A stretch of 64,000 nt of DNA from a virus. The DNA lies in IMG/VR virus record IMGVR_UViG_3300046001_006061, positions 2,928 to 66,927 of that record. One strand, given 5' to 3'. The notes under the pieces are model-generated. The model was not told the origin of the DNA. It made no database searches and saw only the letters and a list, made by a program, of their open reading frames with translations. Positions 1 through 64,000 of this stretch are shown here, piece by piece. The translations under genes and the position numbers were made by a program. The first letter of the stretch is position 1. Every line of letters starts with the position of its first letter.

Positions 1-29
1 TAGTGTATTGTAGTTTATCATAAACTACT

Positions 30-37
30 TATATTTG
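30..37 (+). promoter_or_regulatory. Bacteroidota -7 promoter element TATATTTG, 4 nt before ATG at 42
   Basis: Matches the TAnnTTTG consensus; followed by CATC-ATG. Confidence 0.7.
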
Positions 38-41
38 CATC

Positions 42-215
42 ATGGAACTAAAAAAATCATTACCAAAAAGAACCAACCTTTTTTCATGGCACTCTTATTT
101 TGCTGCCGACTTATCAAGTAAGGCTTGGAAGAAAATGAAAGACATGGGCTGTACTTCGCAAAGTCAATTTGTTGTTATGGCTGTTAAAAAATTTATTGAT
201 ACTGATGGAAAATAA
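42..215 (+). CDS. small 57-aa putative ribbon-helix-helix DNA-binding protein (not in ORF track)
   Basis: Manual translation MELKKSLPKR...GCTSQSQFVVMAVKKFIDTDGK; RHH-like C-terminal helix; promoter directly upstream. Confidence 0.55.
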   Translation: MELKKSLPKRTNLFSWHSYFAADLSSKAWKKMKDMGCTSQSQFVVMAVKKFIDTDGK

Positions 216-816
216 TACAGAAAATAACGAAGAAGAAGAATTATTTGACCCCGTTTTTGACCCTAAGAAGTGGGAAATAGCACATGGCATTTATGTTCGC
301 CTTATTCAAAACGGTATGGGAGTATGCGCTCAAATCAAATTAGATATGAGTGTATTGAACGAAATTGTTAAAGAAAAAGGCTATGATAGGAATACTTTAT
401 TTATTGCTGCGCTACCAAAACGAAAGATAAAACCTAATGCCGAAACACACCTTTGTATCTTTGATGCTTTTGATGCTCGAAGTAAATCAATTTATCTAAA
501 AGGGAATAACGGGTTTACTATGCGTGGAGATTACGGTAGAGGTGCTGTTGAAGTTGAGACTTTAAAAGACAAGATAAACGATTTTTTTGAAGAAGAAAAT
601 ACAAAGATTACAAAAGAATTATTTGAAGAAGCGATAAGTTTAGAAGATGCTTTACACGCTTTAGATTGTGGATATTATGATACACATGATTTAGATAGCA
701 TTGGAAAAAATAAAGAAGAATACAAGACTAGAATAAAAGAATTGAAAAATATATTCAATTTAAAAGAAAGTGAATCCTTTTGTAGTTTCACCTTTGATGA
801 TTTTAAACTTAACTGA
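205..816 (+). CDS. hypothetical protein (likely start ATG 205, MENNTENN)
   Basis: Long ORF overlapping the upstream stop; followed by a terminator. Confidence 0.7.
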   Translation: MENNTENNEEEELFDPVFDPKKWEIAHGIYVRLIQNGMGVCAQIKLDMSVLNEIVKEKGYDRNTLFIAALPKRKIKPNAETHLCIFDAFDARSKSIYLKGNNGFTMRGDYGRGAVEVETLKDKINDFFEEENTKITKELFEEAISLEDALHALDCGYYDTHDLDSIGKNKEEYKTRIKELKNIFNLKESESFCSFTFDDFKLN

Positions 817-827
817 TAAAGAAAAAG

Positions 828-862
828 AAAAGCCCTAGCTAAATTATAACTAGGGCTTTTTT
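828..862. terminator. bidirectional rho-independent terminator
   Basis: AAAAGCCCTAG...CTAGGGCTTTTT between convergent genes. Confidence 0.8.
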
Positions 863-2971
863 CTATTGAGTTGGTTGCGTATTGTCCGCTTGTATTTCCA
901 TTGCGGTTTTTTCTAAATCTATATCGCCTTTCATTTGCGTATTAGCTAGTTTTCCCGCATTTTGAGTTTGTGTCATTTGCTCCATTGCTTGTTGTTGCAT
1001 TTGTGCTTGTTGCATCTGTGCTTCTTGCTGTGCTTTGGCTGCTGCTGCTTGTTTTTCTTCCCAAACACGTTTCTTGTACCTTAGTATGTTTCGCATTTCA
1101 GTATTTGTTTGCGCTGCCATTGCTTCGGCTGCTACTTCGGCATCTACAAAACTATTAGGGATTGATGCTTCTCTTTCAAATATTATTAAATATTCAGCAC
1201 GTTGTTTTTCGGTAATAGCGTCTTTATTATCTAGGTAAACATTTAAATCTACCAATGCCATGTCCTTAGTTAACTCGAAAATGTCGTATTCACGCTTCGT
1301 AATTCGTAATGTTTCACGCATTTCGTCTGTGTCTTCGGCTATTAAAATTAGGTTTTTTCTAATCTCACAAGCTGCATGAATAATGGTGTTTAGGTATTGT
1401 CCAAATCCATCATAAAGAGGGGTTATTCCAAATGTTGATTGCGCTATCGAATTTTCTTGAACGCCTTGTCCAATTATTCCTTTTTGGCTTCCTAGTGCTA
1501 CTCTTGGAATACTGAAAATATCTCTGATTTCGTTTTTAAATAATTCTACTTCTGCTCGTAATGATTGGTACGAATTGTAGTCTATTCCAATCTGTTCTAC
1601 TTTAAAAGCGTAGGTTCTTTTGTCGTTTTCAGAATAATCATCTCCCGTAACACCTTCTAACACTACTACACCATTGTTAATATCTTGCGCTAAACTAATT
1701 GCATCCATTCCTTCGGGAATTTTATCAGCAAATAATGTTGTTACAGCACCTTTTATTCTGTGAACCATTAAGTCAATCTTGCCTTCGTAAGCCCTAATTT
1801 TATCCACTAAATCCATTGACCTATCTACTGGGCTTCTGCTTCTACCGTTAATCAAGTCGGGAATAAAGTCTATAAACGGTGTGCCTAAATATCCTTGCGC
1901 TGTTTTGGTCATGTTTTCACATGGCTTGCATCTTAAAGCAAATAGGTTAGCAATTAGGTCGCATTGATACCATGTACTTTCATTTTCTTTATCTAAACTA
2001 ATCCATCTTGCTTTTAAAACCGATACTGATTGTTGATTTTTGTCATACCATACAATATTATCTGTCGTTCCGTATGACTGATTGAATCCACTTGTATTTT
2101 CTTTCGATAAACTATCTAGTTGGTCTAGCTGTTCTTTTGTAAGTTCGGGATATGCTGTTTTTAAAGCGGGTATTGTAAATTCTTCGATAACGCCTTGAAA
2201 TCTTTGCTTTTTACCGTTCTCGTCATCGAAGCTATTGTCCCAAATACAATTCTGTGGTTTGTGAACCTTTACTTTTACATTCCAATTTTCTACATATAAT
2301 TCTACTCGGTTAAAGTAGGTAGGAACTAAGTATCTAAACAATTCTGCTACCCAATTAGTGTAGTCTGTTTTGTATAGCCAATCTTTAGCCCAAGCGGTAA
2401 AGAAACGCTCCATTTTATTTTGAACAGTTTCTTCTAGGTATTTTCTAAGTTCTTCTTCGTTCTTAAATTCTTTGTCGCCTAGTGGCAAAAACTCCATTCC
2501 TTGCTCTTGTGCTTTTTCAAAAACATAGTTGAAGTCAATTTTCATCTTAGATAAATTGAATAGAGTTTTCTTGTATGATATGTAATCACTATCTAACGAC
2601 CTAGCAAATATTGAATCGGGAAGAGTAGAAATATTACTCGCCATTGTTCCGTTAATATGCTTTACTAACGTGTAAATAATATTCGTGTTCAGTAGTTTTA
2701 TAGGTAATGGATTATTATTTTCATCCATTGACATATAATCATAAACACCATTATTTTGTTCCGCAAATAAATATGCTAGTAACTTCATTGTTCGTGAAGC
2801 CCATTGAGTAGGTCTATTTAAAGGGTCGGTTGGCACATTTCCAACACTATAAAAAAGAGGTATTGCGTGATTGTATTTTGTACCAACATATCTTGCGTAT
2901 TGCTCGTACCATGCTTTGTCTTTTTCAATTCCAAAGTCTTTTGGTTTTAAATTTGAAATATTACTTATCAC
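863..2971 (-). CDS. portal protein (crAss-like/podovirus type)
   Basis: 702 aa, Q/A-rich coiled C-terminus, portal-like IPRVALG and V..SI.QS segment, near the terminase. Confidence 0.75.
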   Translation of the reverse strand: MISNISNLKPKDFGIEKDKAWYEQYARYVGTKYNHAIPLFYSVGNVPTDPLNRPTQWASRTMKLLAYLFAEQNNGVYDYMSMDENNNPLPIKLLNTNIIYTLVKHINGTMASNISTLPDSIFARSLDSDYISYKKTLFNLSKMKIDFNYVFEKAQEQGMEFLPLGDKEFKNEEELRKYLEETVQNKMERFFTAWAKDWLYKTDYTNWVAELFRYLVPTYFNRVELYVENWNVKVKVHKPQNCIWDNSFDDENGKKQRFQGVIEEFTIPALKTAYPELTKEQLDQLDSLSKENTSGFNQSYGTTDNIVWYDKNQQSVSVLKARWISLDKENESTWYQCDLIANLFALRCKPCENMTKTAQGYLGTPFIDFIPDLINGRSRSPVDRSMDLVDKIRAYEGKIDLMVHRIKGAVTTLFADKIPEGMDAISLAQDINNGVVVLEGVTGDDYSENDKRTYAFKVEQIGIDYNSYQSLRAEVELFKNEIRDIFSIPRVALGSQKGIIGQGVQENSIAQSTFGITPLYDGFGQYLNTIIHAACEIRKNLILIAEDTDEMRETLRITKREYDIFELTKDMALVDLNVYLDNKDAITEKQRAEYLIIFEREASIPNSFVDAEVAAEAMAAQTNTEMRNILRYKKRVWEEKQAAAAKAQQEAQMQQAQMQQQAMEQMTQTQNAGKLANTQMKGDIDLEKTAMEIQADNTQPTQ

Positions 2972-3012
2972 AATTTAGTTTTTTATGTTACAAATATATA
3001 TAAACTTAAAAG

Positions 3013-3044
3013 AAAAACCCTCACTATTTTTAGCAAGGGTTTTT
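3013..3044 (-). terminator. putative terminator
   Basis: AAAAACCCT...AGGGTTTTT inverted repeat after ORF 3047-3427. Confidence 0.55.
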
Positions 3045-3046
3045 GG

Positions 3047-3427
3047 TTATTGCGGAGTAGCCCATTCGTTATCTATTTCTTTACTTCGTATATCTTTAAA
3101 GTTTTCTATGTTTGTTTCAGTAAAACTTCCCCACCCAAATACTTGTGTAAAGGATTTACCGCTTTCGTATAGTACGGTTTTAGGTATCATTTCAGTATTA
3201 AATATAGTTCCTATTGGGTATTTTTCTACTCTGCCAATATCAGATTTGCCGTTAAAACTAAGTATAACTTCAACTATTCTTCCGTAGGTTTCGTATGATA
3301 CAAATACCTCTAATGCTTGCCATTCTTTACCGTCTTTTTTTACTCCGTTTTTGAATGATAGTATTTTTTCAAGTTTTACTTTTGTGGTCATAGGTTTAAA
3401 AAGGATATTTAGAAAGCGAATGTTCAA
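3047..3427 (-). CDS. DUF3127-like OB-fold putative ssDNA-binding protein (likely start MTTKVKL)
   Basis: G.KKDGKEWQ...FTQVFGW pattern resembling 48565-48963. Confidence 0.45.
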   Translation of the reverse strand: MNIRFLNILFKPMTTKVKLEKILSFKNGVKKDGKEWQALEVFVSYETYGRIVEVILSFNGKSDIGRVEKYPIGTIFNTEMIPKTVLYESGKSFTQVFGWGSFTETNIENFKDIRSKEIDNEWATPQ

Positions 3428-3716
3428 CTTCTTTTATATCGTCATAAACATAATTGCAGTTGTTACATTTGCTTATTTCTATTTCTGTTGAAAATTGACT
3501 TATCGTTTTTGCCAATATAACTGTACCGTTTTTACACTTACCACAACAATAGTATTCTGTTGTTGTTTTAGCTGTTTTTAGTAGTTCTAACTCCTCTTCC
3601 ATTATTTCTTTTAGCCTATCGTAGTGGCTAATCGGAACTGCAAATGATAGCGATTTTGTTTTTTCTCCGTAAAGTTTAGGTTTTCCTCTACCTCTTTTTT
3701 CGTGTGTTATTTCCAT
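3396..3716 (-). CDS. putative DNA-binding protein with zinc ribbon
   Basis: RGRGKPKLYGEKTKSLSFAVP N-terminus; CxxC...CxxC. Confidence 0.55.
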   Translation of the reverse strand: MEITHEKRGRGKPKLYGEKTKSLSFAVPISHYDRLKEIMEEELELLKTAKTTTEYYCCGKCKNGTVILAKTISQFSTEIEISKCNNCNYVYDDIKEVEHSLSKYPF

Positions 3717-3718
3717 GA

Positions 3719-4432
3719 TTATTTTTCTAATAAAGTTTTATGAATAAATCCTAGTCCTTTTGAGGTTACATAAGTAGTTGATACAAGTTTTTTAAATTTA
3801 CCGCTATCAATAAGAGTTTCTACTACTTTAAAGTATTTACTATTTATATATTTTTGGTTTGGAGTATTTGAAGATTTTAAAAGTATTCCAAGTTCTTTTA
3901 GTTTTTTCATCATAGTATTTCTGCCATAACCAAGTTTTAAAATCTTGTTGGTTTCTTCCATTGAAAAAACACCATCTGTATCAAAACAAATATCTACGAA
4001 GTCTGAACGTAATTGAAGTTTTTCGTTTTTTGTTTCAAGTAAAATTATTTGTTCTTCTTTTGCTACTAATTCTTTTAATGCTTCCAAATAGGTTGTAGGT
4101 AATTTTGCTACTTGTTTGTTTTGAACGGTTTTTTCACACTCCAAAAAGTACAGCCTTGCTTGTTTTCCTTTTTCTTTTCCGTTCAACATTGATATTTCTT
4201 TTGCTGCACTAAGTTTCAACGCAATGTCTGTAATATCGTATGGTTGCCCATTAGCACCTATACTTTTTTGTATATATGGTACAAAATCCTCATTTTCAAT
4301 TAACATGGCTCTTTCCGTTTGTGTCGCTATCCATGTTGTAAACTGTGCTTTACTACCTAAAAAAGAATGTAGTTCACGAGCAGAAACGACTTGCTCATTT
4401 TTATCGTTTGTTTGTATTTTTATGATTTCCAT
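3719..4432 (-). CDS. AntA/AntB-family antirepressor with KilAC-like C-terminal domain
   Basis: VSARELHSFL...F..WI...AKEISM...GKQARLYF; LP.TYLEALKEL linker; PNQKYI..KYF...TTYVTSKG; start reassigned to ATG 4432. Confidence 0.85.
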   Translation of the reverse strand: MEIIKIQTNDKNEQVVSARELHSFLGSKAQFTTWIATQTERAMLIENEDFVPYIQKSIGANGQPYDITDIALKLSAAKEISMLNGKEKGKQARLYFLECEKTVQNKQVAKLPTTYLEALKELVAKEEQIILLETKNEKLQLRSDFVDICFDTDGVFSMEETNKILKLGYGRNTMMKKLKELGILLKSSNTPNQKYINSKYFKVVETLIDSGKFKKLVSTTYVTSKGLGFIHKTLLEK

Positions 4433-4477
4433 GCCACAAAGATAATTATTATTTTTAATAATACAAATATTATCCAC

Positions 4478-4508
4478 AAAAAAAGCCCACTATCTCTAGT
4501 AGGCTCTT
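4478..4508 (-). terminator. putative terminator
   Basis: Minus strand GAGCCTACTA...TAGTGGGC followed by T7. Confidence 0.6.
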
Positions 4509-4613
4509 CTTGATGAAAAATAACAAAACAGGAAACAAGTCGCTAAACTTATGAGGTAATCTGTATTGCAAATATAATTGTTATTTTATTCTTTACAAAT
4601 TTCTTTACAAATA

Positions 4614-5177
4614 TTATTTGTTTGAATTTGTTCTTGGCATTGCTCCCGCATCGGGGTCTTTTATTTTTAAAGGTGTCATATAGTAGCTGTAATGTAATCT
4701 CCCTTGCTTAATAAATGGATTTGAGCCTCGCTGAACTAACCAATCTATATGTGGCATCGGTTGTTCACACTCTGTTATTGGCGAATATCCCTCAAGTACA
4801 AATTTATATTTAATTAAACATTCTTCGGCATAATCTTTTGCTGCTGCGCCCATAATCTCTATCATAGGCACTTGCATCATGGTAAAAAATCTAAATATTC
4901 CTATTTCTGAAACCAAATAGTCTAATCTATTTTCCATTGCCATACTAAAAAAAGCTGCACTTGGTACTTTGTAGTTTGGAATATTTGAACCCGCTTGGGA
5001 AATTGCTTCTAAACTTTTATACCCTTTTACCTCTTTCAAATATTTAATAGCGTGGCGAACCACATACATAAACAGTCGGTTTTGGTCGATTTCTGTACGA
5101 ATTGATTTCTTTGCATTAATATTGCTTCTAGCGTGCCACTTATTTTCAAAGTAATTTGTTTGATATTCTTTTGCCAT
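4614..5177 (-). CDS. hypothetical protein
   Basis: 187-aa ORF coupled to the terminase. Confidence 0.65.
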   Translation of the reverse strand: MAKEYQTNYFENKWHARSNINAKKSIRTEIDQNRLFMYVVRHAIKYLKEVKGYKSLEAISQAGSNIPNYKVPSAAFFSMAMENRLDYLVSEIGIFRFFTMMQVPMIEIMGAAAKDYAEECLIKYKFVLEGYSPITECEQPMPHIDWLVQRGSNPFIKQGRLHYSYYMTPLKIKDPDAGAMPRTNSNK

Positions 5178-5180
5178 GAT

Positions 5181-7250
5181 TTATGCTGATTTTTTAACTT
5201 CTACCTTTTCCCATTGTCCTGTTTGTTGGTTGAAAATTCTATTCGCTCTCAACTGTCTGTATCTGTCGTTGTTTACTGCTTCTTTGTGTTCTATGTTTCC
5301 GAAATTTCCCCAACCCACTAAGGCTGCTTGGAACGCATCACTTAAATCGGTATTCTCTACGCCCGTTTTTATAATGTTCTCAATTAATCTTTTTGACCTA
5401 AAATGGTGTCCAAATAGTCTAATCTGAATATTTAATAGGTAAATTTGTGCTTCTTTCATTTTACCCGTTCTCACAAATCCATATCTTGACATTACTTCCT
5501 TGCTATCTGTTCCAACGTACTTAGGTTCTTGGATTAACGCTCTTTTTGCCCCTCTATTAGTGAAGTATGAGAATATTGGACTTATATTTCCCGCATTTGC
5601 TTCGGGGCTTACCTTGCAATTACCAAATACGTTATAATACTTGTAAAGAAGGAAAGATATTCTAAACATATCGTCTTTATTTACTGGTATTCGTGAAATA
5701 TAAGCTACTTCGCAATAACTTCTTCCACCTATTTTTAGTTTTTTGGTTACTACAATAGCAAAATCTGACTTTTTATTCTTAGGGTCTGTACCGCTACTTG
5801 CTTTATCGGTTGCTGTACCATCTATTCCTATTACATACTCTGTATTTTCTTCGGGTTCTTCAATAATATATAGACAATCTTTAGTAGGTTTGGAATTTCT
5901 TGTCCTTACTTCTCCATCTACTTCGTAAATTTCACATGGTCTTTCGGGAAATAAGCCATCGTTAGCCTTTTCTAACACGTCTTGAAGTATCATTTTACAA
6001 TCTTCTTCAATTCCAGTTCCTGTTTCTATATTAAAGGCATCATTTGAGTTTCTAGGAAATTGTCTTCTATATCTTACTGCTTCGTCAAGTTCTCCTTTAT
6101 CTAAAAATGATTGATATTCGTTTTCAACAAATTCTACCGCTTCTTCTTTTTTATCAAATCCGTAATCGTCTATAAATCCCTCTAATCCTTCCCAATAAGG
6201 CTTCAAATATCTAATTAGCCCACTACTTGTTCTGCCATTAAGGGTTAATTGATTTACGTTTGATTGCTTCCAAAGCGTATAATACCTTTCTCCCGATTTA
6301 GGGTTCATTTCCTCTAAAGTACAAGGCATCATTACCTTTCCTATAATTTTCTTTCCACCCCCTAAAGCTAGGGCTTGTTTTGATGTACTCCAAAACTTAG
6401 TTAAATCCATTTCGTCAATGGTAGCACCCTCGTCTAAGAATGTATAGAATGGTTTCTTTCCTTGTAAGGCAGCAATTTTTGTTGACCTTGTTCCAATTAC
6501 GTTATTTAAAAAGGTTTGCTCTTTTTGTTTTATTCTTTCCTTTTTTGAAGAGCGTGGTGGTCTTGAAAACACTAAACTTTCGGTAGGTCTTGTTGTTCCG
6601 CTGTGTTTGGGTTTAAAAAATTCAAACATTACATCCCAACTTCTTACTATCTTAGCGAATAAGTTCTCTTTTGCTTCGTCTTTTGTTAAAGACATTAGCG
6701 CAAATATCTTATTTTGGCTTGTTATTGCTTTACGGTAAACTCGGCATAACTCTTTTTCCGTCTTACCAAAACGCCTTCCTGTCACGAATAAACCACCGAA
6801 TACATCGGAATCTGTATCTACTATGTCTGCGAAATAAAAGTATTTACAGTCAGCATATCTAAAGTCAGGATAACCGTCTTCATTTTCTGCGCCAATCCAC
6901 CAATAGTTTAGATAGAAATAGTTATCGCCCGTAAAATATATTGGTTTTCCTTTAATTAAATACCAACAACCGTCTATTATTCTATCCCTTTCTTGAATAA
7001 CAAAATCTTGCTGTTCTTTGTTTAATAAAGCGTTTCCATCTTCGTCACGAATAATTTTAGTATTTCCTAAGTCGTTTAAATCTCCAAAACATTCGGGTAT
7101 TTCTGTACGCTTAAACTTTTGGTCTTTAGTGTCAAATCCAAAGTTAAGCATAGTAGAAAGCTGTGGCATTGGAGGTGTTTCGTAATAGTAAACCACACCT
7201 CCATCTACTTTTTCGTCGCCAATCTTTATTACAAGAGGCTCACCTATCAC
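5181..7250 (-). CDS. terL: terminase large subunit
   Basis: Walker A TGRRFGKT, Walker B TFLDEG, RNase H-fold nuclease VIGIDG...SDFAIVV...D..DA; YFYLNYW motif. Confidence 0.9.
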   Translation of the reverse strand: MIGEPLVIKIGDEKVDGGVVYYYETPPMPQLSTMLNFGFDTKDQKFKRTEIPECFGDLNDLGNTKIIRDEDGNALLNKEQQDFVIQERDRIIDGCWYLIKGKPIYFTGDNYFYLNYWWIGAENEDGYPDFRYADCKYFYFADIVDTDSDVFGGLFVTGRRFGKTEKELCRVYRKAITSQNKIFALMSLTKDEAKENLFAKIVRSWDVMFEFFKPKHSGTTRPTESLVFSRPPRSSKKERIKQKEQTFLNNVIGTRSTKIAALQGKKPFYTFLDEGATIDEMDLTKFWSTSKQALALGGGKKIIGKVMMPCTLEEMNPKSGERYYTLWKQSNVNQLTLNGRTSSGLIRYLKPYWEGLEGFIDDYGFDKKEEAVEFVENEYQSFLDKGELDEAVRYRRQFPRNSNDAFNIETGTGIEEDCKMILQDVLEKANDGLFPERPCEIYEVDGEVRTRNSKPTKDCLYIIEEPEENTEYVIGIDGTATDKASSGTDPKNKKSDFAIVVTKKLKIGGRSYCEVAYISRIPVNKDDMFRISFLLYKYYNVFGNCKVSPEANAGNISPIFSYFTNRGAKRALIQEPKYVGTDSKEVMSRYGFVRTGKMKEAQIYLLNIQIRLFGHHFRSKRLIENIIKTGVENTDLSDAFQAALVGWGNFGNIEHKEAVNNDRYRQLRANRIFNQQTGQWEKVEVKKSA

Positions 7251-7624
7251 GATTTTCTGCTCCCTAACATGATTTCTTCCATTGATTTAGGCTTGTGTTC
7301 TTCGGCTGCTATTAGTTCGCTAGGAAGTAAATGTTTCTTTATTTCTTCCATTGATTTGATTAGCTTTCCGATATCACCCATATAACTAGAAGGGTTTTTA
7401 AAGTTATCTACATAGGCAATCTTCTCGCCCATATCAACTACTTCAATAAAGATTGATGGCTTTTTGTCTTTGATTTCTTTGTTCCAAAACGCTATTGTTT
7501 CCTTTAGTGTAATGAATGTTTCTAAATAAGGATTCTCAAATACTTGTTTTAGTAATTCACCGCCTTCTTTTACTTTACTGTCCTTGTGGGAGGTCAAGTA
7601 GTTTATTGTATCTTGTAATGTCAT
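7247..7624 (-). CDS. hypothetical protein, candidate terminase small subunit
   Basis: Helical 125-aa ORF overlapping the terL start; position only. Confidence 0.35.
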   Translation of the reverse strand: MTLQDTINYLTSHKDSKVKEGGELLKQVFENPYLETFITLKETIAFWNKEIKDKKPSIFIEVVDMGEKIAYVDNFKNPSSYMGDIGKLIKSMEEIKKHLLPSELIAAEEHKPKSMEEIMLGSRKS

Positions 7625-7838
7625 TTTCCTTTAACTTTTGTTTTATTCGGTCTAAACCGACATAGTGTGTGAACTCCGAACTTTCATCGGTGTCTTTTAT
7701 TTGTCCTATTGTGATGTGTATTAAATCCTTTTCGTCAGCGTGAAGTTTATCAAACTTAGTTTTGTTTATGGATATGTTCATAAACTTCTTGTTATTCGAT
7801 ATCTTGCCTTTACCCAAAAAGTAGTCTTTATTTTCCAT
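7575..7838 (-). CDS. hypothetical protein
   Basis: 87-aa ORF in operon. Confidence 0.55.
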   Translation of the reverse strand: MENKDYFLGKGKISNNKKFMNISINKTKFDKLHADEKDLIHITIGQIKDTDESSEFTHYVGLDRIKQKLKENDITRYNKLLDLPQGQ

Positions 7839-7953
7839 TTTGTTTCACGACAATTCTCACTAAATCTTCTAGTATTGGCTCTAAGTTTTGAAGATTTTCA
7901 ACAAGTTTTATGGTTTTTAAGCTGCCTGTTTCCATTTCATTACTTTAATTGTA

Positions 7954-8331
7954 TTATCCTAAAATTGTAAAGATTACTTTTGGCACTGCTGGCGAACCTG
8001 TAAAACCATCATTTATGAGTATTGATATACTGCCCGTAGCACAAGTTACGCCAAGTTTTGAAGCGCATACGATAGGGTTATCACCTTGAACATTAACGCT
8101 AAGTAACGATTCCGCTGTTATTAAGGAGTTGTTTATTGTGTATTCCGACCATGAAGGTGCTAATGCACAAGTATCTGTAAAAATAGCTACTCCATTAATT
8201 GTATTTAAAGTAACCGAATTTGCTGCTGTTGCTGTGTTTGCTTTATTAAACTCTAACGCTGAAATTTTTGCATCGTAATAGTCTTTTAATTTCTGCGGAA
8301 ATGCTTGTGTAAATAATGTTTTTAGTCCCAT
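7954..8331 (-). CDS. putative structural/tail protein
   Basis: T/A/S-rich beta-type composition (SVTLNTINGV, TINNSLITA). Confidence 0.5.
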   Translation of the reverse strand: MGLKTLFTQAFPQKLKDYYDAKISALEFNKANTATAANSVTLNTINGVAIFTDTCALAPSWSEYTINNSLITAESLLSVNVQGDNPIVCASKLGVTCATGSISILINDGFTGSPAVPKVIFTILG

Positions 8332-8546
8332 ATTAATTTATCTAAAATTGTGTTTTTTTCTAAATCTGTTAAAAAATATCCTAGTTCATTGTCCTCTAAT
8401 ATTCCAATCAAATTGATTTTTACATTAAAAGGTACTTCTTTTATTTTGCCCTTTTTTCTTTTGTTGGCAATCAAGTAATATTCAGTAGTAAGTTTTTCCT
8501 TTACTATTAATAATTGTTCGTCAAATTCTGCTTGTTGGCGTATCAT
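8322..8546 (-). CDS. hypothetical protein (likely start MIRQQAEF)
   Basis: ORF in structural operon. Confidence 0.5.
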   Translation of the reverse strand: MIRQQAEFDEQLLIVKEKLTTEYYLIANKRKKGKIKEVPFNVKINLIGILEDNELGYFLTDLEKNTILDKLIWD

Positions 8547-8548
8547 TT

Positions 8549-9046
8549 TTATAAAATAATATAAGTTCCTGATATGTACCAATAATCATTAGTAGCCAAA
8601 GTATTAATAGGTGTATTGTATTTAAATGCTAGGTCATTTGTTGTTCCACCATACCATAAAAGCATCGCATCAGAAGAAGGAATCCCTTCTCCTAATATTC
8701 TGTAATGCTGTGTTGCAGAAGTATCGTATGCTTGTCCATCTCTAAACGCATAAGGTACAGAAGCAGCAAATGGAAGGGTTATTGAATACTGACCCGTTCC
8801 AAAATTAGTTACTGTTGTGCAATCTACATTTATAGTAAAATGTACCAAAGAGCCAATTTTCACATAAGAATCCGTTGTGGGGTTTCCCGTATATTCTAAT
8901 CCTGTTCCTGTCCAAATTGGAGTATAGGTTTGAATATCAGAAAATCCGTTTATTTCATCGTTTATAGATAACAAATCTTGCAATATAGGATTTAAGTTCT
9001 GTAAGTTCTTAATTAATTCTATTGTCTGTAATGAATCTCTTTCCAT
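8549..9046 (-). CDS. tail-fibre-associated beta-sandwich protein
   Basis: TYTPIW...YVKIGSLVHF...GTGQYSITLPF...ISGTY, typical of fibre C-terminal domains. Confidence 0.6.
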   Translation of the reverse strand: MERDSLQTIELIKNLQNLNPILQDLLSINDEINGFSDIQTYTPIWTGTGLEYTGNPTTDSYVKIGSLVHFTINVDCTTVTNFGTGQYSITLPFAASVPYAFRDGQAYDTSATQHYRILGEGIPSSDAMLLWYGGTTNDLAFKYNTPINTLATNDYWYISGTYIIL

Positions 9047-9071
9047 TTTATTTATATTTTATTATTGAATA

Positions 9072-9896
9072 TTATTCAGTTGAAATTTCTATTATTTGGT
9101 CAAGCATTGTTTGAGTTCCGCTATAATCTAAATTGATTACGTCTTGGAAATTATATCTTATTGCTTCTAAAAGATTATCTATCTTGAATAGCTTTAATTC
9201 TAGTTCGTTTCTACAAGTACAGCCTTGTCTTACATAGTCATTGGCTATGCCGTTTCTTGCTAATAGTGCGTTGTAGTAAAGGGGAAATACAAATTCTTGA
9301 CTTTCGTCTAGTAAATAGATAGTTCCACTTGTCAAAGTAAAGGTAGAAGTTTTAATTATAACTTCGCCCGCTCTATAAGTAGCACCCGATATTACTGCTG
9401 TTCCTGTTTTTACTATGTATGTTCCCGCTGCTTTCCCCGCACCCGAAGTAATCGCTGTATCAAATACTTCGTAAGTACACTTAAAACTGCTATCGTTAAA
9501 AGTTAAGTCGTTTATTCCAAACTCGCTAGGGCTAAATTCTTTGTAAAAATCTGTTGGCAAAAAGGTACTGTAACTTACTACTCTCCTTGTTTCGGCTAAT
9601 TTTAATCCACTTCCTATTACGGGTGTTGCGTCTATCATTAAGGTAAACACATCTCCTAAAACAAAAGTTTTGGTATCTACAACTACTGTATTTACTCCTG
9701 TTCCTGTTACTTCGTACTCTACGTTACTGATACATTCTGTAACATCGGTATCTACCAATAAGTCTTTGCTGTAATTTGAGAATAAGAATCTTGTAGCTGC
9801 TATAAGTGTTGTATAGTTAGTAGTGATGTCGTCAATTCTAACTAAATCTCCTGTTGAAAAATCTTGTGTTACTAATATCTCTAATTCAGTTGCCAT
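9072..9896 (-). CDS. putative structural protein, paralogue of 11353-12171
   Basis: Shared motifs TRF.F, LP...PS, Y...YE, Y...EV.I. Confidence 0.55.
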   Translation of the reverse strand: MATELEILVTQDFSTGDLVRIDDITTNYTTLIAATRFLFSNYSKDLLVDTDVTECISNVEYEVTGTGVNTVVVDTKTFVLGDVFTLMIDATPVIGSGLKLAETRRVVSYSTFLPTDFYKEFSPSEFGINDLTFNDSSFKCTYEVFDTAITSGAGKAAGTYIVKTGTAVISGATYRAGEVIIKTSTFTLTSGTIYLLDESQEFVFPLYYNALLARNGIANDYVRQGCTCRNELELKLFKIDNLLEAIRYNFQDVINLDYSGTQTMLDQIIEISTE

Positions 9897-9905
9897 GCTT
9901 CAAAG

Positions 9906-11021
9906 TTAATATTTAATAATGAAATTACAAACTTGACTTGGTTGAATTGTTGAAACTGCTAATGTTTCTGTATCAACTGTTATTTCTGCTGTGCCTTCGG
10001 GTGTTAAACTAACATTTGCTCCTGTAAAGGTTGCTGAATGTCCATGATTTAAACTAATCGCACTTGATGTTGAAGTTGCTGTATGCGAGTGTGCCAAATC
10101 ATCAGAAGTTCCTGTAAATGTTGCGGTGTGTCCATGATTCAAACTTACTGCGCTTGATGTTGCGGTGTGATTATGTGCCAAATCATCGGCATCTCCTGTA
10201 AATACCGAAGTTGTTGTTGCGTCTATTGCAGCTATTATATTGTCTGTGCTTATAGTAAGTTCTACGCAATCCATTACACTCTCGGTAGCTTCTGCTATAC
10301 TTACACTGACACACGTTTCTCCATCTACATCTATTGATACTGCTGTTGCTGTAAGGGTTGTTGTTGATTCTATTGAACCCGTAGGTGTTGTTGACAATAC
10401 TACGGAAGCAACTGTTATTGTTGGCGTTACACTACCACTATAATTATCAACTGCTACTGTTCCTATTGGAGTTGTTGATAATACTACTGGGGCTATTGTT
10501 GTAGTAATACTCGGTGTTGCATTCCCCGTATAGTTAGTAACCGCTACTATTCCCGTTGGAGTGTAGTTTAACCCATCCATGTTCAAAGTACCACTAGCAG
10601 TATGGTCGTGGTCTGCATTTGCTATTTCTGCTCCTACTATTGCACCGTCAGTTCTTGCTGATATTCCTACTTTTGTGGATAGTCCCATTGGATTTGAACC
10701 CATTGGACTTGCTCCCCTAAAATCGGGTAGATTAAAAGTTGTTGTTCCGTTCCCTACGCCAAATTTTGTCCCTGTAATTGCAAATAAACTAGCATAAGTT
10801 GTTCTACTTACTGCTGCACCATTACACCAAAGATGCCCCGTTGGAAGACTAGCCCCACTAAAAAGTTTTATCTCACCCCTAATGGCTGTCGGGATTGGAG
10901 TTTCCGATTCTTCTAGCAAGAAGTTTATAGCAGTTTTTAGCTTTCTAAAATTATCATCTAATTCTAGGTCGGTTAAAGGTTCTCCTTTGGCAATTCTGAA
11001 AAGTAGTTCTACTGCATCCAC
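9906..11021 (-). CDS. tail fibre/needle with phage tail-collar domain and HxH motifs
   Basis: KGEPLT..ELDDNF anchor; GEIKLFSG..LPTGHLWCNGAAVSRTTYASLF...FNLPDFRG collar; C-terminal QPS..CNFIIKY. Confidence 0.9.
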   Translation of the reverse strand: MDAVELLFRIAKGEPLTDLELDDNFRKLKTAINFLLEESETPIPTAIRGEIKLFSGASLPTGHLWCNGAAVSRTTYASLFAITGTKFGVGNGTTTFNLPDFRGASPMGSNPMGLSTKVGISARTDGAIVGAEIANADHDHTASGTLNMDGLNYTPTGIVAVTNYTGNATPSITTTIAPVVLSTTPIGTVAVDNYSGSVTPTITVASVVLSTTPTGSIESTTTLTATAVSIDVDGETCVSVSIAEATESVMDCVELTISTDNIIAAIDATTTSVFTGDADDLAHNHTATSSAVSLNHGHTATFTGTSDDLAHSHTATSTSSAISLNHGHSATFTGANVSLTPEGTAEITVDTETLAVSTIQPSQVCNFIIKY

Positions 11022-11038
11022 TTTACAAAAATAGTTAT

Positions 11039-11350
11039 TTATTGACTAAAAACAACATAATCATTTCCTATCGAATAATTATTTTCTACATAGCTTTTCC
11101 CTAATGACATATTTATTTCCCATTGCTGCTTTACAATATAGTCAGCCATTGTATTCTTTTGGGCTAGTGTCAAATATCCGTTCTCGATTGATTGGATTGC
11201 TACACTTAAAGATTGGAGTTCTTTTTCAGCCAACTGCTCACCCTCGTTCAGTAATCTAGTTTCTAAAATAGTCGCTATATTCTGAACCTCTTTGGTAAAA
11301 AACGCTTTAGCATTTAAGATTACGGTTAATATTTGTCCTTCATCTCTCAT
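11039..11350 (-). CDS. hypothetical structural protein
   Basis: 103-aa ORF in tail operon. Confidence 0.55.
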   Translation of the reverse strand: MRDEGQILTVILNAKAFFTKEVQNIATILETRLLNEGEQLAEKELQSLSVAIQSIENGYLTLAQKNTMADYIVKQQWEINMSLGKSYVENNYSIGNDYVVFSQ

Positions 11351-11352
11351 GG

Positions 11353-12171
11353 CTATAAATCTTGCAAATTAGTTATTTTCTCTTCTACCCAATTCATTGT
11401 TTGTAACGCCTTACTAATACTGATTTCTTGTGTATAGTTAGTCCATTCTAAAGCTAACAACTTAGATTGAATTTTATTCATCAATAACTCATTCTCTTCA
11501 CAGCATTTTCCGATATTCTCTAATACTAATTGATAAAAGTATTGAGTTAATAACCAATTAAAGGTAAAGAATTTGTTCCTACTCTCTGACAGTATCTTTA
11601 GATTAGCCGACCCAGTTAATGTTATCGAACCATTAGTAGTAGCGATAAACACCTCGTTCTCGTAATAAGTGTTTCCGTTATAAACACAAGTTCCCGTTCC
11701 TACTACCATATACTGACTTTCATCAACTACTGTGGTTAAGGTACTAGGTGTTGTATCTACATAAGTTTCGTATTGTAAAGCGTAAACATCATTTGGGAAT
11801 ATCGTTTCAGTCAGATATAAGTCGCTAGGAACTATTGTTAATGGTGTTAAACTTGGTAAGTACCCCAATGGTTTTACAGTTGCGTTCAAATACTCAAAGA
11901 TATCCCCACTCAATACAGCAATGTCGGCTCTAGGTATAAAGACACCCCCTACTCCGATTGTCTTACCGTCATAAACTTGTGCTGTCCCACTTGTCTTGAT
12001 ATATTTATAAAAGGCTTCTAAAGTTCCACCTACTATAACCTCTCCACCAATTGAGGTGATATCTTTCTGAAACACAAATCTCGTACCCTTAACACTTGCA
12101 TATATGCTCGTTTCGTCTAAGAATGATAGGCTTTCACCATTTGATTTGTTTAACTCTAAACTGAAATTCAT
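11353..12171 (-). CDS. putative structural protein, paralogue of 9072-9896
   Basis: Motif similarity; TATATTTG promoter at 12176-12183. Confidence 0.55.
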   Translation of the reverse strand: MNFSLELNKSNGESLSFLDETSIYASVKGTRFVFQKDITSIGGEVIVGGTLEAFYKYIKTSGTAQVYDGKTIGVGGVFIPRADIAVLSGDIFEYLNATVKPLGYLPSLTPLTIVPSDLYLTETIFPNDVYALQYETYVDTTPSTLTTVVDESQYMVVGTGTCVYNGNTYYENEVFIATTNGSITLTGSANLKILSESRNKFFTFNWLLTQYFYQLVLENIGKCCEENELLMNKIQSKLLALEWTNYTQEISISKALQTMNWVEEKITNLQDL

Positions 12172-12185
12172 AGTGCAAATATAAT

Positions 12186-12728
12186 TTATTTAGTTTTATC
12201 TACACGTTTTTTATATTGTTTCAAATCTGACATTCGATAACCCACATAATAAAATTTAGGATTCACCCAATACCAACCACCATGATTTTCTGTCTGATAA
12301 ATTATTCCAGCATCTATCAACTCTTTCTCAAACCCATACCATGTCTTTATACTTTTTATATTACGAAACTTCATGTAGGCATATTTATCTAAACAAATAT
12401 AACTTTTACCTTTTTTGGTGTTTCTCTTTATATAATCGTACAGCCTAAAAGCACCATCACTCAATACGTCTATTATTGTTCCCAAGTCCTCATTGTAGTA
12501 ACTACTGTACTCAATTACGAATTTCTCCAACTCAATATCTCTACTACTCGTTTTAGAAATACTATTACCTAATGACGTCACAATACTCTCTTTAGCTTTT
12601 ATTCCTTTAGTCTCAGTAAACTCTTCTTTAGTCACTACCGTATAACACTTGATACTAAAGTCAGATAAGAATACATTATCATTGTCTTTCAAGTCTTTAG
12701 GTGTTCTTTTAATTTTATTTTTCTCCAT
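12186..12728 (-). CDS. RepL-like winged-helix protein
   Basis: A.RLYDYI...ELIDAGII...YWVNPKFYYVG signature. Confidence 0.55.
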   Translation of the reverse strand: MEKNKIKRTPKDLKDNDNVFLSDFSIKCYTVVTKEEFTETKGIKAKESIVTSLGNSISKTSSRDIELEKFVIEYSSYYNEDLGTIIDVLSDGAFRLYDYIKRNTKKGKSYICLDKYAYMKFRNIKSIKTWYGFEKELIDAGIIYQTENHGGWYWVNPKFYYVGYRMSDLKQYKKRVDKTK

Positions 12729-12729
12729 A

Positions 12730-13568
12730 TATCTATTGTGATTAAAGCAAAGTAGGTAAAACTACTCAACTAAACTATCTGTAATACAAAGATATAACTA
12801 TCCTTATTTGCTTTTTACTATATAACTAACTTAATAGCTGATTTAATTGATTGTCAGATAATTAAAATTTGTTAGATTGGAATAGTAGTAGAATTGGTAC
12901 TGATAATGAAAACATATATGGAGTAGGTATCAATAAATATTTTTTACGAATAATGTACTTCTGAATGGCTACCACTACCTCACAGCGCAAACCGATACAA
13001 ATAAAAAGATAGCCCCCCCTTAACCTCTTTGCTACGGGGTTAAATTTATTCTTCTGACTGCTTTGCTTTGCATCTAATAAATAATATTTGTAAAGTGAAT
13101 GCAAGGCAAGCAAACAGTTTAAGCCTTTGTTAGCTGCTATGTATGTATGTTTTTACCTGTGTGTTACGTTCGTTTCACAAATGTAAAAGGATTAATATAG
13201 TTAGTTAGGTATAATTTATTTGTTTTAGCAGCCTAAATTATTTGTTTTGATAGTAAAATATAAATGTTAGATGCGTCTAAGTTTATTTGTTAGATTTAAC
13301 TAACAACCAACAGCACATTCGTATAACTGTCTAATTTATTATACACTATAATAATACTGGTAATTTTGCGCGGCAAACTTTCACCTTTATAGCGCACTCG
13401 TAAAACCAATGTTTTATATAATCGTGTTTTATTCACTATCATTTGCCGTTTATCATTTCAATTTACCTTTTATGTTACAAATTAAACCGTTTATGTATTG
13501 TTGTTTTGAGTGAATAGTGTTTTAGTTGTACGTTTGTAAGGTCAAATAAAGCAATTGACATTTATATT
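12730..13568. other. long non-coding divergence region, candidate genome terminus/packaging region
   Basis: About 840 bp with no credible ORF; C7 run at 13013-13019; strand switch; TACGTTTG promoter near 13529. Confidence 0.4.
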
Positions 13569-14379
13569 ATGAATAACATAAAAAATACAATATCGTTTCA
13601 ATTGATTAATGAAGAGGCAAGGGAGCTAAGTTGGAAAATACAAAATACTATTTATGTAATAAAAAAAGGTGATAGTTTATTTAATTGCCTAAGTATTGAA
13701 GATGGTGAAATTTTAGCTATATGGAAGCAAGGGAGTAGTCAGCAAATAGAGCAAAACACATTTAAAAAATAAAATTATGAAAAATCAAAAACAGCATTTT
13801 GAAAGTATGGCAAATAATTACCTTAATGACAATATTTCAGATTTTCGCACCGATTTAAAGAAACTAAACAGAAGCGACTTGTTGAGATTCGTTTTACATT
13901 GTGAGCTGTATTGGAATGACTTATTAAACATTTACGAAATAGAAAAACTGTTTAATAGCTAACAAACCACACAAACCAATTTTAAACCATTTAAGTAAAT
14001 TAGCTATTTTAGTAAATTTATAAAAATAATATTCGCACATCAATTAATCAAATAAAAAACACAAAAATTATGAAAGCAGTAAAATTTTTAGCACCAAACC
14101 AATGTTATTTTTTTCAAGATAACAAAATAGTATTTCAAAGCTACGAAACTATTATTTGCACTATTGAAAACTACGAAAATGGAAACGAACCGATAATAAA
14201 AATAACCGATTCGCAGCCACAAAGTAAAACCACAGCAAAATATTTAAATCAATTTTTGCAATTACACACAAGCTTTAAAAGCTATAAAGATATAAAATAG
14301 TGTTAAGGTTTCAAGTCCTTTAAATTGTGAGAACAGCCTTAAAACGGCTGTAAACAAACAACACAAAATAAAAATAATT

Positions 14380-15294
14380 ATGGAAACATTAACAGAAGTA
14401 TTGAAAAAAAATGATTTGCGTTTTACTATCAATTTGAATGATGATAAAACAAACTGTAAAATTGAAATTAATCTAAATGATGAATGTAAAAATGGTCATC
14501 AAGATTTTAGTATTACTGCTACATTTTGGCAAGTTGGCGAAGTAAGAAGCGACAGAAATATGATTGCGGGCGGTTGTTGTCATGATGATATTTTAAATAT
14601 TCGCCCTGACTTACAAATATTTGTTAATTTACATTTATGTGATTGGCAAGGCGTTCCAATGTATGCAGTTGAAAATGGATTTTATCATTTAAAAGAAGGC
14701 TTTAACAATACCAAGCCAAGCGAAGAAAGTTTTAAAACTAAATTTTGCGAATATTACAGATTGACTTTAAAACAGTTTGAAATATTAAGCAAGTCAGAAA
14801 ATAAAACGCATTACGCTATTTTATTAATGGATTTAGGTATTTTAGACCAATGGAAAGAAGAAGCAGACAAGGCAATTAAAATACTAGAAAATTTATGTAA
14901 TTGTGTTTTTATCTGTGATAGTGTAAAAAGCCAATTTAATGCACCCGCAGAGGCAGAAATTTACCAATTTAGAAAGAACTGTGAAGAAGGTTATTATTTG
15001 CCACAGAACCAAGAAAAAAGGCGAATAATGAAAATTCGTGCGGCTCGTAGTGCTGAAAAATTTAAAATTAAGCAAGAAATGGACAAAGCAATTTTAAAAG
15101 CTAAAATTGAACACTATGTTAAAAGCGCAGTTTTAAAAGGCGGTTTGTCACTTGATAATTTTATTTATTATTCTCATAGTTGCGAAGGCGTTTTTAATTG
15201 GAAAAATTATGGCAAACAAGTTACCGAAGCCGAATTTAACAAGTTTATGGAAGTTACAAAAATTGAAGGTATTACCTTTAAACTAGGCAAATAA
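14380..15294 (+). CDS. hypothetical early protein
   Basis: 304 aa; DECKNGH.DFSITA, GGCCHD, LHLCD..G.PMY Cys/His motifs. Confidence 0.75.
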   Translation: METLTEVLKKNDLRFTINLNDDKTNCKIEINLNDECKNGHQDFSITATFWQVGEVRSDRNMIAGGCCHDDILNIRPDLQIFVNLHLCDWQGVPMYAVENGFYHLKEGFNNTKPSEESFKTKFCEYYRLTLKQFEILSKSENKTHYAILLMDLGILDQWKEEADKAIKILENLCNCVFICDSVKSQFNAPAEAEIYQFRKNCEEGYYLPQNQEKRRIMKIRAARSAEKFKIKQEMDKAILKAKIEHYVKSAVLKGGLSLDNFIYYSHSCEGVFNWKNYGKQVTEAEFNKFMEVTKIEGITFKLGK

Positions 15295-15374
15295 AAAACT
15301 ATTTTGTGTTTACTCCGAACCTTTTACGCTAAGGAGTAAGCACTTTTACACAAACAATTTAAACACAAACAAAA

Positions 15375-15794
15375 ATGAACTTAACACCAATCGAATTTAT
15401 CGAAGCAATTAAAAAAGGCAAAACAGAGTTTCAACTTAATAGAAACGAATCAGATTATTATGATGAATCGGAGTTTAGAAAACTTGTTAAAAAATACGGA
15501 CATACAGCCGAAGAGGCAAAAACGCACTTACAAACCGACTACACAAACGGATTTACTATTTGTAAAAATTGCGGCTCTTATTATCATTTAGGAAAGGGAT
15601 TTACAAAACATATTTCAAATGGTTGTTTGCATTGCGAAGGAAAAGAAAAGCACAATGTTTATTTTGTTAATGCAAGTCCAAAAGATGAAGGCGGTTTTCA
15701 TGCTCGTTATATGTCTGTAATGTTTGACGATAAAATGTCATATTGTTATGATAAATTAATAGTTGAAAAATTTAGAAAACTGTTTAACGATTAG
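15375..15794 (+). CDS. hypothetical zinc-binding protein
   Basis: CKNC...CLHC. Confidence 0.6.
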   Translation: MNLTPIEFIEAIKKGKTEFQLNRNESDYYDESEFRKLVKKYGHTAEEAKTHLQTDYTNGFTICKNCGSYYHLGKGFTKHISNGCLHCEGKEKHNVYFVNASPKDEGGFHARYMSVMFDDKMSYCYDKLIVEKFRKLFND

Positions 15795-18700
15795 ATTATG
15801 AACTACACAGACACCGATTTATATTATTTGCTACTTACTTTTTTAAATAGCAAATTAGGGCTTTTAACTATCATTTTAGCTTACTTGTTGCTTATTGCCT
15901 TATTAGGAGTAATGATAAGCGCAATTATTACTTGTAATAAGATAATAAAAGACTGTAATAACATTTTAAACAAAAAAGAAAAACCAACTTTTAAATAAAA
16001 AACACAATGAAAAAAATAATTGTAGATAGTTGGACAAAAGTCCCTTTTATTGGTTTGCAAATATCAAACTGTAATAACTCAAACGATGCTTTTAAATATG
16101 CAGAAAAAGAATATTTGCCTTTTGGTTATAATTTAGGATATTGGGCAGAAGATTTAAAAACACTTTTTATAAAACAAAACTAACCATGAAAACAAAAAGA
16201 TTAACTATACAAGAGGGAGAAGCATTGAAAATTGACCAATTCCCAAATTTCCACAAAAGCGGAAGCATTAAAGGAATGAAAAAACTTTACTATGGTAAAG
16301 ATGCAATGTTAGTAAGATGCGGAAATTATATTTACAATGTAAACGAAAATATTTACAATAATTGGGCAAGATAAAAGACTAAACAAATGAACATACTTAC
16401 ACCAACAGACACAATTTTAATTGTAGCAACTATTATTGTATGTTGCTTAATGTACTCAAACGACATAAAAACAAAATAAGAACATGAAAAATACAAAATA
16501 TTTCAATGCAGTTAATGAAGCTATTGATAACGATATTATTGATATAGAATATTTAAAAAGTAAGTTTATTGACTATTTGTATAACAAAGATTACGATTTT
16601 GATTTAATACTTAGTTATACAGATGAACATTTTGAAAACTTATTGACCTTTAAACAAAACTTTGAAAACTTCAAAAAATTTATAAAATTATAACCATGAA
16701 CACATATTACACAAAATTTCAAAAAGAAAAGAAAATAAACGCCACAACAACACGACTTGCAAATGTAACCGTTTACAATACTAAATGGAAACAAATAGGA
16801 AACGCCACAGTTTCTAAATGGCAAGATGTAAACGATGTTGCAAACATGATTATTAGAGATTATGAAATAAGCAAAGTTTGGAACAGTAAACAATTTTCAT
16901 TTAACCAATAAAAAGCACATGAAAACAATAAAAGTAAACTGCGATTTTGGATTGACAGAAGTCAAAACAATAGGCAAAGCAAGAGAAATTTTAGGGCAAA
17001 AATGGATTTTAGTACACTATCCATGCAAATATATGAACGCCACAGAACCGCTATTAATGAGAAAAATAGTACATTATAACACTGGTGGAGTTTTGCCTAT
17101 TTTCAATATGCCAAGCAAAGCACCGCAAAAAGATTTTTTCACAGAAGCAGAAACCTTTTTAAATAAAATAGGAGAAGCAGAAATAAAAGCAGTAGTAAAC
17201 AAGCAAGCAATTTTAAATAACTAAACACATGAAAAACACAGCAGACAAAGAACATTTATTAAATGTAGCAATAGGCGAAAAGATAAGCCTACTTTTAAAC
17301 CTTAAAATTAACAAACAAGGCAAAGTAAAAACAAGCTATGGAGATAAAACATGGATTGGCTTAGGCGCAACAGTTTTACAAATTATAAAAGAGGAAACAG
17401 AAAAACATAAATAGTTATGAAAAACACAGAAAATTGGCACATTCAAGATTTGCCCGAGCATAAAAGATTTGGAATTTACAAAGACGAAGAATTTATTGGA
17501 GTAGCATTTTACGCCACAGCCTACAAAAAAACACTTGACCAAGCAAGAAAAGAAGCCGAAGCAAACGCTAAAATTATGGCAGCATCAAGCGAATTATTAA
17601 ATGCACTACAATTATGTAGAAATTGGTTTGATGAACATGGCAAAGATTACGAAATAGGCACACCAAATTGTTTTATTCAAGCAAAGGCAGCCATTAATAA
17701 AGCGAAAGGAGAATAATTATGTACCCTTATAAAAGCAAATACGACCAAACAAAAGAACTTGTAGAAGATTTTATATATGCCACAAAACAAAAGCCTATAA
17801 TTAGAACAAATAAACAAAAAAAGGCACGACAAAAAAGTAAAAACGCTAAACAAGCTAGGAGGAAATAATTATGAGAACAATAGAAAAATGCACATACCAA
17901 AACACCGATTTAATGGTATTGATTGAAGAAATTGAAGACGGAAAAGCACAAGCAAGCTATTTTGTAAATGGCAAAGAAGTACACCGATGGCTTGATATTT
18001 TACCATGTTACCAAGTTTTATTAATGGCTATGCTTGACCAACATTGTAAAGACTATAATTTAATAAAATGGAGTTACTAACAATTAATCCAATGACTATT
18101 CCAATTTACGCACTTTTCGCTATTTGGATATGCTTAAAAGTTTACCAACTTTTTAAAAACACAAACAAATAAAACAATGAAAATACTACTAATACCATGC
18201 GACCTTTGCAATATTCAGATTGTAAACGCAATTAATCCAACCGAGCCTTTAGAGCCGAAATACAAAAGATACCTTATTGAAGTTGAGGAGTTTGAAAAAA
18301 TGTTTAACGAGGGCAGTTTAGATATTGACCGAAAATATATTAAGTTTGTTAATCCTAATCAATTGTAATTATGAGCGAAGCAAGCATAACAATCAGCAAA
18401 CATATTAAGGAGCAAGCGACACTGCTTCCAATAGGACACAAGTTTCAACTTAAAATGCACGACAAAATAAAGCCTTTCAAAGATTTACTAGAAGCTATCC
18501 GATTTTGCAATGTAATGGAAATCGAAGTAACTAATAAGGCAAGTTTATCAGAGTTTTTTCAAAATCAATTAATGCACTAAAATTATGTACGATTACAAAA
18601 TGTTAGCAAAGGCAAGCCAAATTTTAAGAGCAACCGACCCAAAGCCATTAATAGGCAGAACAGTTGATGCTTACGAAAACGCTACTTCAATTGAGCGACA

Positions 18701-19042
18701 AATAATGGCGTTTAACGAGAAGAAATATAGTAACGAAATGAAGTTACAAGAAATAAACAAACAAAAGAAAGTCACATTGTTTTTAATGCAGCAAAATCCC
18801 AAATAATGAAAGACCTCGAAAAATTGGTGAAAGAATACCCGCTTCTTACAAGCAATGAGCGCAAATTGCTTAAAAACATTCTCAACTATCATGGCATTAA
18901 CAAATCCGATGCTTCAAAAAGAATAGCGCAAGTTTTGAAAATACCACTTCAAGAAAACAAAATACTTTCAATTTTAACCGCTTAAAAATCACATCAATAC
19001 AACTATTTTATTATTTATTGGTGTCAATTAATAGGGAAAAGT

Positions 19043-19050
19043 TATATTTG
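19043..19050 (+). promoter_or_regulatory. TATATTTG promoter directly upstream of the cassette array
   Basis: TAnnTTTG, 10 nt before the first TAAC. Confidence 0.7.
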
Positions 19051-19060
19051 TAGGAGAAAA

Positions 19061-19145
19061 TAACGGGCGGACGGTTTGGGCAGGCTGCAAACCTGACCAA
19101 CTTTCCACCCTAACCAACATCGCAGCTTGCTTAAACCGTATGTTA
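19061..19145 (-). repeat. attC-like site 1
   Basis: TAAC GGGCGG ACGGTTTGGGCAGGCTGC...GCAGCTTGCTTAAACCGT AT GTTA. Confidence 0.75.
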
Positions 19146-19204
19146 GAAGCAGTTAATTAAACCTTGTGCGTGGGGTTCACGCAAGTAAATTAGAAAATAA
19201 AATT

Positions 19205-19531
19205 ATGACATTTATTCATCAGCCAACAGAATTTGAAAAACAAAAAAATGATAAAGATTTTATAGAAAGATTGAAATCATTTTGTAAAAACCAATTAGAA
19301 GAAAAACCAAAAAAAATGAGTAATAAAGATAGAATTGATTATATCTCATTCCTTCATAAGCAAAATTTGAATGGAAGAGAAGATGAGGATACGCTTTTTG
19401 AAGCTGGTATAGAAGCTGGCATAACAGAAACAGAAGAGTTTATGTTAGAATTTATTGTTAGTTTAAATCTTCCATTTACTGAAGATGAAATTACGGAAAT
19501 GTTTAATAAATTTAAAGCAAATGCAGAATAA
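19205..19531 (+). CDS. cassette 1 ORF a, hypothetical
   Basis: ATG 19205 after the leader shared with cassette 8. Confidence 0.65.
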   Translation: MTFIHQPTEFEKQKNDKDFIERLKSFCKNQLEEKPKKMSNKDRIDYISFLHKQNLNGREDEDTLFEAGIEAGITETEEFMLEFIVSLNLPFTEDEITEMFNKFKANAE

Positions 19532-19802
19532 AACATACAGTGGGATACTAATTAAATATGTTAGAGATAACAATATGATTATTTGGAAAATAGAAGAATC
19601 ACTAGCTGCTTTAAATATTTATGTCGATTGTAAAGATGAAGATAAACTAACCGATTTAGATAATGAACGAAAAGTATATTTCAAACTCAAAAAAGTATTT
19701 ATGGGTAGAGAATATGGCGAAGATATGAATATGAATTTAGCATATAACCTAAGTTTTGAAATAAATGTCCAAGCGCAAAAGGCGGAAGCAAGCAAGGTTT
19801 AA
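19521..19802 (+). CDS. cassette 1 ORF b, hypothetical
   Basis: Overlaps the ORF a stop; ends in the shared 3' flank. Confidence 0.6.
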   Translation: MQNKTYSGILIKYVRDNNMIIWKIEESLAALNIYVDCKDEDKLTDLDNERKVYFKLKKVFMGREYGEDMNMNLAYNLSFEINVQAQKAEASKV

Positions 19803-19814
19803 TTTATTGCTTTC

Positions 19815-19941
19815 TAACGGTATCGGGGCTTGTAGCAGTAGGGGATTTTGAAAAACTACTGCTCAATTAACCACCACAGCCCAATAGAAGTAAAAGGCTC
19901 AAAACTTGCACTTCTGCCCCTATTGCTACAGACCCTTGTTA
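19815..19941 (-). repeat. attC-like site 2
   Basis: TAAC GGTATC GGGGCTTGTAGCAGTAGGGG...CCCCTATTGCTACAGACCCTT GTTA; near-copy of site 11. Confidence 0.8.
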
Positions 19942-19988
19942 GCGGTAGGTTTTTTCAAATCAAGGGTTAATTTTAAAAGTTACATAAA

Positions 19989-20234
19989 ATGTTCAAAAAG
20001 AAAATAACATATTTTGTACTATATTTTTTAGAAGGAAATTCAAATAATAAATATAGTGTTTATATGACATCTAATGTAGAAAGTACAAACTCCTCCGAAT
20101 TTAATTTGCATTTTAATAATCAATGCAAATTAAATTACGAAGAAAATACGGGTTTAAAAACTGATGAAGTGGTTATCGAAAGCATTCAAATGATTTCTAT
20201 TCAAGTTTCTTTGTTTGGGTGGCGTATTTTTTAA
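19989..20234 (+). CDS. cassette 2 ORF, hypothetical
   Basis: 81 aa between sites 2 and 3. Confidence 0.6.
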   Translation: MFKKKITYFVLYFLEGNSNNKYSVYMTSNVESTNSSEFNLHFNNQCKLNYEENTGLKTDEVVIESIQMISIQVSLFGWRIF

Positions 20235-20243
20235 ACTTACCGC

Positions 20244-20370
20244 TAACGTTTTCGGGCTTTGTGTCCGTTGGCGACTTAAACTACAAATGTTAAATTGAAA
20301 AACAAATATTGATATGAGTACAAAAATTAAATCGAAGAACGAAACCGCCAATGGCACAAAACCCGTGTTA
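20244..20370 (-). repeat. attC-like site 3
   Basis: TAAC GTTTT CGGGCTTTGTGTCCGTTGGCG...CGCCAATGGCACAAAACCCG T GTTA. Confidence 0.8.
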
Positions 20371-20607
20371 GGCGAAGTTATTGATAGCAAGGTTAATCAA
20401 TTGCTGTCTTTAAGTGATGAATTTATATTCCCTGCTTACTATTCACATTCAGGTAAAACAATGTGGAAGATTTCAAATGTTTATACAAAATACGGTTCTG
20501 AAACATTGGTTTTGTGTGGCGTTGATGAAGGTATTGAAACAGCAATTGATTTGGCAATAGAACACATTTCAAAAGCTAAAGATAAGTTCTATGGTGTCGG
20601 TGTATAA
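20314..20607 (+). CDS. cassette 3 ORF, hypothetical (starts inside site 3, stops on the TAA of the next TAAC)
   Basis: ORF track plus site coordinates. Confidence 0.65.
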   Translation: MSTKIKSKNETANGTKPVLGEVIDSKVNQLLSLSDEFIFPAYYSHSGKTMWKISNVYTKYGSETLVLCGVDEGIETAIDLAIEHISKAKDKFYGVGV

Positions 20608-20730
20608 CGTTTTGCGGCTTTATGCAGTAGCGGACTTAAACCAAAAAATTTGATATGGAAAACGAAATTATAAATACAGATAAAAGTTCATTAGAACCAC
20701 GAAATCCGCTATTGCTTAAAGCTGATGTTA
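20605..20730 (-). repeat. attC-like site 4
   Basis: TAAC GTTTTG CGGCTTTATGCAGTAGCGGA...TCCGCTATTGCTTAAAGCTG AT GTTA. Confidence 0.8.
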
Positions 20731-20966
20731 TAAGCCGTTTTGGTGAATGTAAGTACAGTTGTCAATTAACACACGAGCCAAGTTGGTTTCATACAATATT
20801 GATTAAAGACTTTAGCATTTATATCGAGGAATGGATGGATGATGAAGATAATGAAATTTGTGCAACAGTTTTTACAGGCGAGAAAAAAAATGCTAATGGC
20901 TTTGCAAATACCAACTTGGCTTTATTGTTGAATGATATTGAGGAGTTCGTTAAAAATGGCTTATAA
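20655..20966 (+). CDS. cassette 4 ORF, hypothetical (starts inside site 4)
   Basis: 103 aa; stop is the TAA of TAAC at 20964. Confidence 0.65.
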   Translation: MENEIINTDKSSLEPRNPLLLKADVISRFGECKYSCQLTHEPSWFHTILIKDFSIYIEEWMDDEDNEICATVFTGEKKNANGFANTNLALLLNDIEEFVKNGL

Positions 20967-21057
20967 CGTTTGGTGGCTTTGTGTCTGTTTGCCCCTTGCG
21001 CAAAGTTTCAAGTTTACCACAAATGTTGATGGGGCAAATAGCACAAAACCGCTGTTA
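20964..21057 (-). repeat. attC-like site 5
   Basis: TAAC GTTT...GGCTTTGTGTCTGTTTGCCCC...GGGGCAAATAGCACAAAACCGCT GTTA; near-copy of site 7. Confidence 0.8.
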
Positions 21058-21095
21058 TGCGTAGTAGCGGATTATTAACGATAAATTTAATTAAA

Positions 21096-21563
21096 ATGAT
21101 GAAACATAAACAAAAACAACCTTACGGATGCGGTTTATATGCCGTTGCAAACGCCTGTAATTTAGACAACTTTATTACAGATGAAAGACTTGAAAAAAGT
21201 AAAACAGGAAATGTAATAGGGCAACTTTCAAAGTGGATGCAAGAAGATGGACACCCATTTTACATTGATACGCTTTACTATAACCACGTTGGAAAAAAGT
21301 TACCTAAAACGGCATTGGACTATAAACCAAGTGGAGAAGGAATACATTTTTTGCCTGTGCTTATAAATGTAAGATTTTCTGATGAAGGGAAAAATCATTT
21401 AGTAGGTGGGAAAATTGACAAAGAAGGCAAATTATATTTATACGATAGCCTTAAAGAAGAAATGATTGAAACAACGATGAGGCAGGTAAACAGAATGTAT
21501 CATCACGTTTACGGGTTGTTTTTGTTTATGGGTGTTGATAATGGAGAATATGTCTTTATATAG
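21096..21563 (+). CDS. cassette 5 ORF, papain-like cysteine peptidase
   Basis: Q..PYGCGLYAVAN nucleophile helix, NHLVG, LYLYDSL (Cys-His-Asp). Confidence 0.6.
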   Translation: MMKHKQKQPYGCGLYAVANACNLDNFITDERLEKSKTGNVIGQLSKWMQEDGHPFYIDTLYYNHVGKKLPKTALDYKPSGEGIHFLPVLINVRFSDEGKNHLVGGKIDKEGKLYLYDSLKEEMIETTMRQVNRMYHHVYGLFLFMGVDNGEYVFI

Positions 21564-21584
21564 CAGTAACGTAGCTATTACGCA

Positions 21585-21672
21585 TAACGTTTTGCGTATA
21601 TGAGAAGTGGCACTTGCAGAATGTTGAAAGTTAGCACGAATGTTTCTGTGCCATTTCTTATATACGCTGTTA
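21585..21672 (-). repeat. attC-like site 6
   Basis: TAAC GTTTT GCGTATATGAGAAGTGGCAC...GTGCCATTTCTTATATACGC T GTTA; near-copy of site 10. Confidence 0.85.
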
Positions 21673-21708
21673 TAAGCAGCCTTTTTATTAACTTAAATTA
21701 AAAACAAA

Positions 21709-21981
21709 ATGAGAAACTTTAAAACAAAAATTGAAGGACACGAAGAAGAGTTTGACTTTGAATGTTACGAAAATACAGAATCAATAGAAATTGGAGATAA
21801 ATATATTTTCTTTTTTGGTGGTATTGCAGACGTTCAAGTATGCGACTCTGAAAATGTAAAAGAAGAAGTAAACAAACACAATAGACCTTATCAGTACGAT
21901 AAAATTGATTTAACACACAATTTTTGGACTAAGTGTTTTAAAATTAAAGAAACAAATTTTGACCTTAGTACGGTTTTATAA
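21709..21981 (+). CDS. cassette 6 ORF, hypothetical
   Basis: 90 aa. Confidence 0.65.
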   Translation: MRNFKTKIEGHEEEFDFECYENTESIEIGDKYIFFFGGIADVQVCDSENVKEEVNKHNRPYQYDKIDLTHNFWTKCFKIKETNFDLSTVL

Positions 21982-21990
21982 GGTTGCTTA

Positions 21991-22084
21991 TAACGTTTTG
22001 CGGCTTTGTGTCTGTTTGCCCCTTGCACAAAAGTTTCAAGTTACCACAAATGTTGATGGGGCAAATAGCACAAAACCGCTGTTA
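21991..22084 (-). repeat. attC-like site 7
   Basis: Same family as site 5. Confidence 0.85.
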
Positions 22085-22136
22085 TATGCCGTTGTGGGTT
22101 GTCAAAAGGAATTTTAAAACTTAATAATTAAAAAAT

Positions 22137-22742
22137 ATGTATAAATGTAATATTTGTCCTGCTGAATTTAAAACAGAAAAGGGATTATCAAACCACAAAT
22201 GTAGGTGGATATGTAAAATATGTGGAACTAAACTTACCACACCAAAAGGTTATGATAGGCACTTGCAAAATCATAGTAACTCTGAAACAAGAAAAAAAGA
22301 ACAACAGATAAAGCAGGTTGAAGCACAAAAACAAAAAGATGAAGAATTTGCAATAAAATATCAAAAATTGATTGATATGGGTTTATTTAATCCATTACAT
22401 AATTCTGGCGATAGTGTTATTGTTTCTACATATATTGTAACAAAGCCAACTCACGAACAAAGGTTTAATAGAATGGTAAGAGTTCGGTATGAAGAGGAAA
22501 GAAGGTATGATGTATTTGATTGGATAATAGACAAAGCAATAGAACCAACAATTAACGATTTGTATAGGATTAATAATTGTATTGAGTTGAATAAACAATA
22601 TCCAATTCAATATTTAACAAAGAATTTTAAAGTAATTTCTGAATCCAATATTTTTCAAGATAGAACCAAAGCTATTGATGAGGCAACTAATAAAGGTAAA
22701 CAATATAAAGAGGCTTGTGACTTTGCTTCTATGTGTCGCTAA
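22137..22742 (+). CDS. cassette 7 ORF, tandem C2H2-type zinc-finger protein
   Basis: YKCNICPAEFKTEKGLSNH and CKICGTKLTTPKGYDRHLQNH. Confidence 0.7.
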   Translation: MYKCNICPAEFKTEKGLSNHKCRWICKICGTKLTTPKGYDRHLQNHSNSETRKKEQQIKQVEAQKQKDEEFAIKYQKLIDMGLFNPLHNSGDSVIVSTYIVTKPTHEQRFNRMVRVRYEEERRYDVFDWIIDKAIEPTINDLYRINNCIELNKQYPIQYLTKNFKVISESNIFQDRTKAIDEATNKGKQYKEACDFASMCR

Positions 22743-22752
22743 CAATGGCATA

Positions 22753-22840
22753 TAACGGGCGGACGCTTGCATTGCAGGTTGCAAAAACAATAATTATTCC
22801 TTACAGTAACTTGTCAGCAACTTGCTGCAAGCGTATGTTA
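22753..22840 (-). repeat. attC-like site 8
   Basis: TAAC GGGCGG ACGCTTGCA..GCAGGTTGC...GCAACTTGCTGCAAGCGT AT GTTA; family of site 1. Confidence 0.75.
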
Positions 22841-22899
22841 GAAGCAGTAAATTAAACCTTGTGCGTGGGGTTCACGCAAGCAAATTAGAAAATAAAATT

Positions 22900-23307
22900 A
22901 TGAAATCAACAGAAGAAGAAAAGAAAAAAGAAAAAATAGTTCAATCCGCTTACGGTAATCTTTATGAAAAATATAAAATAAACATAAATAAATACAGCGG
23001 ATTCACAGATACAAAAGAGGAAAAATTAGGATTCTCGCCATTGTCTGATGAAATTGAATATTTGGATTTTACTTGTAGTAATTTATGGAGACCAATTTCG
23101 TTAAAAGGAATAGAAAATAATAATGGGTGGATACGTATTGATAATAAACAATCAATTGAAAAAATAAATTATGTTGGATGGGCGTTCATACGTGTTTGTC
23201 GTGAAAATATTGAAGATATTTATTGTGAATATGTAGCAAATTCAATAGGCTATTTCTATGCTACTCATTACCAACCAATAATAAAACCTAAATCACCTCA
23301 TTTTTAG
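22900..23307 (+). CDS. cassette 8 ORF, phage hypothetical with DUF551-like C-terminus
   Basis: NNNGWIRI...ATHYQPIIKP. Confidence 0.6.
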   Translation: MKSTEEEKKKEKIVQSAYGNLYEKYKININKYSGFTDTKEEKLGFSPLSDEIEYLDFTCSNLWRPISLKGIENNNGWIRIDNKQSIEKINYVGWAFIRVCRENIEDIYCEYVANSIGYFYATHYQPIIKPKSPHF

Positions 23308-23348
23308 CGCAAAAGGCGGAAGCAAGCAAGGTTTAATTTATTGCTTTC

Positions 23349-23426
23349 TAACGTTTTCGGGCTTGGCGAAGTGGCTTTTGTGCGTTGGCTTGTGTGTCGG
23401 GAAGCCATTTTGCCAAACCCGTGTTA
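23349..23426 (-). repeat. attC-like site 9
   Basis: TAAC GTTTT CGGGCTTGGCGAAGTGGCT...AGCCATTTTGCCAAACCCG T GTTA; arms shared with site 12. Confidence 0.85.
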
Positions 23427-23486
23427 TACGCTGGCACGGGTAATTTAGTAGGAACTTAATTTGAAACACAAATAAAAATCAAAGCA

Positions 23487-23792
23487 ATGGCAACAGCAAT
23501 TTATGAAATACCGAACTCCGTAAAGGAAATGTTTGAACAAGGCGAAAATAGTTATCGCATAATTGACTATTCAATACAGGAAATGGACAATATCCAAAGT
23601 ATGCAACATTTCCTTGACTGCATAGGTGCAACAAGCGATAATATTGAAACAGACGATGGAACGCAAGTGGTAATTATTCATCCTGACTTTGACCACAAAC
23701 TTGTAATTGATAGTGGTGGGTTGGGCGATTTTTATTCTCACGGTTATGACGTAACTCTCTATTCGGAGACGGTCAGTAGTGCTTGCGTATAA
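23487..23792 (+). CDS. cassette 9 ORF, acidic hypothetical protein
   Basis: 101 aa; stop is the TAA of TAAC at 23790. Confidence 0.65.
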   Translation: MATAIYEIPNSVKEMFEQGENSYRIIDYSIQEMDNIQSMQHFLDCIGATSDNIETDDGTQVVIIHPDFDHKLVIDSGGLGDFYSHGYDVTLYSETVSSACV

Positions 23793-23877
23793 CGTTTTGC
23801 GTATATGAGAAGTGGCACTTGTAGAATGTTGAAATTTAGCACAAATGTTTCTGTGCCATTTCTTATATACGCTGTTA
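23790..23877 (-). repeat. attC-like site 10
   Basis: Near-copy of site 6. Confidence 0.85.
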
Positions 23878-23946
23878 CCTGCTGGTGCGGTTAATTTAGT
23901 AGAATTTTGATTTGAAAACGAATAGAAAATTTAAAAAGTTTTAGAG

Positions 23947-24192
23947 ATGGAAACACAAAAAATGTATGGAGTAGAATATAAAACAGATAGCAGTTCTACT
24001 TATGAAATATTTGAAAATTACGATGATGCGTTAGCTTTTGCTAATAGTAATGAAAATGCTATGTTTTTATTTACAGCAGACTTTAATAAGGACAGAGTTT
24101 ATTTAGATAGTGAAACTTGGAATTACGATGATTTTACCGACACTTTTATTAACCAAGAAATAATTGAAACTTATGAAATATATGGGAAGTAA
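23947..24192 (+). CDS. cassette 10 ORF a, acidic hypothetical protein
   Basis: 81 aa, D/E-rich. Confidence 0.6.
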   Translation: METQKMYGVEYKTDSSSTYEIFENYDDALAFANSNENAMFLFTADFNKDRVYLDSETWNYDDFTDTFINQEIIETYEIYGK

Positions 24193-24940
24193 GGCGAGAT
24201 TTAGTAAAGAGATTTTGCCGATAATATTAAAAGACAGAACAGCCGACCAATGGTATGTTGAGCCATTTGCAGGTGGAATGAACGCAATTTGTGATGTAGA
24301 TGGCAATAGACTTGCTAATGATAAAAACTACCACTTAATTGAAATGTGGAAAGGATTAACAAATGGCGTTAAATACCCAACAGACATACCAAAAGATTTG
24401 TATGACCTTGCAAGAGATGTTTATAATGGTAGAGAAACAAGGTTTGAACACAAAATGAATATGGCTGATGATATGGTGGGTTGGATTGGTTGGATGGGTT
24501 CTGCAAATGGTAGATTTTTTGATGGTGGATATTCTGGTAAATCAAATACCAAAATTGGAACGGTAAGAAATTACATTAAGGAAGCAATAAGTAATATTGA
24601 AAAGCAATTACCAAAGATGGTAGGTGTTAAATTTGAGAACAAAGATTATACTGAATTGCTATTACCCAATAACAGTATTATTTATTGCGACATTCCATAT
24701 CAAGGAACAAAACAATATTCAACATCAAAAGATTTTAACCATTCAAATTTTTGGAAATGGTGCAGAGAAAAGGCAAAGCAAGGACATACAATTTTTGTAA
24801 GTGAATACGAAGCACCTGCCGACTTTGAATGTGTTTGGCAAAAAGAGGCTAAATCTTCTTTATCGGCAAATGGTGTAATAGGTGGTAATAAGGTGAGTGT
24901 GGAAAAACTTTTTAAATTTTCTCCCACAAATGCTAATTAG
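24173..24940 (+). CDS. cassette 10 ORF b, Dam/D12-class DNA adenine methyltransferase
   Basis: KYMGSK, YVEPFAGG, AND.N, IYCDIPY, FVSEY. Confidence 0.9.
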   Translation: MKYMGSKARFSKEILPIILKDRTADQWYVEPFAGGMNAICDVDGNRLANDKNYHLIEMWKGLTNGVKYPTDIPKDLYDLARDVYNGRETRFEHKMNMADDMVGWIGWMGSANGRFFDGGYSGKSNTKIGTVRNYIKEAISNIEKQLPKMVGVKFENKDYTELLLPNNSIIYCDIPYQGTKQYSTSKDFNHSNFWKWCREKAKQGHTIFVSEYEAPADFECVWQKEAKSSLSANGVIGGNKVSVEKLFKFSPTNAN

Positions 24941-24964
24941 AAGCACGAATGTAGCACTTGCAGG

Positions 24965-25091
24965 TAACGGTCTGGGGCTTGTAGCAGAAGGGGAATTTGA
25001 AAAACTACTGCGCAATTAACCACCACAGCCTAATAGAAGTAATAAGGCTCAAAACTTCCACTTCTGCCCCTATTGCTACAAACCCTTGTTA
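24965..25091 (-). repeat. attC-like site 11
   Basis: Near-copy of site 2. Confidence 0.8.
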
Positions 25092-25139
25092 GCGGTTCGG
25101 GCTTGTTTTCACAAGGGTATAAATTTTAAATAAATAAAA

Positions 25140-25376
25140 ATGTCAGAGAAAAAAGTATCAGTTACCATTAAGTGTAAACAAGTAATGCACTTTGCTCAAA
25201 GTGTTGAAATGTCCGAAAGTGATTATGAGAAAATCAAAGATTTGGATTTTGAAGATGTCCACGAAATAAGAGAAAGAGAGCAGTATTCAGTTATTGAAGG
25301 ATATCTGAATTTTATGGATATTCTTGAAAGCGATGATGAATTTTTAGATGTCCAAATTACCAAAGATGAAGATTAG
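25140..25376 (+). CDS. cassette 11 ORF, acidic hypothetical protein
   Basis: 78 aa. Confidence 0.6.
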   Translation: MSEKKVSVTIKCKQVMHFAQSVEMSESDYEKIKDLDFEDVHEIREREQYSVIEGYLNFMDILESDDEFLDVQITKDED

Positions 25377-25400
25377 TAGGGTGTTTTTTAGCCTGACCGC

Positions 25401-25520
25401 TAACGTTTTCGGGCTTGGCGAAGTGGCTGAACGCGAAGCTAAATAGAATTACAAAACTTTAAAATTAAAAACGAATGATTGATAGAATTACTGAACAGCC
25501 ATTTTGCCAAACCCGTGTTA
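25401..25520 (-). repeat. attC-like site 12
   Basis: Arms as in site 9, longer loop containing the ATG of the next ORF. Confidence 0.85.
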
Positions 25521-26248
25521 GTGGCAGTACTTTTGTGAACGCAGACTGCTTTGATGTTTTTCCTTTTATTGAGGATAAATCAATTGATGCGATTATTTGC
25601 GATTTGCCTTATGGAACTACTGCTTGTAAGTGGGATAGTATCCTGCCATTAGACAAACTTTGGAATGAATACAAGCGTGTTTTAAAGCCAAACGGTGTTA
25701 TTTTACTTACTGCTTCGCAACCATTTACAACTGTTTTGATTGGAAATGATTTGAAAATGTTTAAGTATAATTTAGTTTGGGATAAAGTAGCTGTTACAAA
25801 TCCGATGTTGGCTAAAAAACAACCTATGAGATGCCACGAAGATGTATTGATTTTTTACGATAAGCAACCAACTTACAACCCACAAATGAGAGTAGGCGTA
25901 AAATGGAGTAGAGCAGGAAAAAAACAACATACAACAGATACTTTAGGGCAAAGCACGTTGTTTAATAATGGAAGCGATGAAAGTGAAATGAAATACCCTA
26001 AAAGTATTATCACATTTTCAAATGCTGACAAAACAAAAAACGAACATCCAACTCAAAAACCGATTGACTTAATGGAATGGTTGATTAAAACATATACAAA
26101 CGAAGGCGATATGGTATTAGACAATACAATGGGTTCAGGAACAACAAACTTGGCTTGTATTAAATTAAATCGCAAATCAATTGGAATAGAAAAGGAAAAA
26201 CAATATTACGATGTTGCTGTTCGGAGGGCTTCGGAGTATTGCCACTAA
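25475..26248 (+). CDS. cassette 12 ORF, N4/N6 (beta-class) DNA methyltransferase
   Basis: SIDAIICDLPYG, HPTQKP, VLDNTMGSGTT, GIEK. Confidence 0.92.
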   Translation: MIDRITEQPFCQTRVSGSTFVNADCFDVFPFIEDKSIDAIICDLPYGTTACKWDSILPLDKLWNEYKRVLKPNGVILLTASQPFTTVLIGNDLKMFKYNLVWDKVAVTNPMLAKKQPMRCHEDVLIFYDKQPTYNPQMRVGVKWSRAGKKQHTTDTLGQSTLFNNGSDESEMKYPKSIITFSNADKTKNEHPTQKPIDLMEWLIKTYTNEGDMVLDNTMGSGTTNLACIKLNRKSIGIEKEKQYYDVAVRRASEYCH

Positions 26249-26269
26249 CTATGTGATTGGCGCAACAAC

Positions 26270-27943
26270 ATGGTAATACAATCAATGATAACTAACATTT
26301 CAGCTATACCAACAGAAAGAATAATGAGTTGTGATTTTGTAATTATAACTCATTATTTACCGAACACAGATTATGTTTTTAGTGGCAATGAGGTTTACAA
26401 GAAAATAAACAGTAACCTAAAACCAGTATCAACTTATATGAGTGGTAGATGTAAGGTCGCTAAGATAAATACTAAGCCAAAAAGTTTAACATGGCTAAAA
26501 GCAAATAGAAAAAGCAAAATAGAAACTTTTATAAAAAACGTACAAATATTACCTTTTTAAACATGAAAAATAAACCAATCCCCAAATCCAAACTAGGGCG
26601 CAACAAAAACGAACTGCCAACAAAGCGTATTTCACGAAGAGTTGACCCTCGTATTTACGACAACTGTATTGACTACATAGCTAGTCAAGTTAAATTAATA
26701 AAGTCACAAAAAACACCAATCGAACAATGAAAAGAGCATTGCAAATTTTAGGAAACTTAGCTATATTAGCTGTGTTTATGTTTTATGTTTGGCAAACTTT
26801 AGTTAGATAGAATTATGACATTTAGCATATTCGAAGAAGACTTTACTCAACCGCAAAGACGAGGAGAACTAATAGCAACATTTACAATATCAAGTAAATT
26901 AACCAAACTCCAAAAGCGAGAAACAAGAGATTACTTTTGGCAAATAAAAGACTATCTTCAAAAAATAGAAAACAAAAATTTAATAATTAAAATAGGAGAA
27001 TAACATGGATAAATTAGCATTTTACATCATAATAGCAGTAATAGGAAGCGTTGTAGCTTGGTTTAGCTACATTGTTTACACTTTACTTCGTAGCCGCAAC
27101 ACACCGCAGCAAAAGGACAAAGACTTAGTTTTAATAAAATCTATTCGTTTTGAAATAGACGGCTTAAAGGATAGAGTTATTGAATTATACAAGCGTACCG
27201 AAGTTTACGAGATACACGATACCGATTCACCTATAATAGTGGTAACAATTGGTGAAGCAGTGGCGAGAATGAAGCATAAGCAAATATTTCTAAATTATAG
27301 ACAAGCGTGTTTAGATATGGATAGAATTTTTAAAGTAGTAGTAATAACAGTATAAATTATGGAACAGAAAATAAAAGAAGTACAAGAATACTTCAAACAA
27401 AAAATGCTTAAAGGCGAGTTTGTATTGGGCGAAAAAGTTGAACCAACATTTTCAGATATTATAATCGAGGATAGGTATAAATTTATAATTTGGATAAGTA
27501 CAACACATGATACCGCTAAAGTTTGGGAAAGTGTTGATAACCATTTTATCAAAGGAATTAAGTTTACAGATGAAGAGCAAATAGAGTTCCGTAAAATTAT
27601 AGAGCCAAAACTTGCATCATGGTATATAAAAATTGGACTACAACAAGATAAAGACGCTTTCAATAAATTAGCAGTTAAACTAGGTAAAGAACAAATAACC
27701 GAATAAATGAAACCACAAAGAGAAGCAGAATTTGCAATAGTTAGAGCAGCAGTACAAGCTACTAACGACCAAAAGCTAGTGTACGACCATTATAAACGTA
27801 TTACAGCAACAGACGAAGCCACCGAAGAAGATTATATCAAACTTGGTGAAGCAAAAGAAGCATGGAAACAAGCGGGTTTAAATTCGCAGCAAATGTTTTC
27901 ACTATACAATATTTCAGAATTAACAGCAATAAATCACAAATAA
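26270..27943 (+). other. run of small hypothetical genes (26270-26560, 26563-26730, 26815-27003, 27005-27355, 27359-27706, 27707-27943)
   Basis: Co-oriented, tightly packed ORFs. Confidence 0.6.
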
Positions 27944-27968
27944 ACAAAAATAAACAAAAAAAAATCAA

Positions 27969-28880
27969 ATGGAAAACGAAGAAATTCAAATTATTGATGC
28001 TGGAATTTACGAACAGCAAGACAGAGCAATCTTTGATGTGCAAATTGTTACGGCTAAAAAATATCCCCGTAATATTATGAGAGCAACCTCAAATGCTATT
28101 GCAATTGTTACTATGGACATGGAAACAGCAAAAGTATGTACCTATTCAGTTCCTAGAGGTGGAAAGTCAATTACAGGACCTTCTGTGCATTTAGCTAAAA
28201 TCTTATTGCAGCAATGGGGAAACTTGCGAGTAGAAGCAAAAGTTGTAGAAACAACCGATAGACAGTTGACAAGCGAAGCAGTTTGCTTTGACCTAGAAAC
28301 TAACATTGCAGTTAAGGTTCAAGTTAAGCGTTCTATTATGACTAGAAGTGGTAGAATGACAGACGACATGATTACTGTTACGGGTAATGCTGCAAATTCA
28401 ATAGCTTTAAGAAATGCTGTTTATAATGTAATCCCTAGAGGTGTTGTTGATAAAGTTTACGATTCAGCAAAGAAAATGATTACGGGAGATTTATCAAGTG
28501 AAACAAAATTAATTGCCAAGCGTAAGCAAGTTGTAGATGCCCTAAGAGATACTTACAACATAACCGAAGAAGAAGTATTAAAAGCAGTTGGGAAGGCAGC
28601 ACAATCGCAATTAACAACAGACGATATTATTACCTTAATCGGTATCGGGACAGCAATTAAAGACGGTGATACAACAGTAGATTTTGCTTTTAGAAACTTG
28701 AAAGGAAGTGTTATCGAAAACCCAACACCAACTAATCACGAAGAAGACCGAGTAAAATTGATGTTAAGTGACTGCAAAACCGCTAAAGAAGTTGACGAAT
28801 TAGCTAAGAACAACCCCGAAATTAGCCAAGAACTTGTAATTGCAAGAAAAGACGAATTAAAACAAGGGAAACTATTGTAA
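27969..28880 (+). CDS. putative single-strand annealing/recombination protein
   Basis: 303 aa, translationally coupled to an exonuclease; YSVPRGGK.ITGPSVHLA...WGN motif; family assignment is inference. Confidence 0.45.
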   Translation: MENEEIQIIDAGIYEQQDRAIFDVQIVTAKKYPRNIMRATSNAIAIVTMDMETAKVCTYSVPRGGKSITGPSVHLAKILLQQWGNLRVEAKVVETTDRQLTSEAVCFDLETNIAVKVQVKRSIMTRSGRMTDDMITVTGNAANSIALRNAVYNVIPRGVVDKVYDSAKKMITGDLSSETKLIAKRKQVVDALRDTYNITEEEVLKAVGKAAQSQLTTDDIITLIGIGTAIKDGDTTVDFAFRNLKGSVIENPTPTNHEEDRVKLMLSDCKTAKEVDELAKNNPEISQELVIARKDELKQGKLL

Positions 28881-29812
28881 TGGAAAATGCTGATGATTTA
28901 TTATTTAGGTGTTCCGCATTGGGACACCTAATGAAAGAGCCGAAGGGTTCAAGTGCTTATTTTATACATGGAGTTGAACTTACAACAGCTAAAGCAAATA
29001 AACTAATTGACGAAGCTATTAAAACTAAAAGTATTGGAAACCTATTAGGTCTTGAAAAAAGAACTTTAAAGCCAAGCAATGACGATTTAGCAGAAGGAGT
29101 AAAAACACATTTAGTTGATGTGTATGTAGCTGCAATGTATGAAAGACATGAAGAAATATCTAGTAAATACTTGGACAAGGGAAACGAAACGGAAGAAAAT
29201 TCTATTACAATTGTTTCTCGAATGACTAAAGAGTTCTATAAGAAAAATGAAACTACTTTAAGGAATAATTTTATTTGCGGTACTCCCGATTTGTTTAAAG
29301 GAAAAGATATTCATAACGCTACTCACATTCGAGATACAAAGAGCAGCTATTCAGTTTACACTTTCCACCGTTCAATTTCAAAAGAATTATTAGACCTTTA
29401 CTATTGGCAAGTTCAAGGATACATGGCATTGAGTGGCGCACAAGTAGCAAATGTTGATTACTGCTTAAACAATACTCCTTTTAACATGATAGAAGCAGAA
29501 CTAAGACGTGAAAGTTATAAATATTTAGAAGGAAATACTCCTAATTGGATTGATTTACAAATTGCTGCCAATCATATATTTGACCGTAACAGTTTTGAAG
29601 AATTTATTCAGCGTATAGGAATTAACCCTACTGATGAAAACTCAAAAGCAATCGTTCAAGGATTTGTAGAAATACCTTTAGAAAAGCGTTGGTTTACTTT
29701 TGAAGTAAAACGCAATGATGAAGATATTCAACGCTTGTACGATAGAATAAGACAATGTAGAAACTGGATAAATGAAAGGTATTTCAATGACACAATTAGC
29801 ACCAACATTTAA
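28880..29812 (+). CDS. YqaJ/lambda-exonuclease-like PD-(D/E)XK nuclease
   Basis: FRCS..G.LM, KG...E, GTPD, D.KSS, YYWQVQGYM. Confidence 0.85.
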   Translation: MENADDLLFRCSALGHLMKEPKGSSAYFIHGVELTTAKANKLIDEAIKTKSIGNLLGLEKRTLKPSNDDLAEGVKTHLVDVYVAAMYERHEEISSKYLDKGNETEENSITIVSRMTKEFYKKNETTLRNNFICGTPDLFKGKDIHNATHIRDTKSSYSVYTFHRSISKELLDLYYWQVQGYMALSGAQVANVDYCLNNTPFNMIEAELRRESYKYLEGNTPNWIDLQIAANHIFDRNSFEEFIQRIGINPTDENSKAIVQGFVEIPLEKRWFTFEVKRNDEDIQRLYDRIRQCRNWINERYFNDTISTNI

Positions 29813-30239
29813 ATTTTACAGAGCCTACGTTAAGCCTTATAAAAAAAGACCTTTAACAATTAAGCAGCAGAACGAATTGGCTGTAAAAAACGCTAAAGAA
29901 GCTGTTTTTAGGGCAACTGATATTCCTTTTGAAATTCTTAATAAAAATATTAGACAAAGAACCATTACTTATCCTAGATATATGTTTTTTGCTTTATTGA
30001 ACAGAAATACCAAAATGACTCTAAAAGAAATTGGTGGATTATTTTGGAGAATGGCTTGGAATCCTATTTTAAAAAAGAACATTATGTGTGGGTATAATCA
30101 TGCAAGTATCATCTCTGGACTTGAAAACATTCGCAACATAGAATACGTTGGAATACGAGAAGAGTGGTATGATGTGTGGGTAAACTGCCAAAAAATATTT
30201 AAAGAATTACAGAATAAATCTAAATACGAAGGAGAGTAA
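29787..30239 (+). CDS. DnaA domain IV-like helix-turn-helix protein
   Basis: RQRTITYPRYMFFALL...MTLKEIGGLF...NHASIISGL. Confidence 0.7.
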   Translation: MTQLAPTFKFYRAYVKPYKKRPLTIKQQNELAVKNAKEAVFRATDIPFEILNKNIRQRTITYPRYMFFALLNRNTKMTLKEIGGLFWRMAWNPILKKNIMCGYNHASIISGLENIRNIEYVGIREEWYDVWVNCQKIFKELQNKSKYEGE

Positions 30240-30241
30240 TC

Positions 30242-30649
30242 ATGGCAAAGAAAGTAAAAACAATAATCCTTGACGAAAATAAAGTTAAAGAGTTTTTTGA
30301 AACAATAGAAGATGCTGCACTAAGAAACTCTATTATTGACGTACTTAAAATCTGTACCGTTACCAATACTAAAATACCACCTTTAGAAGAATTTATTGAA
30401 TACGGATATTTTATTTATCGACAGCAAAAACGAAATCCAAATGATTACGACTATGCTTTACGTGCAAAATACTTTCAATGGGTTGAAGATGGTTGGGTTG
30501 ATGGATATGGAACACCAATAAGAAATTGGAAAACAAAACTAGCTAATACAATTCCAAAACTTAGCCCAATGTTTCAAACTACACATAGAAACACCTCACA
30601 GAACCTTGTGGAAAACTTAATCAAAAATGGATTACCCGAATTTAAATAG
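30242..30649 (+). CDS. replication-initiator C-terminal-like protein
   Basis: PPLEEF..Y...GWVDGYG.PIRNWK. Confidence 0.5.
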   Translation: MAKKVKTIILDENKVKEFFETIEDAALRNSIIDVLKICTVTNTKIPPLEEFIEYGYFIYRQQKRNPNDYDYALRAKYFQWVEDGWVDGYGTPIRNWKTKLANTIPKLSPMFQTTHRNTSQNLVENLIKNGLPEFK

Positions 30650-31430
30650 CATGACCTATCCTTTAGAAAAAACAGAAAGCAAAGAAGAGTTAGCGCAAAA
30701 GAAACTTGTAGCCAAACTTACCGAAGAATGGGTTGAAAAGTATGATTTGCTAAAGGTAAATACATTTGTTGAATGTTTCCCTAGCGACACCAATTTAACG
30801 CTTAAAACCATAGCTAGAAAAGGATTTGATAAAGTTGCGAAAGGAACTGTTTATGTGGCAATAGCTAAACTAGCAACATCGTTTAATATAACTAATAATT
30901 TTACTCCCTTACAAATCGAAAACTTAGTAAATGATATTTTTGAGTTTTATTCACAACTTACTATTCGAGATTTAAAACTATTTTTTCAGCAAATAAGTTT
31001 AGGGCAGTTTGATAAAAATTACAACCGACTTGACGCTCCTTTAATATTTGGCTATTTAGAAATCTATTGCAATAATAGGCTTGCGGAAATTGAAAGAGAT
31101 AATGAGAAATATAAATCACAAAACAACGCTTTGGACAACCAAACTCTTTTAAAATACATTGCTCCATTTTTTAAAGACAAAGAAAAAAGAGTAATGAGAA
31201 CCGAAGCAAACGAAAGGTCAAAAGAAAAAATTAGACTAGAGCAAGAAGTCATTGATGGCTTTGTAGCAAAAGTTAGAAAAGACTTTGAGGAACTTCATCA
31301 TTTACAAGGTAGGCAAGGCGCAATAATGACCGTTAAATATCTGAAAAAAGATATGGACTTTAAACAATTTTACGAAACAATTTGTGCTGAAAAATTAGCG
31401 CATAGAGACAAACGCACACCTAAAAACTAA
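30627..31430 (+). CDS. putative helicase-loader/replication protein
   Basis: LT..DLKLFF....GQF...YNRLD...I; follows the replication-like gene. Confidence 0.45.
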   Translation: MDYPNLNSMTYPLEKTESKEELAQKKLVAKLTEEWVEKYDLLKVNTFVECFPSDTNLTLKTIARKGFDKVAKGTVYVAIAKLATSFNITNNFTPLQIENLVNDIFEFYSQLTIRDLKLFFQQISLGQFDKNYNRLDAPLIFGYLEIYCNNRLAEIERDNEKYKSQNNALDNQTLLKYIAPFFKDKEKRVMRTEANERSKEKIRLEQEVIDGFVAKVRKDFEELHHLQGRQGAIMTVKYLKKDMDFKQFYETICAEKLAHRDKRTPKN

Positions 31431-31614
31431 ACAACTTTTAAAATGGAAAACAAAGACCTAATCACAAAAGAGCAAGCTATTGTTTACGAAGCGGGCAGAT
31501 GTAATTTATTTATGTCGCTATTTTATCGGATTTTCACAAAGTATTTTCTTTGGATATGCGAGAAACGATACGACAGTTATCTTTATTTTATAATTAATAG
31601 ACCCAAATAGCAAT

Positions 31615-31650
31615 AAAAAAGCCCTCGCAAATCAATGTGAGGGCTGCTTT
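31615..31650. terminator. terminator between convergent modules
   Basis: AAAAAAGCCCTCGCA...TGTGAGGGCT. Confidence 0.7.
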
Positions 31651-31742
31651 AAAAAGTTTTTCATTGCAACTTATAAGTGTTACCTTTTATTTCAGATACC
31701 AATCACCGTTTATGTTTTTTATTCGCTTTACGGTAACGAAAT

Positions 31743-32114
31743 TTATTTTAAAAGCAATATCACTAAAACAATAAACTCGGTTGTAGTCACATAAGCCAAA
31801 CCTTTTATCCATTTGTTTTTAGTTTCTATTACTGATTTATTATCGTTGTTTATTTTTGTCAGATTTTTATTTGAGGTAAATAAGGTATCTGATAAAAATT
31901 CTAGGTTCTTTATTTTCTTCTTTAACTCTAGGTTTATGCTGTCGGTTTTATTTATTCTACTGCCTAATACCTTAACTTCTTCAAAGCATTTGATTGAGTT
32001 GTTAATTAGCGTATGCTTTGTACTGTCTGGCGGATTGTTGCCATAGCTTGTAACTGCTATCATAACTAAGAGAATCAATAGCGTAAAATTTTTCAATAAG
32101 TTTTCCTTTTTCAT
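31743..32114 (-). CDS. membrane coiled-coil protein, candidate spanin
   Basis: Signal peptide, coiled coil and C-terminal TM; in lysis cassette. Confidence 0.4.
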   Translation of the reverse strand: MKKENLLKNFTLLILLVMIAVTSYGNNPPDSTKHTLINNSIKCFEEVKVLGSRINKTDSINLELKKKIKNLEFLSDTLFTSNKNLTKINNDNKSVIETKNKWIKGLAYVTTTEFIVLVILLLK

Positions 32115-32310
32115 ATTTTATTTCTCCTTCTAATTCTATTATTACTGTATCAATTGTTTTGTTCGCCTTTAAAATACTATCAGTTAAATATTCTAGGTCG
32201 TATATTATTGGTACTTCTGTTTTGTGATTGTATCTACAAAGCTGTATTCCAATAATAAAGGAAAGTACCGCTACTATTGCTATTGTTATCCAAAAATCTT
32301 TTATCGTCAT
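32002..32310 (-). CDS. membrane-anchored protein, candidate i-spanin
   Basis: N-terminal TM; overlaps the next gene; follows the endolysin. Confidence 0.4.
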   Translation of the reverse strand: MTIKDFWITIAIVAVLSFIIGIQLCRYNHKTEVPIIYDLEYLTDSILKANKTIDTVIIELEGEIKYEKGKLIEKFYAIDSLSYDSSYKLWQQSARQYKAYAN

Positions 32311-32370
32311 GTTCTTGTTAGTTAAATAGTAAGCAATATCCAACCGAAATCAGTATTGCTGTAATGTCTT

Positions 32371-32832
32371 TTAGCATGGTTTACTATAAAGTTTATACTC
32401 CGCAGCCCTACGTCTTGTCAAGCCCGCTAATACCTTATTCCCTCCACGATTCCACCTCGCAAATTCGGCTGCAATAGTAGGTTCGTTTGGATTAGCATTT
32501 ACTTTCTTTAAAAGTGTGCTAGACTTTAAATTGCCATTACCGCAGTTATATGCGAAGTCAACAAGTGCGTCAAATTGATTTTGGTTAATATCATCTCTAC
32601 AATAAGCATCTACCGCTAATTCGTATTGAGTTAAAGTTTGTTTCAATAACTGTACTCCCGCTTCAACTGTTATCCTATTATCAGTCATTGATACTTTGCG
32701 ACCATCACTATATCTTGTACTTCCATACGCAATTGTACATACCCCCGCAGGACAAATATAAGGTACTGCACTAAATCCTTCAAACTCTTTTATAAGTTCA
32801 ATTAAATTGTTGCTAGATTTCGTTATTTTCAT
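32371..32832 (-). CDS. endolysin, GH24 lysozyme
   Basis: IKEFEG...PY.CPAGV.TI.YG.T, QFDALVDFAYN.G, GLTRRR.AE. Confidence 0.95.
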   Translation of the reverse strand: MKITKSSNNLIELIKEFEGFSAVPYICPAGVCTIAYGSTRYSDGRKVSMTDNRITVEAGVQLLKQTLTQYELAVDAYCRDDINQNQFDALVDFAYNCGNGNLKSSTLLKKVNANPNEPTIAAEFARWNRGGNKVLAGLTRRRAAEYKLYSKPC

Positions 32833-33052
32833 CTTCTTCCCCTCCCATTAACTTAGTTAAAAATTTAAATGCTACCGCAGTAACAGAAACAATACTACTT
32901 ATCGCCCAAGATTGAGTTGATGTAAATGTGCCTTCGGGCGCACCGCCTAAAACCAATTGAACTGTTGGTATCATTAATAGCCCAAAATCAGCTATGTACT
33001 TCCAAAATTTTGGTGTTGGTTTTTCATAGTTTTTTATTGATAGTTTTTTCAT
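32813..33052 (-). CDS. holin
   Basis: PTPKFWK motif, two TM helices, adjacent to lysozyme. Confidence 0.65.
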   Translation of the reverse strand: MKKLSIKNYEKPTPKFWKYIADFGLLMIPTVQLVLGGAPEGTFTSTQSWAISSIVSVTAVAFKFLTKLMGGEEDENNEI

Positions 33053-33053
33053 T

Positions 33054-33638
33054 TTATAGTTTTTCAATTTTAATATCCTTTGGTGCTTTTTGATTTCCTC
33101 CGAAAAAGAAACCTAAATAGTAACCATAAGGTTTTGTTTTTTGCTTTGCTTCTTCTACCTTGTCATATATTTTTAAATTACCCCTTATAGCTGTAAAGTA
33201 GTAATTGTTAAAAGTTTTAGTTATCTTAAAATCGGTTATACTATTTAAGGGTATATTGAAAACATCATAATAATAAGTCCTAACACCTTTTACATAGCAA
33301 TAGCTTGTACTTTCAAACACTTGCTTTTCTGTACTCCACCTCCAAACAAATCTAGCGGATTGCCAATGAACAGGTCTAAAGAAAGCCACCACTCTATTTA
33401 GTATCTTAACCTTAAAGTCGCAAGTATTAACTCTTGTGTCCTCTGTATTTAAAACTCTAAATCTTGGTAACAAACAATCAGTAAAACCAAACAATTTATT
33501 CCAATCATATTGGTCAGAATTGTTTAAATCATAGATTGTTTCTTCTATAAATTTATACGATGCTCTAATGTTTTTACCAAACTTAAACCCTACTTCGTCA
33601 TTAAAACAAATATGTTGCCCTTTTTTAATTATTAACAT
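33054..33638 (-). CDS. hypothetical protein
   Basis: DWNKLFG...SARFVWRW...FFGGNQKAP. Confidence 0.65.
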   Translation of the reverse strand: MLIIKKGQHICFNDEVGFKFGKNIRASYKFIEETIYDLNNSDQYDWNKLFGFTDCLLPRFRVLNTEDTRVNTCDFKVKILNRVVAFFRPVHWQSARFVWRWSTEKQVFESTSYCYVKGVRTYYYDVFNIPLNSITDFKITKTFNNYYFTAIRGNLKIYDKVEEAKQKTKPYGYYLGFFFGGNQKAPKDIKIEKL

Positions 33639-34294
33639 TGCTCTGTAATTAGTTTTAGTTTATTCTTTACCTGTCCAACGTAGCTATGTATCATCGTTTT
33701 GCCTATTTTACAAAAATCTTCTTCTCCATGTGTAGCAACCGAGCAGTAAAATAACCTATCGTTATTTCCGTCAATTTTGTTTCTGCTTAAAAAGTGTACG
33801 CTCGAAAACTTTACTTGCTCGCTTTTGTAGATATTTTTCAAATCGCAATCTTCCATTGTATTTACATCGAAGAAAACTCCATCACGCTCAATTTCACATT
33901 GTTTTAAAGTTCTTAAATAATGTTGGTCAAATACATAATTTTGATATTTGTTTGTTGCCCCTAAACTTAACATAACCTTACTTTCTCCATCTAGGCAATG
34001 CTGTTCATACAATACAGTTGCTTGCCTTAGTTCTGATTTCCCGTTGGTAGCTGCTAAAATAAGAAATCTGTCGCTGTGAGTATTCTTGAACATCTTAGAA
34101 ACAATGTGATTTATCTCGTTAAATGTTGATAAATCAAACACTAATTCTTGTGAAAGGTCTTTATTCTTTCTTTTTAGTACATTGTTTTCACGTTTTAGTG
34201 TAGTTATATAAGCAGCAGAAATAACACCAATACAACCAAGTAGTGCTGTGCCTAAAGTATTTAACGTGGTGTATGCTTCGGTGCTTAACATCAT
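33632..34294 (-). CDS. membrane-anchored protein with GAF-like soluble domain (possible holin/antiholin)
   Basis: N-terminal TM, coiled coil, located at lysis module. Confidence 0.35.
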   Translation of the reverse strand: MMLSTEAYTTLNTLGTALLGCIGVISAAYITTLKRENNVLKRKNKDLSQELVFDLSTFNEINHIVSKMFKNTHSDRFLILAATNGKSELRQATVLYEQHCLDGESKVMLSLGATNKYQNYVFDQHYLRTLKQCEIERDGVFFDVNTMEDCDLKNIYKSEQVKFSSVHFLSRNKIDGNNDRLFYCSVATHGEEDFCKIGKTMIHSYVGQVKNKLKLITEQC

Positions 34295-34301
34295 TTATTT
34301 T

Positions 34302-34541
34302 CTATGCTTGTAAAGTTATTAATTCGTAATTTACACAAGAATTTAACTGTACTTCCGAAAGCAAATCTTCTGCTTCGGGGTTTACAATGAAATAGTGTTT
34401 GCCTTCTGTGTCTATTATTGGCTCTGAATAGGTATCAGCACCGTTTGACTTATAGCCTAGTTTATTATTAGCTAAGTTGTTTAATCCTACCCACTCTGCT
34501 TTGCTTTTGCATTTAAAATATATAGGGAATGTTCTTTCCAT
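34302..34541 (-). CDS. small hypothetical protein (fibre chaperone-like position)
   Basis: Coupled to 34541-36052. Confidence 0.5.
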   Translation of the reverse strand: MERTFPIYFKCKSKAEWVGLNNLANNKLGYKSNGADTYSEPIIDTEGKHYFIVNPEAEDLLSEVQLNSCVNYELITLQA

Positions 34542-36052
34542 TAGAATCCTCCTTGATTAAATTGCGAAATCATCGAATAAATTGCTGTGTTCTGTGCTGA
34601 ACTATTATTTATAGAACTTACTACAACTGTGCTTATTTGGCTATTAGCAAAGTGAACGCTTGGAGAGCCAAATAATATATGACCCGCACCACCCACATAA
34701 GCACCTGTTATAGCACTACTAAAAGTACCGTTATTTACTTTGTTTCTTGTTGCGTTTGTTCCGAATACAGTAGTTGTCATTCCTAGTGTTTGAAATACTT
34801 TTGCTCCTTGTACTGCAAATAAAGCAGAAGTTAAACTTACGAATACATTGTTTGTTGAAAATGAAGCTATGACATTATTGAAATTGGTAGTACCATTAGA
34901 ATAAATTATTCTGTTGCCACTACCGTCTTGAACCAATGCTTTATACGCTGTATAGTTGGTATGGTTGTTTGCTAATGTTATTGTAGTTTCTAGTTTATCA
35001 TTTACTCCATCGCTTTGCATAAGGGTTCTTGAAACAATACAACCTTTATAGCCCGTACTTGCACTACCCGTATTTATTGTCCAAACTTCACTCGTTGTAC
35101 TTGTCCATTGTGTTTGACTTGTAGCTATATTATAGCTATTAGGATTAAAAGTAGATACTAAAGTTGTTGAAGTAGCGTCAGAATAAAAATTAGCACTAAT
35201 AATATTACAGCCAATTCCTAAATAGTTTGTATTAAATCCATTTCCTACTTGTATTGTTGATGTTATAGCTACTAATGGTGTTGCGTCTATTACTGTCGCT
35301 CCTACTTGTGTATAAGTTCCACCATCAGCCTTTTCCCAAAATGAATAATTATTTCCACTTCTTACAACCTTAATCCATCTATTGCCAGTTACACTTATTC
35401 CAACGGTTGATTCAATAGTTAAAACATTTACACTAGCAACTCTACCATAAAATCTTAAAATATTTGTTCCTGCTTGTATTTGTAAACTCCATCCATCAAC
35501 AGCCAAAGAAGGACAACCACCTAATACACCTCTTGATGTAAAGCCACTAAAATTAAATTCAAATGTAAAATCTGTATTTATTTGTGGACTTACATTTGTT
35601 GAAGTTTGACAAAAAGCACCAACTACATCATTTCCCGCACCCGTATAAAAATAGTTTCCAACTGTGCTGTCCCAACTTAATAATAACGGTTGGCTTGTTG
35701 CTGTGGTCTTTGTGTAGTCTGAACTAGGATTAATCGAATAAAGATTTTTAATTGCTTGCCCTAGTGTTTCTCCACTTCCCGCACCCATTAAGTAACCCGT
35801 AATATGTGGGTCTGCAAATATTGGGTAGAATGTGTTAAATTCAGCAGTTGTTGTAATTACTGTTGGCGTTCCTCCCGTTGCTGCTGCGTCTATTGCTGTT
35901 TGGATATATGCTGCTAATGTACTTACTCCAATAGGTAATACGGAGTTAGCGTCAACAGCTAATATTCGCAATTGGTGAGCAACTGCAATGTTAGTAGAAA
36001 GCAAACTTCGCTTTATTCCTCCTCTATTAAGTCCTAATCCTAGCCCTAGCAT
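34541..36052 (-). CDS. tail fibre/spike with LamG-like lectin domains
   Basis: MLGLGLGL N-terminus, T/S/G/N-rich beta composition, SDGVNDKL motif. Confidence 0.65.
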   Translation of the reverse strand: MLGLGLGLNRGGIKRSLLSTNIAVAHQLRILAVDANSVLPIGVSTLAAYIQTAIDAAATGGTPTVITTTAEFNTFYPIFADPHITGYLMGAGSGETLGQAIKNLYSINPSSDYTKTTATSQPLLLSWDSTVGNYFYTGAGNDVVGAFCQTSTNVSPQINTDFTFEFNFSGFTSRGVLGGCPSLAVDGWSLQIQAGTNILRFYGRVASVNVLTIESTVGISVTGNRWIKVVRSGNNYSFWEKADGGTYTQVGATVIDATPLVAITSTIQVGNGFNTNYLGIGCNIISANFYSDATSTTLVSTFNPNSYNIATSQTQWTSTTSEVWTINTGSASTGYKGCIVSRTLMQSDGVNDKLETTITLANNHTNYTAYKALVQDGSGNRIIYSNGTTNFNNVIASFSTNNVFVSLTSALFAVQGAKVFQTLGMTTTVFGTNATRNKVNNGTFSSAITGAYVGGAGHILFGSPSVHFANSQISTVVVSSINNSSAQNTAIYSMISQFNQGGF

Positions 36053-36054
36053 AA

Positions 36055-36378
36055 TTATAAACTTTTTGAGCGTAAGTAAGCTATGTATTTTCCGCTAACT
36101 ATTACAAATGTGCTGCAAGGAATGTAAAATACATCTCCCGCTAGGATTGTAATATTTCCGCCCGTAAGCGTATATGCGTCAGCATTAGGGTCAGAAATCC
36201 CACTTAAAACTAAGTTTGCAGCACCGTCAGCTTTAATCGCATAGATATAAGAACCTTTTGGTACTGTTGCCGAAGTTGGTGCAACATTGCTTATTATAGG
36301 GTTTATTTCGCCACCCATGTTTATACTATTTTGTTGGTTTATAAAGTAGTTTACTTGATTTGGGTCATCTATTTTCAT
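36055..36378 (-). CDS. putative structural protein
   Basis: Beta-rich, upstream of the fibre gene. Confidence 0.5.
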   Translation of the reverse strand: MKIDDPNQVNYFINQQNSINMGGEINPIISNVAPTSATVPKGSYIYAIKADGAANLVLSGISDPNADAYTLTGGNITILAGDVFYIPCSTFVIVSGKYIAYLRSKSL

Positions 36379-39300
36379 GGCTTCCTAAATTTTAAAATTA
36401 TTGTGCTTACGAAATTATGTATTTTTTGATTAAATAAAAAATATAATTTTAGTTTGATTTTATTCCCACCCACTCTTTTTCCCGTTCCGTAAAAATCTTT
36501 TAGAATATTAAATAAAACTCTATCTCGTCTTTCAGTGAAACTTGTAATGTTTGCAGCAGTTCCATTGTCGGTTGTTGTAATAACTCTATTTGGCACTCCG
36601 TCTTCAATATTTATCCAACTCTTTAAAAATCTTTTAAATATATTCGGTTCTTTTGCAATTGAAACCTCTACCATAGGATATTTTGTAATCCCTTGAATAT
36701 AGGTTTCTGAATTTCCGTTGTCGTATTCTAGCAGTCTAGTTCCCGTTGCTCCGCCTTGTGTGAAAGGGAAAAACCCAATCATTTTATTCAAATAAGTTGC
36801 AGTAATTCTAGGTTTAAAAGTATAGAATGTTGAAAACATATTCCACTTTTCGTTAAAGGCTAACATAAAATTTGAGTTTCTGTACTCTTTCCAAGTATTG
36901 AAAGTTGAACCCGTATAGTTTAAAGGAACATTCGTATTGTTAATTAACGCTTGGAAATAATATTTACTGTCATCATAATCAAAGTTACTTGTATTATCTC
37001 TAGCTTTTTGCCAAGCTATTTGACCCTCAGTATAATTACTTGCACTATTATAAACCGAACCTAAGTCAGCTTTTGCTATAAATAATACTTCGTCTGTATA
37101 AGAATTATAGCCTACATACATCGAATATTCGCCATCTAAATATTTGGTATTATTCAGTAAAAAGTTTGCCACAAAGTTAGTTTCTGAAATCTGTTTAATC
37201 CCATCAACTCCGTAACGAATAATCTTTTTGTTATCACTATCGTAAAAGGCTATGTATTCTGTACCACTTTTTGATAGATACCAAGTGCTTGATGTTTTAT
37301 ACTTTGCACCGTTACGAGAAATAGACATTTCCTTAGTACCCATAACCGTTCCTGTTCCTAAAATTAAGTCAGCAACGTCTTGTCCTTGTATTGCTATATT
37401 TGGGCTAATTGGTTGTACTTTAAAACCTCTTTCTTGTATAATTGCTAATACTTCTCTTATTCTATACATTCCCGTTAAAATGCCGTCTGACATTTCAAAC
37501 GCTTTTTGGTTTGAGAATTTAAATACTCGGTAAGGGTCTGATAAATCTCCTTCTAGTTTTTGCTCACTCCAAAATACTGTTGAAAAGTAATCTGTTACTT
37601 CGGGAATACTTGGGTTAAACGCTTGTGAAGTTCGTAAAGTATTTAGGTTTGTAAAACTTCCGTCATAAAGTCTTTCTTCTTGTGCTGTTGGTAAAGTATT
37701 AAACCAATCTCCTATAAAATTAGTATTCAAAGGATATACAAACTGTGATGAAGTTGGTGTAATATATTCAAGCTGTGAGTTTACTCTGTTTTGAGAATAA
37801 TATGATACTGCATAAGGACTACTAAGAACAGTAAATGGAAAAATAGGCATTACATCATATTCCTTGTAAACTACCTTTTGGAAACTTCTTTGTGTATATG
37901 TATCGCCACCAAATACTAATTGATTTGTTGTTGACGCAATTGAAACATTAATAAAGCAGCCTGTACTAAAATATTTACCTGTGTATTTGTTCCCATACCT
38001 ATCATCGCTAATCCCTATATATATTTGAGCATAATACCCGTAAACATCGGTATTAGAACTTGTATTAACTATTCCTGTTGCCGATGCTAAACCAAAACAT
38101 TTTGAATTGTTAATATAAAAAGTTGTTGAATCGGTACAGTCTATATACTGATTAGCAGCAGTCAATAGCCTACCATTAAATCCTATTGTTCCTGCGCTTT
38201 CAATTAAAGAAGTTGAAAATGTTGGAACTGTCTTGAAAAAACCATTATAGTTTTCTAATCCTCCGTTAAAGGAAAGCTGTAATATACTATCAGGACTTCC
38301 AAAACTTCTAATATTTTGATTAGGTGAAATACTTTGATTGTCTAATAAAATTCCTTGCGAAACAAATGTCATTTTTTGGTTATCTATAAGTATAGTACCC
38401 GCATAAGCATTATTAGCAAACAGCGTTCCTGTCTTTATGTACGAAGAGCCACTTACGATTTCATCTTCCACTCCAACTAAGATATATCCAGTATCTACAA
38501 TATCTCGTACACATTCTTGTCTTACTACTTCGACTGTTTCGATAGCATCAATAAAAGAAATGCCATCTATACTAGGGGCAGTTGCAAAATTTATGGAATT
38601 TATTCTTGGTGAATAAACATAAGTTTTTGTACCCGCAGCATTTGTCAAGTTCCCTAATTTACTTGTAATATCTGCTTCTATTTTTATGTCTGCACCAAAA
38701 TAAGTTTGAACTACTCCGCTTTTAAAGTAAACTTTTAACCCAAATCTGTATAGTTCATTATACATATAGCCAACAGTGTTTAAACAATTTTGGACATCGT
38801 AATATTCTTTACTTGGCAATGCTGCGGGTAGCGAAGTAGAAACAAAAACTGAATCAATTTCATTCGCTACTATACTAATATTTCCACTTGCAAAAACTGT
38901 ATTTTCAACCCAATCGGCTACGTCAGGATAATAACTACTAGCAGTTTCAACTCTACCTAAGAAATATTTGTTTTCCATTATTTCGTTTAAGTGCGCTGTT
39001 TTTAAAGCGGGCGAAACCGCTAATAATTCATTTATGTCAATAGATTGCTTGTTCTCGTTTCCTGAAATAGTAATTTCAAAAGTTTCGCCTAATATTGGGA
39101 AATCCCCTAATACATAAGCACTTTTAGTTAATCCAACTTGTTGAATTACTCCTATCTGAAATAACTCGTATAAGCTATCTTTTGCCTTGTCAATAGTAAT
39201 AGTTAAAGATTTTGTTGTGTCAATATTTGGTACTCCACCACCTCCTATTGCATCGGTTTGAGAACGAAAAAATACAGGAAATTGGTTTGTAAGTAAACTA

Positions 39301-40316
39301 AACTCCGTATAAGTTCCGCCTATTTTATATCTTATTGCTAATTGCGTATTCGCACTTTTAAAAAATCCCGCAGTATCATTTACTACTACATCAGTTATTC
39401 TAGTTTGGTTGTTAAATACTTGTAATGAAGTTTGCTGTTCTACTGTTCCGTATTGGTATAAAGCGTCTAAATTTCCTGTTACAAAATTACTTGTTGTGTA
39501 TCTTAATGCGCTATCTGTAACCCAAGTGTCTTGTTTTAAAATACTAAAAACTCTAGGTTTATCAGCACCGTCAACCCAATATAAATTTATGTAACTGTTG
39601 TTTTGTTCTAGTTTTAAAAAGGTTACGTTGTTTTTATCAAATGATAGTTTAGTGGTTTGAAGTAGTCTTGTAGTAGCCCAAGTATTATTTGCTTCGTCTT
39701 TTTTAGCCACAGCAATCATTCCTGTTCCATTTATGTTTACAAGCATAAATAAATCATCGCCTATTGCTTTAGCGCATACTACATCAGCATAACTAGCACC
39801 TATATAATTGTAGTTTTCTTGTAATACAACCATTGTTTTGGTTGCACCACTTCCAATTTTTAAAGTTAAAACTAAGGTTTGAAATTCCCCTGCTACATAC
39901 ATTAAACAATTTGCCATACCGTCTGAAATACTTACTATATCAACAGTAAAAGTAGTCGCAGATTCTATTTGTGTTTGCAAATCAACCGCCCTTAGTCCTT
40001 GTGTCGCTCCCATGCTTGAAAACGCCCCATAAGTTAGTCCATAAGCAGTAAAAGTATGGTCTATGTTTATTGCAGATACATCTAGTCTTGCAGAAAAAAT
40101 TTGGTTTGTATTATTTGTTTTACTACTAGGTAATGCAAATGTTAGCATAGAATTAGCCCCACCAATACGAACTATATTGTTTTCTTCGTCTGATGTAACT
40201 TTTATATCATTAGCATCAAGATATTGTTCGTTTGGAATATTCTCTTGCGCTAAGTCTTTATTCATACCTCCTTTAAAGGTATTTATATTTTGTACTATGT
40301 CGTTATCTTGTGCCAT
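36375..40316 (-). CDS. tail stabilization/nozzle protein (crAss-like)
   Basis: 1313 aa; NTFKGGMNKD...YLDA.DI, LYWVDG...PR, YRFG, FNE....F.TFYTF.P. Confidence 0.8.
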   Translation of the reverse strand: MAQDNDIVQNINTFKGGMNKDLAQENIPNEQYLDANDIKVTSDEENNIVRIGGANSMLTFALPSSKTNNTNQIFSARLDVSAINIDHTFTAYGLTYGAFSSMGATQGLRAVDLQTQIESATTFTVDIVSISDGMANCLMYVAGEFQTLVLTLKIGSGATKTMVVLQENYNYIGASYADVVCAKAIGDDLFMLVNINGTGMIAVAKKDEANNTWATTRLLQTTKLSFDKNNVTFLKLEQNNSYINLYWVDGADKPRVFSILKQDTWVTDSALRYTTSNFVTGNLDALYQYGTVEQQTSLQVFNNQTRITDVVVNDTAGFFKSANTQLAIRYKIGGTYTEFSLLTNQFPVFFRSQTDAIGGGGVPNIDTTKSLTITIDKAKDSLYELFQIGVIQQVGLTKSAYVLGDFPILGETFEITISGNENKQSIDINELLAVSPALKTAHLNEIMENKYFLGRVETASSYYPDVADWVENTVFASGNISIVANEIDSVFVSTSLPAALPSKEYYDVQNCLNTVGYMYNELYRFGLKVYFKSGVVQTYFGADIKIEADITSKLGNLTNAAGTKTYVYSPRINSINFATAPSIDGISFIDAIETVEVVRQECVRDIVDTGYILVGVEDEIVSGSSYIKTGTLFANNAYAGTILIDNQKMTFVSQGILLDNQSISPNQNIRSFGSPDSILQLSFNGGLENYNGFFKTVPTFSTSLIESAGTIGFNGRLLTAANQYIDCTDSTTFYINNSKCFGLASATGIVNTSSNTDVYGYYAQIYIGISDDRYGNKYTGKYFSTGCFINVSIASTTNQLVFGGDTYTQRSFQKVVYKEYDVMPIFPFTVLSSPYAVSYYSQNRVNSQLEYITPTSSQFVYPLNTNFIGDWFNTLPTAQEERLYDGSFTNLNTLRTSQAFNPSIPEVTDYFSTVFWSEQKLEGDLSDPYRVFKFSNQKAFEMSDGILTGMYRIREVLAIIQERGFKVQPISPNIAIQGQDVADLILGTGTVMGTKEMSISRNGAKYKTSSTWYLSKSGTEYIAFYDSDNKKIIRYGVDGIKQISETNFVANFLLNNTKYLDGEYSMYVGYNSYTDEVLFIAKADLGSVYNSASNYTEGQIAWQKARDNTSNFDYDDSKYYFQALINNTNVPLNYTGSTFNTWKEYRNSNFMLAFNEKWNMFSTFYTFKPRITATYLNKMIGFFPFTQGGATGTRLLEYDNGNSETYIQGITKYPMVEVSIAKEPNIFKRFLKSWINIEDGVPNRVITTTDNGTAANITSFTERRDRVLFNILKDFYGTGKRVGGNKIKLKLYFLFNQKIHNFVSTIILKFRKP

Positions 40317-41001
40317 TCGGTAGTAATTGGTTCCAAACTTGTGCTAATATTTGTTTTTGATTTGCGTCAGGCATTTTACTTTTTGCGGTTGCTGCTTTTA
40401 TTCCCCAACTTGATGCTCTTTTATAGTCTTCCATTTGTGCAAGTAAAAACCCAAATTGCTTGTTGTTTATTCTTGAACGTATAAATTTATAGCAAGTAGT
40501 ATCAATCAAGGCTCTTTCGTGTAACATTGGGATATACATTCCGCCTAAATCATTCTTTCTTAAAAATAAACCACCTACTTCTACTTTATTACTAGGTAGT
40601 GAATTATCAACACCATTGTAATATCCGTCAAAATATAAACATTGTTTGTTTTGTTGAACTGTACTCCAACCGTAACCGCTATTATTTGTAAAAAATGGTC
40701 TTCTAATATTTGTTGGGTAAATCCAAAATCCAACTGGCATATTATCAACTCCTATAAATCTAATTCCACCCGTTATATTGAACATTACAAAATCACATGG
40801 TAATTTTGCCATATTATTTTCAATGTCTAATATTTCACTACTTTGAATAGTTTGGTCTAATGAAAATATATTACGTTCAGTTTCTTTAATTAGTCTGCGT
40901 AAATAAAAATCTTCGTTAGTAGTATTTTTTAAATCAAGTTCTTCCTTAACACTTGTAAGCACCGATTCTATTGATGTTTCTTCTCCAATTGCTATACTCA
41001 T
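40303..41001 (-). CDS. tail tubular/ring protein
   Basis: I.N..AKLPCD motif; position before the stabilization protein. Confidence 0.65.
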   Translation of the reverse strand: MSIAIGEETSIESVLTSVKEELDLKNTTNEDFYLRRLIKETERNIFSLDQTIQSSEILDIENNMAKLPCDFVMFNITGGIRFIGVDNMPVGFWIYPTNIRRPFFTNNSGYGWSTVQQNKQCLYFDGYYNGVDNSLPSNKVEVGGLFLRKNDLGGMYIPMLHERALIDTTCYKFIRSRINNKQFGFLLAQMEDYKRASSWGIKAATAKSKMPDANQKQILAQVWNQLLPNGTR

Positions 41002-41666
41002 ACTGTGTTTGCTTTATTTATTCGTCTGTCTTTTGTATCAACACCATCGTTAATTAAATCTTCGGGTGTACTACCTTCTTGTAATAATTCTTGCATTGCA
41101 ATTCTTTCAATTACTGAAATTACGTCTTCACTTACGGGGTAAGGGTCAGTATCAATATTGAAGTTTGTATCGTCTAATGGATTAGACAGTATTCCTTGAA
41201 TAGTAAATGTTTCAAGTTGTTTGTTTCCGTAAAATCTAATGTCATTTGCTAGTATTACGAATCCAATTACGTCTTCATTCAAATCACCTCTACTCATTAA
41301 ATCACTAGCGTAACTTGGTGAACTTATTCTTATAAAAGCTACTGTATCATCATCATCTCCCACAAAAACAAATCCGTCTGTATTATTATTTATTCTAATA
41401 ACACTTGGAACTGTTGCTGAAATGTATGATTTATTGTTATTGCTTTGTCCACTAGGTATTGAAACTGTTACTGTTTGATACCAATCGGGCGAAATAAAGC
41501 TGTTTGCTGCTTGTTCTCTACTTCCATTATATAGGATAGACATTGCAGCTTGTCGCCATTTTTGGACTTTACTTTCAACGTATTCAAAATCTATTTCGGT
41601 TTCGTCTTTGGCTTTTCCGCCTTGACAAGCCCTTACTATTCTTTCTGTGATTTCTGATAATAACAT
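40998..41666 (-). CDS. tail tubular/ring protein
   Basis: GILSNP...DPYPV...P.D..ND..D motif. Confidence 0.65.
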   Translation of the reverse strand: MLLSEITERIVRACQGGKAKDETEIDFEYVESKVQKWRQAAMSILYNGSREQAANSFISPDWYQTVTVSIPSGQSNNNKSYISATVPSVIRINNNTDGFVFVGDDDDTVAFIRISSPSYASDLMSRGDLNEDVIGFVILANDIRFYGNKQLETFTIQGILSNPLDDTNFNIDTDPYPVSEDVISVIERIAMQELLQEGSTPEDLINDGVDTKDRRINKANTV

Positions 41667-42283
41667 TACATTTCTCTAATTAATGATTGTTGTTCAATAC
41701 CTGTCATAGAAAACTCCCTCGTACTCTTAGTAGCTTCTATAATTGCTGCTTTAATAATTAATTCTACCATTTCATCTGTGTAAGGAATAACTGTTGAGTT
41801 GTCTGCTACATCAATATAAATAGGTTCGCTTACATACCAAACAGTACAAGTTGTAATAGCGGGTGTTTTTGGGTAAATATCAATACCGTCAGCACTTAAA
41901 ATATATTTTGGGTAACGAACTGTTCCTTGACTATAAATAGCACCGAAATCAGCGTAAGAAACGGGTGTTGTTCTTATTGTTTGTTGTGTTGAGTTGAATG
42001 TAGGGTCAACTATTAATACTTGCTTTAAGTTAGGAATAACTGAACTTGCTTTTGAAATATCAATTACGTTTGAAGCGGGTGAAGCTATTGGTGTGCTTTT
42101 TTGAAGCAATGGCATTAGCCTTGTTAAGTCAACATTATTTGACTGAAACTTCTTGATTAAGTCAGTCGTAACAGTATTGATTGCAGTTGCAAAAAATATG
42201 TTCTTATCGGACGAATCCCAATATCCACTATAATTCTCGTCTAATAGTGTTTCAAATTTAAGGTTTATATCACTTCCGTACAT
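41666..42283 (-). CDS. tail ring/adaptor protein
   Basis: LDE..S.Y....K..F, Y...P, ELII.A. Confidence 0.6.
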   Translation of the reverse strand: MYGSDINLKFETLLDENYSGYWDSSDKNIFFATAINTVTTDLIKKFQSNNVDLTRLMPLLQKSTPIASPASNVIDISKASSVIPNLKQVLIVDPTFNSTQQTIRTTPVSYADFGAIYSQGTVRYPKYILSADGIDIYPKTPAITTCTVWYVSEPIYIDVADNSTVIPYTDEMVELIIKAAIIEATKSTREFSMTGIEQQSLIREM

Positions 42284-42319
42284 GAGCGCAAGATAAAATT
42301 TTTTATCCTAAATGCAAAG

Positions 42320-42937
42320 TTATGTATAAATTGCAATAATTTGATTAAAATGTTTTCGCATTTCAATTCTTTCTGTTGCAGTGTAATCTTTATCTGCTTT
42401 TATAAGCTGTTTTACTATTTCACTTGCTTTTTTTGTAGCTTCAACTATTTCGTCTTGATTTAATTTCACTGCCTTATATTCGCTCACTATCGTAAATTCG
42501 CAGTATTCTTTTATTTCGTTCCCGTAAATATTTCTCAAGCCCTTACCGTAATCTAAAAGCATACCACCCTTAAATCCATTACAAGAGAAGCATTGTAGAA
42601 AAATATTAAATAGGTTGAACCTTAGAGATTCGTTGCTGCCTACTGAATGATAGTGTCCTGCAAATGGTTTATTGGCAACTCTACCACAACTAATACATGG
42701 TTGATTTAAGTCAATTAGCCTTACTATTAAATTTATTTTTTGCTCTAGTTCTTTACGATAGTCAGATAGTGTTTTTAGTGGTTCTCTTTGTGCTGTTTTG
42801 CTTATTTTGGTTGGCTTAGTCCTCCCGTATTCAATTGCACAATCCACTCCGCAAACCTTATCTGTTGAACGATACTGCTTAAATTCTTTTTCGCATACAG
42901 CGCAAAGTTTTGGTTTCTTAGGTTTGACTTTTATCAT
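42320..42937 (-). CDS. ninG: NinG/Rap-family HNH-like endonuclease
   Basis: CAVC...F...VC..DCA; VRLID...PCISCG..AGHY.SVG....LRF...N...QC..CN. Confidence 0.85.
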   Translation of the reverse strand: MIKVKPKKPKLCAVCEKEFKQYRSTDKVCGVDCAIEYGRTKPTKISKTAQREPLKTLSDYRKELEQKINLIVRLIDLNQPCISCGRVANKPFAGHYHSVGSNESLRFNLFNIFLQCFSCNGFKGGMLLDYGKGLRNIYGNEIKEYCEFTIVSEYKAVKLNQDEIVEATKKASEIVKQLIKADKDYTATERIEMRKHFNQIIAIYT

Positions 42938-42947
42938 TTATACAGTT

Positions 42948-45303
42948 TTATATTTCTAATCCCCAACTCCATTTTTTTGTATTCGCTGTTTTTGTGATTT
43001 GTAATAATTGCTTTTGCTCTTTACTTATTTTTCTATAAAAAGTCGTTCTGTTAAAACTTAGTTTAATTAAGGCTTCGTTTATACCTAAACCTTCTTCAAC
43101 TAATTTAATTACGTTTTTAAAAACTATATCTATGTCTTCCATAATTTAAAATAATTCTGTTTGTATTTTAGTCTTTTCTATTTTCGGATTTTTTTTGCCT
43201 TTTTCGGATTTTTCTACTTTAATATCGCTATCGTCTAATTTTTCCTTAGTCCAAGTCTTAACTACTACTACTGGCTTTTCTACCTTAGTGTTGTATTTAG
43301 CGTTGATAAGGTCAACTATTCTTTTTCTATCGGCTTCTACTTTGTCAAGTGGTCTTTCGCTTTCCATTCTTTAAATTCTCTCCTTATTGCAGCTTGTAAA
43401 GTTCTACATGATTCACATTTTTCGTTAGTGCAAAAGTTTAAAGTTAAGTTATTTTCTTTTATAAATCCTTTATCTAAACAAGTTCTGTAAAACTCTGTTT
43501 CCTTTTCTGTTTGCTTTTTAAGTTTGTTGGTAATTTCATCAAAAGTTTTTTCAAGGTCTTTGAGTGTAAGTCCTTTTGGATTATCTTTAATAATTGGATT
43601 TCCTTCTGTTTTTATAAAGTTATTTTCCATTTTTTTATTAAATATTTAAGTAAATCGTAAATAGCAATCCCGCATAGTGTAAGAAACTGCCAAATAGCTA
43701 AATAGTATAAAATATCAATTAGTTCAGACGATTGTATATACTTTATGCTCATTATGAAAAGTTTTATTAGAAGTATTTAACGAAGTTTCATACTTTTTAT
43801 CTATCTTTATAATATTCTTATTTATAAGAGGCTGTAAGTTTTTCATGTCAAGATGAAAATATTTATCCTCTTTTATTAGTTTTACATAATAACCCGATTC
43901 AGTAAATCTTTCTGATGTTTCTATTTTATACCCATCTTTTAGGTATTTAATTATTTCTTTCTGTGTCATATTAAATCGTATTTATATCAATTGCCAATCC
44001 TTTAGGTATCATGCCAAAAACGTCAAAATGATTTGATAGTAAATGTTCTACATAAGAATAACAGCATTTCTGTAATTCTTCGGGTGTAACTTCTTCATCA
44101 CTTTCTACTTCTGATAGTGGGCGTAAAACTAATTTATGACCGCATTCAATAACGTCCATCATACCTACTGTATCGTTTTCGTCTTCAATAGTTAACGTGT
44201 AATCTATTCCGTGAATATACACCTTTACATCGTAAGGCAAATATGCTGCTAAGTATTTTATGTTTCCCATAATTTTATTTAAAAAGGGGTATCAATTAAT
44301 AATTGTTTTAGCTTTTTTGTTTCTTCGTTGTCGTTCTTAGTAATTATTACAACTCTATTAGTTTCTTTTAGCCATCTTTTATAAGCAGCTATAATTTTTT
44401 CTTCGCTCATTCCCGAATACCATTTTATAAATTCTAAATCTCTCATTTTAGTTTCTCCTTTAATTCGTTAAAATCTTCGTCACTTATTTTACTATCTACT
44501 AATATCCAATGCCCTTTGTACGCTAGTTTTTTTGAAACTTTTGTGTGTACATTCATTGAAGTTGAAATTACTCCGTTTGTCCTATCCATTGCTTCTTTAA
44601 AGTTGTTTTGTAAGGCTTTTATCTTATCTGCAAAGGTTATCATTTCAGTAAATGTTTCTTGCTCAACTTTACGCTTTAAGTTATCTAATAGTTCAAATGT
44701 AGGTTGTTTTGGCAATTCGTTTTGTTTATTTTCTAGCATTTTATGTGCTAAGAATGGGTCTATTCCGTTCATAATTATAATTTTTTAAATTCAAGTTCTA
44801 TTTTTTCGAGCATATCTGTAACTAATTCCTCAATCTTAGATATGTCTAAGTTAGCTTTTTTTAGTGATTTATCGGTTTTAGTAACAAAATCTTGATTAGC
44901 TATTCTAAGTCTATTCATCACCGAAAATTCCTTGCTAATCATTAGTTTTCTCATTCCGTAAATACTGTCTAGGTACTCTTGATTATGCTTGCTAATAATA
45001 TAGCACATTACGCCCATTTCACTTAGCGATTTTTCTAACTTTGCTTTTACTTCTAACTCGTCTATTGGTGCTGCTTGTGTTTCCATGTTACTTTGCTGTG
45101 AAAAATTCGTCTATACTTTTTATTTCAAAAAAATGGTTTTCATCTAATTCTGATTCAATTAATATTTGATTTCTGGTTACTTCTTTAACTACATATTCTT
45201 TTCCTATAATTAAAGCTGGTTTTCCTGCATTTTCAAACGAACTCTCATTCATTATACATTCGTTTATGGCTATTAATATTGTGCCTTCTTTTATCTTTTT
45301 CAT
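42948..45303 (-). other. run of small hypothetical genes (including HTH-like 42948-43142)
   Basis: Co-oriented ORFs of 60-110 aa. Confidence 0.6.
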
Positions 45304-45308
45304 GTTAT

Positions 45309-46061
45309 TTAATCTGTTATTTCTATTCCTAATTTATTCAATTCTTTAAATGCGGGCAAAAATGCTTTGTCAAGTTCTCGTAATTGCTCTAAATCTACAT
45401 GATGATTAATTACCAAATGGTCATTCAAACTCATTACTGCTGCCATTTCGGGTTTATGTTCTCTAAATAATTCTTTTGCCGATGTGCCTTTTTTGGCATT
45501 AAACATTTCTTTTACTTGCTTTGGTTCAAGTCCGCTAACTTGCTTGCAGTTTGCTTTATTGTAATCAATAATTGCTTTAACGCCTTTCTTTTTAAAGTTT
45601 TCAGTATTTACTAGCTTACTATTATTTAATTGTGTTATTCTATCTGTTTGAGCGTTTAGTTCTGCTTTAGTAATTTTTAAATTATAGCTACCAAATTTTC
45701 TTATACTTGGTAAAACTTCTTTTGTTACCCAATCTTTAAATGGTTGTGCTGCTTCTAAACTTGAAGCAAGTGCTAATTTATACATTCCACTTTCCGATAA
45801 TAATGTAACAGAAGACGCTCTCCCACCGACTAATTTTGAGTTAGTCAGTTGTTTTTTAAAATCCTTAAAGTTTTTAAGATTAATTACTTTGTATTCATTA
45901 TTATCCAAACTTGCTGCTTTTATTGCTTGAGTTAAATTTGTATGCCCCCAAATATTTGCAATTTCAGTTCCTAAAAACATTGTTACCCCACTTTCATTAT
46001 TTGTAAATGTAGTTAGCGAACCAAAACTTTCCTTATTGAATTTTTCTATACTTATCTTCAT
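45309..46061 (-). CDS. BRO-N domain antirepressor-like protein
   Basis: FG.L...F...EIA...LLSESGMYKLAL.S....A..FKDWVT.EVLPSIRK.GSY. Confidence 0.88.
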   Translation of the reverse strand: MKISIEKFNKESFGSLTTFTNNESGVTMFLGTEIANIWGHTNLTQAIKAASLDNNEYKVINLKNFKDFKKQLTNSKLVGGRASSVTLLSESGMYKLALASSLEAAQPFKDWVTKEVLPSIRKFGSYNLKITKAELNAQTDRITQLNNSKLVNTENFKKKGVKAIIDYNKANCKQVSGLEPKQVKEMFNAKKGTSAKELFREHKPEMAAVMSLNDHLVINHHVDLEQLRELDKAFLPAFKELNKLGIEITD

Positions 46062-46592
46062 GCCACAAAGATAATAAATCAAACCAATTACGCAAATATA
46101 TTTAGTTAAAAGTTATCCACAATTATATAAAAACCAATATCGTGGGTTTTATAAATCGGAATATTATCTGTTTTATAAAGTTCAACTTATCGAAGTTTAT
46201 GAACCGTTTGATTTGTTTTCAAGTAATTCCAATATTTATTTTTATTTGTTGTAATTTAGAATCAAACTAAATAACTAAACTATTTTTTAAACTTTAAACA
46301 TAGCAGTAGCCTTATGCGTGGAGGGAGGGGCTGCTCCAACTAGCATTTGATTAAGACTTATTTAGTGATTGCCTTAAACTATATCGGTAAAATAAAGAAT
46401 GATGTACTGCTAGACATCTTGGGTATGCGAAACCCCCTAGTTTTGGTTATCTCTTTCACTCCACGCCCAAGTTGTCGGCTAAACATTGCTTGGATTGGTT
46501 TAAAACTAGGATTATTTTACATGGTTGTTTTTGATTGTGGCGTTAAAATCACTTAGCCAATAGATATACAATTCATACAATACCTATTGTTG

Positions 46593-46715
46593 AGTAGGCA
46601 TAAAAAAAGCCCTAAGACGGGGGTTTTAAGGCTTTTAAGTCCATAAGATACGAACTTGTTTTATATAAAATGTCTTGTGTTAATTAAACCCCCGTCTAAC
46701 AACCTTGCAAATATG
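46593..46715 (-). ncRNA. putative structured RNA leader/sRNA, copy A
   Basis: Promoter-like CATATTTG; 5' AGACGGGGGTTT complementary to terminator-loop AAACCCCCGTCT; T7 tail. Confidence 0.55.
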
Positions 46716-46756
46716 AACAAAATATTTTTGTTTTGCAAGAAGTTTTTTAAAAAAGT

Positions 46757-47203
46757 TTATAGTTCTTTGTTAGTTTGTGAAAAGTAAAAGTTTTGTATTT
46801 GATGCACATAGCTTATATCTGTTAAGAAGACAAACGAATCATCTTCTTCATCATCTATTTGTGAAACACATACTGAATAAGCAGTACACATATCGTCTTG
46901 TGGAATTAAAGTAAGCCAAACTACTCCACACTCTGAAATAGGTATCTTGTAATCAAATTGTTCTACTATAAAACCATGCTCTAGTAACCATTCTTCTTTT
47001 AACGGTATTGGATATAATTCCTTTGATTTTATTATTTTTTCAGAATTTAGATATTTAAAATAAAATGTATATTTAAAAATACCAACTACCTCAACTACTT
47101 CATAAGCCCAATCAGGATTTTTTGGGTCAGGATTCCAATATTTGTAATAGGCTAAATTTCCTATTTTTATTTGATTTGCGTTTATCATATTATTTGTTTT
47201 CAA
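46757..47203 (-). CDS. phage hypothetical protein
   Basis: IKIGN...PIPL.EEWL..HGF...YVHQIQN.YF. Confidence 0.7.
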   Translation of the reverse strand: MKTNNMINANQIKIGNLAYYKYWNPDPKNPDWAYEVVEVVGIFKYTFYFKYLNSEKIIKSKELYPIPLKEEWLLEHGFIVEQFDYKIPISECGVVWLTLIPQDDMCTAYSVCVSQIDDEEDDSFVFLTDISYVHQIQNFYFSQTNKEL

Positions 47204-47522
47204 AAATGTTTTTAAATTCTTCTGCTACTACATATTTTCTACTAAATTCACTATCGGTAAATTCTTTTAGTTTTAAAAATGAATTACTTTTCCTTAGTGG
47301 CGAAAGTTCGTTTTGGTATAAATCTATTTCCATTATTAATTGACAAATGTGGGAATGAAAATTTTCAATTAAATCAACTTGAGTAGGTATTGCTGCGTTT
47401 CTAATACTATCAATAACACATTGCGGGGCAAAATCTTCTTTACTCCCCGCATAATAAGATTCGTACTCTTTAACACAGTTTTCTCTCTGCTCTTTTAATA
47501 ATTCTAAATAATCTATTTTCAT
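47190..47522 (-). CDS. hypothetical protein
   Basis: 110-aa ORF. Confidence 0.6.
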   Translation of the reverse strand: MKIDYLELLKEQRENCVKEYESYYAGSKEDFAPQCVIDSIRNAAIPTQVDLIENFHSHICQLIMEIDLYQNELSPLRKSNSFLKLKEFTDSEFSRKYVVAEEFKNIFENK

Positions 47523-47697
47523 TGTTCTATTTTATCTAATGTTTTAAATAAATTTCTAAAAAACTTTTTTCTACCAACTCTTTTCCAATCACCTTTTTTA
47601 AAAAAACATAAATGTATTCCTTTTCGGTCTATCGGATTTCCGCAATCTCCTTCGGCAAAGTTATGGTAGCGTTCTGTTTTAGGTCTTGCTATTTTCA

Positions 47698-48462
47698 TTA
47701 GTTTAAAAGGTTGTTTTCTATTGGTGGTAATTCTTGATATTTTTGGAATAATGTTTCTTCATTGTTTCGGTGCATTTCAATATTTTCTGTTTTAGCCATT
47801 GCTTTTACTAAGTTAGCTACATTATCAGCCCATCTTGATTGCTTTGCTTTAAGGAAATCCCAAACACCATTTCTAAGTACATCATACTTATCTAGTAATA
47901 GTATCTTATCATTTTTAGTCATATTGCTTTTAGTTGAAGCCTTGTTATTTAATATGCACCATTCTTTTATTCTTTGGTCAATTGTATTTGGGTGAATATT
48001 TAAAGCATTATTTCTCATACTATGAAATTCAGCATAAACATTTTTTAAATCAGGGTTGTTTTCTACAAATACTCCCATGTGATTTTTGGTTTGCTTTTCG
48101 CACTCGTCAATGTATTTGAAAACTTCTTTTAGCTTTGTAATGTAAATGATTTGTTCAGCCGAAAATAATTCGCCATTCTCTACTTTGTTTGAAAGTCCAA
48201 TTAACCATCTGCGAAGTTCTTTTGCTTTTGGTGTTGCTGAAACAATACATATTTCTTTTGCAGCGTCAATTGTAAATGTGTGGTGCATAGCGGGTGAACC
48301 GCCTTTTTCCCCAGTGGTCAGTTTTGAACAGTAGTCTTTTCCTTCTACTAAATCAGCGTAATCTATACACCTTCTAACCCAATGTCTATATCTTGTTTTT
48401 ACTTCTACAAACTCATGTAAAGCCCTTCCGTCAACTTGATTATTGCTATCTACTTGTATCAT
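47698..48462 (-). CDS. AntA/AntB-family antirepressor-like protein
   Basis: VDGRALHEF.EVKTRY..W....I......EG.DY...H.FTIDAAKEI. Confidence 0.85.
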   Translation of the reverse strand: MIQVDSNNQVDGRALHEFVEVKTRYRHWVRRCIDYADLVEGKDYCSKLTTGEKGGSPAMHHTFTIDAAKEICIVSATPKAKELRRWLIGLSNKVENGELFSAEQIIYITKLKEVFKYIDECEKQTKNHMGVFVENNPDLKNVYAEFHSMRNNALNIHPNTIDQRIKEWCILNNKASTKSNMTKNDKILLLDKYDVLRNGVWDFLKAKQSRWADNVANLVKAMAKTENIEMHRNNEETLFQKYQELPPIENNLLN

Positions 48463-48564
48463 GCAACAAATATAATGAAATGTTTATAAATTGCAACATT
48501 TTTTTTGAAATAAATTTGTTTAAGTAAATTATTGTGTTATTTTTGTGCTATAAATATTTAAATA

Positions 48565-48963
48565 ATGGCAGAAGACAAAAAAGAAGGTTTATCCTTAAAA
48601 GGGCGTGTGGTTTTGATACTACCCGAAGAAACTATCAATAAAAAAGATGGTGGACAAATGATTAAAAAACAGTTCGTGATTGAAACCGAAGAGCAGTACG
48701 CTAAAAAAGTATGCTTCCAAATAATGAGCGAAAAGTTAAACGTACCTAAGATTGGTACTTTATGCGATGTTAAATTCAACATAGAAAGTCGTGAATATAA
48801 TGGTCGTTGGTATAACCAAAACACAGCTTGGAATATATGGGAACAGAAAAATTCAGCACCTACGCAAAGCAATACGCCTAGTGCGCCATTAGAAAGACCA
48901 TTAGTGAAAGGTGAGCCTAGTTTTAGTGAAGTAGAAGATGATGGAAATCCGTTGCCTTTTTGA
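48565..48963 (+). CDS. DUF3127-family putative ssDNA-binding protein
   Basis: KKQFVIET.EQY.KKVCF...FNIESREYNGRWY....AW; acidic DDGNPLPF tail. Confidence 0.85.
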   Translation: MAEDKKEGLSLKGRVVLILPEETINKKDGGQMIKKQFVIETEEQYAKKVCFQIMSEKLNVPKIGTLCDVKFNIESREYNGRWYNQNTAWNIWEQKNSAPTQSNTPSAPLERPLVKGEPSFSEVEDDGNPLPF

Positions 48964-48993
48964 TAACTAACTTATAATCAGCAATATATACTA

Positions 48994-49212
48994 ATGAGCA
49001 ACAATTACGACCTTAAAACCCTAAAAGCAGTAAAGCATATTTTCGACACAAATTTGGTCGTTAAGGCTTCGTTAATGCTTACACAAATGATAGCGGAAGA
49101 AGAAACTAGATTAGAGAAACTTCATCACATAAGCGATGGAACTGGTCACTCAAAAGCAGTCCCAACAAATCCCGATGTTTTTGATTATTGGAGAGAAAAC
49201 GATATGAACTAA
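48994..49212 (+). CDS. hypothetical protein
   Basis: 72 aa before terminator. Confidence 0.55.
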   Translation: MSNNYDLKTLKAVKHIFDTNLVVKASLMLTQMIAEEETRLEKLHHISDGTGHSKAVPTNPDVFDYWRENDMN

Positions 49213-49214
49213 AC

Positions 49215-49251
49215 AAAAAGCCCCGCTAATTAGTTTTAGTAGGGCTTTTTT
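49215..49251. terminator. bidirectional terminator
   Basis: AAAAAGCCC...GGGCTTTTTT. Confidence 0.75.
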
Positions 49252-49253
49252 GG

Positions 49254-49925
49254 TTAAAAAATTGATAGCTTTCTTTTTACTTCTAAGTAATCTAAGTCGG
49301 CTACAATAAATTCATTTCCGTTAGTGTGTATTTCTACATATTCTTTGTCGTTATCGTTTCGGTCAAAGTGAGTTCCAATAGCGTTTATGTGGTAGAATGT
49401 TATTGGTCTTACATCGCAATCTGATAAAGGATAATCAATATCTAGTTTATTTAGTTCTCTAGTTTTTTCAGTAGAGTGTAGTATGTTAAATTCAATTACC
49501 ATATTTAGCTGTATTTTAGAATAATTAGTTTAGCAAGTTCAAGAGCGTCTTTTCGCTCAATTTCTGATTGCATTAGGATTACTTCTTCTCCTAAGCCTTT
49601 TGTACTCATAAAGTTTATAATCATGCACTTATCGCTTAATACAAAACAATTTTCGCTGTTGTCTTTATTTGGGAGGATTGCATACTCCGTTACTTCGCAA
49701 TCAAATTGTATGTTACTCATTATTGTTTTCTTTTAGCTTTTGAAAAATATCTTTAATTGCTTCTATATCGGTTTTATCATAAGTAATCCACTCTCCACCG
49801 TATCTGATAAACATAACGAACATTTTAATAGTGTTCACTAAGTAGGTAACTAGCATTAGTGCTAGGATAATAGGGCTTGTTATTAGCCTTAGTAATAATT
49901 TGTATTTGCTTGAGTATTGTATCAT
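49254..49925 (-). other. three small hypothetical genes (49254-49502, 49505-49720, 49713-49925)
   Basis: Coupled ORFs. Confidence 0.55.
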
Positions 49926-49927
49926 AG

Positions 49928-50233
49928 TTATTTGTCCTTTATGAAAAATCCGTTCTCCATTTTCCCCGTTCTTTTGGCTATTACGTTATAAGCACTTTCT
50001 AGGCAGTTTTCTAGTTTTAAACCTTGTAATTCTGCTTGAATAATAATAGTAACTAAAATATCTCCTAAAGCATCAATGATTTCTTCTTTATCATTATTGT
50101 AAATAGCTTCAATTAATTCTTCAAGTTCTTCCGAAGTTTTGTTTGCTTGTGCTATTGGAGTTGCTTTGTCTAAAATTCCTTTGTCTGCTGCCCATTGTAT
50201 TACTAATGGTTCTAATTCTTTGTATGTTTTCAT
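49928..50233 (-). CDS. MazG-like NTP pyrophosphohydrolase
   Basis: WA.DKGI...Q..K..EE..EL...IIDALGDILVT...CL..AY..I..R.G. Confidence 0.9.
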   Translation of the reverse strand: MKTYKELEPLVIQWAADKGILDKATPIAQANKTSEELEELIEAIYNNDKEEIIDALGDILVTIIIQAELQGLKLENCLESAYNVIAKRTGKMENGFFIKDK

Positions 50234-50330
50234 TTTCTTTTGTTTTTATGTTCTCTACGCTCTGAAAAATATTCTATTTCTCTTTTCCAAAGTATTTTTT
50301 GGATGCTTGCTAAATTACTCATATATTTCC

Positions 50331-50585
50331 CTAGTTATGTTTACTTAAAAAATAATCATCCACGATAAAATCTTCTGTAAGCACCATTTTATTAGGCATC
50401 TTAAAGTGTTTCTTTATTGCTGTTAAATAACAAGGCTGTGTTAATAATCTACTGTCTTGTTTGATGTTTTTTATCATGCTTACAGCTTTTATCCCAAACT
50501 CTTTTGCTAGTTCAGCTAGTTTCTCTTGGTTGTCATCGTGCAACAAGATTGCTTTCGTTTCTTCGGTTAATTTTGATTGTTTCAT
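50331..50585 (-). CDS. hypothetical HTH-like protein
   Basis: LAELAKEFGIK. Confidence 0.45.
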   Translation of the reverse strand: MKQSKLTEETKAILLHDDNQEKLAELAKEFGIKAVSMIKNIKQDSRLLTQPCYLTAIKKHFKMPNKMVLTEDFIVDDYFLSKHN

Positions 50586-50752
50586 TTTATTTATTTCTTT
50601 TTGGTCAAGCAAAAATAATATTACCAACCGTAATTGCTAGTAGTATCACTAAAATATATTTAAATATATTTTATTTATCTGAATACCAATGCGTTTTTCT
50701 TTTGTGAGAATAATTTATTATGAAATACAAAGTAAGAATTTAACTTTGAACC

Positions 50753-51436
50753 ATGCAAAACGATGAAAAATATGTGGCTTATAAAAGAGTTTCTACCAAA
50801 GAACAAGGTCAAAGCGGTCTTGGTTTAGAAGCGCAAGAGAAGGCTGTGAAGCAAATAACTGATAGTGGTATTGTGATTAAGTCTTTTACCGAAATAGAAT
50901 CAGGCAAAAAGAACAATAGACCTATGCTTTTGGAAGCAATAAATATGTGTAAGCTACATAACGCTACTTTAGTTGTGGCTAAACTTGATAGGCTTTCGAG
51001 AAATGTTTACTTTATTAGTTCGCTAATGGAAAGCAAAGTTAAGTTTATATGTGCGGATTTTAAAGAGGTTGATAATTTCACTTTGCATATATTTGCTTCT
51101 CTCGCAGAACGTGAGCGCAAAATGATTTCCGAGAGAACCGTTAATGGCTTGAACTCTATAAAAAACAGACTTAAAAAAGACAAGGTTTACGTTACCAAAA
51201 AAGGGAATACAATTACTTCTCTTGGAAACCCTCTTATGCAATGTAAAGAATACGCTAAAAAACAAATGAGTATCGTTGCTTCTAATAGGGTTTACAATAA
51301 ACGCAATCCTGTTGGAGTAGAACTAATCAAAGCCTATGCTAAAAATGGAATGGCTGCAAAAGATATTAAGGTGAAGCTGAACGAAAACAGCATTAATTAT
51401 ACGCTTAAAACTATTTACCAACACATAAAAGCATGA
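50753..51436 (+). CDS. small serine recombinase (resolvase/invertase family)
   Basis: VAYKRVSTKEQ, E.ESG...RP.L..A, LVVAKLDRLSR, AE.ER..I.ERT. Confidence 0.92.
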   Translation: MQNDEKYVAYKRVSTKEQGQSGLGLEAQEKAVKQITDSGIVIKSFTEIESGKKNNRPMLLEAINMCKLHNATLVVAKLDRLSRNVYFISSLMESKVKFICADFKEVDNFTLHIFASLAERERKMISERTVNGLNSIKNRLKKDKVYVTKKGNTITSLGNPLMQCKEYAKKQMSIVASNRVYNKRNPVGVELIKAYAKNGMAAKDIKVKLNENSINYTLKTIYQHIKA

Positions 51437-51730
51437 TAATAAACATAGCACTTGGCATAATAGCCTACGAGATACTTAGAAATTTAATAATTAAAACATG
51501 GTACAGAATACAGAACAAAGGATAATAATGGAATACTTAAACCCGAAAGACAAAGCAGAAAAATTAGTTTAGACTTATTTGCCAATGCTAGAAGGTTGGA
51601 CAGACGATAAGAAATCACTCATAGCTAAGAAATGTGCTTTAAGCGCAGTAGCTTTTGCTAGAGAAAACCCGCTTAATTCAGATGGCTATAATAATTATCT
51701 TGACCAAATACGAAACGAAATAGAGGTACT

Positions 51731-52234
51731 TTAAACTAATTCGTGAATATAATTGTAATTCTCAATATTCGCAGTTCTTGTTATAAAGTTCAGTCTTAAA
51801 TTGTAAAACTCAACCATTTTGTCTTGAATTTCCCAAGCTAAATCAGCGCAGTAGGCTTTTGGATTTATTCTTACATTCCCCGCCATTTGGTCAAATACTA
51901 ATGGACTTTCGGAAAATAAATTAATCTTCGCTTCTACTAAATCGTTTGAAATAAAATAATCAAATATTCTGCTAATTGCTGTATAGGTAAGCGAAAACTC
52001 ACTAATTCCTTCGTGATAATGTACTTGGCTTCTATCTTGTTTAATAATTTCATTCTTTGATTTTATTGTGTAAGCCCAAGCAAAAAACTCTTCATTTTTT
52101 CTTTGGTAGTATCTGAATGAAATAAAACAATTGTAGTCTGCATCTTCTAAAGGGCAAAACGAGAATAGATTGAAGATTATATTTAGCTTCTTCTTCCTTT
52201 TAGGTCGTTGTGGTTTTACGAATAATTTCGACAT
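51731..52234 (-). CDS. RNase HI-fold protein with degenerate active site
   Basis: INLFSESPLVFDQMAG and FITRTAN resemble the D-S.LV..Q..G and W..R..N motifs. Confidence 0.5.
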   Translation of the reverse strand: MSKLFVKPQRPKRKKKLNIIFNLFSFCPLEDADYNCFISFRYYQRKNEEFFAWAYTIKSKNEIIKQDRSQVHYHEGISEFSLTYTAISRIFDYFISNDLVEAKINLFSESPLVFDQMAGNVRINPKAYCADLAWEIQDKMVEFYNLRLNFITRTANIENYNYIHELV

Positions 52235-52270
52235 AGTGTATTTTTTATTTGCATTGTTTAAAATAAATAT

Positions 52271-52388
52271 TATATTTGCTGTGTTGTTAAGGGTAGGACT
52301 AAAACACAAGATATTACATTACAAGGTTTGAGCAATTAAACCGAAAGCCTCAAAGTCCTACCCTTTAAGGCTTTTTTTACGCCTACTT
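52271..52388 (+). ncRNA. putative structured RNA leader/sRNA, copy B
   Basis: TATATTTG promoter; AAGGGTAGGACT complementary to terminator-loop AGTCCTACCCTT; T7 tail. Confidence 0.55.
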
Positions 52389-52640
52389 CAAAAACGCTTC
52401 CATTGGTCTGTGGCGAGGTTATATACCATTCGCTAATTACGATTACCAAATTATTTCTTTTAAATTTAAAGCATGGATGTAACATTTTCCTTTTAAAGCC
52501 AAAACCGATTCCTATTGAGTTCATTATACGATAGACATTTTGAGTAAGAGTGTTACTTCTTTAGGGGTAGGGGTAACATTTTTACTTACCTACCTCAAAC
52601 CTTTAAATTATTACCGATATACTTGGATTATAAATGTTTT

Positions 52641-52673
52641 AAAAAAGCCCTAAATAGTTAAATCTAGGGCTTT
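52641..52673 (-). terminator. terminator
   Basis: AAAAAAGCCCTA...TAGGGCTTT. Confidence 0.7.
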
Positions 52674-52684
52674 CTGTGTGAGTG

Positions 52685-53842
52685 TTATAAAGAAAACTCT
52701 ATATTTTTGAGTTTAGTTTTAGCGTTAAAAACATCAATGAACATTATTTTTTCAGTTTCATTGTAAGCGTTTGCTTCAACTTTTATCTTGTCTTTAAGGT
52801 TATCGAAAGTCGCCTTTCCTTTATGTTTTTCTAAGCGTTCAATACATTTGTCAACTGCTTGAGTAATTTCCTCTACAATATCTGTATTGGTTTCAATTAC
52901 AGCTTCTTCTTCAACGTGTCCACTTTCTTGTGCGCCTAATTCAATGTCTATTTTATCGGACACTTCTTCGCTTGTAAGTTTCCCCTGTGTTGCTGCTAAA
53001 AGATAATCGAACACCTTAGTATTGGTTTTAAAGAAGTAAATTACTTCTGTTTCGTCTTTACCAATTATTTGTTCTCCAAAATAGTAGTTACCGTTTTTAA
53101 AAGTGATAATTGGATTACTGCCTTTTTTAAGTTCTGTAATTGCTTTCCTAAACACAATTAGATATTGGCTTTCGTTTTTCTTTGAAACAAAGTCAACAAA
53201 TCTTTTTGGTGAATGATTGATAAATTCTTTGGCTTTATTGTAGTTCACCATTGGTTCGTTTAGCTGTGGTTTAATGGCTAAGTTTAGTCCGAAACAAATA
53301 TCTACAAGTTCTGTAAAGTCTTTTGATTCTATGCAAGTATCGTAGATTTCGTCTAATAATAAAATTGCTTTTGTTTGCTCACGATTGGTATTAAACGCTT
53401 TTTCTTCAATTGCTGTTTCATCAACCAATACAAAGTTAATTCCTCTTGTAAGTCCTACGCTAAAGTTTATGTTTAACTGCTCTTTTGTTACTGAATGATA
53501 CTCTGCAACTAATGGGTGTAATTTAACAAACTTAACTAAGTTCTGCATTTTTACAGCTTGGTTTCTTTCCATTTCATTATCCATTTTGGCAATGTCGTGG
53601 GCTTCGGGAACGTGAATTAAACCCCAAGAGAATTTATCCACTTTGTCTAGTAAAGGGATTTGCAAAAATGTTGAAAGTTTAAAGTTCCAAATTTCGCCTA
53701 CTTTTCGAGTATGTTCTACTCCTTTTTTAATTTCTCCTGTTGTAAGGATAGTGTAATACTGTCCATCTTTTCTTTGGCAACTTCCATCTAAAATTGCACC
53801 TTTACGGTTTCTCTGTGTGTAATACAGTCGGTATGTTCTCAT
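52685..53842 (-). CDS. hypothetical protein, probable virion/assembly protein (likely start MRTYRLY)
   Basis: About 385 aa; TATATTTG promoter at 53873-53880. Confidence 0.6.
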   Translation of the reverse strand: MRTYRLYYTQRNRKGAILDGSCQRKDGQYYTILTTGEIKKGVEHTRKVGEIWNFKLSTFLQIPLLDKVDKFSWGLIHVPEAHDIAKMDNEMERNQAVKMQNLVKFVKLHPLVAEYHSVTKEQLNINFSVGLTRGINFVLVDETAIEEKAFNTNREQTKAILLLDEIYDTCIESKDFTELVDICFGLNLAIKPQLNEPMVNYNKAKEFINHSPKRFVDFVSKKNESQYLIVFRKAITELKKGSNPIITFKNGNYYFGEQIIGKDETEVIYFFKTNTKVFDYLLAATQGKLTSEEVSDKIDIELGAQESGHVEEEAVIETNTDIVEEITQAVDKCIERLEKHKGKATFDNLKDKIKVEANAYNETEKIMFIDVFNAKTKLKNIEFSL

Positions 53843-53957
53843 TGTTTTTTTATGTCGTTTTTCTTGACGTTTCAAATATATAAATAAAAAATGCTATATG
53901 CAATTTTTTTCAAAAACTTCACATAGCTTCTGTTAGCTGCCACCTTTAGGACAGAGT

Positions 53958-54563
53958 ATGAGAGACAATAAAGGACAATTAGAATTATTAGGTTTCTTAA
54001 AAGACAACTACCATAACGGAGATGTTAATATTGCGCCTATTCTGAAAAAAATAAGCGAATTACATAATTTTGACTACAACGACATAAAAACGTATTGTCT
54101 AAATCCATTAAGAGATAAGGGTTATATGAAAGACTGTAATTATAGCGACTTGGGTGGTTTAAATAAAAGTATTCGGGCTACTTATGACAATACAAGAATA
54201 CTTACTTGTTTGACGGAAAAGGGATATAATTATTTATTTAATTTAGACAATCATGAATTATCTAAACAGCTATCACTATCCACGTTAGAAACGAACAAGG
54301 CTATAAAGACTGCAAGTATAATTCAATGGGTTGCTGCGGTTTCCACTGTTTTAATTATTTCCGCTAATTGTATAATTGATTTTTTAAATTACGACTTTAA
54401 CAAAGCAACACATCATACATCATATATGCAACAGCAGAAAGACTCGACAGACAAAGAAGCTCAAAAAAGACTACTCGACACACTGCATATTTATCGCCAT
54501 CAAATTGACAGTCTTGTGTTATTGGGTAAGACAAAAAAGCAAGTATTTTCCAAACCAAAATAG
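53958..54563 (+). CDS. cassette ORF, winged-helix-like N-terminus plus TM helix
   Basis: L..KGY...LTEKGY; hydrophobic IIQWVAAVSTVLIISANCII. Confidence 0.6.
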   Translation: MRDNKGQLELLGFLKDNYHNGDVNIAPILKKISELHNFDYNDIKTYCLNPLRDKGYMKDCNYSDLGGLNKSIRATYDNTRILTCLTEKGYNYLFNLDNHELSKQLSLSTLETNKAIKTASIIQWVAAVSTVLIISANCIIDFLNYDFNKATHHTSYMQQQKDSTDKEAQKRLLDTLHIYRHQIDSLVLLGKTKKQVFSKPK

Positions 54564-54624
54564 TGTGTGCCGACAACGTAAAACGACACTCATTAACTAA
54601 ACTCACACTTAAACAAAAAACAAT

Positions 54625-54831
54625 ATGACAACAAAATTTAAAATTGGCGACACTGTTAAACTAAAATCAGGCAGCCCAGTAATGACAATTACCAATACAA
54701 AGGTTTGGAAAAGAGTTGAAAAGAAACTTGATTGGGACGAAACTTATGCTGAATGCACTTGGTTTGACATCGACAACAAATCACATACAAAAGAGTTTCC
54801 AAAAGACGCTTTAGAAAAAATTAACGACTAA
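54625..54831 (+). CDS. cassette ORF, YodC/DUF2158-family protein
   Basis: FKIGDTVKLKSGSPVMTI...CTWFD...F...AL. Confidence 0.85.
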   Translation: MTTKFKIGDTVKLKSGSPVMTITNTKVWKRVEKKLDWDETYAECTWFDIDNKSHTKEFPKDALEKIND

Positions 54832-54964
54832 GGTAATATACCCTAATTCCTAAGAAATAAACGTGCAATTCTTTTTTGTCTGAATCTCTAATCACTCTAA
54901 CAATGCTTGACAAAGTACCGTATTTAAATTTTGACATTATGTTTTTATACATAAGGCGAGCAGC

Positions 54965-55082
54965 TAACAGCACCCTTGCGAAAATTTGCTACCTCTCGGA
55001 ACTACTGCTCCTATTGGCTTTTTTCTGCGTTGACAACTTCGTGTTCCAATACCGCAAACTATCGCAAGGCTGCGAAACGTTA
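54965..55082 (+). repeat. attC-like site 13
   Basis: TAAC A GCACCCTTGCGAAAATTTGC...GCAAACTATCGCAAGGCTGC GAAAC GTTA; reverse-complement architecture of array sites. Confidence 0.8.
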
Positions 55083-55136
55083 TTGCAAATGTAATATAAA
55101 ATACCATACAAACAAGTAAAAAGAATGATATTTTCG

Positions 55137-58100
55137 TTATTTTGACAATTTAATAATTTCGTCTTTTTCTGTGTCGTCTTTAATAATTCCCGCTTCTTTC
55201 CATTGTTTTAAAGTGGTAGTTTTGTTTACTATTGAGCGAAGCATTTTAGCCAAAAATATTTGTTTATCGTATTTATCTTTAGGCAATTTATCTCGCAATG
55301 CTTTAGTTTCTTCGCTAACATTATTAGCAATATCATCGGCTGCTCTTTTGATTTCAGTTTCTTTACCTTCGTCTTTTTTCAACCAATCAAATTTATCTTC
55401 TAAATACTTATCTTCATTTTTGCTGCCTTTAAATATTTTTCTAAACGCTGCTTTTTTAGTTTCGTTATGTCTTTCGCTTAAATCTTTCGCAACTTGCTCT
55501 TGGCTTATTTTTGTAATAGGACTGTTCTTTTCGTGGTTATAGTAGTCAACCAATAATCCGTTAAATATTCTTGCTGCTTCTGCTGAAACATCATAGGTTT
55601 CTTCATCGGTCATTGGGCGTGAAGTTCCGTCACCATTATCTACTAAATAAAATTTATCACTATCTTTTTTGATGTCGCTAATTCCTAAGTTATTATTTGC
55701 AGCTTTTAAAACCCAAACGTCAATTGGGTCTTTATTTACCTTACTTCCAAATAAATTCATTGCGCCACTAGCACTACTTGTATAAAGTTCTCCCGTATCA
55801 TAAGTCCTTCCTCTATAATCTAGGTTCGGTTTATTTAATAACCAACCACCAACTCCCGCTTGTTTAATTATATTTTCTTTTAAACCAATTGCTTTTTTAG
55901 CTTCGGGTTCTGCTACTTGTCCCGCTTGGCGAACAAAACTTGTAAAAGGTAATATAATTCTAGTAGTTAGTTCGGCTGCTTTTTTCTCAAAATAAGTAGC
56001 TAATTTACCCGTTTGGGCTGTGCTTGAAGCTGCGGTTGCAATATCAGAAAGCCCTTTTGTGAATGATGAACTTATAATCTGTGATAATACCATACCCATA
56101 TATTGAGTATTCGTAATTTCTTTATCAGCGTATCTTTTTAAATCCTTTGCAATTGACCTAATTTTCATTTCAGTTGCTAATGTTCCAAAGAAATCGAATG
56201 AAATATCACGCCCACCTATTCTTATAGTGTTTTGAGGGCGAACAGTTTCTATAACTTTATTTCTGTTAAAGTTCTTGTCGCCTTGTCCATAAATTGCTTT
56301 TTCATCGTCTGCACCATCATCGTCTGCTAGTGATTGCAAAAGTGCCATTAACACCATTCCGACTGCTACTCTATAAATAACTTCACCGCTTTTCGCTGAA
56401 AGTTCTCTTGCTTTTGCGGTGTCTTTTTTGTTATTAGCATTTAAAGCTAGTCCTAGATAGGTTGCTGATTTTATTCCACCGTAAATCGGATTAAACTCTA
56501 ATCCTTTTTCAAGAATATTTGCTACACCATTTATAAAAGGCATTGTACTTGTAAATAATAGTTCCCCACTTACCTCAATACCATTAGCTATTTTGTTGGC
56601 TTGTTTTGAGTATGGTGTTCCTTTGGCATTTTTTCTAATCCTTGCTGCCATTAAAGGAAATACATCTTTTACATATTTAATTAAGTTGGCTACTAAAGGA
56701 AACACACCAGCATCAGATTGTTTATAAGTATATCTCGAAGCAAATTCAGTAGCAATATTTAAAACCGCTATATCTCTTTGTTGTTGAGTAATCTCATTTA
56801 TTCTTCTGTTTAATTTCAGTTTTCCGCTTTTTGAAGTATATTCAATATTTGATTTAGTAAACTCTTGTATAGCTTGTTCTCTTGCTGCTTGCATAGTAGA
56901 ATCTTGCGCTAATTTATAAACTAATTTATTGAACGCTCTTTTATTGTTCTCTATGTCTAATCCTTTTTCTTGAAATATTTTAGATGCTTCGGCTGTTGCT
57001 TCTGTAATATCTAGGTTATACATAATCTCATAAGCCACTTTCGCAGCTTCTTTAGAACTCATGTTAGGGTTGTTTCTCATAACTACTCTCTTTGTGAAAG
57101 TGTATGATTTCATTTCTTGCAAAATAGTATGGTTCACACTATCAGTTGCACCTAAAACTCTTTGAACGTATTTTTCGTTTTTCTTTAAAGCGTTTATTGG
57201 GTTTAGGTTAAATGTTACGCCTTTTATAGTTACATGTAAGTCGGGTGTCCAATAGTTGTGATATTTTTGAAACTCTAAAAACCTTACGCTTGGTGTTCCT
57301 TCTTTCTGCCCCGTTTGTTCAGCAAAAGCACTTCCATTATCAACACTTCCGTTTACCAAACTTTCTAAGGCTAATGTTCCACCAATTCTATTTGCTTGCT
57401 TGATTACCTTTAAAATATTTAATTCAACATTACCTTTTAATAAATCCATGTTCATATTGGAATCTATTAATTGGTGTCCAATCATAAATCCCGTATCAAA
57501 AAAGCCCGTTAAGTTTTTGCCCGTTGTAATGAAACCCGAAAGTAATCTTGCTCTCCAACGCTCAAACATTTCTTTCATGGCGAAAGTACCGCCTATATGT
57601 TCAAAGTATGCTTGTAGTTCTTCTTCTAAACCCGCACTAACAAAACCTATTCCCGCATTGTCAATACGTTGTAACAAGTCTTCAATAATCTTTTGGTCGT
57701 TATCTGTAAAGGCTATAATACCTAAATCACGAGCCATTTTTTCTAAAATCTTATCGTTTGTTAAACCACCCGCATTATAAAGTTCAATTAGTGAACGTAT
57801 TTTATCTTTCCTTGCTTTGTTTGAAAACTGTGTAGCTGCTTTGTATCTATCATTTGCTTTTACTACTGCGTTTATTTTGGCTTCTTTTTTAGCTTGAACA
57901 AGTTCGTTAAATCTTGTTTCTAAAGCAGCTAGTAAGTCGTCAATTTCGCTAGGGTCTAAACCCAACTCATTACTTATCGCTTCTTTAACTTTTTCAATTG
58001 CTTCTTTAGGAGTGTTTTTGCTCAATGCAATTTTTCCTAAATCAGCTACTATATTTCCTTTACTATCTTGTGTTGCGTAACCCAATTTTACTAAGGCTTC

Positions 58101-60989
58101 TTTTATAATTAAGTCTTTGTTTTTATTAGTTAGCAAAGCATCAAATATTGACTTTTGATAGTTTTCTAAAAACTGTTTTAAATCAGCTTTCTCGTTTTCT
58201 GTCAGTTTATTGTCATTTTCAATAATATTATTTACTTCTTTTTGAGCAGCATCAAACAATTCCTTCCCTTCTTTTTTGTTCTCAATAGCAAATAGTAGTA
58301 AATCAGTAGGGCTTGTTTTTCCTAATGTCTTACTTTTGTATTTATCCTTTGCCATTGCTGAAACTTTAGCAATTAACTTATTAATCAATTCACCTTCTTT
58401 TTTAGTCGTTTCACCGTTCAAAAAGGTTTTAGCATCATTGACTACTCGCTTTGCAACTGTTTGTGGTGCATTGCCTTGTGCTTTGGCTAATCTTTCACTT
58501 GCTTTTGCTAGTTTAGCAACATCACTTGTTTTGCGTTGCTTATCTAAAATGTTATTTACTTGCTCGGTTGAGGTAAATTCAGTTTCTTTTACTCCTTTAC
58601 TTACTGCTTTTTCTTTTGATTTCTCGTATGCTTCTGCGTAATATTCAGAGTGTAAACCACCTAAATCTTTTTTAAGTTTTTTCTGAATATCCTCAAAATC
58701 ACTAAGTCCTTCTTGCATATAGTCAGTAGTCAAGTCAGTTAGCGTTTCCATTAGTTTAGGAGGTGCAACAGGAATTATATTTTGTCTATTAGCATTATAC
58801 TTAGTTTCTTTAAGTCTTTTAATAGTTTCTTTTCTATCAATACTTACTCCTAAATCTCTTTTTTTACTTGTAGGTCTTGGAGGTGTTGGATTAGTAATTT
58901 GTTTTTTAAGTTTTTCGTAAGCAGCTTCTAATTCTTTTACTTTTTCCTTTTCGTTGTTTAAAAGGTCTTGTAAGGCTTCGTTTGCTGAATCTGTATTGTC
59001 GTCTTCAAATATTGCTGCTTCTATTTTATCGGCTGCTTGTTCGGCTTTAATTTGGTTTGCACCGTTTCTGTCAGCTATAATCTTTTTAGCTTTCCTAGTT
59101 ACCGCTAATGCGCTTTTGTTATAAAGTTTATTTAAGTATTGAATTGCTCTACCAAAATCCCTTGAAAGATTGTCTAGTTTATCAAACAAATCTATTTGAA
59201 TGTCAGCAAATTTATTTTTGGCTTCTTGGGTTGCAGCGTTTTGTTCTAATTTCTTATTTTCAAGTATTGCTTGACCTAGAATAAAGGTTTTCATGTAAGG
59301 CAATAAATCAGATTTAGCGTTTTGCGCTTCTAATAGTGCCTTGTCTAATCCACCTAATTCTTCAATAATAGTCTTACCAATTAGTTCAAGTTTCTCGTTT
59401 GATAACACTTCGTAGTTCCTACCTAAACGCTCATTCATTGCGTCTTTTTCTTCTTGAGTAAGTCCTTTTGCTCTATTCATGGAATCTATAAAGCCTTTTA
59501 CGCCTTGTATAGTTTCTTCGTCATTTTCAGCAATGGTAATATCGTCAACTAACATTTTTTGGTCAGCGTCTAATATTTCAACTTTTGCAGTTGCTTTCTC
59601 CTTATCAGTCATAACCGCTTCTTTGGCTTTATCAAAAATTTCGGTTTCGTCAAAGCCTTCTAAATCGCCTTCTTCTTTTAAAAATTGAATAGCTTGTTTT
59701 ATCGCTTCGTTTATTTCTATTCCTGTTTTTGCTATTTGTATTGCAGTATCAGCTATTACATCAATTAGTTCATTCATTGTAAATCCTTTGGTTTGTGTTC
59801 CTTCGGGTAAGTTTACTTTGAACTTTTCTTTTAGTTTGTTACGAATGTCGTTAATGCTTTTTTCGGCACTAGCTATTTTTTCATCTGTTGTTTTGCCTTT
59901 TTCGCTTCCTTTTACTTTATTATAGAAATCGGCAAACGCTTCTTTCTGTGATTTATTTCCACTTGGGTTGTAAGTTTTTGAAAATTCGTCTGCTGTTTCT
60001 TGCTGAACATCTTTTATTTTACTTACTTTTTCAAACGCTTCGTCAACTGTTTTTGAATTGTTGATTACCTCTACAAAAGGCGCAAGTAATTTTTCTGAAT
60101 CTACTTCATTTGTCTTGTTTTTATCATCAAAAACTGGACTTTCGTCTGTCTTAGTTTCTTTTTTAGTAACGGTTTCGGCTGTTTCGCCTTTTATGTTTTC
60201 TGTGGTAGGTGAATCGGAATCTAAAAAATTTTTGTTTAAAAAATTTCCGCCTTGTTCTTTTGCGAAATTAAACGCATCTTCCATTGAATTGAATACTGGC
60301 AATCCAAAACCATCTGCTGTATATCCCCAATCTTCATCTATAATACCGTTATATTTTTTAAGCAGTTCTTTGTTTTTTTTGGTAGTCTTTACTAATAAGT
60401 CTAATATTTGGGTACTATAAGAAGGTTTGAATACGTTTCGTGGCATAACATTTTGTTCTATAACCGTTATATTATTAGGTAAAACATAAATAGACCTATC
60501 TCTTTCCATGTCAACTTCTATGTTCTCTATACTAACTGCGTTTGATTCCCATTCTCTAAAAGTAGTTGTGGGGCTAATTTTTTCTAATTCTATTTTTCGT
60601 GTAGAATCTAATTCTTTTTCTTTCGGCAATACCTTATCGGGTATAGTTTTTTCTGTTTCGGCTGTTTCGGTTGGTTTTATACCCGATTGGGGCTTTTCTT
60701 CTTTCGGTTTTGCTTCAACCTTATCTTCACTCTCTTTATTAACGGGTTCTGTAACTTGTGTTCCGCTATTGCTTGGAGGAAGTTGCTTTTCTGTGTTGGT
60801 GTCATTGGTTATCTCTTCAACTTTTTCTGTAAATTCTTGATTTGTTCCATCTTGTTTTGCAACATTATAAGCCATTGCTATTGTTTTGGTATTTATTGGC
60901 TCAATTAAATTTGCTTCCAATAATTCATTTATAGCGTTTTTATTTATTTCGCTAAATTCTTTTCCGTTTATTATGTATATACAAGCCAT
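55137..60989 (-). CDS. very large helical virion (DNA-ejection/internal core-like) protein
   Basis: 1950 aa, K/E/A-rich coiled coils, C-terminal LPD-like segment. Confidence 0.6.
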   Translation of the reverse strand: MACIYIINGKEFSEINKNAINELLEANLIEPINTKTIAMAYNVAKQDGTNQEFTEKVEEITNDTNTEKQLPPSNSGTQVTEPVNKESEDKVEAKPKEEKPQSGIKPTETAETEKTIPDKVLPKEKELDSTRKIELEKISPTTTFREWESNAVSIENIEVDMERDRSIYVLPNNITVIEQNVMPRNVFKPSYSTQILDLLVKTTKKNKELLKKYNGIIDEDWGYTADGFGLPVFNSMEDAFNFAKEQGGNFLNKNFLDSDSPTTENIKGETAETVTKKETKTDESPVFDDKNKTNEVDSEKLLAPFVEVINNSKTVDEAFEKVSKIKDVQQETADEFSKTYNPSGNKSQKEAFADFYNKVKGSEKGKTTDEKIASAEKSINDIRNKLKEKFKVNLPEGTQTKGFTMNELIDVIADTAIQIAKTGIEINEAIKQAIQFLKEEGDLEGFDETEIFDKAKEAVMTDKEKATAKVEILDADQKMLVDDITIAENDEETIQGVKGFIDSMNRAKGLTQEEKDAMNERLGRNYEVLSNEKLELIGKTIIEELGGLDKALLEAQNAKSDLLPYMKTFILGQAILENKKLEQNAATQEAKNKFADIQIDLFDKLDNLSRDFGRAIQYLNKLYNKSALAVTRKAKKIIADRNGANQIKAEQAADKIEAAIFEDDNTDSANEALQDLLNNEKEKVKELEAAYEKLKKQITNPTPPRPTSKKRDLGVSIDRKETIKRLKETKYNANRQNIIPVAPPKLMETLTDLTTDYMQEGLSDFEDIQKKLKKDLGGLHSEYYAEAYEKSKEKAVSKGVKETEFTSTEQVNNILDKQRKTSDVAKLAKASERLAKAQGNAPQTVAKRVVNDAKTFLNGETTKKEGELINKLIAKVSAMAKDKYKSKTLGKTSPTDLLLFAIENKKEGKELFDAAQKEVNNIIENDNKLTENEKADLKQFLENYQKSIFDALLTNKNKDLIIKEALVKLGYATQDSKGNIVADLGKIALSKNTPKEAIEKVKEAISNELGLDPSEIDDLLAALETRFNELVQAKKEAKINAVVKANDRYKAATQFSNKARKDKIRSLIELYNAGGLTNDKILEKMARDLGIIAFTDNDQKIIEDLLQRIDNAGIGFVSAGLEEELQAYFEHIGGTFAMKEMFERWRARLLSGFITTGKNLTGFFDTGFMIGHQLIDSNMNMDLLKGNVELNILKVIKQANRIGGTLALESLVNGSVDNGSAFAEQTGQKEGTPSVRFLEFQKYHNYWTPDLHVTIKGVTFNLNPINALKKNEKYVQRVLGATDSVNHTILQEMKSYTFTKRVVMRNNPNMSSKEAAKVAYEIMYNLDITEATAEASKIFQEKGLDIENNKRAFNKLVYKLAQDSTMQAAREQAIQEFTKSNIEYTSKSGKLKLNRRINEITQQQRDIAVLNIATEFASRYTYKQSDAGVFPLVANLIKYVKDVFPLMAARIRKNAKGTPYSKQANKIANGIEVSGELLFTSTMPFINGVANILEKGLEFNPIYGGIKSATYLGLALNANNKKDTAKARELSAKSGEVIYRVAVGMVLMALLQSLADDDGADDEKAIYGQGDKNFNRNKVIETVRPQNTIRIGGRDISFDFFGTLATEMKIRSIAKDLKRYADKEITNTQYMGMVLSQIISSSFTKGLSDIATAASSTAQTGKLATYFEKKAAELTTRIILPFTSFVRQAGQVAEPEAKKAIGLKENIIKQAGVGGWLLNKPNLDYRGRTYDTGELYTSSASGAMNLFGSKVNKDPIDVWVLKAANNNLGISDIKKDSDKFYLVDNGDGTSRPMTDEETYDVSAEAARIFNGLLVDYYNHEKNSPITKISQEQVAKDLSERHNETKKAAFRKIFKGSKNEDKYLEDKFDWLKKDEGKETEIKRAADDIANNVSEETKALRDKLPKDKYDKQIFLAKMLRSIVNKTTTLKQWKEAGIIKDDTEKDEIIKLSK

Positions 60990-60998
60990 ATTTTAATT

Positions 60999-62177
60999 TT
61001 AATATAATTTTCTAGTGTGTCCTCCGCCTAATTGCCATACAGCACCACCAGTTGGAATTTTTCTGACACTAAGAAATGATGGTTCGATTTCTTTTTTATA
61101 TTCGTCTGATTCTTTGTACGATTTAATTTTGTCAGCAATTTCTTTCACTTGCTTATATCTATTAATTAATTCTTCGTTATTTGCCTTGTTAGTTAAAGAT
61201 TCTTCTGTTTGTGCATTTTTGGGGTCTAAATAAGCATCAACATAAACCTTGTTAAATTCGGGTGTCATCCCCTCTGTGAAGTATCTTCCTTGTGAGTAAT
61301 CCGCTTCTTCTTGCGGGGTAGGTATTCTGTTTGAAAAAGTTGGAGGAACTGTCATATTGTAGTGATTTACAATGTCATTTCCTTTTGTATATGGGGTATT
61401 CATATACTTTGCTTGAGGGTGAATTATCCTTGTTTTGGCAAAAGATTTATCTGTATCGGTAAAAGTGTTTTCGTCATCCATTATTGAGAATGTACCATCT
61501 TTATTTGCAACTATCGGAACTTTTTTTGCTTTTGCCATATCTAAAATATGCTGTCCTGTCATTTCAGATGATTTTAGCCCCGCCCCATTTGGAGTATATT
61601 GGTTTTGTTCTAAGAATGTTTTTAGTTCGTTAAAAGTAGGGTCTGCTTTTAGTCTTCCCGTTGTTTCGTTGTATTTTCTGTAATCTAAAATTTGCTGTTC
61701 GGTAATAGGTGAAACATAGTCTTTGTTCGGAACTTCTTTTACCCATTCTTTTTCATTACCCATTTTAAATCCTTGCTTTACACTTTCTGACACAAATTTA
61801 TGCAAATCTTTCCCTTTTAGGTCATTTAATTTTATGTATCTCACAGCGTCTTCATAACCAACCCTATGCCCTAGTTTTTTCTTTGCTTTAACAATTTCTA
61901 ACAACTCTTTATCGCTCTTAAAAGCTGTTTCTTTTTTCCCTTCTTTTTTACCAAATAAAGGGTTATCTCCTTCGTCTGAATAAACACTGCCAAATTCTGC
62001 ATATTGACTTGCTATTGGAAGAGTTTCAACTAAAGAATCTATACAAGTATGGCAGTTTTGCTTTAGTTTCGCTGTAACCCAACTCCTTTTGTTGGCGGGA
62101 ATAATTACATAATCGCCTTTTTTATTTTTCAAAATAAGTTCATTTTGTTCCGCCTCAACGGTTATATTTTTAAACAT
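60999..62177 (-). CDS. putative virion protein
   Basis: VEAEQNELILKNKKGDYVIIP N-terminus. Confidence 0.55.
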   Translation of the reverse strand: MFKNITVEAEQNELILKNKKGDYVIIPANKRSWVTAKLKQNCHTCIDSLVETLPIASQYAEFGSVYSDEGDNPLFGKKEGKKETAFKSDKELLEIVKAKKKLGHRVGYEDAVRYIKLNDLKGKDLHKFVSESVKQGFKMGNEKEWVKEVPNKDYVSPITEQQILDYRKYNETTGRLKADPTFNELKTFLEQNQYTPNGAGLKSSEMTGQHILDMAKAKKVPIVANKDGTFSIMDDENTFTDTDKSFAKTRIIHPQAKYMNTPYTKGNDIVNHYNMTVPPTFSNRIPTPQEEADYSQGRYFTEGMTPEFNKVYVDAYLDPKNAQTEESLTNKANNEELINRYKQVKEIADKIKSYKESDEYKKEIEPSFLSVRKIPTGGAVWQLGGGHTRKLY

Positions 62178-63984
62178 TGTAATCTTCTCCTTTGTTTTCG
62201 TTTTTGACTAGATTGTTTAGCATCCACATTATCTTATTGTCGTTTTCTTGTTTCTGGTCTTTAAAAATAGTATCGTTCATATAATGAAGACCCGCATCAA
62301 TATCTATGATTTTTGTAAACTCTTTTCGCTCGTCTTCTGTCATTTTTCTTGTTGGAATATTATTCAATATATCAAATCTGTTTTTTAAAGATTTTTTAAA
62401 TGCAGTATACTTTTCTGCGTCTATATTTTCCGTATTTGGATTGTAAACCCCATTATCTGATAATACTTTTCTAAAAGAATTTAGTCTAGCTAAAACCTCT
62501 GTTGGTTGTTGCCAATAGCTTTCGTTTTTTATATTTTTAGCACCTAGTCCAGTAGGGTCGCTATCGGGATTAACGCCTTTTTTGTTTCCCATGTCATCAG
62601 CAAGTTTATAAGTACCCGCCATAATATTTTTTATTTTTTCTTTAGCATAAGGAGTTATGTTTTCATCATTAACTCCTAATGTTCTATGGGTCATTTCGTG
62701 TGCGGGTACATTTGCGTTTAACGGATATCCCCCTAAATTGGTTGGGTCGTTTTTTTGTGCTTCGTAGTCATACATTGAAGTAAATGCGCTTGACGGTAAA
62801 TAGACATCTCCTTTTGTTGCTTTCTTATCTTCTTCCGACATTGCGGTAAATGCGGTCAAGTGGTTGCCACTATCAGTATATGGAACAAACCTATCTTTCT
62901 CATATTCTCCTGTTTTTTTATTTAAAAGAGTGTTGTCGTATTTGGTAAGTTCTAGCTGTTCCAATCTTTTCTTTATGTTTTCATCTGCCGCTTTTCCATC
63001 TCCATCGTATTGCTTTAAAAGCATTTCTTTATACTTAGGGCTTTGAATAAAATCTGAAAGGAATTTCTCATGCTCTTTTATTTTTGATGCTTCTGCTTCT
63101 GAATATGTAGTAGCAATACGTTTTTCTATTGGGTCGCCATCGCTAAATAACAATCCATTCTTAGCATAAAACTTAGATTCACCGCTTCTTACTTCTACTC
63201 CATTTTTGCCAATACTTAAATCTACCCCACCTTTTTCGTGTGGTTTATATCCTTTTAAATCTTTTACTATTTCCCATTTACTTCCTCTGTTAAAACTATT
63301 TCCTCTTCCTCCGTATCTTAGGCATGGTACTTTTGTTACACTGTCAATATATTTTATTTTACCTTCTTTTATTAAGCTCGTAATTTCTTCTTTATGCAGG
63401 GCGTTTGCAATTTCCTCAATCTTATCTTTTGGCAATGATTTTATTGCATTTTCAATTACATCTACACTACCAAGTGCTGCCACTTCACTACCATTATCGC
63501 TGCTTGGTGTATTTATTTTTATTACTTCGCCTTCTATCTCTTTAAATGTCATATCCTTTGTATTTGGATATATATTACTAGCATTTTCTTTGGCTTTATT
63601 TATAAGTAATTCATTTATGTTACTAGGTAAATTTCCGTTATCTTCTATTGTTGCAAAAGTATATCCATCTCTCCCTGCTGTATTGCCTCTAATACCATTT
63701 ATTTTTAGCCCTACAACAATATATTCTTTCCCATCACGTTCCATTTTTGATATAAATGATTTATCCTTCATAGTGTTGACCACAATATCATAGTCTGACC
63801 TAACGTCAAAAGAATTTGGAGTTGTTGCCTTATATCCTCCGTTCAAACCGCTTAATTGAATATTTTGCTCTACGTTACTAGGTGTTGGTATTTTGTTATT
63901 AGTATCGCTGCTTGGTGTAGGAGTGGTTTTAGTTTCTTTAGGTGTTTCAATCTTCTGTTCTTGGTTAGTCGGGATTTCCGACAT
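62170..63984 (-). CDS. putative virion protein with zincin (HExxH) metallopeptidase domain; may extend beyond window
   Basis: PAHEMTH, YW..PTEVLARL..FR, G.KPHEKGGVDL. Confidence 0.65.
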   Translation of the reverse strand: MSEIPTNQEQKIETPKETKTTPTPSSDTNNKIPTPSNVEQNIQLSGLNGGYKATTPNSFDVRSDYDIVVNTMKDKSFISKMERDGKEYIVVGLKINGIRGNTAGRDGYTFATIEDNGNLPSNINELLINKAKENASNIYPNTKDMTFKEIEGEVIKINTPSSDNGSEVAALGSVDVIENAIKSLPKDKIEEIANALHKEEITSLIKEGKIKYIDSVTKVPCLRYGGRGNSFNRGSKWEIVKDLKGYKPHEKGGVDLSIGKNGVEVRSGESKFYAKNGLLFSDGDPIEKRIATTYSEAEASKIKEHEKFLSDFIQSPKYKEMLLKQYDGDGKAADENIKKRLEQLELTKYDNTLLNKKTGEYEKDRFVPYTDSGNHLTAFTAMSEEDKKATKGDVYLPSSAFTSMYDYEAQKNDPTNLGGYPLNANVPAHEMTHRTLGVNDENITPYAKEKIKNIMAGTYKLADDMGNKKGVNPDSDPTGLGAKNIKNESYWQQPTEVLARLNSFRKVLSDNGVYNPNTENIDAEKYTAFKKSLKNRFDILNNIPTRKMTEDERKEFTKIIDIDAGLHYMNDTIFKDQKQENDNKIMWMLNNLVKNENKGEDYNV

Positions 63985-64000
63985 ACTTGTTTCTGCTTCA

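Follow-up and report, generated by a model that had tools for sequence, protein, structure and literature searches.

How does a run of twelve gene cassettes come to lie just behind a promoter-type box among the early genes of a crAss-like phage, and from which end is such a run filled and read? The locus lies within the 64,000-nucleotide (nt) stretch of viral DNA analyzed here (the window). Positions 19061–26249 constitute an insertion of 12 hairpin-led cassettes with TAAC at both limits, which starts 10 nt past a −7 box, TATATTTG, and stops 20 nt short of the ATG of a phage gene (Table 1). The original prediction described an array inserted behind a host-type promoter and quoted letters and coordinates for the joined, array-free site, all of which are present in the sequence; its observation of an array behind a promoter-type box is confirmed, and its interpretation is partly supported. 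Taken as a whole, the locus is probably best explained as an integron-like array: its 12 gene cassettes would move as circles by means of an enzyme acting in trans, new members would join at the right end, and expression would come from the box at the far end.

The limits of the insertion emerge from comparison with relatives. In the related locus L003, both flanks are the same as in the window and only three cassettes (~2.1 kb) lie between them. Identity to the window ends at 19065 on the left and resumes at ~26242 on the right. The proposed insertion at TAA|C, with conserved DNA on either side, is thereby supported. L002 equals L003 plus one 1310-nt C5-methyltransferase cassette, with 100% identity on both sides and joints that share TAAC only, while L001 bears a different last cassette at that same position. 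This turnover takes place in genomes whose flanks are 90–100% identical. Of the empty or shorter allele anticipated in related phages, the shorter form thus exists, in L003, but a fully empty junction was absent among the three relatives retrieved, and two metagenome scans gave no matches. On the right, identity between the last cassette and that of Flavobacterium phage mumin6-1 runs from GCTAAC (25399) to the C of 26249. Judged from the breakpoints against L003 and mumin6-1, the boundaries of the array are not due to chance. From TAAC to TAAC, this cassette 12 is found again in cultured Flavobacterium phages such as mumin6-1, and also in the phage contig L223, where it adjoins a recombinase gene. 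No record in the phage collection matched the window flanks, and the occurrence of cassette 12 in mumin6-1 without matching flanks points to transfer between unrelated phages.

Each unit starts at the C of a TAAC core, runs through the TAA of the following one, and consists of a hairpin followed by one or two same-strand ORFs. The hairpins are imperfect, 78–127 nt long, and bounded by TAAC...GTTA, with four unpaired bases directly after TAACG. In free folds, these four bases are unpaired beside the crossover in 10 of 12 sites, and sites 1 and 8 show a shorter unpaired stretch. The 12 co-oriented sites were those scoring −16 kcal/mol or lower, and when the cut-off was relaxed to −12, the window after mononucleotide shuffling gave 2, 0, and 5 matches in three trials. 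Fold z-scores range from −1.55 to −5.92 across 13 sites (the 12 of the array and that of an isolated cassette discussed below), compared to +0.36 for the fold of 26220–26320, in agreement with the proposal that the right end has no hairpin. Among 44 diverse family members, compensatory changes occur at 17 of 18 consensus pairs, and TAAC and GTTA are invariant. A 22-nt arm of the site is present in at least 120 viral and at least 120 Bacteroidota contigs; an Rfam search yielded one match only, at chance level.

The ends of each cassette are complementary to one another. The 8 nt following the hairpin GTTA pair with the 3′ end of their own cassette over a mean contiguous run of 6.0, versus 1.08 for the end of the upstream neighbor. 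The same bias is found elsewhere, at 5.02 versus 1.34 in 131 distinct viral cassettes and 4.83 versus 1.05 in 86 bacterial ones. At the left junction, only two of the 8 nt preceding the core pair with the bases after hairpin 1. Own-end pairing is expected for a unit circularizing at TAA|C, and the units would move as circles through strand exchange within the TAAC core. A TAAC...GTTA hairpin leading the gene, own-end pairing, and gain and loss of whole cassettes at TAAC are all found here. The unit, its breakpoints, and its self-complementary ends are matters of observation, from which we infer the circular form and the enzyme that moves it. Cassettes 1 and 8 have 5′ and 3′ untranslated modules in common (repeats D6 and D8). 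Among the cargo are two DNA methyltransferases in this array; the relatives carry a C5 methyltransferase and a protein with a PAPS-reductase domain. Such cargo would fit counter-defense genes.

Table 1. Coordinates of the array, its flanks, and the isolated cassette in the window
Feature	Positions	Strand	Details
Bacteroidota sigma-A type −7 box TATATTTG	19043–19050	+	Predicted TSS ~19055; conserved in L003
Left junction core TAAC	19061–19064	+	Phage flank on left, cassette 1 on right; L003 identity stops at 19065
Cassette 1	19064–19817	+	Hairpin 19061–19145; ORFs 19205–19531, 19575–19802
Cassette 2	19818–20246	+	Hairpin 19815–19941; ORF 19989–20234; own ends pair 8/8
Cassette 3	20247–20607	+	Hairpin 20244–20370; ORF 20314–20607, ATG in loop, stop = TAA of next core
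Cassette 4	20608–20966	+	Hairpin 20605–20730; ORF 20655–20966, ATG in loop, stop in next core; own ends pair 8/8
Cassette 5	20967–21587	+	Hairpin 20964–21057; ORF 21057–21563; own ends pair 8/8
Cassette 6	21588–21993	+	Hairpin 21585–21672; ORF 21709–21981; own ends pair 8/8
Cassette 7	21994–22755	+	Hairpin 21991–22084; ORF 22137–22742 (C2H2 zinc-finger protein); own ends pair 8/8
Cassette 8	22756–23351	+	Hairpin 22753–22840; ORF 22900–23307
Cassette 9	23352–23792	+	Hairpin 23349–23426; ORF 23487–23792, stop in next core
Cassette 10	23793–24967	+	Hairpin 23790–23877; ORFs 23947–24192, 24173–24940 (D12-class N6-adenine DNA methyltransferase)
Cassette 11	24968–25403	+	Hairpin 24965–25091; ORF 25140–25376
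Cassette 12	25404–26248	+	Hairpin 25401–25520; ORF 25475–26248 (N4/N6 DNA methyltransferase), ATG in loop, stop in terminal core; own ends pair 8/8
Right junction core TAAC	26246–26249	+	Hairpin-less; attI-equivalent end; TAA = stop codon of ORF 25475–26248
20-base spacer and next phage gene	26250–26560	+	ATG 26270, 96 aa; kept in relatives; 95% aa identity in L001, L002
Isolated single cassette	53933–55079	−	Hairpin 55082–54965 (minus strand); ORFs 53958–54563, 54625–54831 (plus strand)
Box TACATTTG	55093–55086	−	3 nt (CAA) before isolated cassette core TAAC 55082–55079

The expression of the array was proposed to proceed from the end opposite the right junction, and all array ORFs indeed run from the box side toward that end. 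By sequence, TATATTTG conforms to the Bacteroidota sigma-A −7 box definition TAnnTTTG, which spans −12 to −5 according to Flavobacterium TSS maps (PMC9723704). TAnnTTTG occurs within 80 nt upstream of none of the 14 array ORFs. Because no cassette shows a −7 box and every one of them faces away from TATATTTG, this box most likely drives the array, and would drive it whole, from the end opposite the insertion point. An unlikely though serious alternative is that the array is real but the box inactive, the cassettes being transcribed by read-through from an upstream early operon (first box 13529) or by a virion RNA polymerase, as used by crAss-like phages for their early genes. Consistent with such a silent box, several intergenic gaps of the same plus-strand block lack one, and the window holds a 1950-aa ORF at 55140–60989 with no Pfam or PHROG match. 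The 8-mer is also common: the window has 121 copies and Markov shuffles give 115 ± 15, so there is no overall enrichment, and its position would carry weight while its presence alone would not. That position speaks against a silent box. In the array-free form, 34 nt would separate the box from the ATG of the following phage gene, close to the predicted ~35; counted from the first T of the box, the distance is 42 nt, inside the 27–54 nt of the other boxed genes of this phage. Six non-array genes preceded by an intergenic gap have TAnnTTTG 27–40 nt before the ATG. The box is moreover retained in L003, and boxes in a similar position stand before the first hairpins of L266, L267, and L288, in two cases directly behind terminator-like GC-stem/T-run sequences. 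Among 285 distinct hairpins, TAnnTTTG ends 0–12 nt before TAAC in nine (3.0 expected), six of which are first in their chain and represent ~5 separate lineages. In other phages, 25 of 31 distinct first-in-chain hairpins have no box within 70 nt, although many of these 25 are probably not true array starts. The nearest TTG upstream of TATATTTG lies 22 nt before it, a longer spacing than usual.

The array would be filled from the right: new units would enter at the hairpin-less end, a proposal that rests on single-cassette differences between relatives there and on the placement of the recombinase gene in other arrays. Both observations uphold the proposed equivalence of this end to attI. In three phage contigs (L223, L237, and L255), a tyrosine recombinase gene encoding 265–294 aa begins 40–50 nt past the terminal TAAC, and the recombinase lies at the same array end in all six clear bacterial arrays (L112, L162, L111, L115, L144, and L128). 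Unlike L223, L237, and L255, this phage has no short Xer-like recombinase gene just past its terminal TAAC, and PF00589 found no match in G000 and none in any of the three related genomes G001–G003, of which G002 and G003 together appear, by estimate from coordinates, to cover the whole circle. As no recombinase is phage-encoded, activity of the array during infection is something we can only infer; the enzyme would act in trans, as an Xer-like tyrosine recombinase from a host chromosomal array or a co-infecting phage.

Could the array simply be an ordinary CALIN of a classical integron, with true attC sites and a canonical host IntI? The resemblance is extensive. The cassettes are co-oriented and devoid of their own promoter motif, the sites are imperfect palindromes conserved in structure but variable in sequence, with AAC...GTT cores, a G after AAC, and a crossover in the core, and own-end pairing follows attC logic, in that a longer stem is rebuilt by the cassette ends only in the circle; the insertion end likewise lacks a hairpin. 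Published phage CALINs share the methyltransferase cargo, including a Polaribacter phage with two, and IntI1 recombined five of the six phage attC sites for which tests are described (PMC9892861). The enzyme and the site geometry nonetheless make this explanation improbable. The array-linked recombinases of Bacteroidota and of other phages do not have the insertion specific to IntI. That of the bacterial array L112 has 21 residues there, versus 63 in VchIntIA (IntI4), scores 208 bits against TIGR02249, whose integron-integrase cut-off is 265, and is closest to XerA-like proteins; a phage version has just 265 aa. The unpaired 4-nt bulge lies on the arm adjoining the crossover box, whereas the extrahelical bases described for classical attC lie on the R″–L″ arm, at a distance from the R′ box where cleavage occurs (Bouvier 2009, PMC2727003), and the phage ORFs occupy the strand equal to the attC bottom strand, so that the hairpin leads the gene and transcription heads toward the insertion end. 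In integrons, the promoter that serves the cassette genes stands at the attI end; here, the ORFs face the hairpin-less end and the sole box stands at the far one. The array also comprises 12 sites, compared to two or three attC sites in the phage CALIN examples presented, 17 CALINs in all (PMC9892861), and the phage examples found in the literature are small CALINs only (Qi 2023). The system therefore behaves like an integron yet differs from the classical one, and given its non-classical site geometry and recombinases without the IntI insertion, the integron mechanism is an analogy and not a demonstrated identity.

That the hairpins are instead regulatory or boundary elements, like the promoter-early stem-loops of T4-type phages, and the cassettes are exchanged by homologous recombination with no site-specific enzyme, is highly improbable. 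Near-identical hairpin pairs (D3, D4, and D7/D9, 83–96%) could allow such exchange, and a phage exonuclease (28880–29809, PHROG phrog_5715) adjoins a conserved protein of unknown function at 27969–28877. Yet the right junction has no hairpin, the joints share just 4–6 bases, cassette ends pair with their own start and not with that of the neighbor, no promoter box accompanies the hairpins, and elsewhere a tyrosine recombinase occupies a fixed array end. Neither sigma-70-like nor terminator-like sites are enriched. PeSL-type promoter/stem-loop cassettes were considered and rejected, there being no promoter per repeat unit by either TAnnTTTG or the sigma-70-like search. Finally, non-autonomous IS200/IS605-type elements moved by an HUH (Y1) transposase would share the fixed tetranucleotide 5′ of the insertion, hairpins at one end, and a single orientation, but with one hairpin per unit rather than two subterminal ones, a core inside the stem rather than outside, and a tyrosine recombinase as the enzyme adjoining arrays, this explanation has a negligible likelihood. 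The preferred reading, an integron-like array served by an Xer-like enzyme, has a partial parallel in CTX-phi, where Xer recombinases integrate on a hairpin folded from single-stranded DNA; the enzyme family and the folded hairpin are alike, while CTX-phi is a single element at dif and forms no cassette array.

The same hairpin family forms arrays in Bacteroidota chromosomes. These arrays (L112, L123/L124, L137, L103, L110, and L116) have the identical 22-nt arm, the TAAC breakpoint, and own-end pairing, but their genes lie on the strand opposite to that of the hairpin-leading phage genes, and a 369–375-aa recombinase is encoded at the array end. Among 122 cassette intervals in bacterial loci, 65 are antisense, 9 sense, 17 ambiguous, and 31 uncalled; the 174 in viral loci comprise 114 sense, none antisense, 36 ambiguous, and 24 uncalled. 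The position of the bacterial recombinase at the end matching 26249, together with the opposite-strand genes, supports both the attI-equivalent right end and the reading of the phage array from its far end. We tentatively suggest, at somewhat less than even confidence, that Bacteroidota phages possess a form of integron peculiar to them, in which the cassette gene would be written on the recombining bottom-type strand behind the hairpin. The stock would be expressed from the far end, by a promoter resident in the phage instead of a Pc at the insertion site, and the newest cassette would be last in the transcript. The mirrored hairpin would be read by an Xer-like enzyme that lacks the IntI insertion and often comes in trans. 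As the coding strand is also the folding strand, transcription could itself lay the sites open and thus link the expression of cassettes to their exchange. A phage-specific pool of counter-defense genes would thereby pass between unrelated families, here crAss-like phages and Muminvirus, which, if true, would explain the trade of methyltransferases and other likely anti-defense genes among phages of one phylum. Integrons are held to be bacterial devices, with few and small phage examples in print, against which stands a stock of 12 cassettes in a lytic-type crAss-like phage. Reversed gene orientation and a far-end promoter would amount to an expression logic unlike that of Pc and attI, and predict which members of the array are expressed and at what place newcomers insert. 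The presence of the same cassettes in cultured Flavobacterium phages opens the promoter, the circles, and the recombinase to bench testing.

Two further elements of the original prediction, that an isolated cassette elsewhere in the window also sits directly behind a promoter and that the far-side flanks of both insertions share CTATGTGA, are weak. The letters TACATTTG-CAA-TAAC are present, but the box would read antisense to both ORFs of the cassette, and the whole stretch containing the two (53882–55136) is missing from G002 and G003. Likewise, CTATGTGA is present at 26249 (plus strand) and 53926 (minus strand), but is neither kept in the right flank of relatives nor enriched after TAAC: the window contains two copies, with ~1.2 expected per strand, and TATGTGA follows TAAC at 2 of 75 occurrences in other phage loci, against ~3 expected by a rough estimate from TAAC frequency. 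The isolated cassette itself suits a single cassette inserted as a SALIN, and the insertion of cassettes at non-att (attG) sites with expression through a nearby resident promoter has been described by Loot et al. (bioRxiv 10.1101/2022.09.11.507474) for IntI1 in E. coli. The present case differs in that the recipient is a phage genome, the enzyme probably belongs to the Xer-like type, and the array has its putative resident promoter at the far end. The ORFs of this cassette are in the bacterial-type orientation relative to its hairpin, and by reading, ~6 of its end bases pair across its two cores.

The array of this phage is composed of 12 co-oriented imperfect hairpins, 78–127 nt in length, situated between two TAAC cores. 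All follow one plan: an initial TAACG and some four unpaired bases are followed by a long stem with interruptions and a variable loop, and GTTA closes the hairpin. Measured against shuffles, their fold z-scores range from −1.55 to −5.92, with +0.36 for the 26220–26320 region. A duplex scan at ≤ −16 kcal/mol recovered exactly the 12 array hairpins and the isolated minus-strand site, the remaining output being only two overlapping calls on hairpin 3; a shuffled control on three windows at the looser cut-off of −12 gave 2, 0 and 5 hits. Across 44 diverse family members, compensatory changes occur in 17 of 18 consensus pairs, and TAAC and GTTA are invariant. Past its GTTA, each hairpin is followed by 8 nt complementary to the final 8 nt of its own cassette, directly before the next TAAC. 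This own-end pairing is complete (8/8) in 7 of the 12 cassettes and has a mean contiguous run of 6.0, compared to 1.08 for pairing with the end of the upstream neighbor and 2/8 for the phage left flank. The same rule is seen in viral contigs (5.02 versus 1.34; 131 distinct cassettes) and bacterial contigs (4.83 versus 1.05; 86 cassettes). A cassette unit thus runs C–hairpin–gene(s)–TAA, and its full stem would form only in a circle closed at TAA|C. ORF starts lie inside the hairpin loop in 3 of the 12 cassettes, which alone is not strong evidence. An Rfam search returned a single match at chance level, and a sigma-70 and terminator scan found no enrichment. Cassettes 1 and 8 encode different ORFs and have in common a leader of roughly 60 nt, containing a small GC hairpin, and a trailer of roughly 45 nt; together these form a 20-nt inverted repeat that would lengthen the stem in the circular form.

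Positions of the sequence features discussed
Feature	Position	Strand	Remark
−7 box TATATTTG	19043–19050	+	
TAAC cores bounding the array	19061–19064 and 26246–26249	+	
96-aa gene	26270 (ATG)	+	20 bases past the second TAAC
Leader/trailer pair, cassette 1	19145–19170 with 19790–19817		Inverted and direct repeats
Leader/trailer pair, cassette 8	22840–22865 with 23325–23351		Inverted and direct repeats
CTATGTGA, array side	26249–26256	+	Just past far-side TAAC
CTATGTGA, isolated-cassette side	53926–53919	−	Just past far-side TAAC
TACATTTG-CAA-TAAC	55093–55079	−	
Isolated cassette	55079–53933	−	
Serine recombinase, invertase type	50753–51433	+	Matches Pfam Resolvase and, in PHROG, DNA invertase; isolated cassette 2.5 kb away
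Extra hairpin	806–876	+	AAC...GTT ends; −14.8 kcal/mol; between convergent ORFs

Three contigs from IMG/VR (L001, L002 and L003) share the flanks of the array. L003 has both junctions, with just three cassettes (about 2.1 kb) between them; its identity to the window, ~90% on the left, ends at 19065 and is back at about 26242 on the right. L002 corresponds to L003 plus a 1310-nt cassette for a C5 cytosine methyltransferase, with both sides 100% identical and joints that share only TAAC, and in L001 a different cassette replaces the last one of L003. Judged from these alignments, single insertions at the right end could account for all three patterns. The original prediction envisaged an empty or shorter allele at this junction: L003 supplies the shorter one, but a fully empty one occurs in none of the three relatives. 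Elsewhere, the flanks had no match among 50,697 phage records, low stringency included; left-flank proteins retrieved no usable relatives, the right-flank protein profile and DNA pattern matched nothing in metagenome_contigs, and in viral_contigs the DNA pattern matched the three known relatives and no others. Eighty more distant phages, retrieved via a 303-aa neighbor gene, have only that gene in common, plus an exonuclease in a few loci, and are uninformative on the junction. Assembled contigs of X2 (lake water label, share 0.94) contain the same array in pieces with 0–2 differences, and one of 38.9 kb bridges the left junction; one contig starts at 26246, a bare contig end that carries no weight. 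Contigs of X6 (wastewater label) are 88–95% like several cassettes, and the phage flanks lack cover there, which does not indicate absence. RNA-labelled runs had shares of ≤0.09.

The right end of the array, at 26249, had been proposed as the equivalent of attI, and the position of recombinases in other loci supports this assignment. A tyrosine recombinase, 45–56% related, lies at the matching array end in bacterial loci L112, L162, L111, L115, L144 and L128, and in viral loci L223, L237 and L255 a 265–294-aa relative starts 40–50 nt past the last TAAC; the last cassette of L223 is the same methyltransferase cassette as that of the window. The bacterial array enzyme is nearest to XerA-like proteins, has 21 residues in the place of a 63-residue stretch of VchIntIA and scores below the integron-integrase cut-off. 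The PF00589 profile found no match in this record or in the relatives' genomes G001–G003. By our own estimate from their coordinates relative to the window, G002 and G003 between them appear to cover a complete circle of roughly 70–76 kb; an enzyme provided in trans is therefore what the lineage probably depends on. The small serine recombinase of the window was set aside as the array enzyme, since it is of the invertase type and arrays elsewhere show no link to such a protein. The phage itself, whose window covers bases 2928–66927 of a 66.9-kb IMG/VR virus record, is crAss-like, as Pfam matches to the crAss muzzle and ring proteins 1 and 2 and a PHROGs match to the large terminase subunit attest; Pfam also detects phage lysozyme, antirepressor domains and the serine recombinase, and the G+C content is ~32%. 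A circularly permuted genome of the size implied by G002 and G003 makes the CheckV completeness of 51% look too low. The extra hairpin near the window's start is probably a terminator, outside the array hairpin family.

That family is widespread. Exact matches of one 22-nt hairpin arm occur in at least 121 genome contigs, nearly all from Bacteroidota, and at least 127 viral contigs, with co-oriented arrays present in both sets. Gene order differs between them: bacterial arrays have the classical arrangement of gene then site, whereas phage arrays place the site ahead of the gene. Among 174 cassette intervals of viral loci, gene and hairpin share a strand in 114 and are opposed in none (36 ambiguous, 24 without a call), compared to 9 and 65, respectively, among 122 intervals of bacterial loci (17 ambiguous, 31 without a call), counts taken over loci that were not de-replicated and had been selected through a single arm, itself linked to the methyltransferase cassette. 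Several Bacteroidota contigs (L112, L123/L124, L137, L103, L110 and L116) contain chromosomal arrays of 7–20 hairpin-bounded cassettes, together with a Xer-like recombinase of 369–375 aa that lacks the IntI insertion and whose gene points into the array.

All sequence letters quoted in the original prediction are found at their positions, including the TATATTTG box that precedes the array. In Flavobacterium, the TAnnTTTG box is placed at −12 to −5 (PMC9723704), and this placement predicts a transcription start at about 19055. TAnnTTTG is not enriched across the whole window and is found in the 80 nt upstream of none of the 14 array ORFs; six genes preceded by a genuine intergenic gap have it 27–40 nt before the ATG, the range into which joining the flanks would also bring the box ahead of the gene at 26270. 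At 9 of 285 distinct hairpins in viral loci, a box ends 0–12 nt before TAAC, with 3.0 expected, and six of these nine hairpins open their chain, namely those of this array, of the isolated cassette and of L003, L266, L267 and L288. Such placement renders the promoter reading of the box plausible and recurrent.

The isolated minus-strand cassette, whose ends pair across both cores by our own reading, is thereby a true single cassette. It carries two ORFs on the plus strand, the bacterial-type orientation. The predicted promoter ahead of it is a TACATTTG box, from which transcription would run antisense to these genes. Window 53882–55136 is missing altogether from G002 and G003, with 3 bases instead; this stretch exceeds the cassette and takes in the TACATTTG box and CTATGTGA, and it therefore represents an absence rather than the precise empty site anticipated. 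On the plus strand, the right edge of this indel falls on a third G|TTA, the stop codon of a 1950-aa gene (55136|55137). CTATGTGA does lie in both far-side flanks, as originally noted, and these are its only two copies in the 64-kb window; as a general site motif it was rejected, because the flank of the relatives lacks it and TAAC is not followed by it more often than expected in other loci.

Cassettes also appear, from alignment, to travel between unrelated phages. Cassette 12, a hairpin with an N4/N6 methyltransferase, has an 86% identical counterpart in the Flavobacterium phages mumin, filifjonk and tooticki. In mumin6-1, identity extends from GCTAAC before the hairpin to the C of the terminal TAAC, past which lies another hairpin in mumin6-1 and the phage's own flank in the window. 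Mumin6-1 has seven such hairpins, each leading a plus-strand gene, four of them annotated methyltransferases. Homologues of the cassette 12 enzyme, at 62–68% identity, are found in 45 viral loci behind a hairpin in sense orientation, and in 24 of these loci the ATG has the same loop offset (73).

According to Bouvier et al. (2009; PMC2727003), crossover in attC sites occurs in the R′ box, where AAC is usually followed by G, and it is the opposite (R″–L″) arm that carries the extrahelical bases. The crossover core of the phage hairpins is likewise followed by G, but, unlike in classical attC, crossover and unpaired bases share one arm. Qi et al. (2023; PMC9892861) report 17 CALINs among 10,705 phage genomes, including one from a Polaribacter phage that carries two methyltransferases, and recombination by IntI1 of five of six phage sites tested; Loot et al. 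(bioRxiv 10.1101/2022.09.11.507474) describe cassettes that, once inserted outside att sites, are expressed from promoters nearby. Neither the reversed orientation of the genes nor the Xer-like enzyme, nor any array in a crAss-like phage, was described in the literature found by our searches. In another phage (L237:2680–3333), the last cassette before the recombinase encodes a protein with an ART-PolyVal ADP-ribosyltransferase domain.

Follow-up and report, generated by a model that had tools for sequence, protein, structure and literature searches.

A probable array of twelve mobile integron-type gene cassettes in a crAss-like phage of freshwater Bacteroidota

We propose that positions 19061-26249 of a viral DNA stretch of 64,000 nucleotides (the window, part of the 66,927-base IMG/VR record IMGVR_UViG_3300046001_006061) are twelve mobile integron-type gene cassettes, and that a thirteenth stands alone at 53932-55082 on the minus strand. 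We put the probability of this reading at about 0.8. The phage carrying the array is a crAss-like phage of freshwater Bacteroidota. Direct support comes from the sites, their covariation, the pairing of each cassette's own ends, the turnover of cassettes at TAAC, seen both among sibling phages and within the window's population, and recombinase genes that lie next to related arrays. The system is integron-like in its working, yet it is not a canonical integron. Through a common site family, unrelated phages and their host bacteria would exchange accessory genes, DNA methylases among them.

Layout of the array

Twelve hairpins of 78-127 nt, all on the plus strand, start with TAAC and end in GTTA, exactly where an earlier sequence-only reading had placed them. 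That reading also described units of one or two genes ending in TAAC, which the open reading frame (ORF) calls and TAAC positions bear out. In the list below, GTTA ends at the second coordinate of each array hairpin, bits are scores of a covariance model built from the twelve elements, and own-end values are the identities defined in the next section.

19043..19050, plus strand: promoter-like box TATATTTG, 11 nt upstream of the first site
19061..19814, plus strand: cassette 1; hairpin 19061-19145; ORFs 19205-19531 and 19485/19569-19802 (function unknown); 52.4 bits
19815..20243, plus strand: cassette 2; hairpin 19815-19941; ORF 19989-20234; 93.8 bits; own-end 10/12
20244..20604, plus strand: cassette 3; hairpin 20244-20370; ORF 20314-20607; 109.5 bits
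20605..20963, plus strand: cassette 4; hairpin 20605-20730; ORF 20655-20966; 96 bits; own-end 10/12
20964..21584, plus strand: cassette 5; hairpin 20964-21057; ORF 21057-21563 (168 aa, function unknown); 86.1 bits; own-end 10/12
21585..21990, plus strand: cassette 6; hairpin 21585-21672; ORF 21709-21981; 77.8 bits; own-end 10/12
21991..22752, plus strand: cassette 7; hairpin 21991-22084; ORF 22137-22742; 91.2 bits; own-end 10/12
22753..23348, plus strand: cassette 8; hairpin 22753-22840; ORF 22900-23307; 47.1 bits
23349..23789, plus strand: cassette 9; hairpin 23349-23426; ORF 23487-23792; 60.4 bits; own-end 9/12
23790..24964, plus strand: cassette 10; hairpin 23790-23877; ORFs 23947-24192 and 24173-24940; 79.4 bits; own-end 9/12
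24965..25400, plus strand: cassette 11; hairpin 24965-25091; ORF 25140-25376; 99.5 bits
25401..26245, plus strand: cassette 12; hairpin 25401-25520; ORF 25475-26248; 87.3 bits; own-end 10/12
26246..26249, plus strand: terminal bare TAAC, the array end; no hairpin follows
53932..55082, minus strand: solo cassette; hairpin 54965-55082, then the body, closed by TAAC at 53932-53935

Coding sequence covers some of the hairpin loops and 3' arms, and the start codons of cassettes 3 (20314), 4 (20655) and 12 (25475) lie in the loop. The stop codon is the TAA of TAAC in 4/12 cassettes; cassette 3, for example, stops in the TAAC of its neighbour. Several hairpins resemble each other: those of cassettes 2 and 11 are 94-96% identical, those of 6 and 10 92%, and hairpins 9 and 12 have identical arms and different loops. 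Cassettes 1 and 8 match over about 90 nt on the 5' side and 56 nt on the 3' side but hold different genes, and in cassette 8 a 20-nt inverted repeat (95% complementary) links the two ends.

One site family with marked strands

The twelve sites fold alike. Standard pairs fill 97.9% of their cells (72.9% in shuffles), and 14/22 pairs show compensatory changes. None of 500 shuffles reaches their covariation score, and slid controls pair at 37-48%. All twelve keep the full consensus and score 47-110 bits. A covariance model had been suggested as a check on the sequence-only reading, and the model found a thirteenth site outside its training set (54965-55082, minus strand, 38.4 bits, E 8.5e-7). The same family occurs in at least 126 IMG/VR stretches. 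A set of 147 distinct sites, drawn from 64 other viral loci, has 97.6% of its cells paired and compensatory changes in 17/18 stem pairs.

The sites carry marks that set one strand apart. A G:U-type pair is fixed in 146/147 viral sites (G:U versus U:G about 226 versus 24), a consensus mismatch has C in 138/150 and A in 128/150, and the spacer is asymmetric. The strand running from TAAC to GTTA gives the more stable fold in 11/13 window sites. We take this strand, the gene-sense strand in phages, to be the one that would fold in vivo; its marks would be the fixed G:T pair, the C:A mismatch and, in the outer box, position 7, which is not of Watson-Crick type.

The ends of each unit belong together. 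For each unit, we set the 12 nt following GTTA against the reverse complement of the 12 nt that precede the next TAAC. The two agree at 5-10 of 12 positions in 11/12 units (unit 3 has 3 of 12), which upholds the earlier claim of own-end complementarity in that many units. The identities sum to 99; random partners average 50 with a maximum of 87, and 0/100,000 permutations reach the observed sum. The two flanks of one hairpin sum to 49, the chance level. Elsewhere the mean own-end identity is 8.1/12 in 191 viral and 8.4/12 in 97 bacterial cassettes (permuted partners about 3.9-4.1), and position 7 is G:T in 152/191 and 74/97 of them. In the solo cassette, 5 bases behind GTTA are complementary to those in front of the unit's own closing TAAC.

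On this reading a phage cassette starts with C-G and a 5-nt spacer that stays unpaired, followed by a long imperfect hairpin, T-GTTA, the 5' end, one or two genes, the 3' end and TAA, its 3' end pairing with its own 5' end. As a circle or a looped single strand it could rebuild one long folded site, in which TAAC and about 12 nt pair with GTTA and about 12 nt.

A recombinase gene beyond the array end of relatives

No tyrosine recombinase (PF00589) matches anywhere in the 66,927-base record, in agreement with the earlier statement that the window lacks an IntI-like gene. CheckV rates the record 51% complete, so a recombinase gene may lie elsewhere in the genome. Three complete phage genomes with the same site family have no PF00589 match at all.

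Long arrays of this family also occur in Bacteroidota chromosomes, where they end beside an Xer-like tyrosine recombinase. In 6/6 Bacteroidota genomes checked, the best Xer/IntI-like gene or remnant lies 0.06-3.7 kb beyond the TAAC-terminal array end. In 10/10 viral loci with a recombinase homologue, the gene comes immediately after that end and shares the strand of the sites. A survey with a less sensitive site finder covered 28 phage and 10 bacterial arrays whose terminal end is followed by at least 4 kb of sequence: a recombinase before the first site was found in 0/28 and 0/10, and 22/28 and 8/10 have none within 5 kb. Five siphophage arrays likewise finish in a bare TAAC, at one backbone position, and where relatives bear a recombinase, its gene comes after this end. 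By analogy with attI, the terminal TAAC at 26246-26249 may be the insertion point.

The array-associated recombinases score 94-202 bits against the integron-integrase cut-off of 265 (TIGR02249) and show no match to the IntI insertion, without which, according to Smyshlyaev et al. 2021 (in the part available to us), integrons cannot function. We rejected IntI as their identity: they are Xer-like and lack the insertion, which is why we call the system integron-like and not a canonical integron. The sequence-only reading had named a host Bacteroidota tyrosine integrase as the probable agent. A tyrosine recombinase gene, or a remnant of one, does lie beside an array in all six genomes, but the enzyme is Xer-like and not IntI. 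We infer that the acting enzyme is the Xer-like recombinase encoded past TAAC-terminal array ends in Bacteroidota chromosomes and some phages. Since the gene is missing from the present record, a host enzyme or that of a co-infecting phage would presumably act on the array in trans.

Cassettes are gained and lost at TAAC

The same site family fills the early arm of cultured Flavobacterium siphophages; one of their hairpins is 86-89% identical to that of cassette 5. Gene order in these phages is not invariant: near-identical siphophages differ in cassette content and order, with breakpoints exactly at TAAC. Five of them show cassette indels, replacement and translocation, the sequence being identical up to TAAC. 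Homology-block ends cluster at TAAC (left 17/71, right 28/65). Recurrent bodies keep the same upstream hairpin in 9/11 cases and the same downstream hairpin in 6/11. In a phage cassette the hairpin is part of the 5' end and travels with the downstream gene, and the crossover falls at the folding strand's 5' TAAC. Cassette 12 itself is 84-96% identical to a Flavobacterium siphophage cassette over 25399-26249, from TAAC to TAAC.

The window's own population varies too, and we regard the sequence-only reading of a modular, shufflable array as supported. In each of two lake metagenome runs (X1, X2) one contig (depth 21.3 and 20.8) joins 24964 to 26246, inside TAAC, which removes cassettes 11 and 12 precisely; the shorter side of this joint is 26 letters, below the advised 30. 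The methylase-spanning contig has a depth of 11, versus 40-50 for the other listed array contigs. No circular cassettes or circle junctions appear among the assembled contigs, to which this search was confined.

Exchange would occur inside the 5' TAAC, with the geometry of integron-integrase cleavage at 5' AA|C of the attC bottom strand. Cassettes would hence be inserted, deleted and moved as whole units.

Alternatively, the array could be a fossil, assembled by site-specific recombination in a recombinase-bearing ancestor or another genome and now a fixed block that no longer shuffles. The missing recombinase and the lost own-end pairing of unit 3 would fit. In about 3.3 Mb of related loci, 12/14 array genes and both solo-cassette genes have no homologue elsewhere, and two exact-pattern scans found no second IMG/VR record with the same backbone. 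Against this, all twelve sites keep the full consensus and 11/12 units keep own-end pairing. Sibling siphophages that lack a recombinase differ by whole cassettes, and the X1 and X2 contigs lack cassettes 11 and 12 with a cut inside TAAC, alongside the lower methylase contig depth. We consider the fossil unlikely.

A second alternative, which we find more doubtful still, treats the hairpins as intergenic regulatory modules. Genes would be shuffled between them by ordinary homologous or single-strand-annealing recombination, driven by an annealing protein, an exonuclease and the NinG/Rap nuclease of the phage itself and with no dedicated site-specific recombinase, as in T4-type promoter/stem-loop modules. 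In its favour, a phrog_3657 protein and an exonuclease come right after the array (27969-29812), the window encodes a NinG/Rap nuclease (42320-42937) and SSB, and the siphophages encode NinG and exonuclease and no integrase. Hairpins of 85-96% identity recur before different genes. In one siphophage event (E) the crossover lies inside a shared 19-nt hairpin arm, as ordinary homologous recombination would also give. In events A-D, though, the partners have only TAACGT(T) in common at the breakpoint, and one side differs right up to TAAC. Shuffling by homology predicts neither own-end pairing nor fixed non-Watson-Crick marks, nor a recombinase gene at one defined array end.

The sites are not promoter modules either, because only one promoter-like box is present. 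TATATTTG (19043-19050, plus strand) is the sole match upstream of the cassettes to TAnnTTTG, which we take to be the Bacteroidetes promoter consensus; 18900-26400 holds three matches, the other two inside cassette bodies, and shuffles average 4.1. The box could serve as the only promoter of the whole array, whose genes are probably transcribed together as one operon starting shortly before the first site.

Gene polarity and the level of action

Phage cassettes have their gene polarity reversed relative to bacterial ones. ORFs on the folding strand and opposite number 258:7 in phage arrays and 19:195 in bacterial arrays, while the strand marks of the sites are unchanged. Function therefore lies at the DNA and not the RNA level. 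This makes it very improbable that the hairpins govern the processing, termination or stability of a polycistronic early transcript, with flank pairing that protects mRNA and incidental DNA mobility. Such a role would suit the better-folding strand being the transcript-sense strand in phages, the fixed G:U pairs, the operon-like array and the start codons in three loops. Yet the bacterial arrays carry the same marks opposite their genes (195 versus 19 ORFs). The window's solo cassette is also antisense to its site, with ORFs 53958-54563 and 54625-54831 on the plus strand, the bacterial-type polarity. Breakpoints at TAAC in sibling phages and a recombinase gene tied to one array end likewise speak against RNA signals.

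Single-strand "peel and paste" transposons of the IS200/IS605 kind, inserted 3' of TAAC by an HUH (Y1) transposase, would explain why every unit finishes in TAAC with the next starting directly after it, and subterminal hairpins and strand specificity are features of that family, but this reading is barely credible given PF01797 matches in 0/5 sequences (the window's record and four complete array-bearing phage genomes), a single hairpin per unit instead of one at each end, and an array-tied gene that is a tyrosine recombinase of the Xer/IntI group.

Relation to known systems

Mobile integron-type cassettes, our preferred reading, invite comparison with sedentary chromosomal integrons. Both have folded imperfect palindromes with invariant AAC...GTT outer boxes, an unpaired spacer, non-paired marks that tell the strands apart, and loops of variable length and sequence. 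In both, the outer box is restored from the two ends of one cassette, the exchange point is the AAC at the folding strand's 5' end, stop codons are often the TAA of TAAC (4/12 here), and most cassette genes have no known relatives. Bacterial relatives further share long same-strand arrays with an Xer-family tyrosine recombinase gene at the insertion end. The differences are equally clear. The array-associated recombinase lacks the IntI-specific insertion and falls below the TIGR02249 cut-off. The outer box is longer, about 16 bp, and its position 7 is a fixed non-Watson-Crick one. Strand marks in attC are an extrahelical G and T, whereas the present family has a G:T pair and a C:A mismatch. 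Phage genes sit on the folding strand downstream of their own hairpin, the bacterial arrangement reversed; certain hairpin loops and 3' arms are translated, and this record has no integrase.

In T4-type phages, PeSLs are promoter-bearing stem-loop modules that recombine by homology and mediate modular gene shuffling. They too are repeated stem-loops between small accessory genes in a plastic early region whose gene content differs among relatives. Unlike them, the window array has one promoter-like box in total, breakpoints that share only TAACGT(T), mutually pairing cassette ends and, in related arrays, a linked site-specific recombinase gene. Xer recombinases use a folded single-strand substrate when CTX phage integrates at dif. 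There, as proposed here, the substrate is a hairpin formed by one DNA strand and the enzyme is of the Xer family and lacks the IntI insertion, but the outcome is a single whole-genome integration event, with neither gene-cassette arrays nor a dedicated site family.

Phage attC clusters without integrase are already known. Qi et al. (2023, PMC9892861; in the part available to us, as below) report 17 CALINs among 10,705 phage genomes, mostly of 2-4 sites. These integrase-less attC-type clusters occur in virulent phages, including Polaribacter phage P12002L of a Flavobacteriaceae host, with DNA methyltransferases among the cassettes. The bottom strand of attCaadA7 starts ...TAACG and ends ...GTTAG, as the window sites do (Qi et al., Table S3). 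P12002L gives weak matches (17-24 bits) to our 12-element model; four on the gene-sense strand have the TAACG...TGTTA-type build, two with a variant end letter. P12002L_attC1, the sole site of this type assayed, yielded no recombinants with IntI1 and attI1 (Qi et al. 2023). The available text and supplement of that paper name no Flavobacterium phages, and its available part reports no arrays of 10-16 sites, sibling-phage cassette turnover, Xer-like partner recombinase or reversed gene polarity. We found no published description of this site family, its recombinase or its polarity in the literature.

Cargo

The cargo of the array is accessory: two DNA methyltransferases, together with ten-odd small genes that have no known function. 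The methyltransferases, likely anti-restriction, are a D12-class N6-adenine enzyme in cassette 10 (24173-24940; PF02086, E 1.8e-14; phrog_56) and an N4/N6 enzyme in cassette 12 (25475-26248; PF01555, E 1.9e-32). The ORF of cassette 7 (22137-22742) encodes C2H2 zinc fingers (Pfam PF13894, PF00096), and the 68-aa ORF of the solo cassette matches phrog_3261.

Hairpin sites of the window phage

The window is part of a crAss-like phage. Its crAss muzzle protein matches Pfam with an E-value of 9.1e-38, ring proteins 1 and 2 also match, and the large terminase is matched by phrog_6681 (PHROGs). The G+C content is about 32%, and CheckV puts the completeness of the 66,927-base IMG/VR record at 51%.

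A sequence-only reading had proposed that this phage carries an integron-like array of twelve attC-like hairpins and twelve gene cassettes without an integrase. All twelve TAAC...GTTA hairpins lie where they were claimed, and each is followed downstream by one or two open reading frames (ORFs) on the same strand. We call a site with its genes, up to the next TAAC, a cassette.

Sites of the array (cassettes 1 to 12, 19061-26249)
19061-19145, + strand, site 1, TAAC start, GTTA end
19815-19941, + strand, site 2, TAAC start, GTTA end
20244-20370, + strand, site 3, TAAC start, GTTA end
20605-20730, + strand, site 4, TAAC start, GTTA end
20964-21057, + strand, site 5, TAAC start, GTTA end
21585-21672, + strand, site 6, TAAC start, GTTA end
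21991-22084, + strand, site 7, TAAC start, GTTA end
22753-22840, + strand, site 8, TAAC start, GTTA end
23349-23426, + strand, site 9, TAAC start, GTTA end
23790-23877, + strand, site 10, TAAC start, GTTA end
24965-25091, + strand, site 11, TAAC start, GTTA end
25401-25520, + strand, site 12, TAAC start, GTTA end
26246-26249, + strand, array end, bare TAAC

TAAC and GTTA are invariant in all twelve window sites. AAC and GTT are likewise invariant in 150 of 150 further sites, with the outer T kept in 147 and the outer A in 148. On an alignment of the twelve elements we tested a structure that consists of the TAAC:GTTA box and an 18-pair stem. Pairing and covariation are far above those of shuffled alignments: 97.9% of the cells are paired, versus 72.9% after shuffling and 37-48% when the partner columns are slid. 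Compensatory changes occur in 14 of the 22 pairs, and none of 500 shuffles matches the covariation score. The window sites are thus imperfect inverted repeats with the outer boxes AAC and GTT, as an attC-type site should be, and covariation backs their stem.

A covariance model built from the twelve sites scores them at 47-110 bits. Outside this training set it matches a thirteenth site at 54965-55082 on the minus strand (38.4 bits, E-value 8.5e-7). In 64 other viral loci we aligned 147 distinct sites, of which 97.6% of cells are paired in an alignment that was fitted to the model and is therefore biased toward pairing. Compensatory changes are found in 17 of the 18 stem pairs. One G:T pair is fixed in 146 of the 147 viral sites, and G:T outnumbers T:G in viral sites by about 226 to 24.

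The consensus of 150 sites reads TAAC-G-TTTT, four pairs, a C:A mismatch (C in 138, A in 128), six pairs, an occasional bulged T, eight pairs including the G:T pair, then a loop whose length is free, one T (in 148) and GTTA.

Cassettes pair with their own ends

In an integron cassette the bases after GTT complement the cassette's own far end, not that of its neighbour. The sequence-only reading had noticed this in 11 of 12 units, and our counts reproduce it. We compared the 12 nt that follow GTTA with the 12 nt that precede the unit's own terminal TAAC, the latter reverse-complemented. In 11 of 12 units 5-10 of the 12 positions agree; unit 3 is the exception (3 of 12). Over all units the identities add up to 99, whereas random partners average 50 and never exceed 87, and none of 100,000 permutations gets to 99. 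The two flanks of one and the same hairpin sum to 49, which is the chance level. In cassettes 1 and 8 own-end pairing extends to 20 nt.

For larger collections we used a site finder that combines a regular expression with a stem test. It is specific and misses about one-fifth to one-half of the sites: it recovers 12 of 13 in the window, 13 of 15 in the Flavobacterium phage filifjonk, and 3 of 8 in Chryseobacterium plus one that the model does not list. In the finder's subset, own-end identity averages 8.1 of 12 for 191 distinct viral cassettes and 8.4 of 12 for 97 bacterial ones, versus about 3.9-4.1 when permuted. Position 7 is almost never a Watson-Crick pair in this subset. It is G:T in 152 of 191 viral and 74 of 97 bacterial cassettes, and the rest are mostly C:T.

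Whole cassettes are exchanged at TAAC

A blastn search of the phage collection leads to siphophages of Flavobacterium that are virulent and in culture (genera Muminvirus and Lillamyvirus). In filifjonk9-1, whose complete genome has 38 kb, the model places 15 sites (E-values up to 0.001), every one of them on the gene strand and within 1945-10228, with no site in the rest of the genome. Four relatives hold 10-15 sites each.

Near-identical siphophages differ by whole cassettes. Three cassettes of filifjonk are missing from mumin, one cassette is missing from tooticki, and a terminal cassette is present or absent in one case and replaced in another. In these four events (A to D) the phages agree base for base as far as TAAC and diverge within the next three to four bases. 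In a fifth event a block was translocated, with the crossover inside a 19-nt arm common to two hairpins. The comparison of related phages that the sequence-only reading had called for thus reveals gain, loss and replacement of whole cassettes at TAAC.

Eleven cassette bodies recur among the siphophages. Nine always keep the same upstream hairpin and six the same downstream hairpin, so that in phages the hairpin goes with the 5' end of its cassette. Homology-block ends cluster at TAAC, where 17 of 71 on the left and 28 of 65 on the right fall. Most of the others are over 25 nt away from every site boundary, and fewer fall inside a hairpin or at GTTA. The five siphophage arrays all stop at one and the same place in the backbone, past a bare TAAC, and it is their terminal cassettes that vary most. 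Cassette 12 of the window, a hairpin with an N4/N6 methyltransferase gene, has a counterpart in these siphophages with 84-96% identity over 25399-26249, from TAAC to TAAC.

The window phage's own population, in lake water, gives evidence of the same kind. Two metagenome runs (X1 and X2) contain 94% and 92% of the region's sampled words. In each of them one contig (depth 21.3 and 20.8) joins 24964 to 26246, the exact loss of cassettes 11 and 12, with the four letters TAAC common to both sides; this joint is seen in assembled contigs instead of raw reads, and its shorter side has 26 letters where 30 are advised. Contig depth is about 11 for the methyltransferase versus 30-55 for the other listed array contigs. 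The siphophage events A to D and this joint together give what is expected of an integron, whole cassettes being gained, lost or reordered at one box. Two further runs (X3 and X4) contain only scattered parts of the stretch. The wastewater run X4 has many joints with short sides; their likely source is other phages or genomes with similar hairpins, and they were left out of account.

Through the conserved gene at 27969-28880 we reach 80 loci of crAss-like relatives, which at 50-69% protein identity are too distant for an empty-site comparison of this backbone. The model finds a match in 4 of them, and the small genes flanking the array are kept in 0 of 80. Exact stretches of 30 nt and 27 nt from either side of the array have no match elsewhere in IMG/VR.

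The site family spans Bacteroidota and their phages

With a degenerate pattern that fits only sites about 100-130 nt long, IMG/VR yields at least 126 stretches and the species-representative genomes at least 129. The genome matches listed are nearly all from Bacteroidota (Flavobacterium, Chryseobacterium, Pedobacter, Chitinophagaceae, Riemerella, Kaistella, Saprospiraceae and others), together with a few short contigs with odd labels. Among the matches listed, the model finds 209 bacterial sites in 46 loci, including same-strand arrays of 8 to more than 18 sites, and 247 viral sites in 64 loci.

The short contigs include four loci (L216, L232, L242 and L250) binned as Saccharibacteria, Pseudidiomarina and Rhizobium. 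One of them, L232, has phage-type gene polarity and a recombinase gene, so the oddly binned contigs may be mis-binned phage contigs. In a Chryseobacterium chromosomal array (L276, 10139-11017, minus strand) a cassette encodes a leucine-rich-repeat protein, whose NCBIfam leucine-rich-repeat matches are all far below the cut-offs.

Gene polarity and the folding strand

In a canonical integron the gene lies upstream of its attC site and opposite the recombined bottom strand. The window array differs: in its twelve cassettes the gene lies downstream of the hairpin and on the folding strand. The one window cassette with canonical polarity is the solo cassette that contains the thirteenth site (53932-55082, minus strand). 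Phage arrays in general run like the window array, with 258 ORFs on the folding strand versus 7 (46 of 47 arrays), whereas bacterial arrays have 195 ORFs opposite the folding strand versus 19 (28 of 30 loci), both counts being of the finder's subset. Bacterial arrays thereby resemble the canonical integron: a gene is followed by its site, and the recombinase gene lies at the insertion end.

Under DNA energy parameters, 11 of 13 window sites are more stable when the strand from TAAC to GTTA folds than when its complement does. Marks of this strand, candidates for directing strand choice, are the fixed G:T pair, the C:A mismatch, the bulged T (in about one-fifth of sites) and the non-Watson-Crick position 7; they are seen here instead of the extrahelical inner-box bases that direct this choice in integron attC sites. 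These marks keep to the site strand whichever way the genes run. Hence the folded structure serves DNA and not mRNA.

The bottom strand of attC is cleaved at 5' AA|C. For attCaadA7, this strand begins with ...TAACG and ends with ...GTTAG (Qi et al. 2023, Table S3, PMC9892861). The folding strand of the present sites is similar, with a TAACG start and a GTTAG-type end. Exchange at the 5' TAAC would thus match the attC cleavage point.

A Xer-like recombinase is linked to the arrays

No tyrosine recombinase gene is found in the window's 66,927-base record, nor in three complete array-bearing phage genomes. As the sequence-only reading had said of the window, the record contains no IntI-like gene. 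The host tyrosine integrase which that reading had envisaged needs a correction, since the enzyme linked to related arrays is Xer-like.

In five array-bearing genomes, the best tyrosine recombinase gene by an integron-integrase model lies 0.1-3.7 kb past the TAAC-terminal end of an array (one is an 89-aa remnant). In Flavobacterium sp. LMO8 the gene ends about 60 nt from the terminal TAAC. Among the matches listed, 10 of 125 viral loci carry a homologue with 30-38% identity, and all ten lie just past the last site at the TAAC-terminal end, on the strand of the sites. For arrays with at least 4 kb beyond them, a recombinase gene occurs within 5 kb past the terminal end in 6 of 28 viral and 2 of 10 bacterial arrays, and before the first site in 0 of 28 and 0 of 10. 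These distances, like the polarity and own-end counts, come from the finder's subset, and some array ends may be misplaced. With 6 of 28 viral arrays holding such a gene, most phage arrays, the window's included, lack one nearby. The relatives thus show a bare TAAC at the array end and then the recombinase gene; no conserved attI-like sequence was identified at these bare-TAAC ends.

The family that fits the linked enzymes best is NF040815 (XerA / integron integrase), with 160-228 bits against a cut-off of 220. They fail TIGR02249 of NCBIfam (94-202 bits versus 265), whose positions of about 180-240, the IntI insertion, are unmatched; the Chryseobacterium enzyme has 18 residues there versus about 60 model positions. 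The additional domain specific to IntI is found neither in the window's record nor in the relatives' enzymes. The phage recombinases are 265-294 aa long, and the nearest solved structures are a XerC-like protein, XerA and IntI4. By the curated sequence test, then, the array-linked enzyme is a Xer-like recombinase and not IntI. We infer the recombination chemistry, the acting enzyme and its action in trans.

In Flavobacterium odoriferum (L342/L352) and Flavobacterium sp. LMO8 (L355), the match lies in open frames of 627 and 584 aa. As these are about twice the usual length, a fusion with another domain is suggested.

Two other kinds of enzyme were considered. The window encodes a small serine recombinase at 50753-51436 on the plus strand (227 aa, PF00239, a DNA invertase in PHROGs). 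We set it aside as the array enzyme because PF00239 is found in 0 of 4 complete array-bearing siphophage genomes. Single-strand transposons of the IS200/IS605 type were rejected, the Y1 HUH transposase (PF01797) being found in 0 of 5 records (the window's and four complete phage genomes).

A proposed cassette system shared by phages and hosts

Integrons are the textbook device with which bacteria stock and shuffle accessory genes. We propose that Bacteroidota and their phages share a phylum-wide integron-like system, and give this reading a probability of about 60%. It would have its own site family, with a 16-bp outer box and the G:T, C:A and position-7 marks, and a Xer-like recombinase without the IntI insertion. 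Unrelated phages, crAss-like phages and siphophages, would keep swappable stores of mirror polarity for anti-restriction methylases and further early genes, fill them from one shared pool of cassettes, and rely on recombinases mostly in trans. The interpretation of the sequence-only reading is supported with three corrections: the enzyme is Xer-like, the hairpin is the 5' part of the phage cassette, and phage arrays mirror host arrays.

If this is true, current tools overlook a parallel cassette system that a major phylum runs along with many of its phages, among them crAss-like phages and cultured phages of Flavobacterium. Such a system would account for the well-known plasticity that phages show in their early regions, and for the uneven occurrence of methyltransferases. 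Given the mirror polarity, a cassette passing between phage and host arrays would land in antisense orientation to the promoter already there. For the evolution of integron integrases from Xer recombinases, it would also matter that a Xer-like enzyme can recombine folded single strands without the IntI insertion. The system is directly testable because host strains and phages are in culture.

A CALIN is a cluster of at least two attC sites, called by the IntegronFinder or HattCI models, that has no intI nearby; judged by structure, the array with its 12 sites and no recombinase would fit this definition. Phage cases are reportedly rare, with seventeen CALINs in 10,705 phage genomes, including Polaribacter phage P12002L with methyltransferase cassettes (Qi et al. 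2023, PMC9892861). In assays with IntI1 and attI1, five of the six phage sites under test gave recombination; the exception, P12002L_attC1, has a TAACG...TGTTA build (Qi et al. 2023). Our model gives six weak matches in P12002L (17-24 bits). Four of them, read on the gene-sense strand, have the TAACG...TGTTA build, two with a variant end letter. Flavobacterium phages are not named in the text and supplement Tables S1-S4 of that study.

For the same siphophages, methyltransferases have been tied to host range (Nilsson et al. 2020, PMC7077304). The main text of that paper mentions no hairpins, palindromes or stem-loops, and 'repeat' refers there only to repeated procedures. On the host side, surveys report almost no integrons in Bacteroidetes: the IntegronFinder 2.0 paper has nothing there beyond In0 elements and a single complete integron. 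A 2024 preprint lists Bacteroidota among clades previously found without integrons, whereas a 2021 review lists them among phyla with integrons. Full-text literature searches found no description of the site family, the Xer-like partner or the reversed polarity.

Expression and cassette content

Upstream of the cassettes the motif TAnnTTTG has a single match, at 19043-19050, 11 nt before the first site. We take this motif to be the Bacteroidetes -7 box consensus, and the match to be promoter-like. It lies at the opposite end of the array from the bare TAAC. With this single match, the array is probably one operon of promoterless cassettes. Cassettes 3, 4 and 12 have their start codon within the hairpin loop, which puts the 3' arm and GTTA in the translated part. 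The TAA of TAAC is the stop codon in 4 of 12.

Known functions in the array are a D12-class DNA methyltransferase, the N4/N6 DNA methyltransferase and a C2H2 zinc-finger protein. PADLOC and Pfam give no function for 11 of the 14 array ORFs and both ORFs of the solo cassette; PHROGs places two such ORFs in families of unknown function. The remaining array genes mostly have no relatives among the fetched loci.

Cassettes 1 and 8 look as if a gene had been swapped within a conserved cassette frame. At their 5' ends (19122-19211 and 22817-22906) some 90 nt are 92% identical, a stretch in which a small perfect hairpin and the start codon lie, and at their 3' ends (19772-19827 and 23306-23361) 56 nt are 96% identical, yet the genes are unrelated. 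Hairpins 9 (23349-23426) and 12 (25401-25520) have identical arms of about 28 nt on the 5' and 24 nt on the 3' side, with unrelated loops of 26 versus 68 nt. The longer loop, that of hairpin 12, contains the ribosome-binding region and start codon of the methyltransferase.

At 27969-29812 on the plus strand, 1.7 kb past the array, a conserved 303-aa protein (phrog_3657, unknown function, 107 IMG/VR relatives) is followed by an exonuclease (phrog_5715). The pair may be a recombination module of an annealing protein and an exonuclease. Two AntA/KilAC antirepressor-like genes and one Bro-N gene are scattered over the minus strand at 3719-4432, 45309-46061 and 47698-48462.

What the first reader, a model, noticed from the sequence alone, without database searches (positions are those of the whole stretch)
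19061..26249. All array ORFs are inverted relative to attC polarity; the hairpin travels with the downstream gene
Seen: related hairpins share downstream but not upstream flanks (sites 1/8 precede GTTAGAAGCAG; sites 2/11 precede GTTAGCGGT...CAAGGGT), and three ORFs start inside the preceding hairpin. The isolated cassette at 53932-55082 has the same site reverse-complemented and 3' of its genes, the canonical arrangement. G.T pairs make the + strand the better-folding strand in the array. Inference: the unit is C-hairpin-GTTA-ORF-TAA, so these are antisense-built cassettes co-directional with phage transcription, unlike typical integron cassettes.
Basis: partly seen in the sequence, partly recalled or inferred. 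Interest (0 to 1): 0.85.

Follow-up and report, generated by a model that had tools for sequence, protein, structure and literature searches.

The report
Phage gene cassettes built backwards
This phage carries a row of twelve swappable gene cassettes joined by folded DNA sites like those of bacterial integrons, but every gene faces the opposite way to the site, a rule that holds across many related phages and is reversed in their host bacteria.

Summary
Confirmed. Window 19061-26249 holds 12 attC-like hairpins (TAACG...TGTTA, + strand) and a terminal lone TAAC box. A covariance model built on them finds only these sites plus one reverse-complemented solo site at 54954-55092.

The hairpin travels with the downstream ORF.
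- An IMG/VR contig shares window cassette 5. Identity starts at the TAAC of site 5 and stops at the TAAC of site 6.
- Three presence/absence events among cultured Muminvirus phages break inside TAAC(GTT).
- Of 90 homology ends between phage loci, 22 lie at TAAC boxes and 3 at GTTA boxes.

Polarity is inverted only in phages. ORFs run with the site strand in 30 of 30 and 125 of 135 phage intervals. In Bacteroidota chromosomes they run against it in 64 of 69.

A Xer-like recombinase sits at the lone-box end in both. It is antisense to the sites in bacteria (20 of 20 hits) and sense in phages (181 of 181).

The claim that G.T pairs make the + strand fold better is only partly right (about 2:1).

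Phage attC clusters are published (Qi 2023). I found no published report of the inversion. This scan has noted the family before on other DNA.

The parts
19064..19817 (+). Cassette 1: hairpin site 1 (TAAC..GTTA 19061-19145), ORF 19205-19531 and a second ORF ending at 19802
   Evidence: 66.7 bits; shares both ends with cassette 8 (D6, D8)
19818..20246 (+). Cassette 2: site 2 (19815-19941), ORF 19989-20234
   Evidence: 98.3 bits
20247..20607 (+). Cassette 3: site 3 (20244-20370), ORF 20314-20607; start codon in the loop, stop codon is the TAA of the next box
   Evidence: 114.1 bits
20608..20966 (+). Cassette 4: site 4 (20605-20730), ORF 20655-20966; start in the loop, stop in the next TAAC
   Evidence: 103.6 bits
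20967..21587 (+). Cassette 5: site 5 (20964-21057), ORF 21096-21563. The whole unit recurs in IMG/VR locus L250 with breakpoints at both TAAC boxes
   Evidence: (101.3 bits)
21588..21993 (+). Cassette 6: site 6 (21585-21672), ORF 21709-21981
   Evidence: 79 bits
21994..22755 (+). Cassette 7: site 7 (21991-22084), ORF 22137-22742 with C2H2 zinc-finger matches
   Evidence: (109.1 bits)
22756..23351 (+). Cassette 8: site 8 (22753-22840), ORF 22900-23307
   Evidence: 72.2 bits
23352..23792 (+). Cassette 9: site 9 (23349-23426), ORF 23487-23792; stop in the next TAAC
   Evidence: 61 bits
23793..24967 (+). Cassette 10: site 10 (23790-23877), ORF 23947-24192 and D12-class adenine DNA methyltransferase 24164-24940
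   Evidence: 81.5 bits; PF02086, 54.4 bits
24968..25403 (+). Cassette 11: site 11 (24965-25091), ORF 25140-25376
   Evidence: 98.7 bits
25404..26248 (+). Cassette 12: site 12 (25401-25520), N6_N4 DNA methyltransferase 25475-26248; start in the loop, stop in the terminal TAAC
   Evidence: 89.2 bits; PF01555, 113.5 bits; matches in L286 and L252 start at 25401
26246..26249 (+). Lone terminal TAAC box with no hairpin after it. Its 10-nt upstream extension pairs with the GTTA extension of site 12. This is the inferred attI-like junction; in related phages the recombinase gene follows this end, but here none does
   Evidence: read directly
53932..55082 (+). Solo two-gene cassette of bacterial polarity: lone GTTA box at 53932, ORF 53958-54563 and a small ORF, then the site reverse-complemented (model hit 54954-55092, - strand)
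   Evidence: (70.5 bits)

Best explanation
The stretch is an integron-like array of twelve mobile cassettes in a Flavobacterium-type phage.

The unit. Each cassette runs from the C of one TAAC box to the TAA of the next: C, hairpin, GTTA plus about 10 nt, leader, ORF(s), about 10 nt plus TAA. Strand exchange falls in the TAAC box of the + strand. This is the strand that carries the conserved TAAC-G, the G.T wobbles and the extra bases, so it is equivalent to the attC bottom strand cut at AA|C.

The cycle (inferred). Excision between two successive boxes would give a circle. In that circle the two cassette ends pair into a roughly 14-bp extended box with a G.T at position 11. Insertion is inferred to happen at the lone TAAC box at the promoter-distal end of the array.

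The enzyme (inferred). It is a Xer-like tyrosine recombinase that lacks the integron-integrase insertion. It is encoded next to the lone-box end in host Bacteroidota chromosomes and in many related phages. This 66.9-kb record has none, so here it would be supplied in trans or lie in the unsequenced part.

What is special. In phages the ORFs, and the recombinase gene where present, read along the bottom strand, so the hairpin precedes its gene. In bacteria the same site family has the usual arrangement.

Shown: site family, unit boundaries, polarity contrast, recombinase association. Inferred: which strand is cut, catalysis, where insertion happens, why the polarity is flipped.
For: Sites and structure.

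Cassette-specific ends.
- The GTTA extension of site i matches the TAAC extension of site i+1 in at least 7 of 10 positions. This holds for 8 of 11 window pairs, 88 of 116 viral pairs and 30 of 38 bacterial pairs.
- Against the site's own TAAC extension the counts are 0, 1 and 0. Random pairs reach it 2.5-7.5% of the time.
- Position 11 is G opposite T on the model strand in 7 of 8, 83 of 88 and 26 of 30 pairs.

Breakpoints: window cassette 5 against L250; mumin6-4 against mumin6-1 and two filifjonk events; 22 ends at TAAC against 3 at GTTA, of 90.

Array-end logic in a bacterial reference (L135): recombinase gene, then a lone GTTA box whose extension matches the first site, then cassettes.

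Polarity: 30 of 30 and 125 of 135 intervals 'same' in phages; 64 of 69 'opposite' in bacteria.

G after TAAC in 13 of 13, 187 of 189 and 79 of 81 sites. [quoted passage not shown]

Recombinase.
- L135 protein: NF040815 220.4 bits; TIGR02249 199.8 bits, below its 265 cut-off.
- About 40 residues are missing where VchIntIA (2a3v) has its insertion.
- A phage homologue is 46% identical and starts about 70 nt after the lone box.
- 181 of 181 site hits lie upstream of and co-directional with the recombinase gene, in 57 of 80 phage loci (locus count from my reading of the table).
- 20 of 20 hits lie downstream and on the opposite strand in 11 bacterial loci.
Against: - No recombinase is in this record, which CheckV rates 51% complete. 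The complete mumin genome has none annotated.
- Breakpoints are resolved only to the shared 4-7 nt, so microhomology-mediated deletion is not excluded for single events.
- Within the array, cassettes 4 and 6 (like ends) are followed by like hairpins 5 and 7. Taken alone this suggests hairpins travel with the upstream ORF.
- Extra bases lie on the arm next to the crossover (5 nt against 1 nt spacer; in-stem extras 5:0, 55:11, 19:7). This is the opposite of the canonical attC, where they lie on the R''-L'' arm, so the analogy with IntI chemistry may not hold.
- The G.T bias is only about 2:1, and 2 of 12 array sites fold better on the other strand.
- ORF orientation was called by a longest-ORF rule. 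Loci in both collections were seeded with one 16-nt pattern and are not phylogenetically independent.
- 11 of 20 further bacterial recombinase loci had no site hit.
Confidence: 0.8

Rival explanations
1. The hairpins are RNA-level elements of the phage early transcript (processing, stability or translation signals, or weak terminators). They spread with their genes by ordinary homologous or illegitimate recombination, as promoter-stem-loop modules do in T4-type phages. No site-specific recombinase acts on them in phages.
For: - In phages the better-pairing strand is the mRNA strand, with G.U pairs allowed.
- Three window ORFs, and several annotated Muminvirus genes, start inside the loop.
- This record and the complete mumin genome encode no recombinase.
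Against: - The same site family, with the same strand asymmetry and the same position-11 G.T, lies antisense to the ORFs in bacteria (64 of 69) and in the window's solo cassette. The conserved features are therefore not explained by an mRNA role.
- Each cassette has its own inverted ends.
- Breakpoints sit at the box with only 4-7 nt shared.
- 57 of 80 phage loci that encode the recombinase have arrays abutting it.
- An added RNA role in phages is not excluded.
Confidence: 0.1
2. Canonical polarity: the + strand is the top strand, the crossover is at + strand G|TTA, and each hairpin belongs to the upstream ORF as in ordinary integron cassettes.
For: - Extra bases lie on the 5' arm of the + strand, which is where a canonical top strand has them.
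- Cassettes 4 and 6, with like ends, are followed by like hairpins 5 and 7.
- Many ORFs stop in the TAAC box, as ordinary cassettes often do (the comparison is recalled; the stops are).
Against: - Every mapped breakpoint is at TAAC and the downstream hairpin is retained.
- The array starts with a full hairpin and ends with a lone TAAC box.
- ORFs that start in the loop would be split by every exchange.
- Bacterial arrays of the same family, anchored by a recombinase gene and a lone GTTA box, define the opposite strand assignment.
Confidence: 0.04
3. The array is a fossil. The cassettes were assembled elsewhere or long ago, and are now fixed accessory genes that no longer move in this phage lineage.
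For: - No recombinase in the record.
- No close relative of this phage was found with which to show turnover at this locus. The 25-nt right flank had 0 matches in IMG/VR. The best relatives of a flanking protein are at most 69% identical, and only 3 site hits turned up in those 80 loci.
Against: - All 12 sites keep intact boxes, stems and matching cassette ends.
- Near-identical cultured phages (over 99.9% identical flanks) differ by whole cassettes.
- Cassette 5 and the site-12/methyltransferase junction recur in unrelated contigs at about 90-93% identity.
Confidence: 0.06

Closest known systems
Clusters of attC sites lacking an integron-integrase (CALINs) in phage genomes (Qi, Rajabal, Ghaly, Tetu, Gillings 2023, Front Microbiol, PMC9892861; outline, section 3.4 and found passages read)
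   Same: - Arrays of attC-type hairpins between small genes in virulent phages.
- DNA methyltransferase cargo.
- No integrase in the phage.
- One of their phages (Polaribacter P12002L) infects a flavobacterium.
   Different: - Their main text reports 17 CALINs, each with at least two predicted attC sites, and says cassettes are oriented as in bacteria or 'divergent'. It does not describe a systematic inversion.
- 'Flavobacterium' occurs 0 times in the main text.
- P12002L gives no hit with my site model, so this is a different site family.
Classical integron cassettes and attC sites (IntI, attI, attC; Bouvier et al. 2009, PMC2727003, passages read)
   Same: - An imperfect hairpin bounded by ...AAC and GTT... 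boxes.
- A G after the AAC of the exchanged box.
- Cassette ends that complete the box after circularisation.
- A crossover at AA|C, equivalent to G|TT.
- A lone box at the recombinase end of the array.
- ORF stops inside the box.
   Different: - ORFs read along the bottom strand, so the hairpin is 5' of its gene.
- The unpaired bases lie on the arm next to the crossover, not on the R''-L'' arm.
- The box stem extends to about 14 bp with a fixed G.T at position 11.
- The associated recombinase lacks the IntI insertion.
- In phages the recombinase gene follows the array and is co-directional with it.
Promoter-carrying cassettes such as toxin-antitoxin pairs in sedentary chromosomal integrons. 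That they have their own promoter is from Richard et al. 2024 (PMC13108822, passage read). That some are inverted is recalled, not seen in a call
   Same: Cassettes whose expression does not depend on the integron promoter.
   Different: As far as I recall, these are a minority within arrays of ordinary polarity. Here all 12 cassettes of the array, and 125 of 135 intervals in other phage arrays, are inverted, together with the recombinase gene.
Promoter-early stem-loop (PeSL) modules of T4-type phages
   Same: Stem-loops that flank small accessory genes in a plastic early region and mark module boundaries.
   Different: As I recall, PeSLs shuffle by homologous recombination and have no recombinase, no cassette-specific inverted ends and no bacterial counterpart. 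I did not test this with any call.

Membership tests
Integron gene cassette / attC site | Imperfect hairpin bounded by an inverse core (...AAC) and a core (GTT...) | tested here: met
   13 of 13 window sites have TAAC...GTTA. 14 of 21 stem pairs show compensatory changes. Model scores are 61-114 bits.
Integron gene cassette / attC site | The core at the start of a cassette complements the inverse core of that cassette's own site, so a circular cassette rebuilds the site | tested here: met
   At least 7 of 10 matches beyond the core in 8 of 11 adjacent pairs, against 0 of 11 for a site's own two ends. This fits either choice of crossover box.
Integron gene cassette / attC site | Crossover at G|TT of one box (AA|C on the bottom strand) | tested here: met
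   Breakpoints fall within TAAC or TAACGTT of the + strand. 22 ends lie at TAAC against 3 at GTTA. Resolution is 4-7 nt, so the exact phosphate is not shown.
Integron gene cassette / attC site | Extrahelical bases on the R''-L'' arm, the arm that is not exchanged | tested here: not met
   The unpaired spacer is 5 nt on the TAAC arm and 1 nt on the GTTA arm. In-stem extra bases are 5:0 in the window, 55:11 in viral and 19:7 in bacterial sites.
Integron gene cassette / attC site | ORF sense to the top strand, with its site 3' of the ORF | tested here: not met
   Array: 11 of 11 intervals have the ORF on the site (bottom) strand. Met only by the solo cassette at 53932-55082.
Integron (complete) | Integron integrase with the IntI-specific insertion in the catalytic domain, next to attI | tested here: not met
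   No PF00589 match in the 66.9-kb record. The recombinase beside related arrays scores below the TIGR02249 cut-off (199.8 against 265; 150.5 for the phage protein) and lacks about 40 residues against 2a3v.
CALIN (cluster of attC sites lacking an integrase) | Two or more attC sites called by IntegronFinder with no integrase nearby | not testable with these tools
   IntegronFinder and its attC model are not available here. By my own model there are 12 clustered sites and no recombinase.
Xer-like recombinase-associated cassette arrays of Bacteroidota and their phages (the family as defined by my model R1) | TAACG...TGTTA hairpin with a one-sided spacer, cassette-specific extended boxes and a position-11 G.T | tested here: met
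   Window: 13 of 13, 8 of 11 and 7 of 8. The same features occur in viral loci (187 of 189; 88 of 116; 83 of 88) and bacterial loci (79 of 81; 30 of 38; 26 of 30).
PeSL-type phage regulatory stem-loops | An early promoter joined to a terminator-like stem-loop, exchanged by homology | not tested
   I ran no promoter or terminator scan on the sites. I rejected this on other grounds (cassette-specific ends, bacterial counterpart, recombinase).

The most novel reading that the evidence does not exclude
Bacteroidota phages run their own branch of the integron system. It uses a Xer-like recombinase without the IntI insertion and sites with mirrored geometry. All coding sequence has been flipped onto the recombining (bottom) strand.

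The flip would be adaptive in two ways.
- The recombination hairpin becomes the 5' leader of its gene, with start codons in the loop.
- It would work as an expression diode between two cassette pools that share one recombination chemistry. A phage cassette captured by a host array, or a host cassette captured by a phage array, lands antisense and stays silent. Anti-defence and defence genes could then be exchanged physically but not functionally.

The solo bacterial-polarity cassette at 53932-55082 would be one such capture.
Probability: 0.3. Interest if true: 0.9.

Novelty: new variant of a known kind. Interest (0 to 1): 0.75.

Why it matters
How integron cassettes are made, and why gene and site have a fixed mutual orientation, are long-standing open questions. 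One site family here occurs in two mirror-image builds, split by host chromosome versus phage. Cultured, near-identical phages (the Muminvirus isolates on Flavobacterium sp. LMO6 and LMO9) differ by whole cassettes.

That makes three questions testable: strand choice, cassette genesis, and the role of orientation in expression.

It also suggests that the plastic early regions of many flavobacterial phages are shuffled by site-specific recombination rather than only by homology. These regions hold methyltransferases and other likely anti-defence genes. A recombinase without the IntI insertion would serve folded-DNA sites.

IntegronFinder-type surveys require the IntI insertion to call an integrase (recalled). 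They would likely call these arrays integrase-less or miss them.

Tried and rejected
- Rfam: nothing in the array. The only match in the window is a twister-P3 ribozyme elsewhere. No tRNA.
- Close relatives of this phage, to find an empty site or cassette turnover at this exact locus. The 25-nt right flank gave 0 matches in IMG/VR. Relatives of the flanking protein 27969-28880 are at most 69% identical, and their 80 loci held only 3 site hits. The empty site was therefore not tested.
- Polaribacter phage P12002L, a CALIN phage of Qi 2023, has no hit with my model. It cannot link this family to the sites they assayed.
- Other isolates added no events. Mumin6-3 carries the same deletion as mumin6-4. 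The arrays of mumin6-2, mumin9-3 and lillamy9-6 look unchanged from their annotation tables; I did not align them.
- My first G.T count let the alignment run into loops and misplaced two boxes. I replaced it. RNAalifold's pair table suggests a far stronger G.U bias, but it counts only pairs it accepts, so I do not rely on it.
- Exception L083, a 'bacterial' MAG contig with 3 'same' intervals. All 12 ORFs of at least 90 aa are on one strand. PHROG matches were found for 2 of 9 proteins, one a methyltransferase. It looks phage-like but this is not settled. Exception L030 was not followed up.
- HUH or IS200-type hairpin transposition: considered from the hairpin-plus-tetranucleotide look. Dropped because of the tyrosine recombinase association. 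No search for HUH proteins was run.
- Rows dropped before counts.
  - One search used only loci with at least 3 hits (19 bacterial loci). I left the single-hit loci out when copying the table, about 16 of 120 rows by my recount. Intervals shorter than 120 nt or longer than 3000 nt were set aside (2 bacterial, 1 phage).
  - One search used 49 loci with at least 2 hits, out of 70 loci with hits and 80 searched. 2 intervals were set aside.
  - One search used 207 viral hits, of which 18 had no locatable boxes. It used 110 bacterial hits, of which 29 had no locatable boxes: 106 of the 120 rows, plus 4.
- Literature searches that found no report of the inversion or of this phage site family. Nilsson 2020 (PMC7077304, found passages only) mentions no hairpins or integrons. 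Supplements were closed.

Full report
WHAT IS THERE

The window is 64 kb of a 66.9-kb linear IMG/VR virus record. CheckV rates it 51% complete. GC is about 32%. It has DNA matches only to cultured Baltic Flavobacterium phages. All ORFs of at least 150 aa between 14.4 and 31.4 kb are on the + strand.

From 19061 to 25520 there are twelve imperfect hairpins, each bounded by TAAC and GTTA (coordinates). A thirteenth TAAC box at 26246-26249 has no hairpin after it.

- The invariant parts are TAACG at the 5' end and TGTTA at the 3' end.
- The stem is supported by covariation: 14 of 21 pairs have compensatory changes in 13 sequences.
- A covariance model of the sites (R1) finds the twelve on the + strand and one more on the - strand at 54954-55092. 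It finds nothing else in the window below E 0.001 apart from weak reverse-strand echoes of the same sites.
- Rfam has no family for them.

CASSETTE ENDS

The 10 nt after each GTTA are the reverse complement of the 10 nt before the next TAAC, not of the site's own TAAC.

- At least 7 of 10 positions match in 8 of 11 adjacent pairs. The same test gives 0 of 11 for a site's own ends, and 7.5% for random pairs.
- Position 11 is the exception. It is G opposite T on the + strand in 7 of 8 pairs.
- So every ORF is boxed by its own inverted repeat, as in integron cassettes. This fits a crossover in either box, so it does not settle polarity.

WHICH HAIRPIN GOES WITH WHICH GENE

Evidence inside the array is mixed.
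- Cassettes 1 and 8 share both ends and the outer part of the upstream hairpin. Cassettes 2 and 11 share their upstream hairpin at 94-96%.
- Cassettes 4 and 6, which have like ends, are followed by like hairpins 5 and 7.

Comparison with other genomes settles it.

(a) The window's own cassettes.
- IMG/VR locus L250 matches window 20948-21601 at 92.8%.
- In the alignments, near-identity begins at the TAAC of site 5. It runs through the hairpin, the GTTA and ORF 21096-21563, and ends at the TAAC of site 6.
- The sequence before the first box and after the second is unrelated.
- Matches to L286 and L252 start exactly at 25401, the TAAC of site 12, and run into the methyltransferase.

(b) Cultured phages. 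Filifjonk9-1 and lillamy9-1 have 12 and about 10 such sites, all co-directional with their genes. Mumin6-1 has 11.
- Mumin6-4, and mumin6-3, lack about 500 bp present in mumin6-1. The missing piece is one hairpin plus the gene after it. The junction is a 7-nt TAACGTT shared by the two boxes, and the next hairpin is kept.
- Filifjonk has a 1.55-kb block inserted. Both junctions lie in TAACGTT.
- Filifjonk also has one extra cassette at the very end of the array, inserted at the lone TAAC box.

(c) All-against-all BLAST. I compared 73 phage sources (70 IMG/VR loci with site hits, the window, L001 and L002), keeping matches of at least 250 nt and at least 88% identity.
- This gave 90 distinct homology ends away from locus edges.
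- 22 lie within 12 nt of a TAAC box, 3 within 12 nt of a GTTA box and 65 elsewhere.
- Redundancy among related phages was not removed.

POLARITY RELATIVE TO BACTERIA

One 16-nt degenerate pattern from the sites was scanned in GTDB genomes and in IMG/VR.
- R1 gave 120 hits in 80 bacterial loci, mostly Bacteroidota MAGs.
- R1 gave 207 hits in 80 viral loci.

For each interval between adjacent sites I compared the longest ORF on the two strands, with a ratio threshold of 1.3.
- In 19 bacterial loci, 64 of 69 intervals have the ORF opposite to the site strand. 4 are the same and 1 is ambiguous. Three of the four 'same' cases are in one phage-like contig, L083.
- In the window, filifjonk and lillamy, 30 of 30 are the same.
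- In 49 IMG/VR loci, 125 of 135 are the same, 8 ambiguous, 1 opposite and 1 a strand switch.

The features that define the site strand are the same in both groups.
- G after TAAC and T before GTTA: 187 of 189 viral sites, 79 of 81 bacterial sites.
- A 5-nt spacer on the TAAC arm against a 1-nt spacer on the GTTA arm.
- The position-11 G.T: 83 of 88 viral pairs, 26 of 30 bacterial pairs.
- Stem wobbles, G.T against A.C: 240:126 viral, 100:64 bacterial.

So the genes are flipped, not the sites.

A BACTERIAL REFERENCE AND THE RECOMBINASE

In a Flavobacterium MAG (locus L135), a 344-aa tyrosine recombinase gene comes first. A lone GTTA box follows, and its extension matches the first site. Then come cassettes with sense ORFs and sites on the opposite strand. 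This fixes the exchanged box as the one that reads TAAC on my model strand.

The protein has these properties.
- It matches NF040815 ('XerA / integron integrase') at 220.4 bits.
- It matches TIGR02249 at 199.8 bits, below its 265 cut-off.
- Against VchIntIA (2a3v) it aligns in two pieces. 23 residues stand where the integrase has 65, so the IntI insertion is absent.
- Homologues at E below 1e-60 occur in 78 of 121 sampled genomes of that family, often with the gene's 3' end at a contig edge.

Geometry in bacteria. In 9 of 20 further loci with room on both sides, plus L135 and L133, all 20 site hits lie downstream of the gene and on the opposite strand. The other 11 loci had no hit.

Geometry in phages.
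- One complete 50-kb IMG/VR phage (G006) encodes a 266-aa homologue, 46% identical. Its start codon is about 70 nt after the lone TAAC box of a nine-site array.
- Its relatives occur in at least 80 viral contigs.
- In 57 of those 80 loci (my count from the table), all 181 site hits lie upstream of the gene and on the same strand.

The recombinase therefore keeps its place at the lone-box end, but in phages its gene is flipped along with the cassette ORFs. The window's record has no such gene, and neither does the complete mumin genome by its annotation.

HOW IT COMPARES WITH attC

Same as attC: boxes, cassette-specific ends, a lone box at the recombinase end, and the G after AAC. Bouvier 2009 reports that G for the R' box of most attC sites.

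Different from attC: by definition the extrahelical bases lie on the R''-L'' arm. Here the extra bases are on the arm next to the crossover. The recombinase lacks the IntI insertion, which MacDonald et al. 2006 found to bind the extrahelical bases (I recall this; I did not read that paper).

I therefore file the array as integron-like, not as a canonical integron.

THE G.T CLAIM

- With DNA parameters the + strand folds better in 10 of 12 array sites and in the solo site's equivalent strand. The gain is usually 1-3 kcal/mol. Sites 7 and 11 go the other way.
- The stem bias is 15:7 in the window and is not significant alone. It becomes significant only in the larger sets.

LITERATURE

Qi et al. 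2023 (PMC9892861) described attC clusters in phages, including methyltransferase cargo. They showed that IntI1 recombines five of six tested phage sites. Their main text does not mention Flavobacterium phages or a systematic inversion.

Six searches found no report of the inversion or of this phage site family. Nilsson 2020, which published the Muminvirus genomes, does not mention the hairpins.

This scan's own earlier notes record the family in many other genomes. Two follow-ups also say the genes face the opposite way. I read those after my own counts.

LIMITS

- No experiment shows which strand is cut or that the recombinase acts on these sites.
- Breakpoints are resolved to 4-7 nt.
- The orientation counts use a simple ORF rule.
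- The loci come from one seed pattern and are related to one another.
- No empty site or close relative of this particular phage was found.

Noticed in passing
window 14298-14366 (+): A type-P3 twister ribozyme (RF03154, 55.1 bits, above the gathering score) lies about 14 nt upstream of ORF 14380-15294, at the start of the + strand gene block.
   Followed up: no
window 53932-55082: A solo two-gene cassette of bacterial polarity sits between - strand genes. It has a lone GTTA box at 53932, and its extension pairs with the box before the reverse-complemented site. The target looks like a simple GTT secondary site.
   Followed up: partly
window 19020-19060: Just before site 1 there is a TTG ... 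TATATTTG stretch. It resembles the Bacteroidetes -33/-7 promoter consensus as I recall it, so the array may start right behind a host-type promoter. No scan was run.
   Followed up: no
window 19146-19204 and 22841-22899; 19772-19814 and 23306-23348: Cassettes 1 and 8 share a leader of about 65 nt, with a small GC-rich hairpin, and a tail of about 49 nt. Their ORFs differ. The inner stems of their hairpins also differ, yet stay complementary.
   Followed up: partly
window 22137-22742 (+): The cassette 7 protein starts with C2H2-type zinc-finger matches (PF13894, 33.4 bits; PF00096, 27.4 bits). That is unusual cargo for a phage.
   Followed up: no
L342 6886-7686 (-), a complete 50-kb IMG/VR phage, and loci L343-L422: Many phages carry a complete platform: array, lone TAAC box, then a 266-aa Xer-like recombinase gene, all co-directional. 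Site hits were found in 57 of 80 loci.
   Followed up: partly
G-handle hits: In many Flavobacteriaceae assemblies the recombinase gene sits with its 3' end about 100-300 nt from a contig edge. This is what a repeat array that breaks assemblies would produce.
   Followed up: no
L083 (Bacteroidetes MAG scaffold): This is the only 'bacterial' locus with a phage-type polarity array (3 intervals). It has unidirectional small ORFs and a methyltransferase. It may be a prophage or a mis-binned phage contig.
   Followed up: partly
extended boxes, position 10: Beside the fixed G.T at position 11, position 10 is T opposite T in 2 of 8 window pairs, 26 of 88 viral pairs and 4 of 30 bacterial pairs.
   Followed up: no
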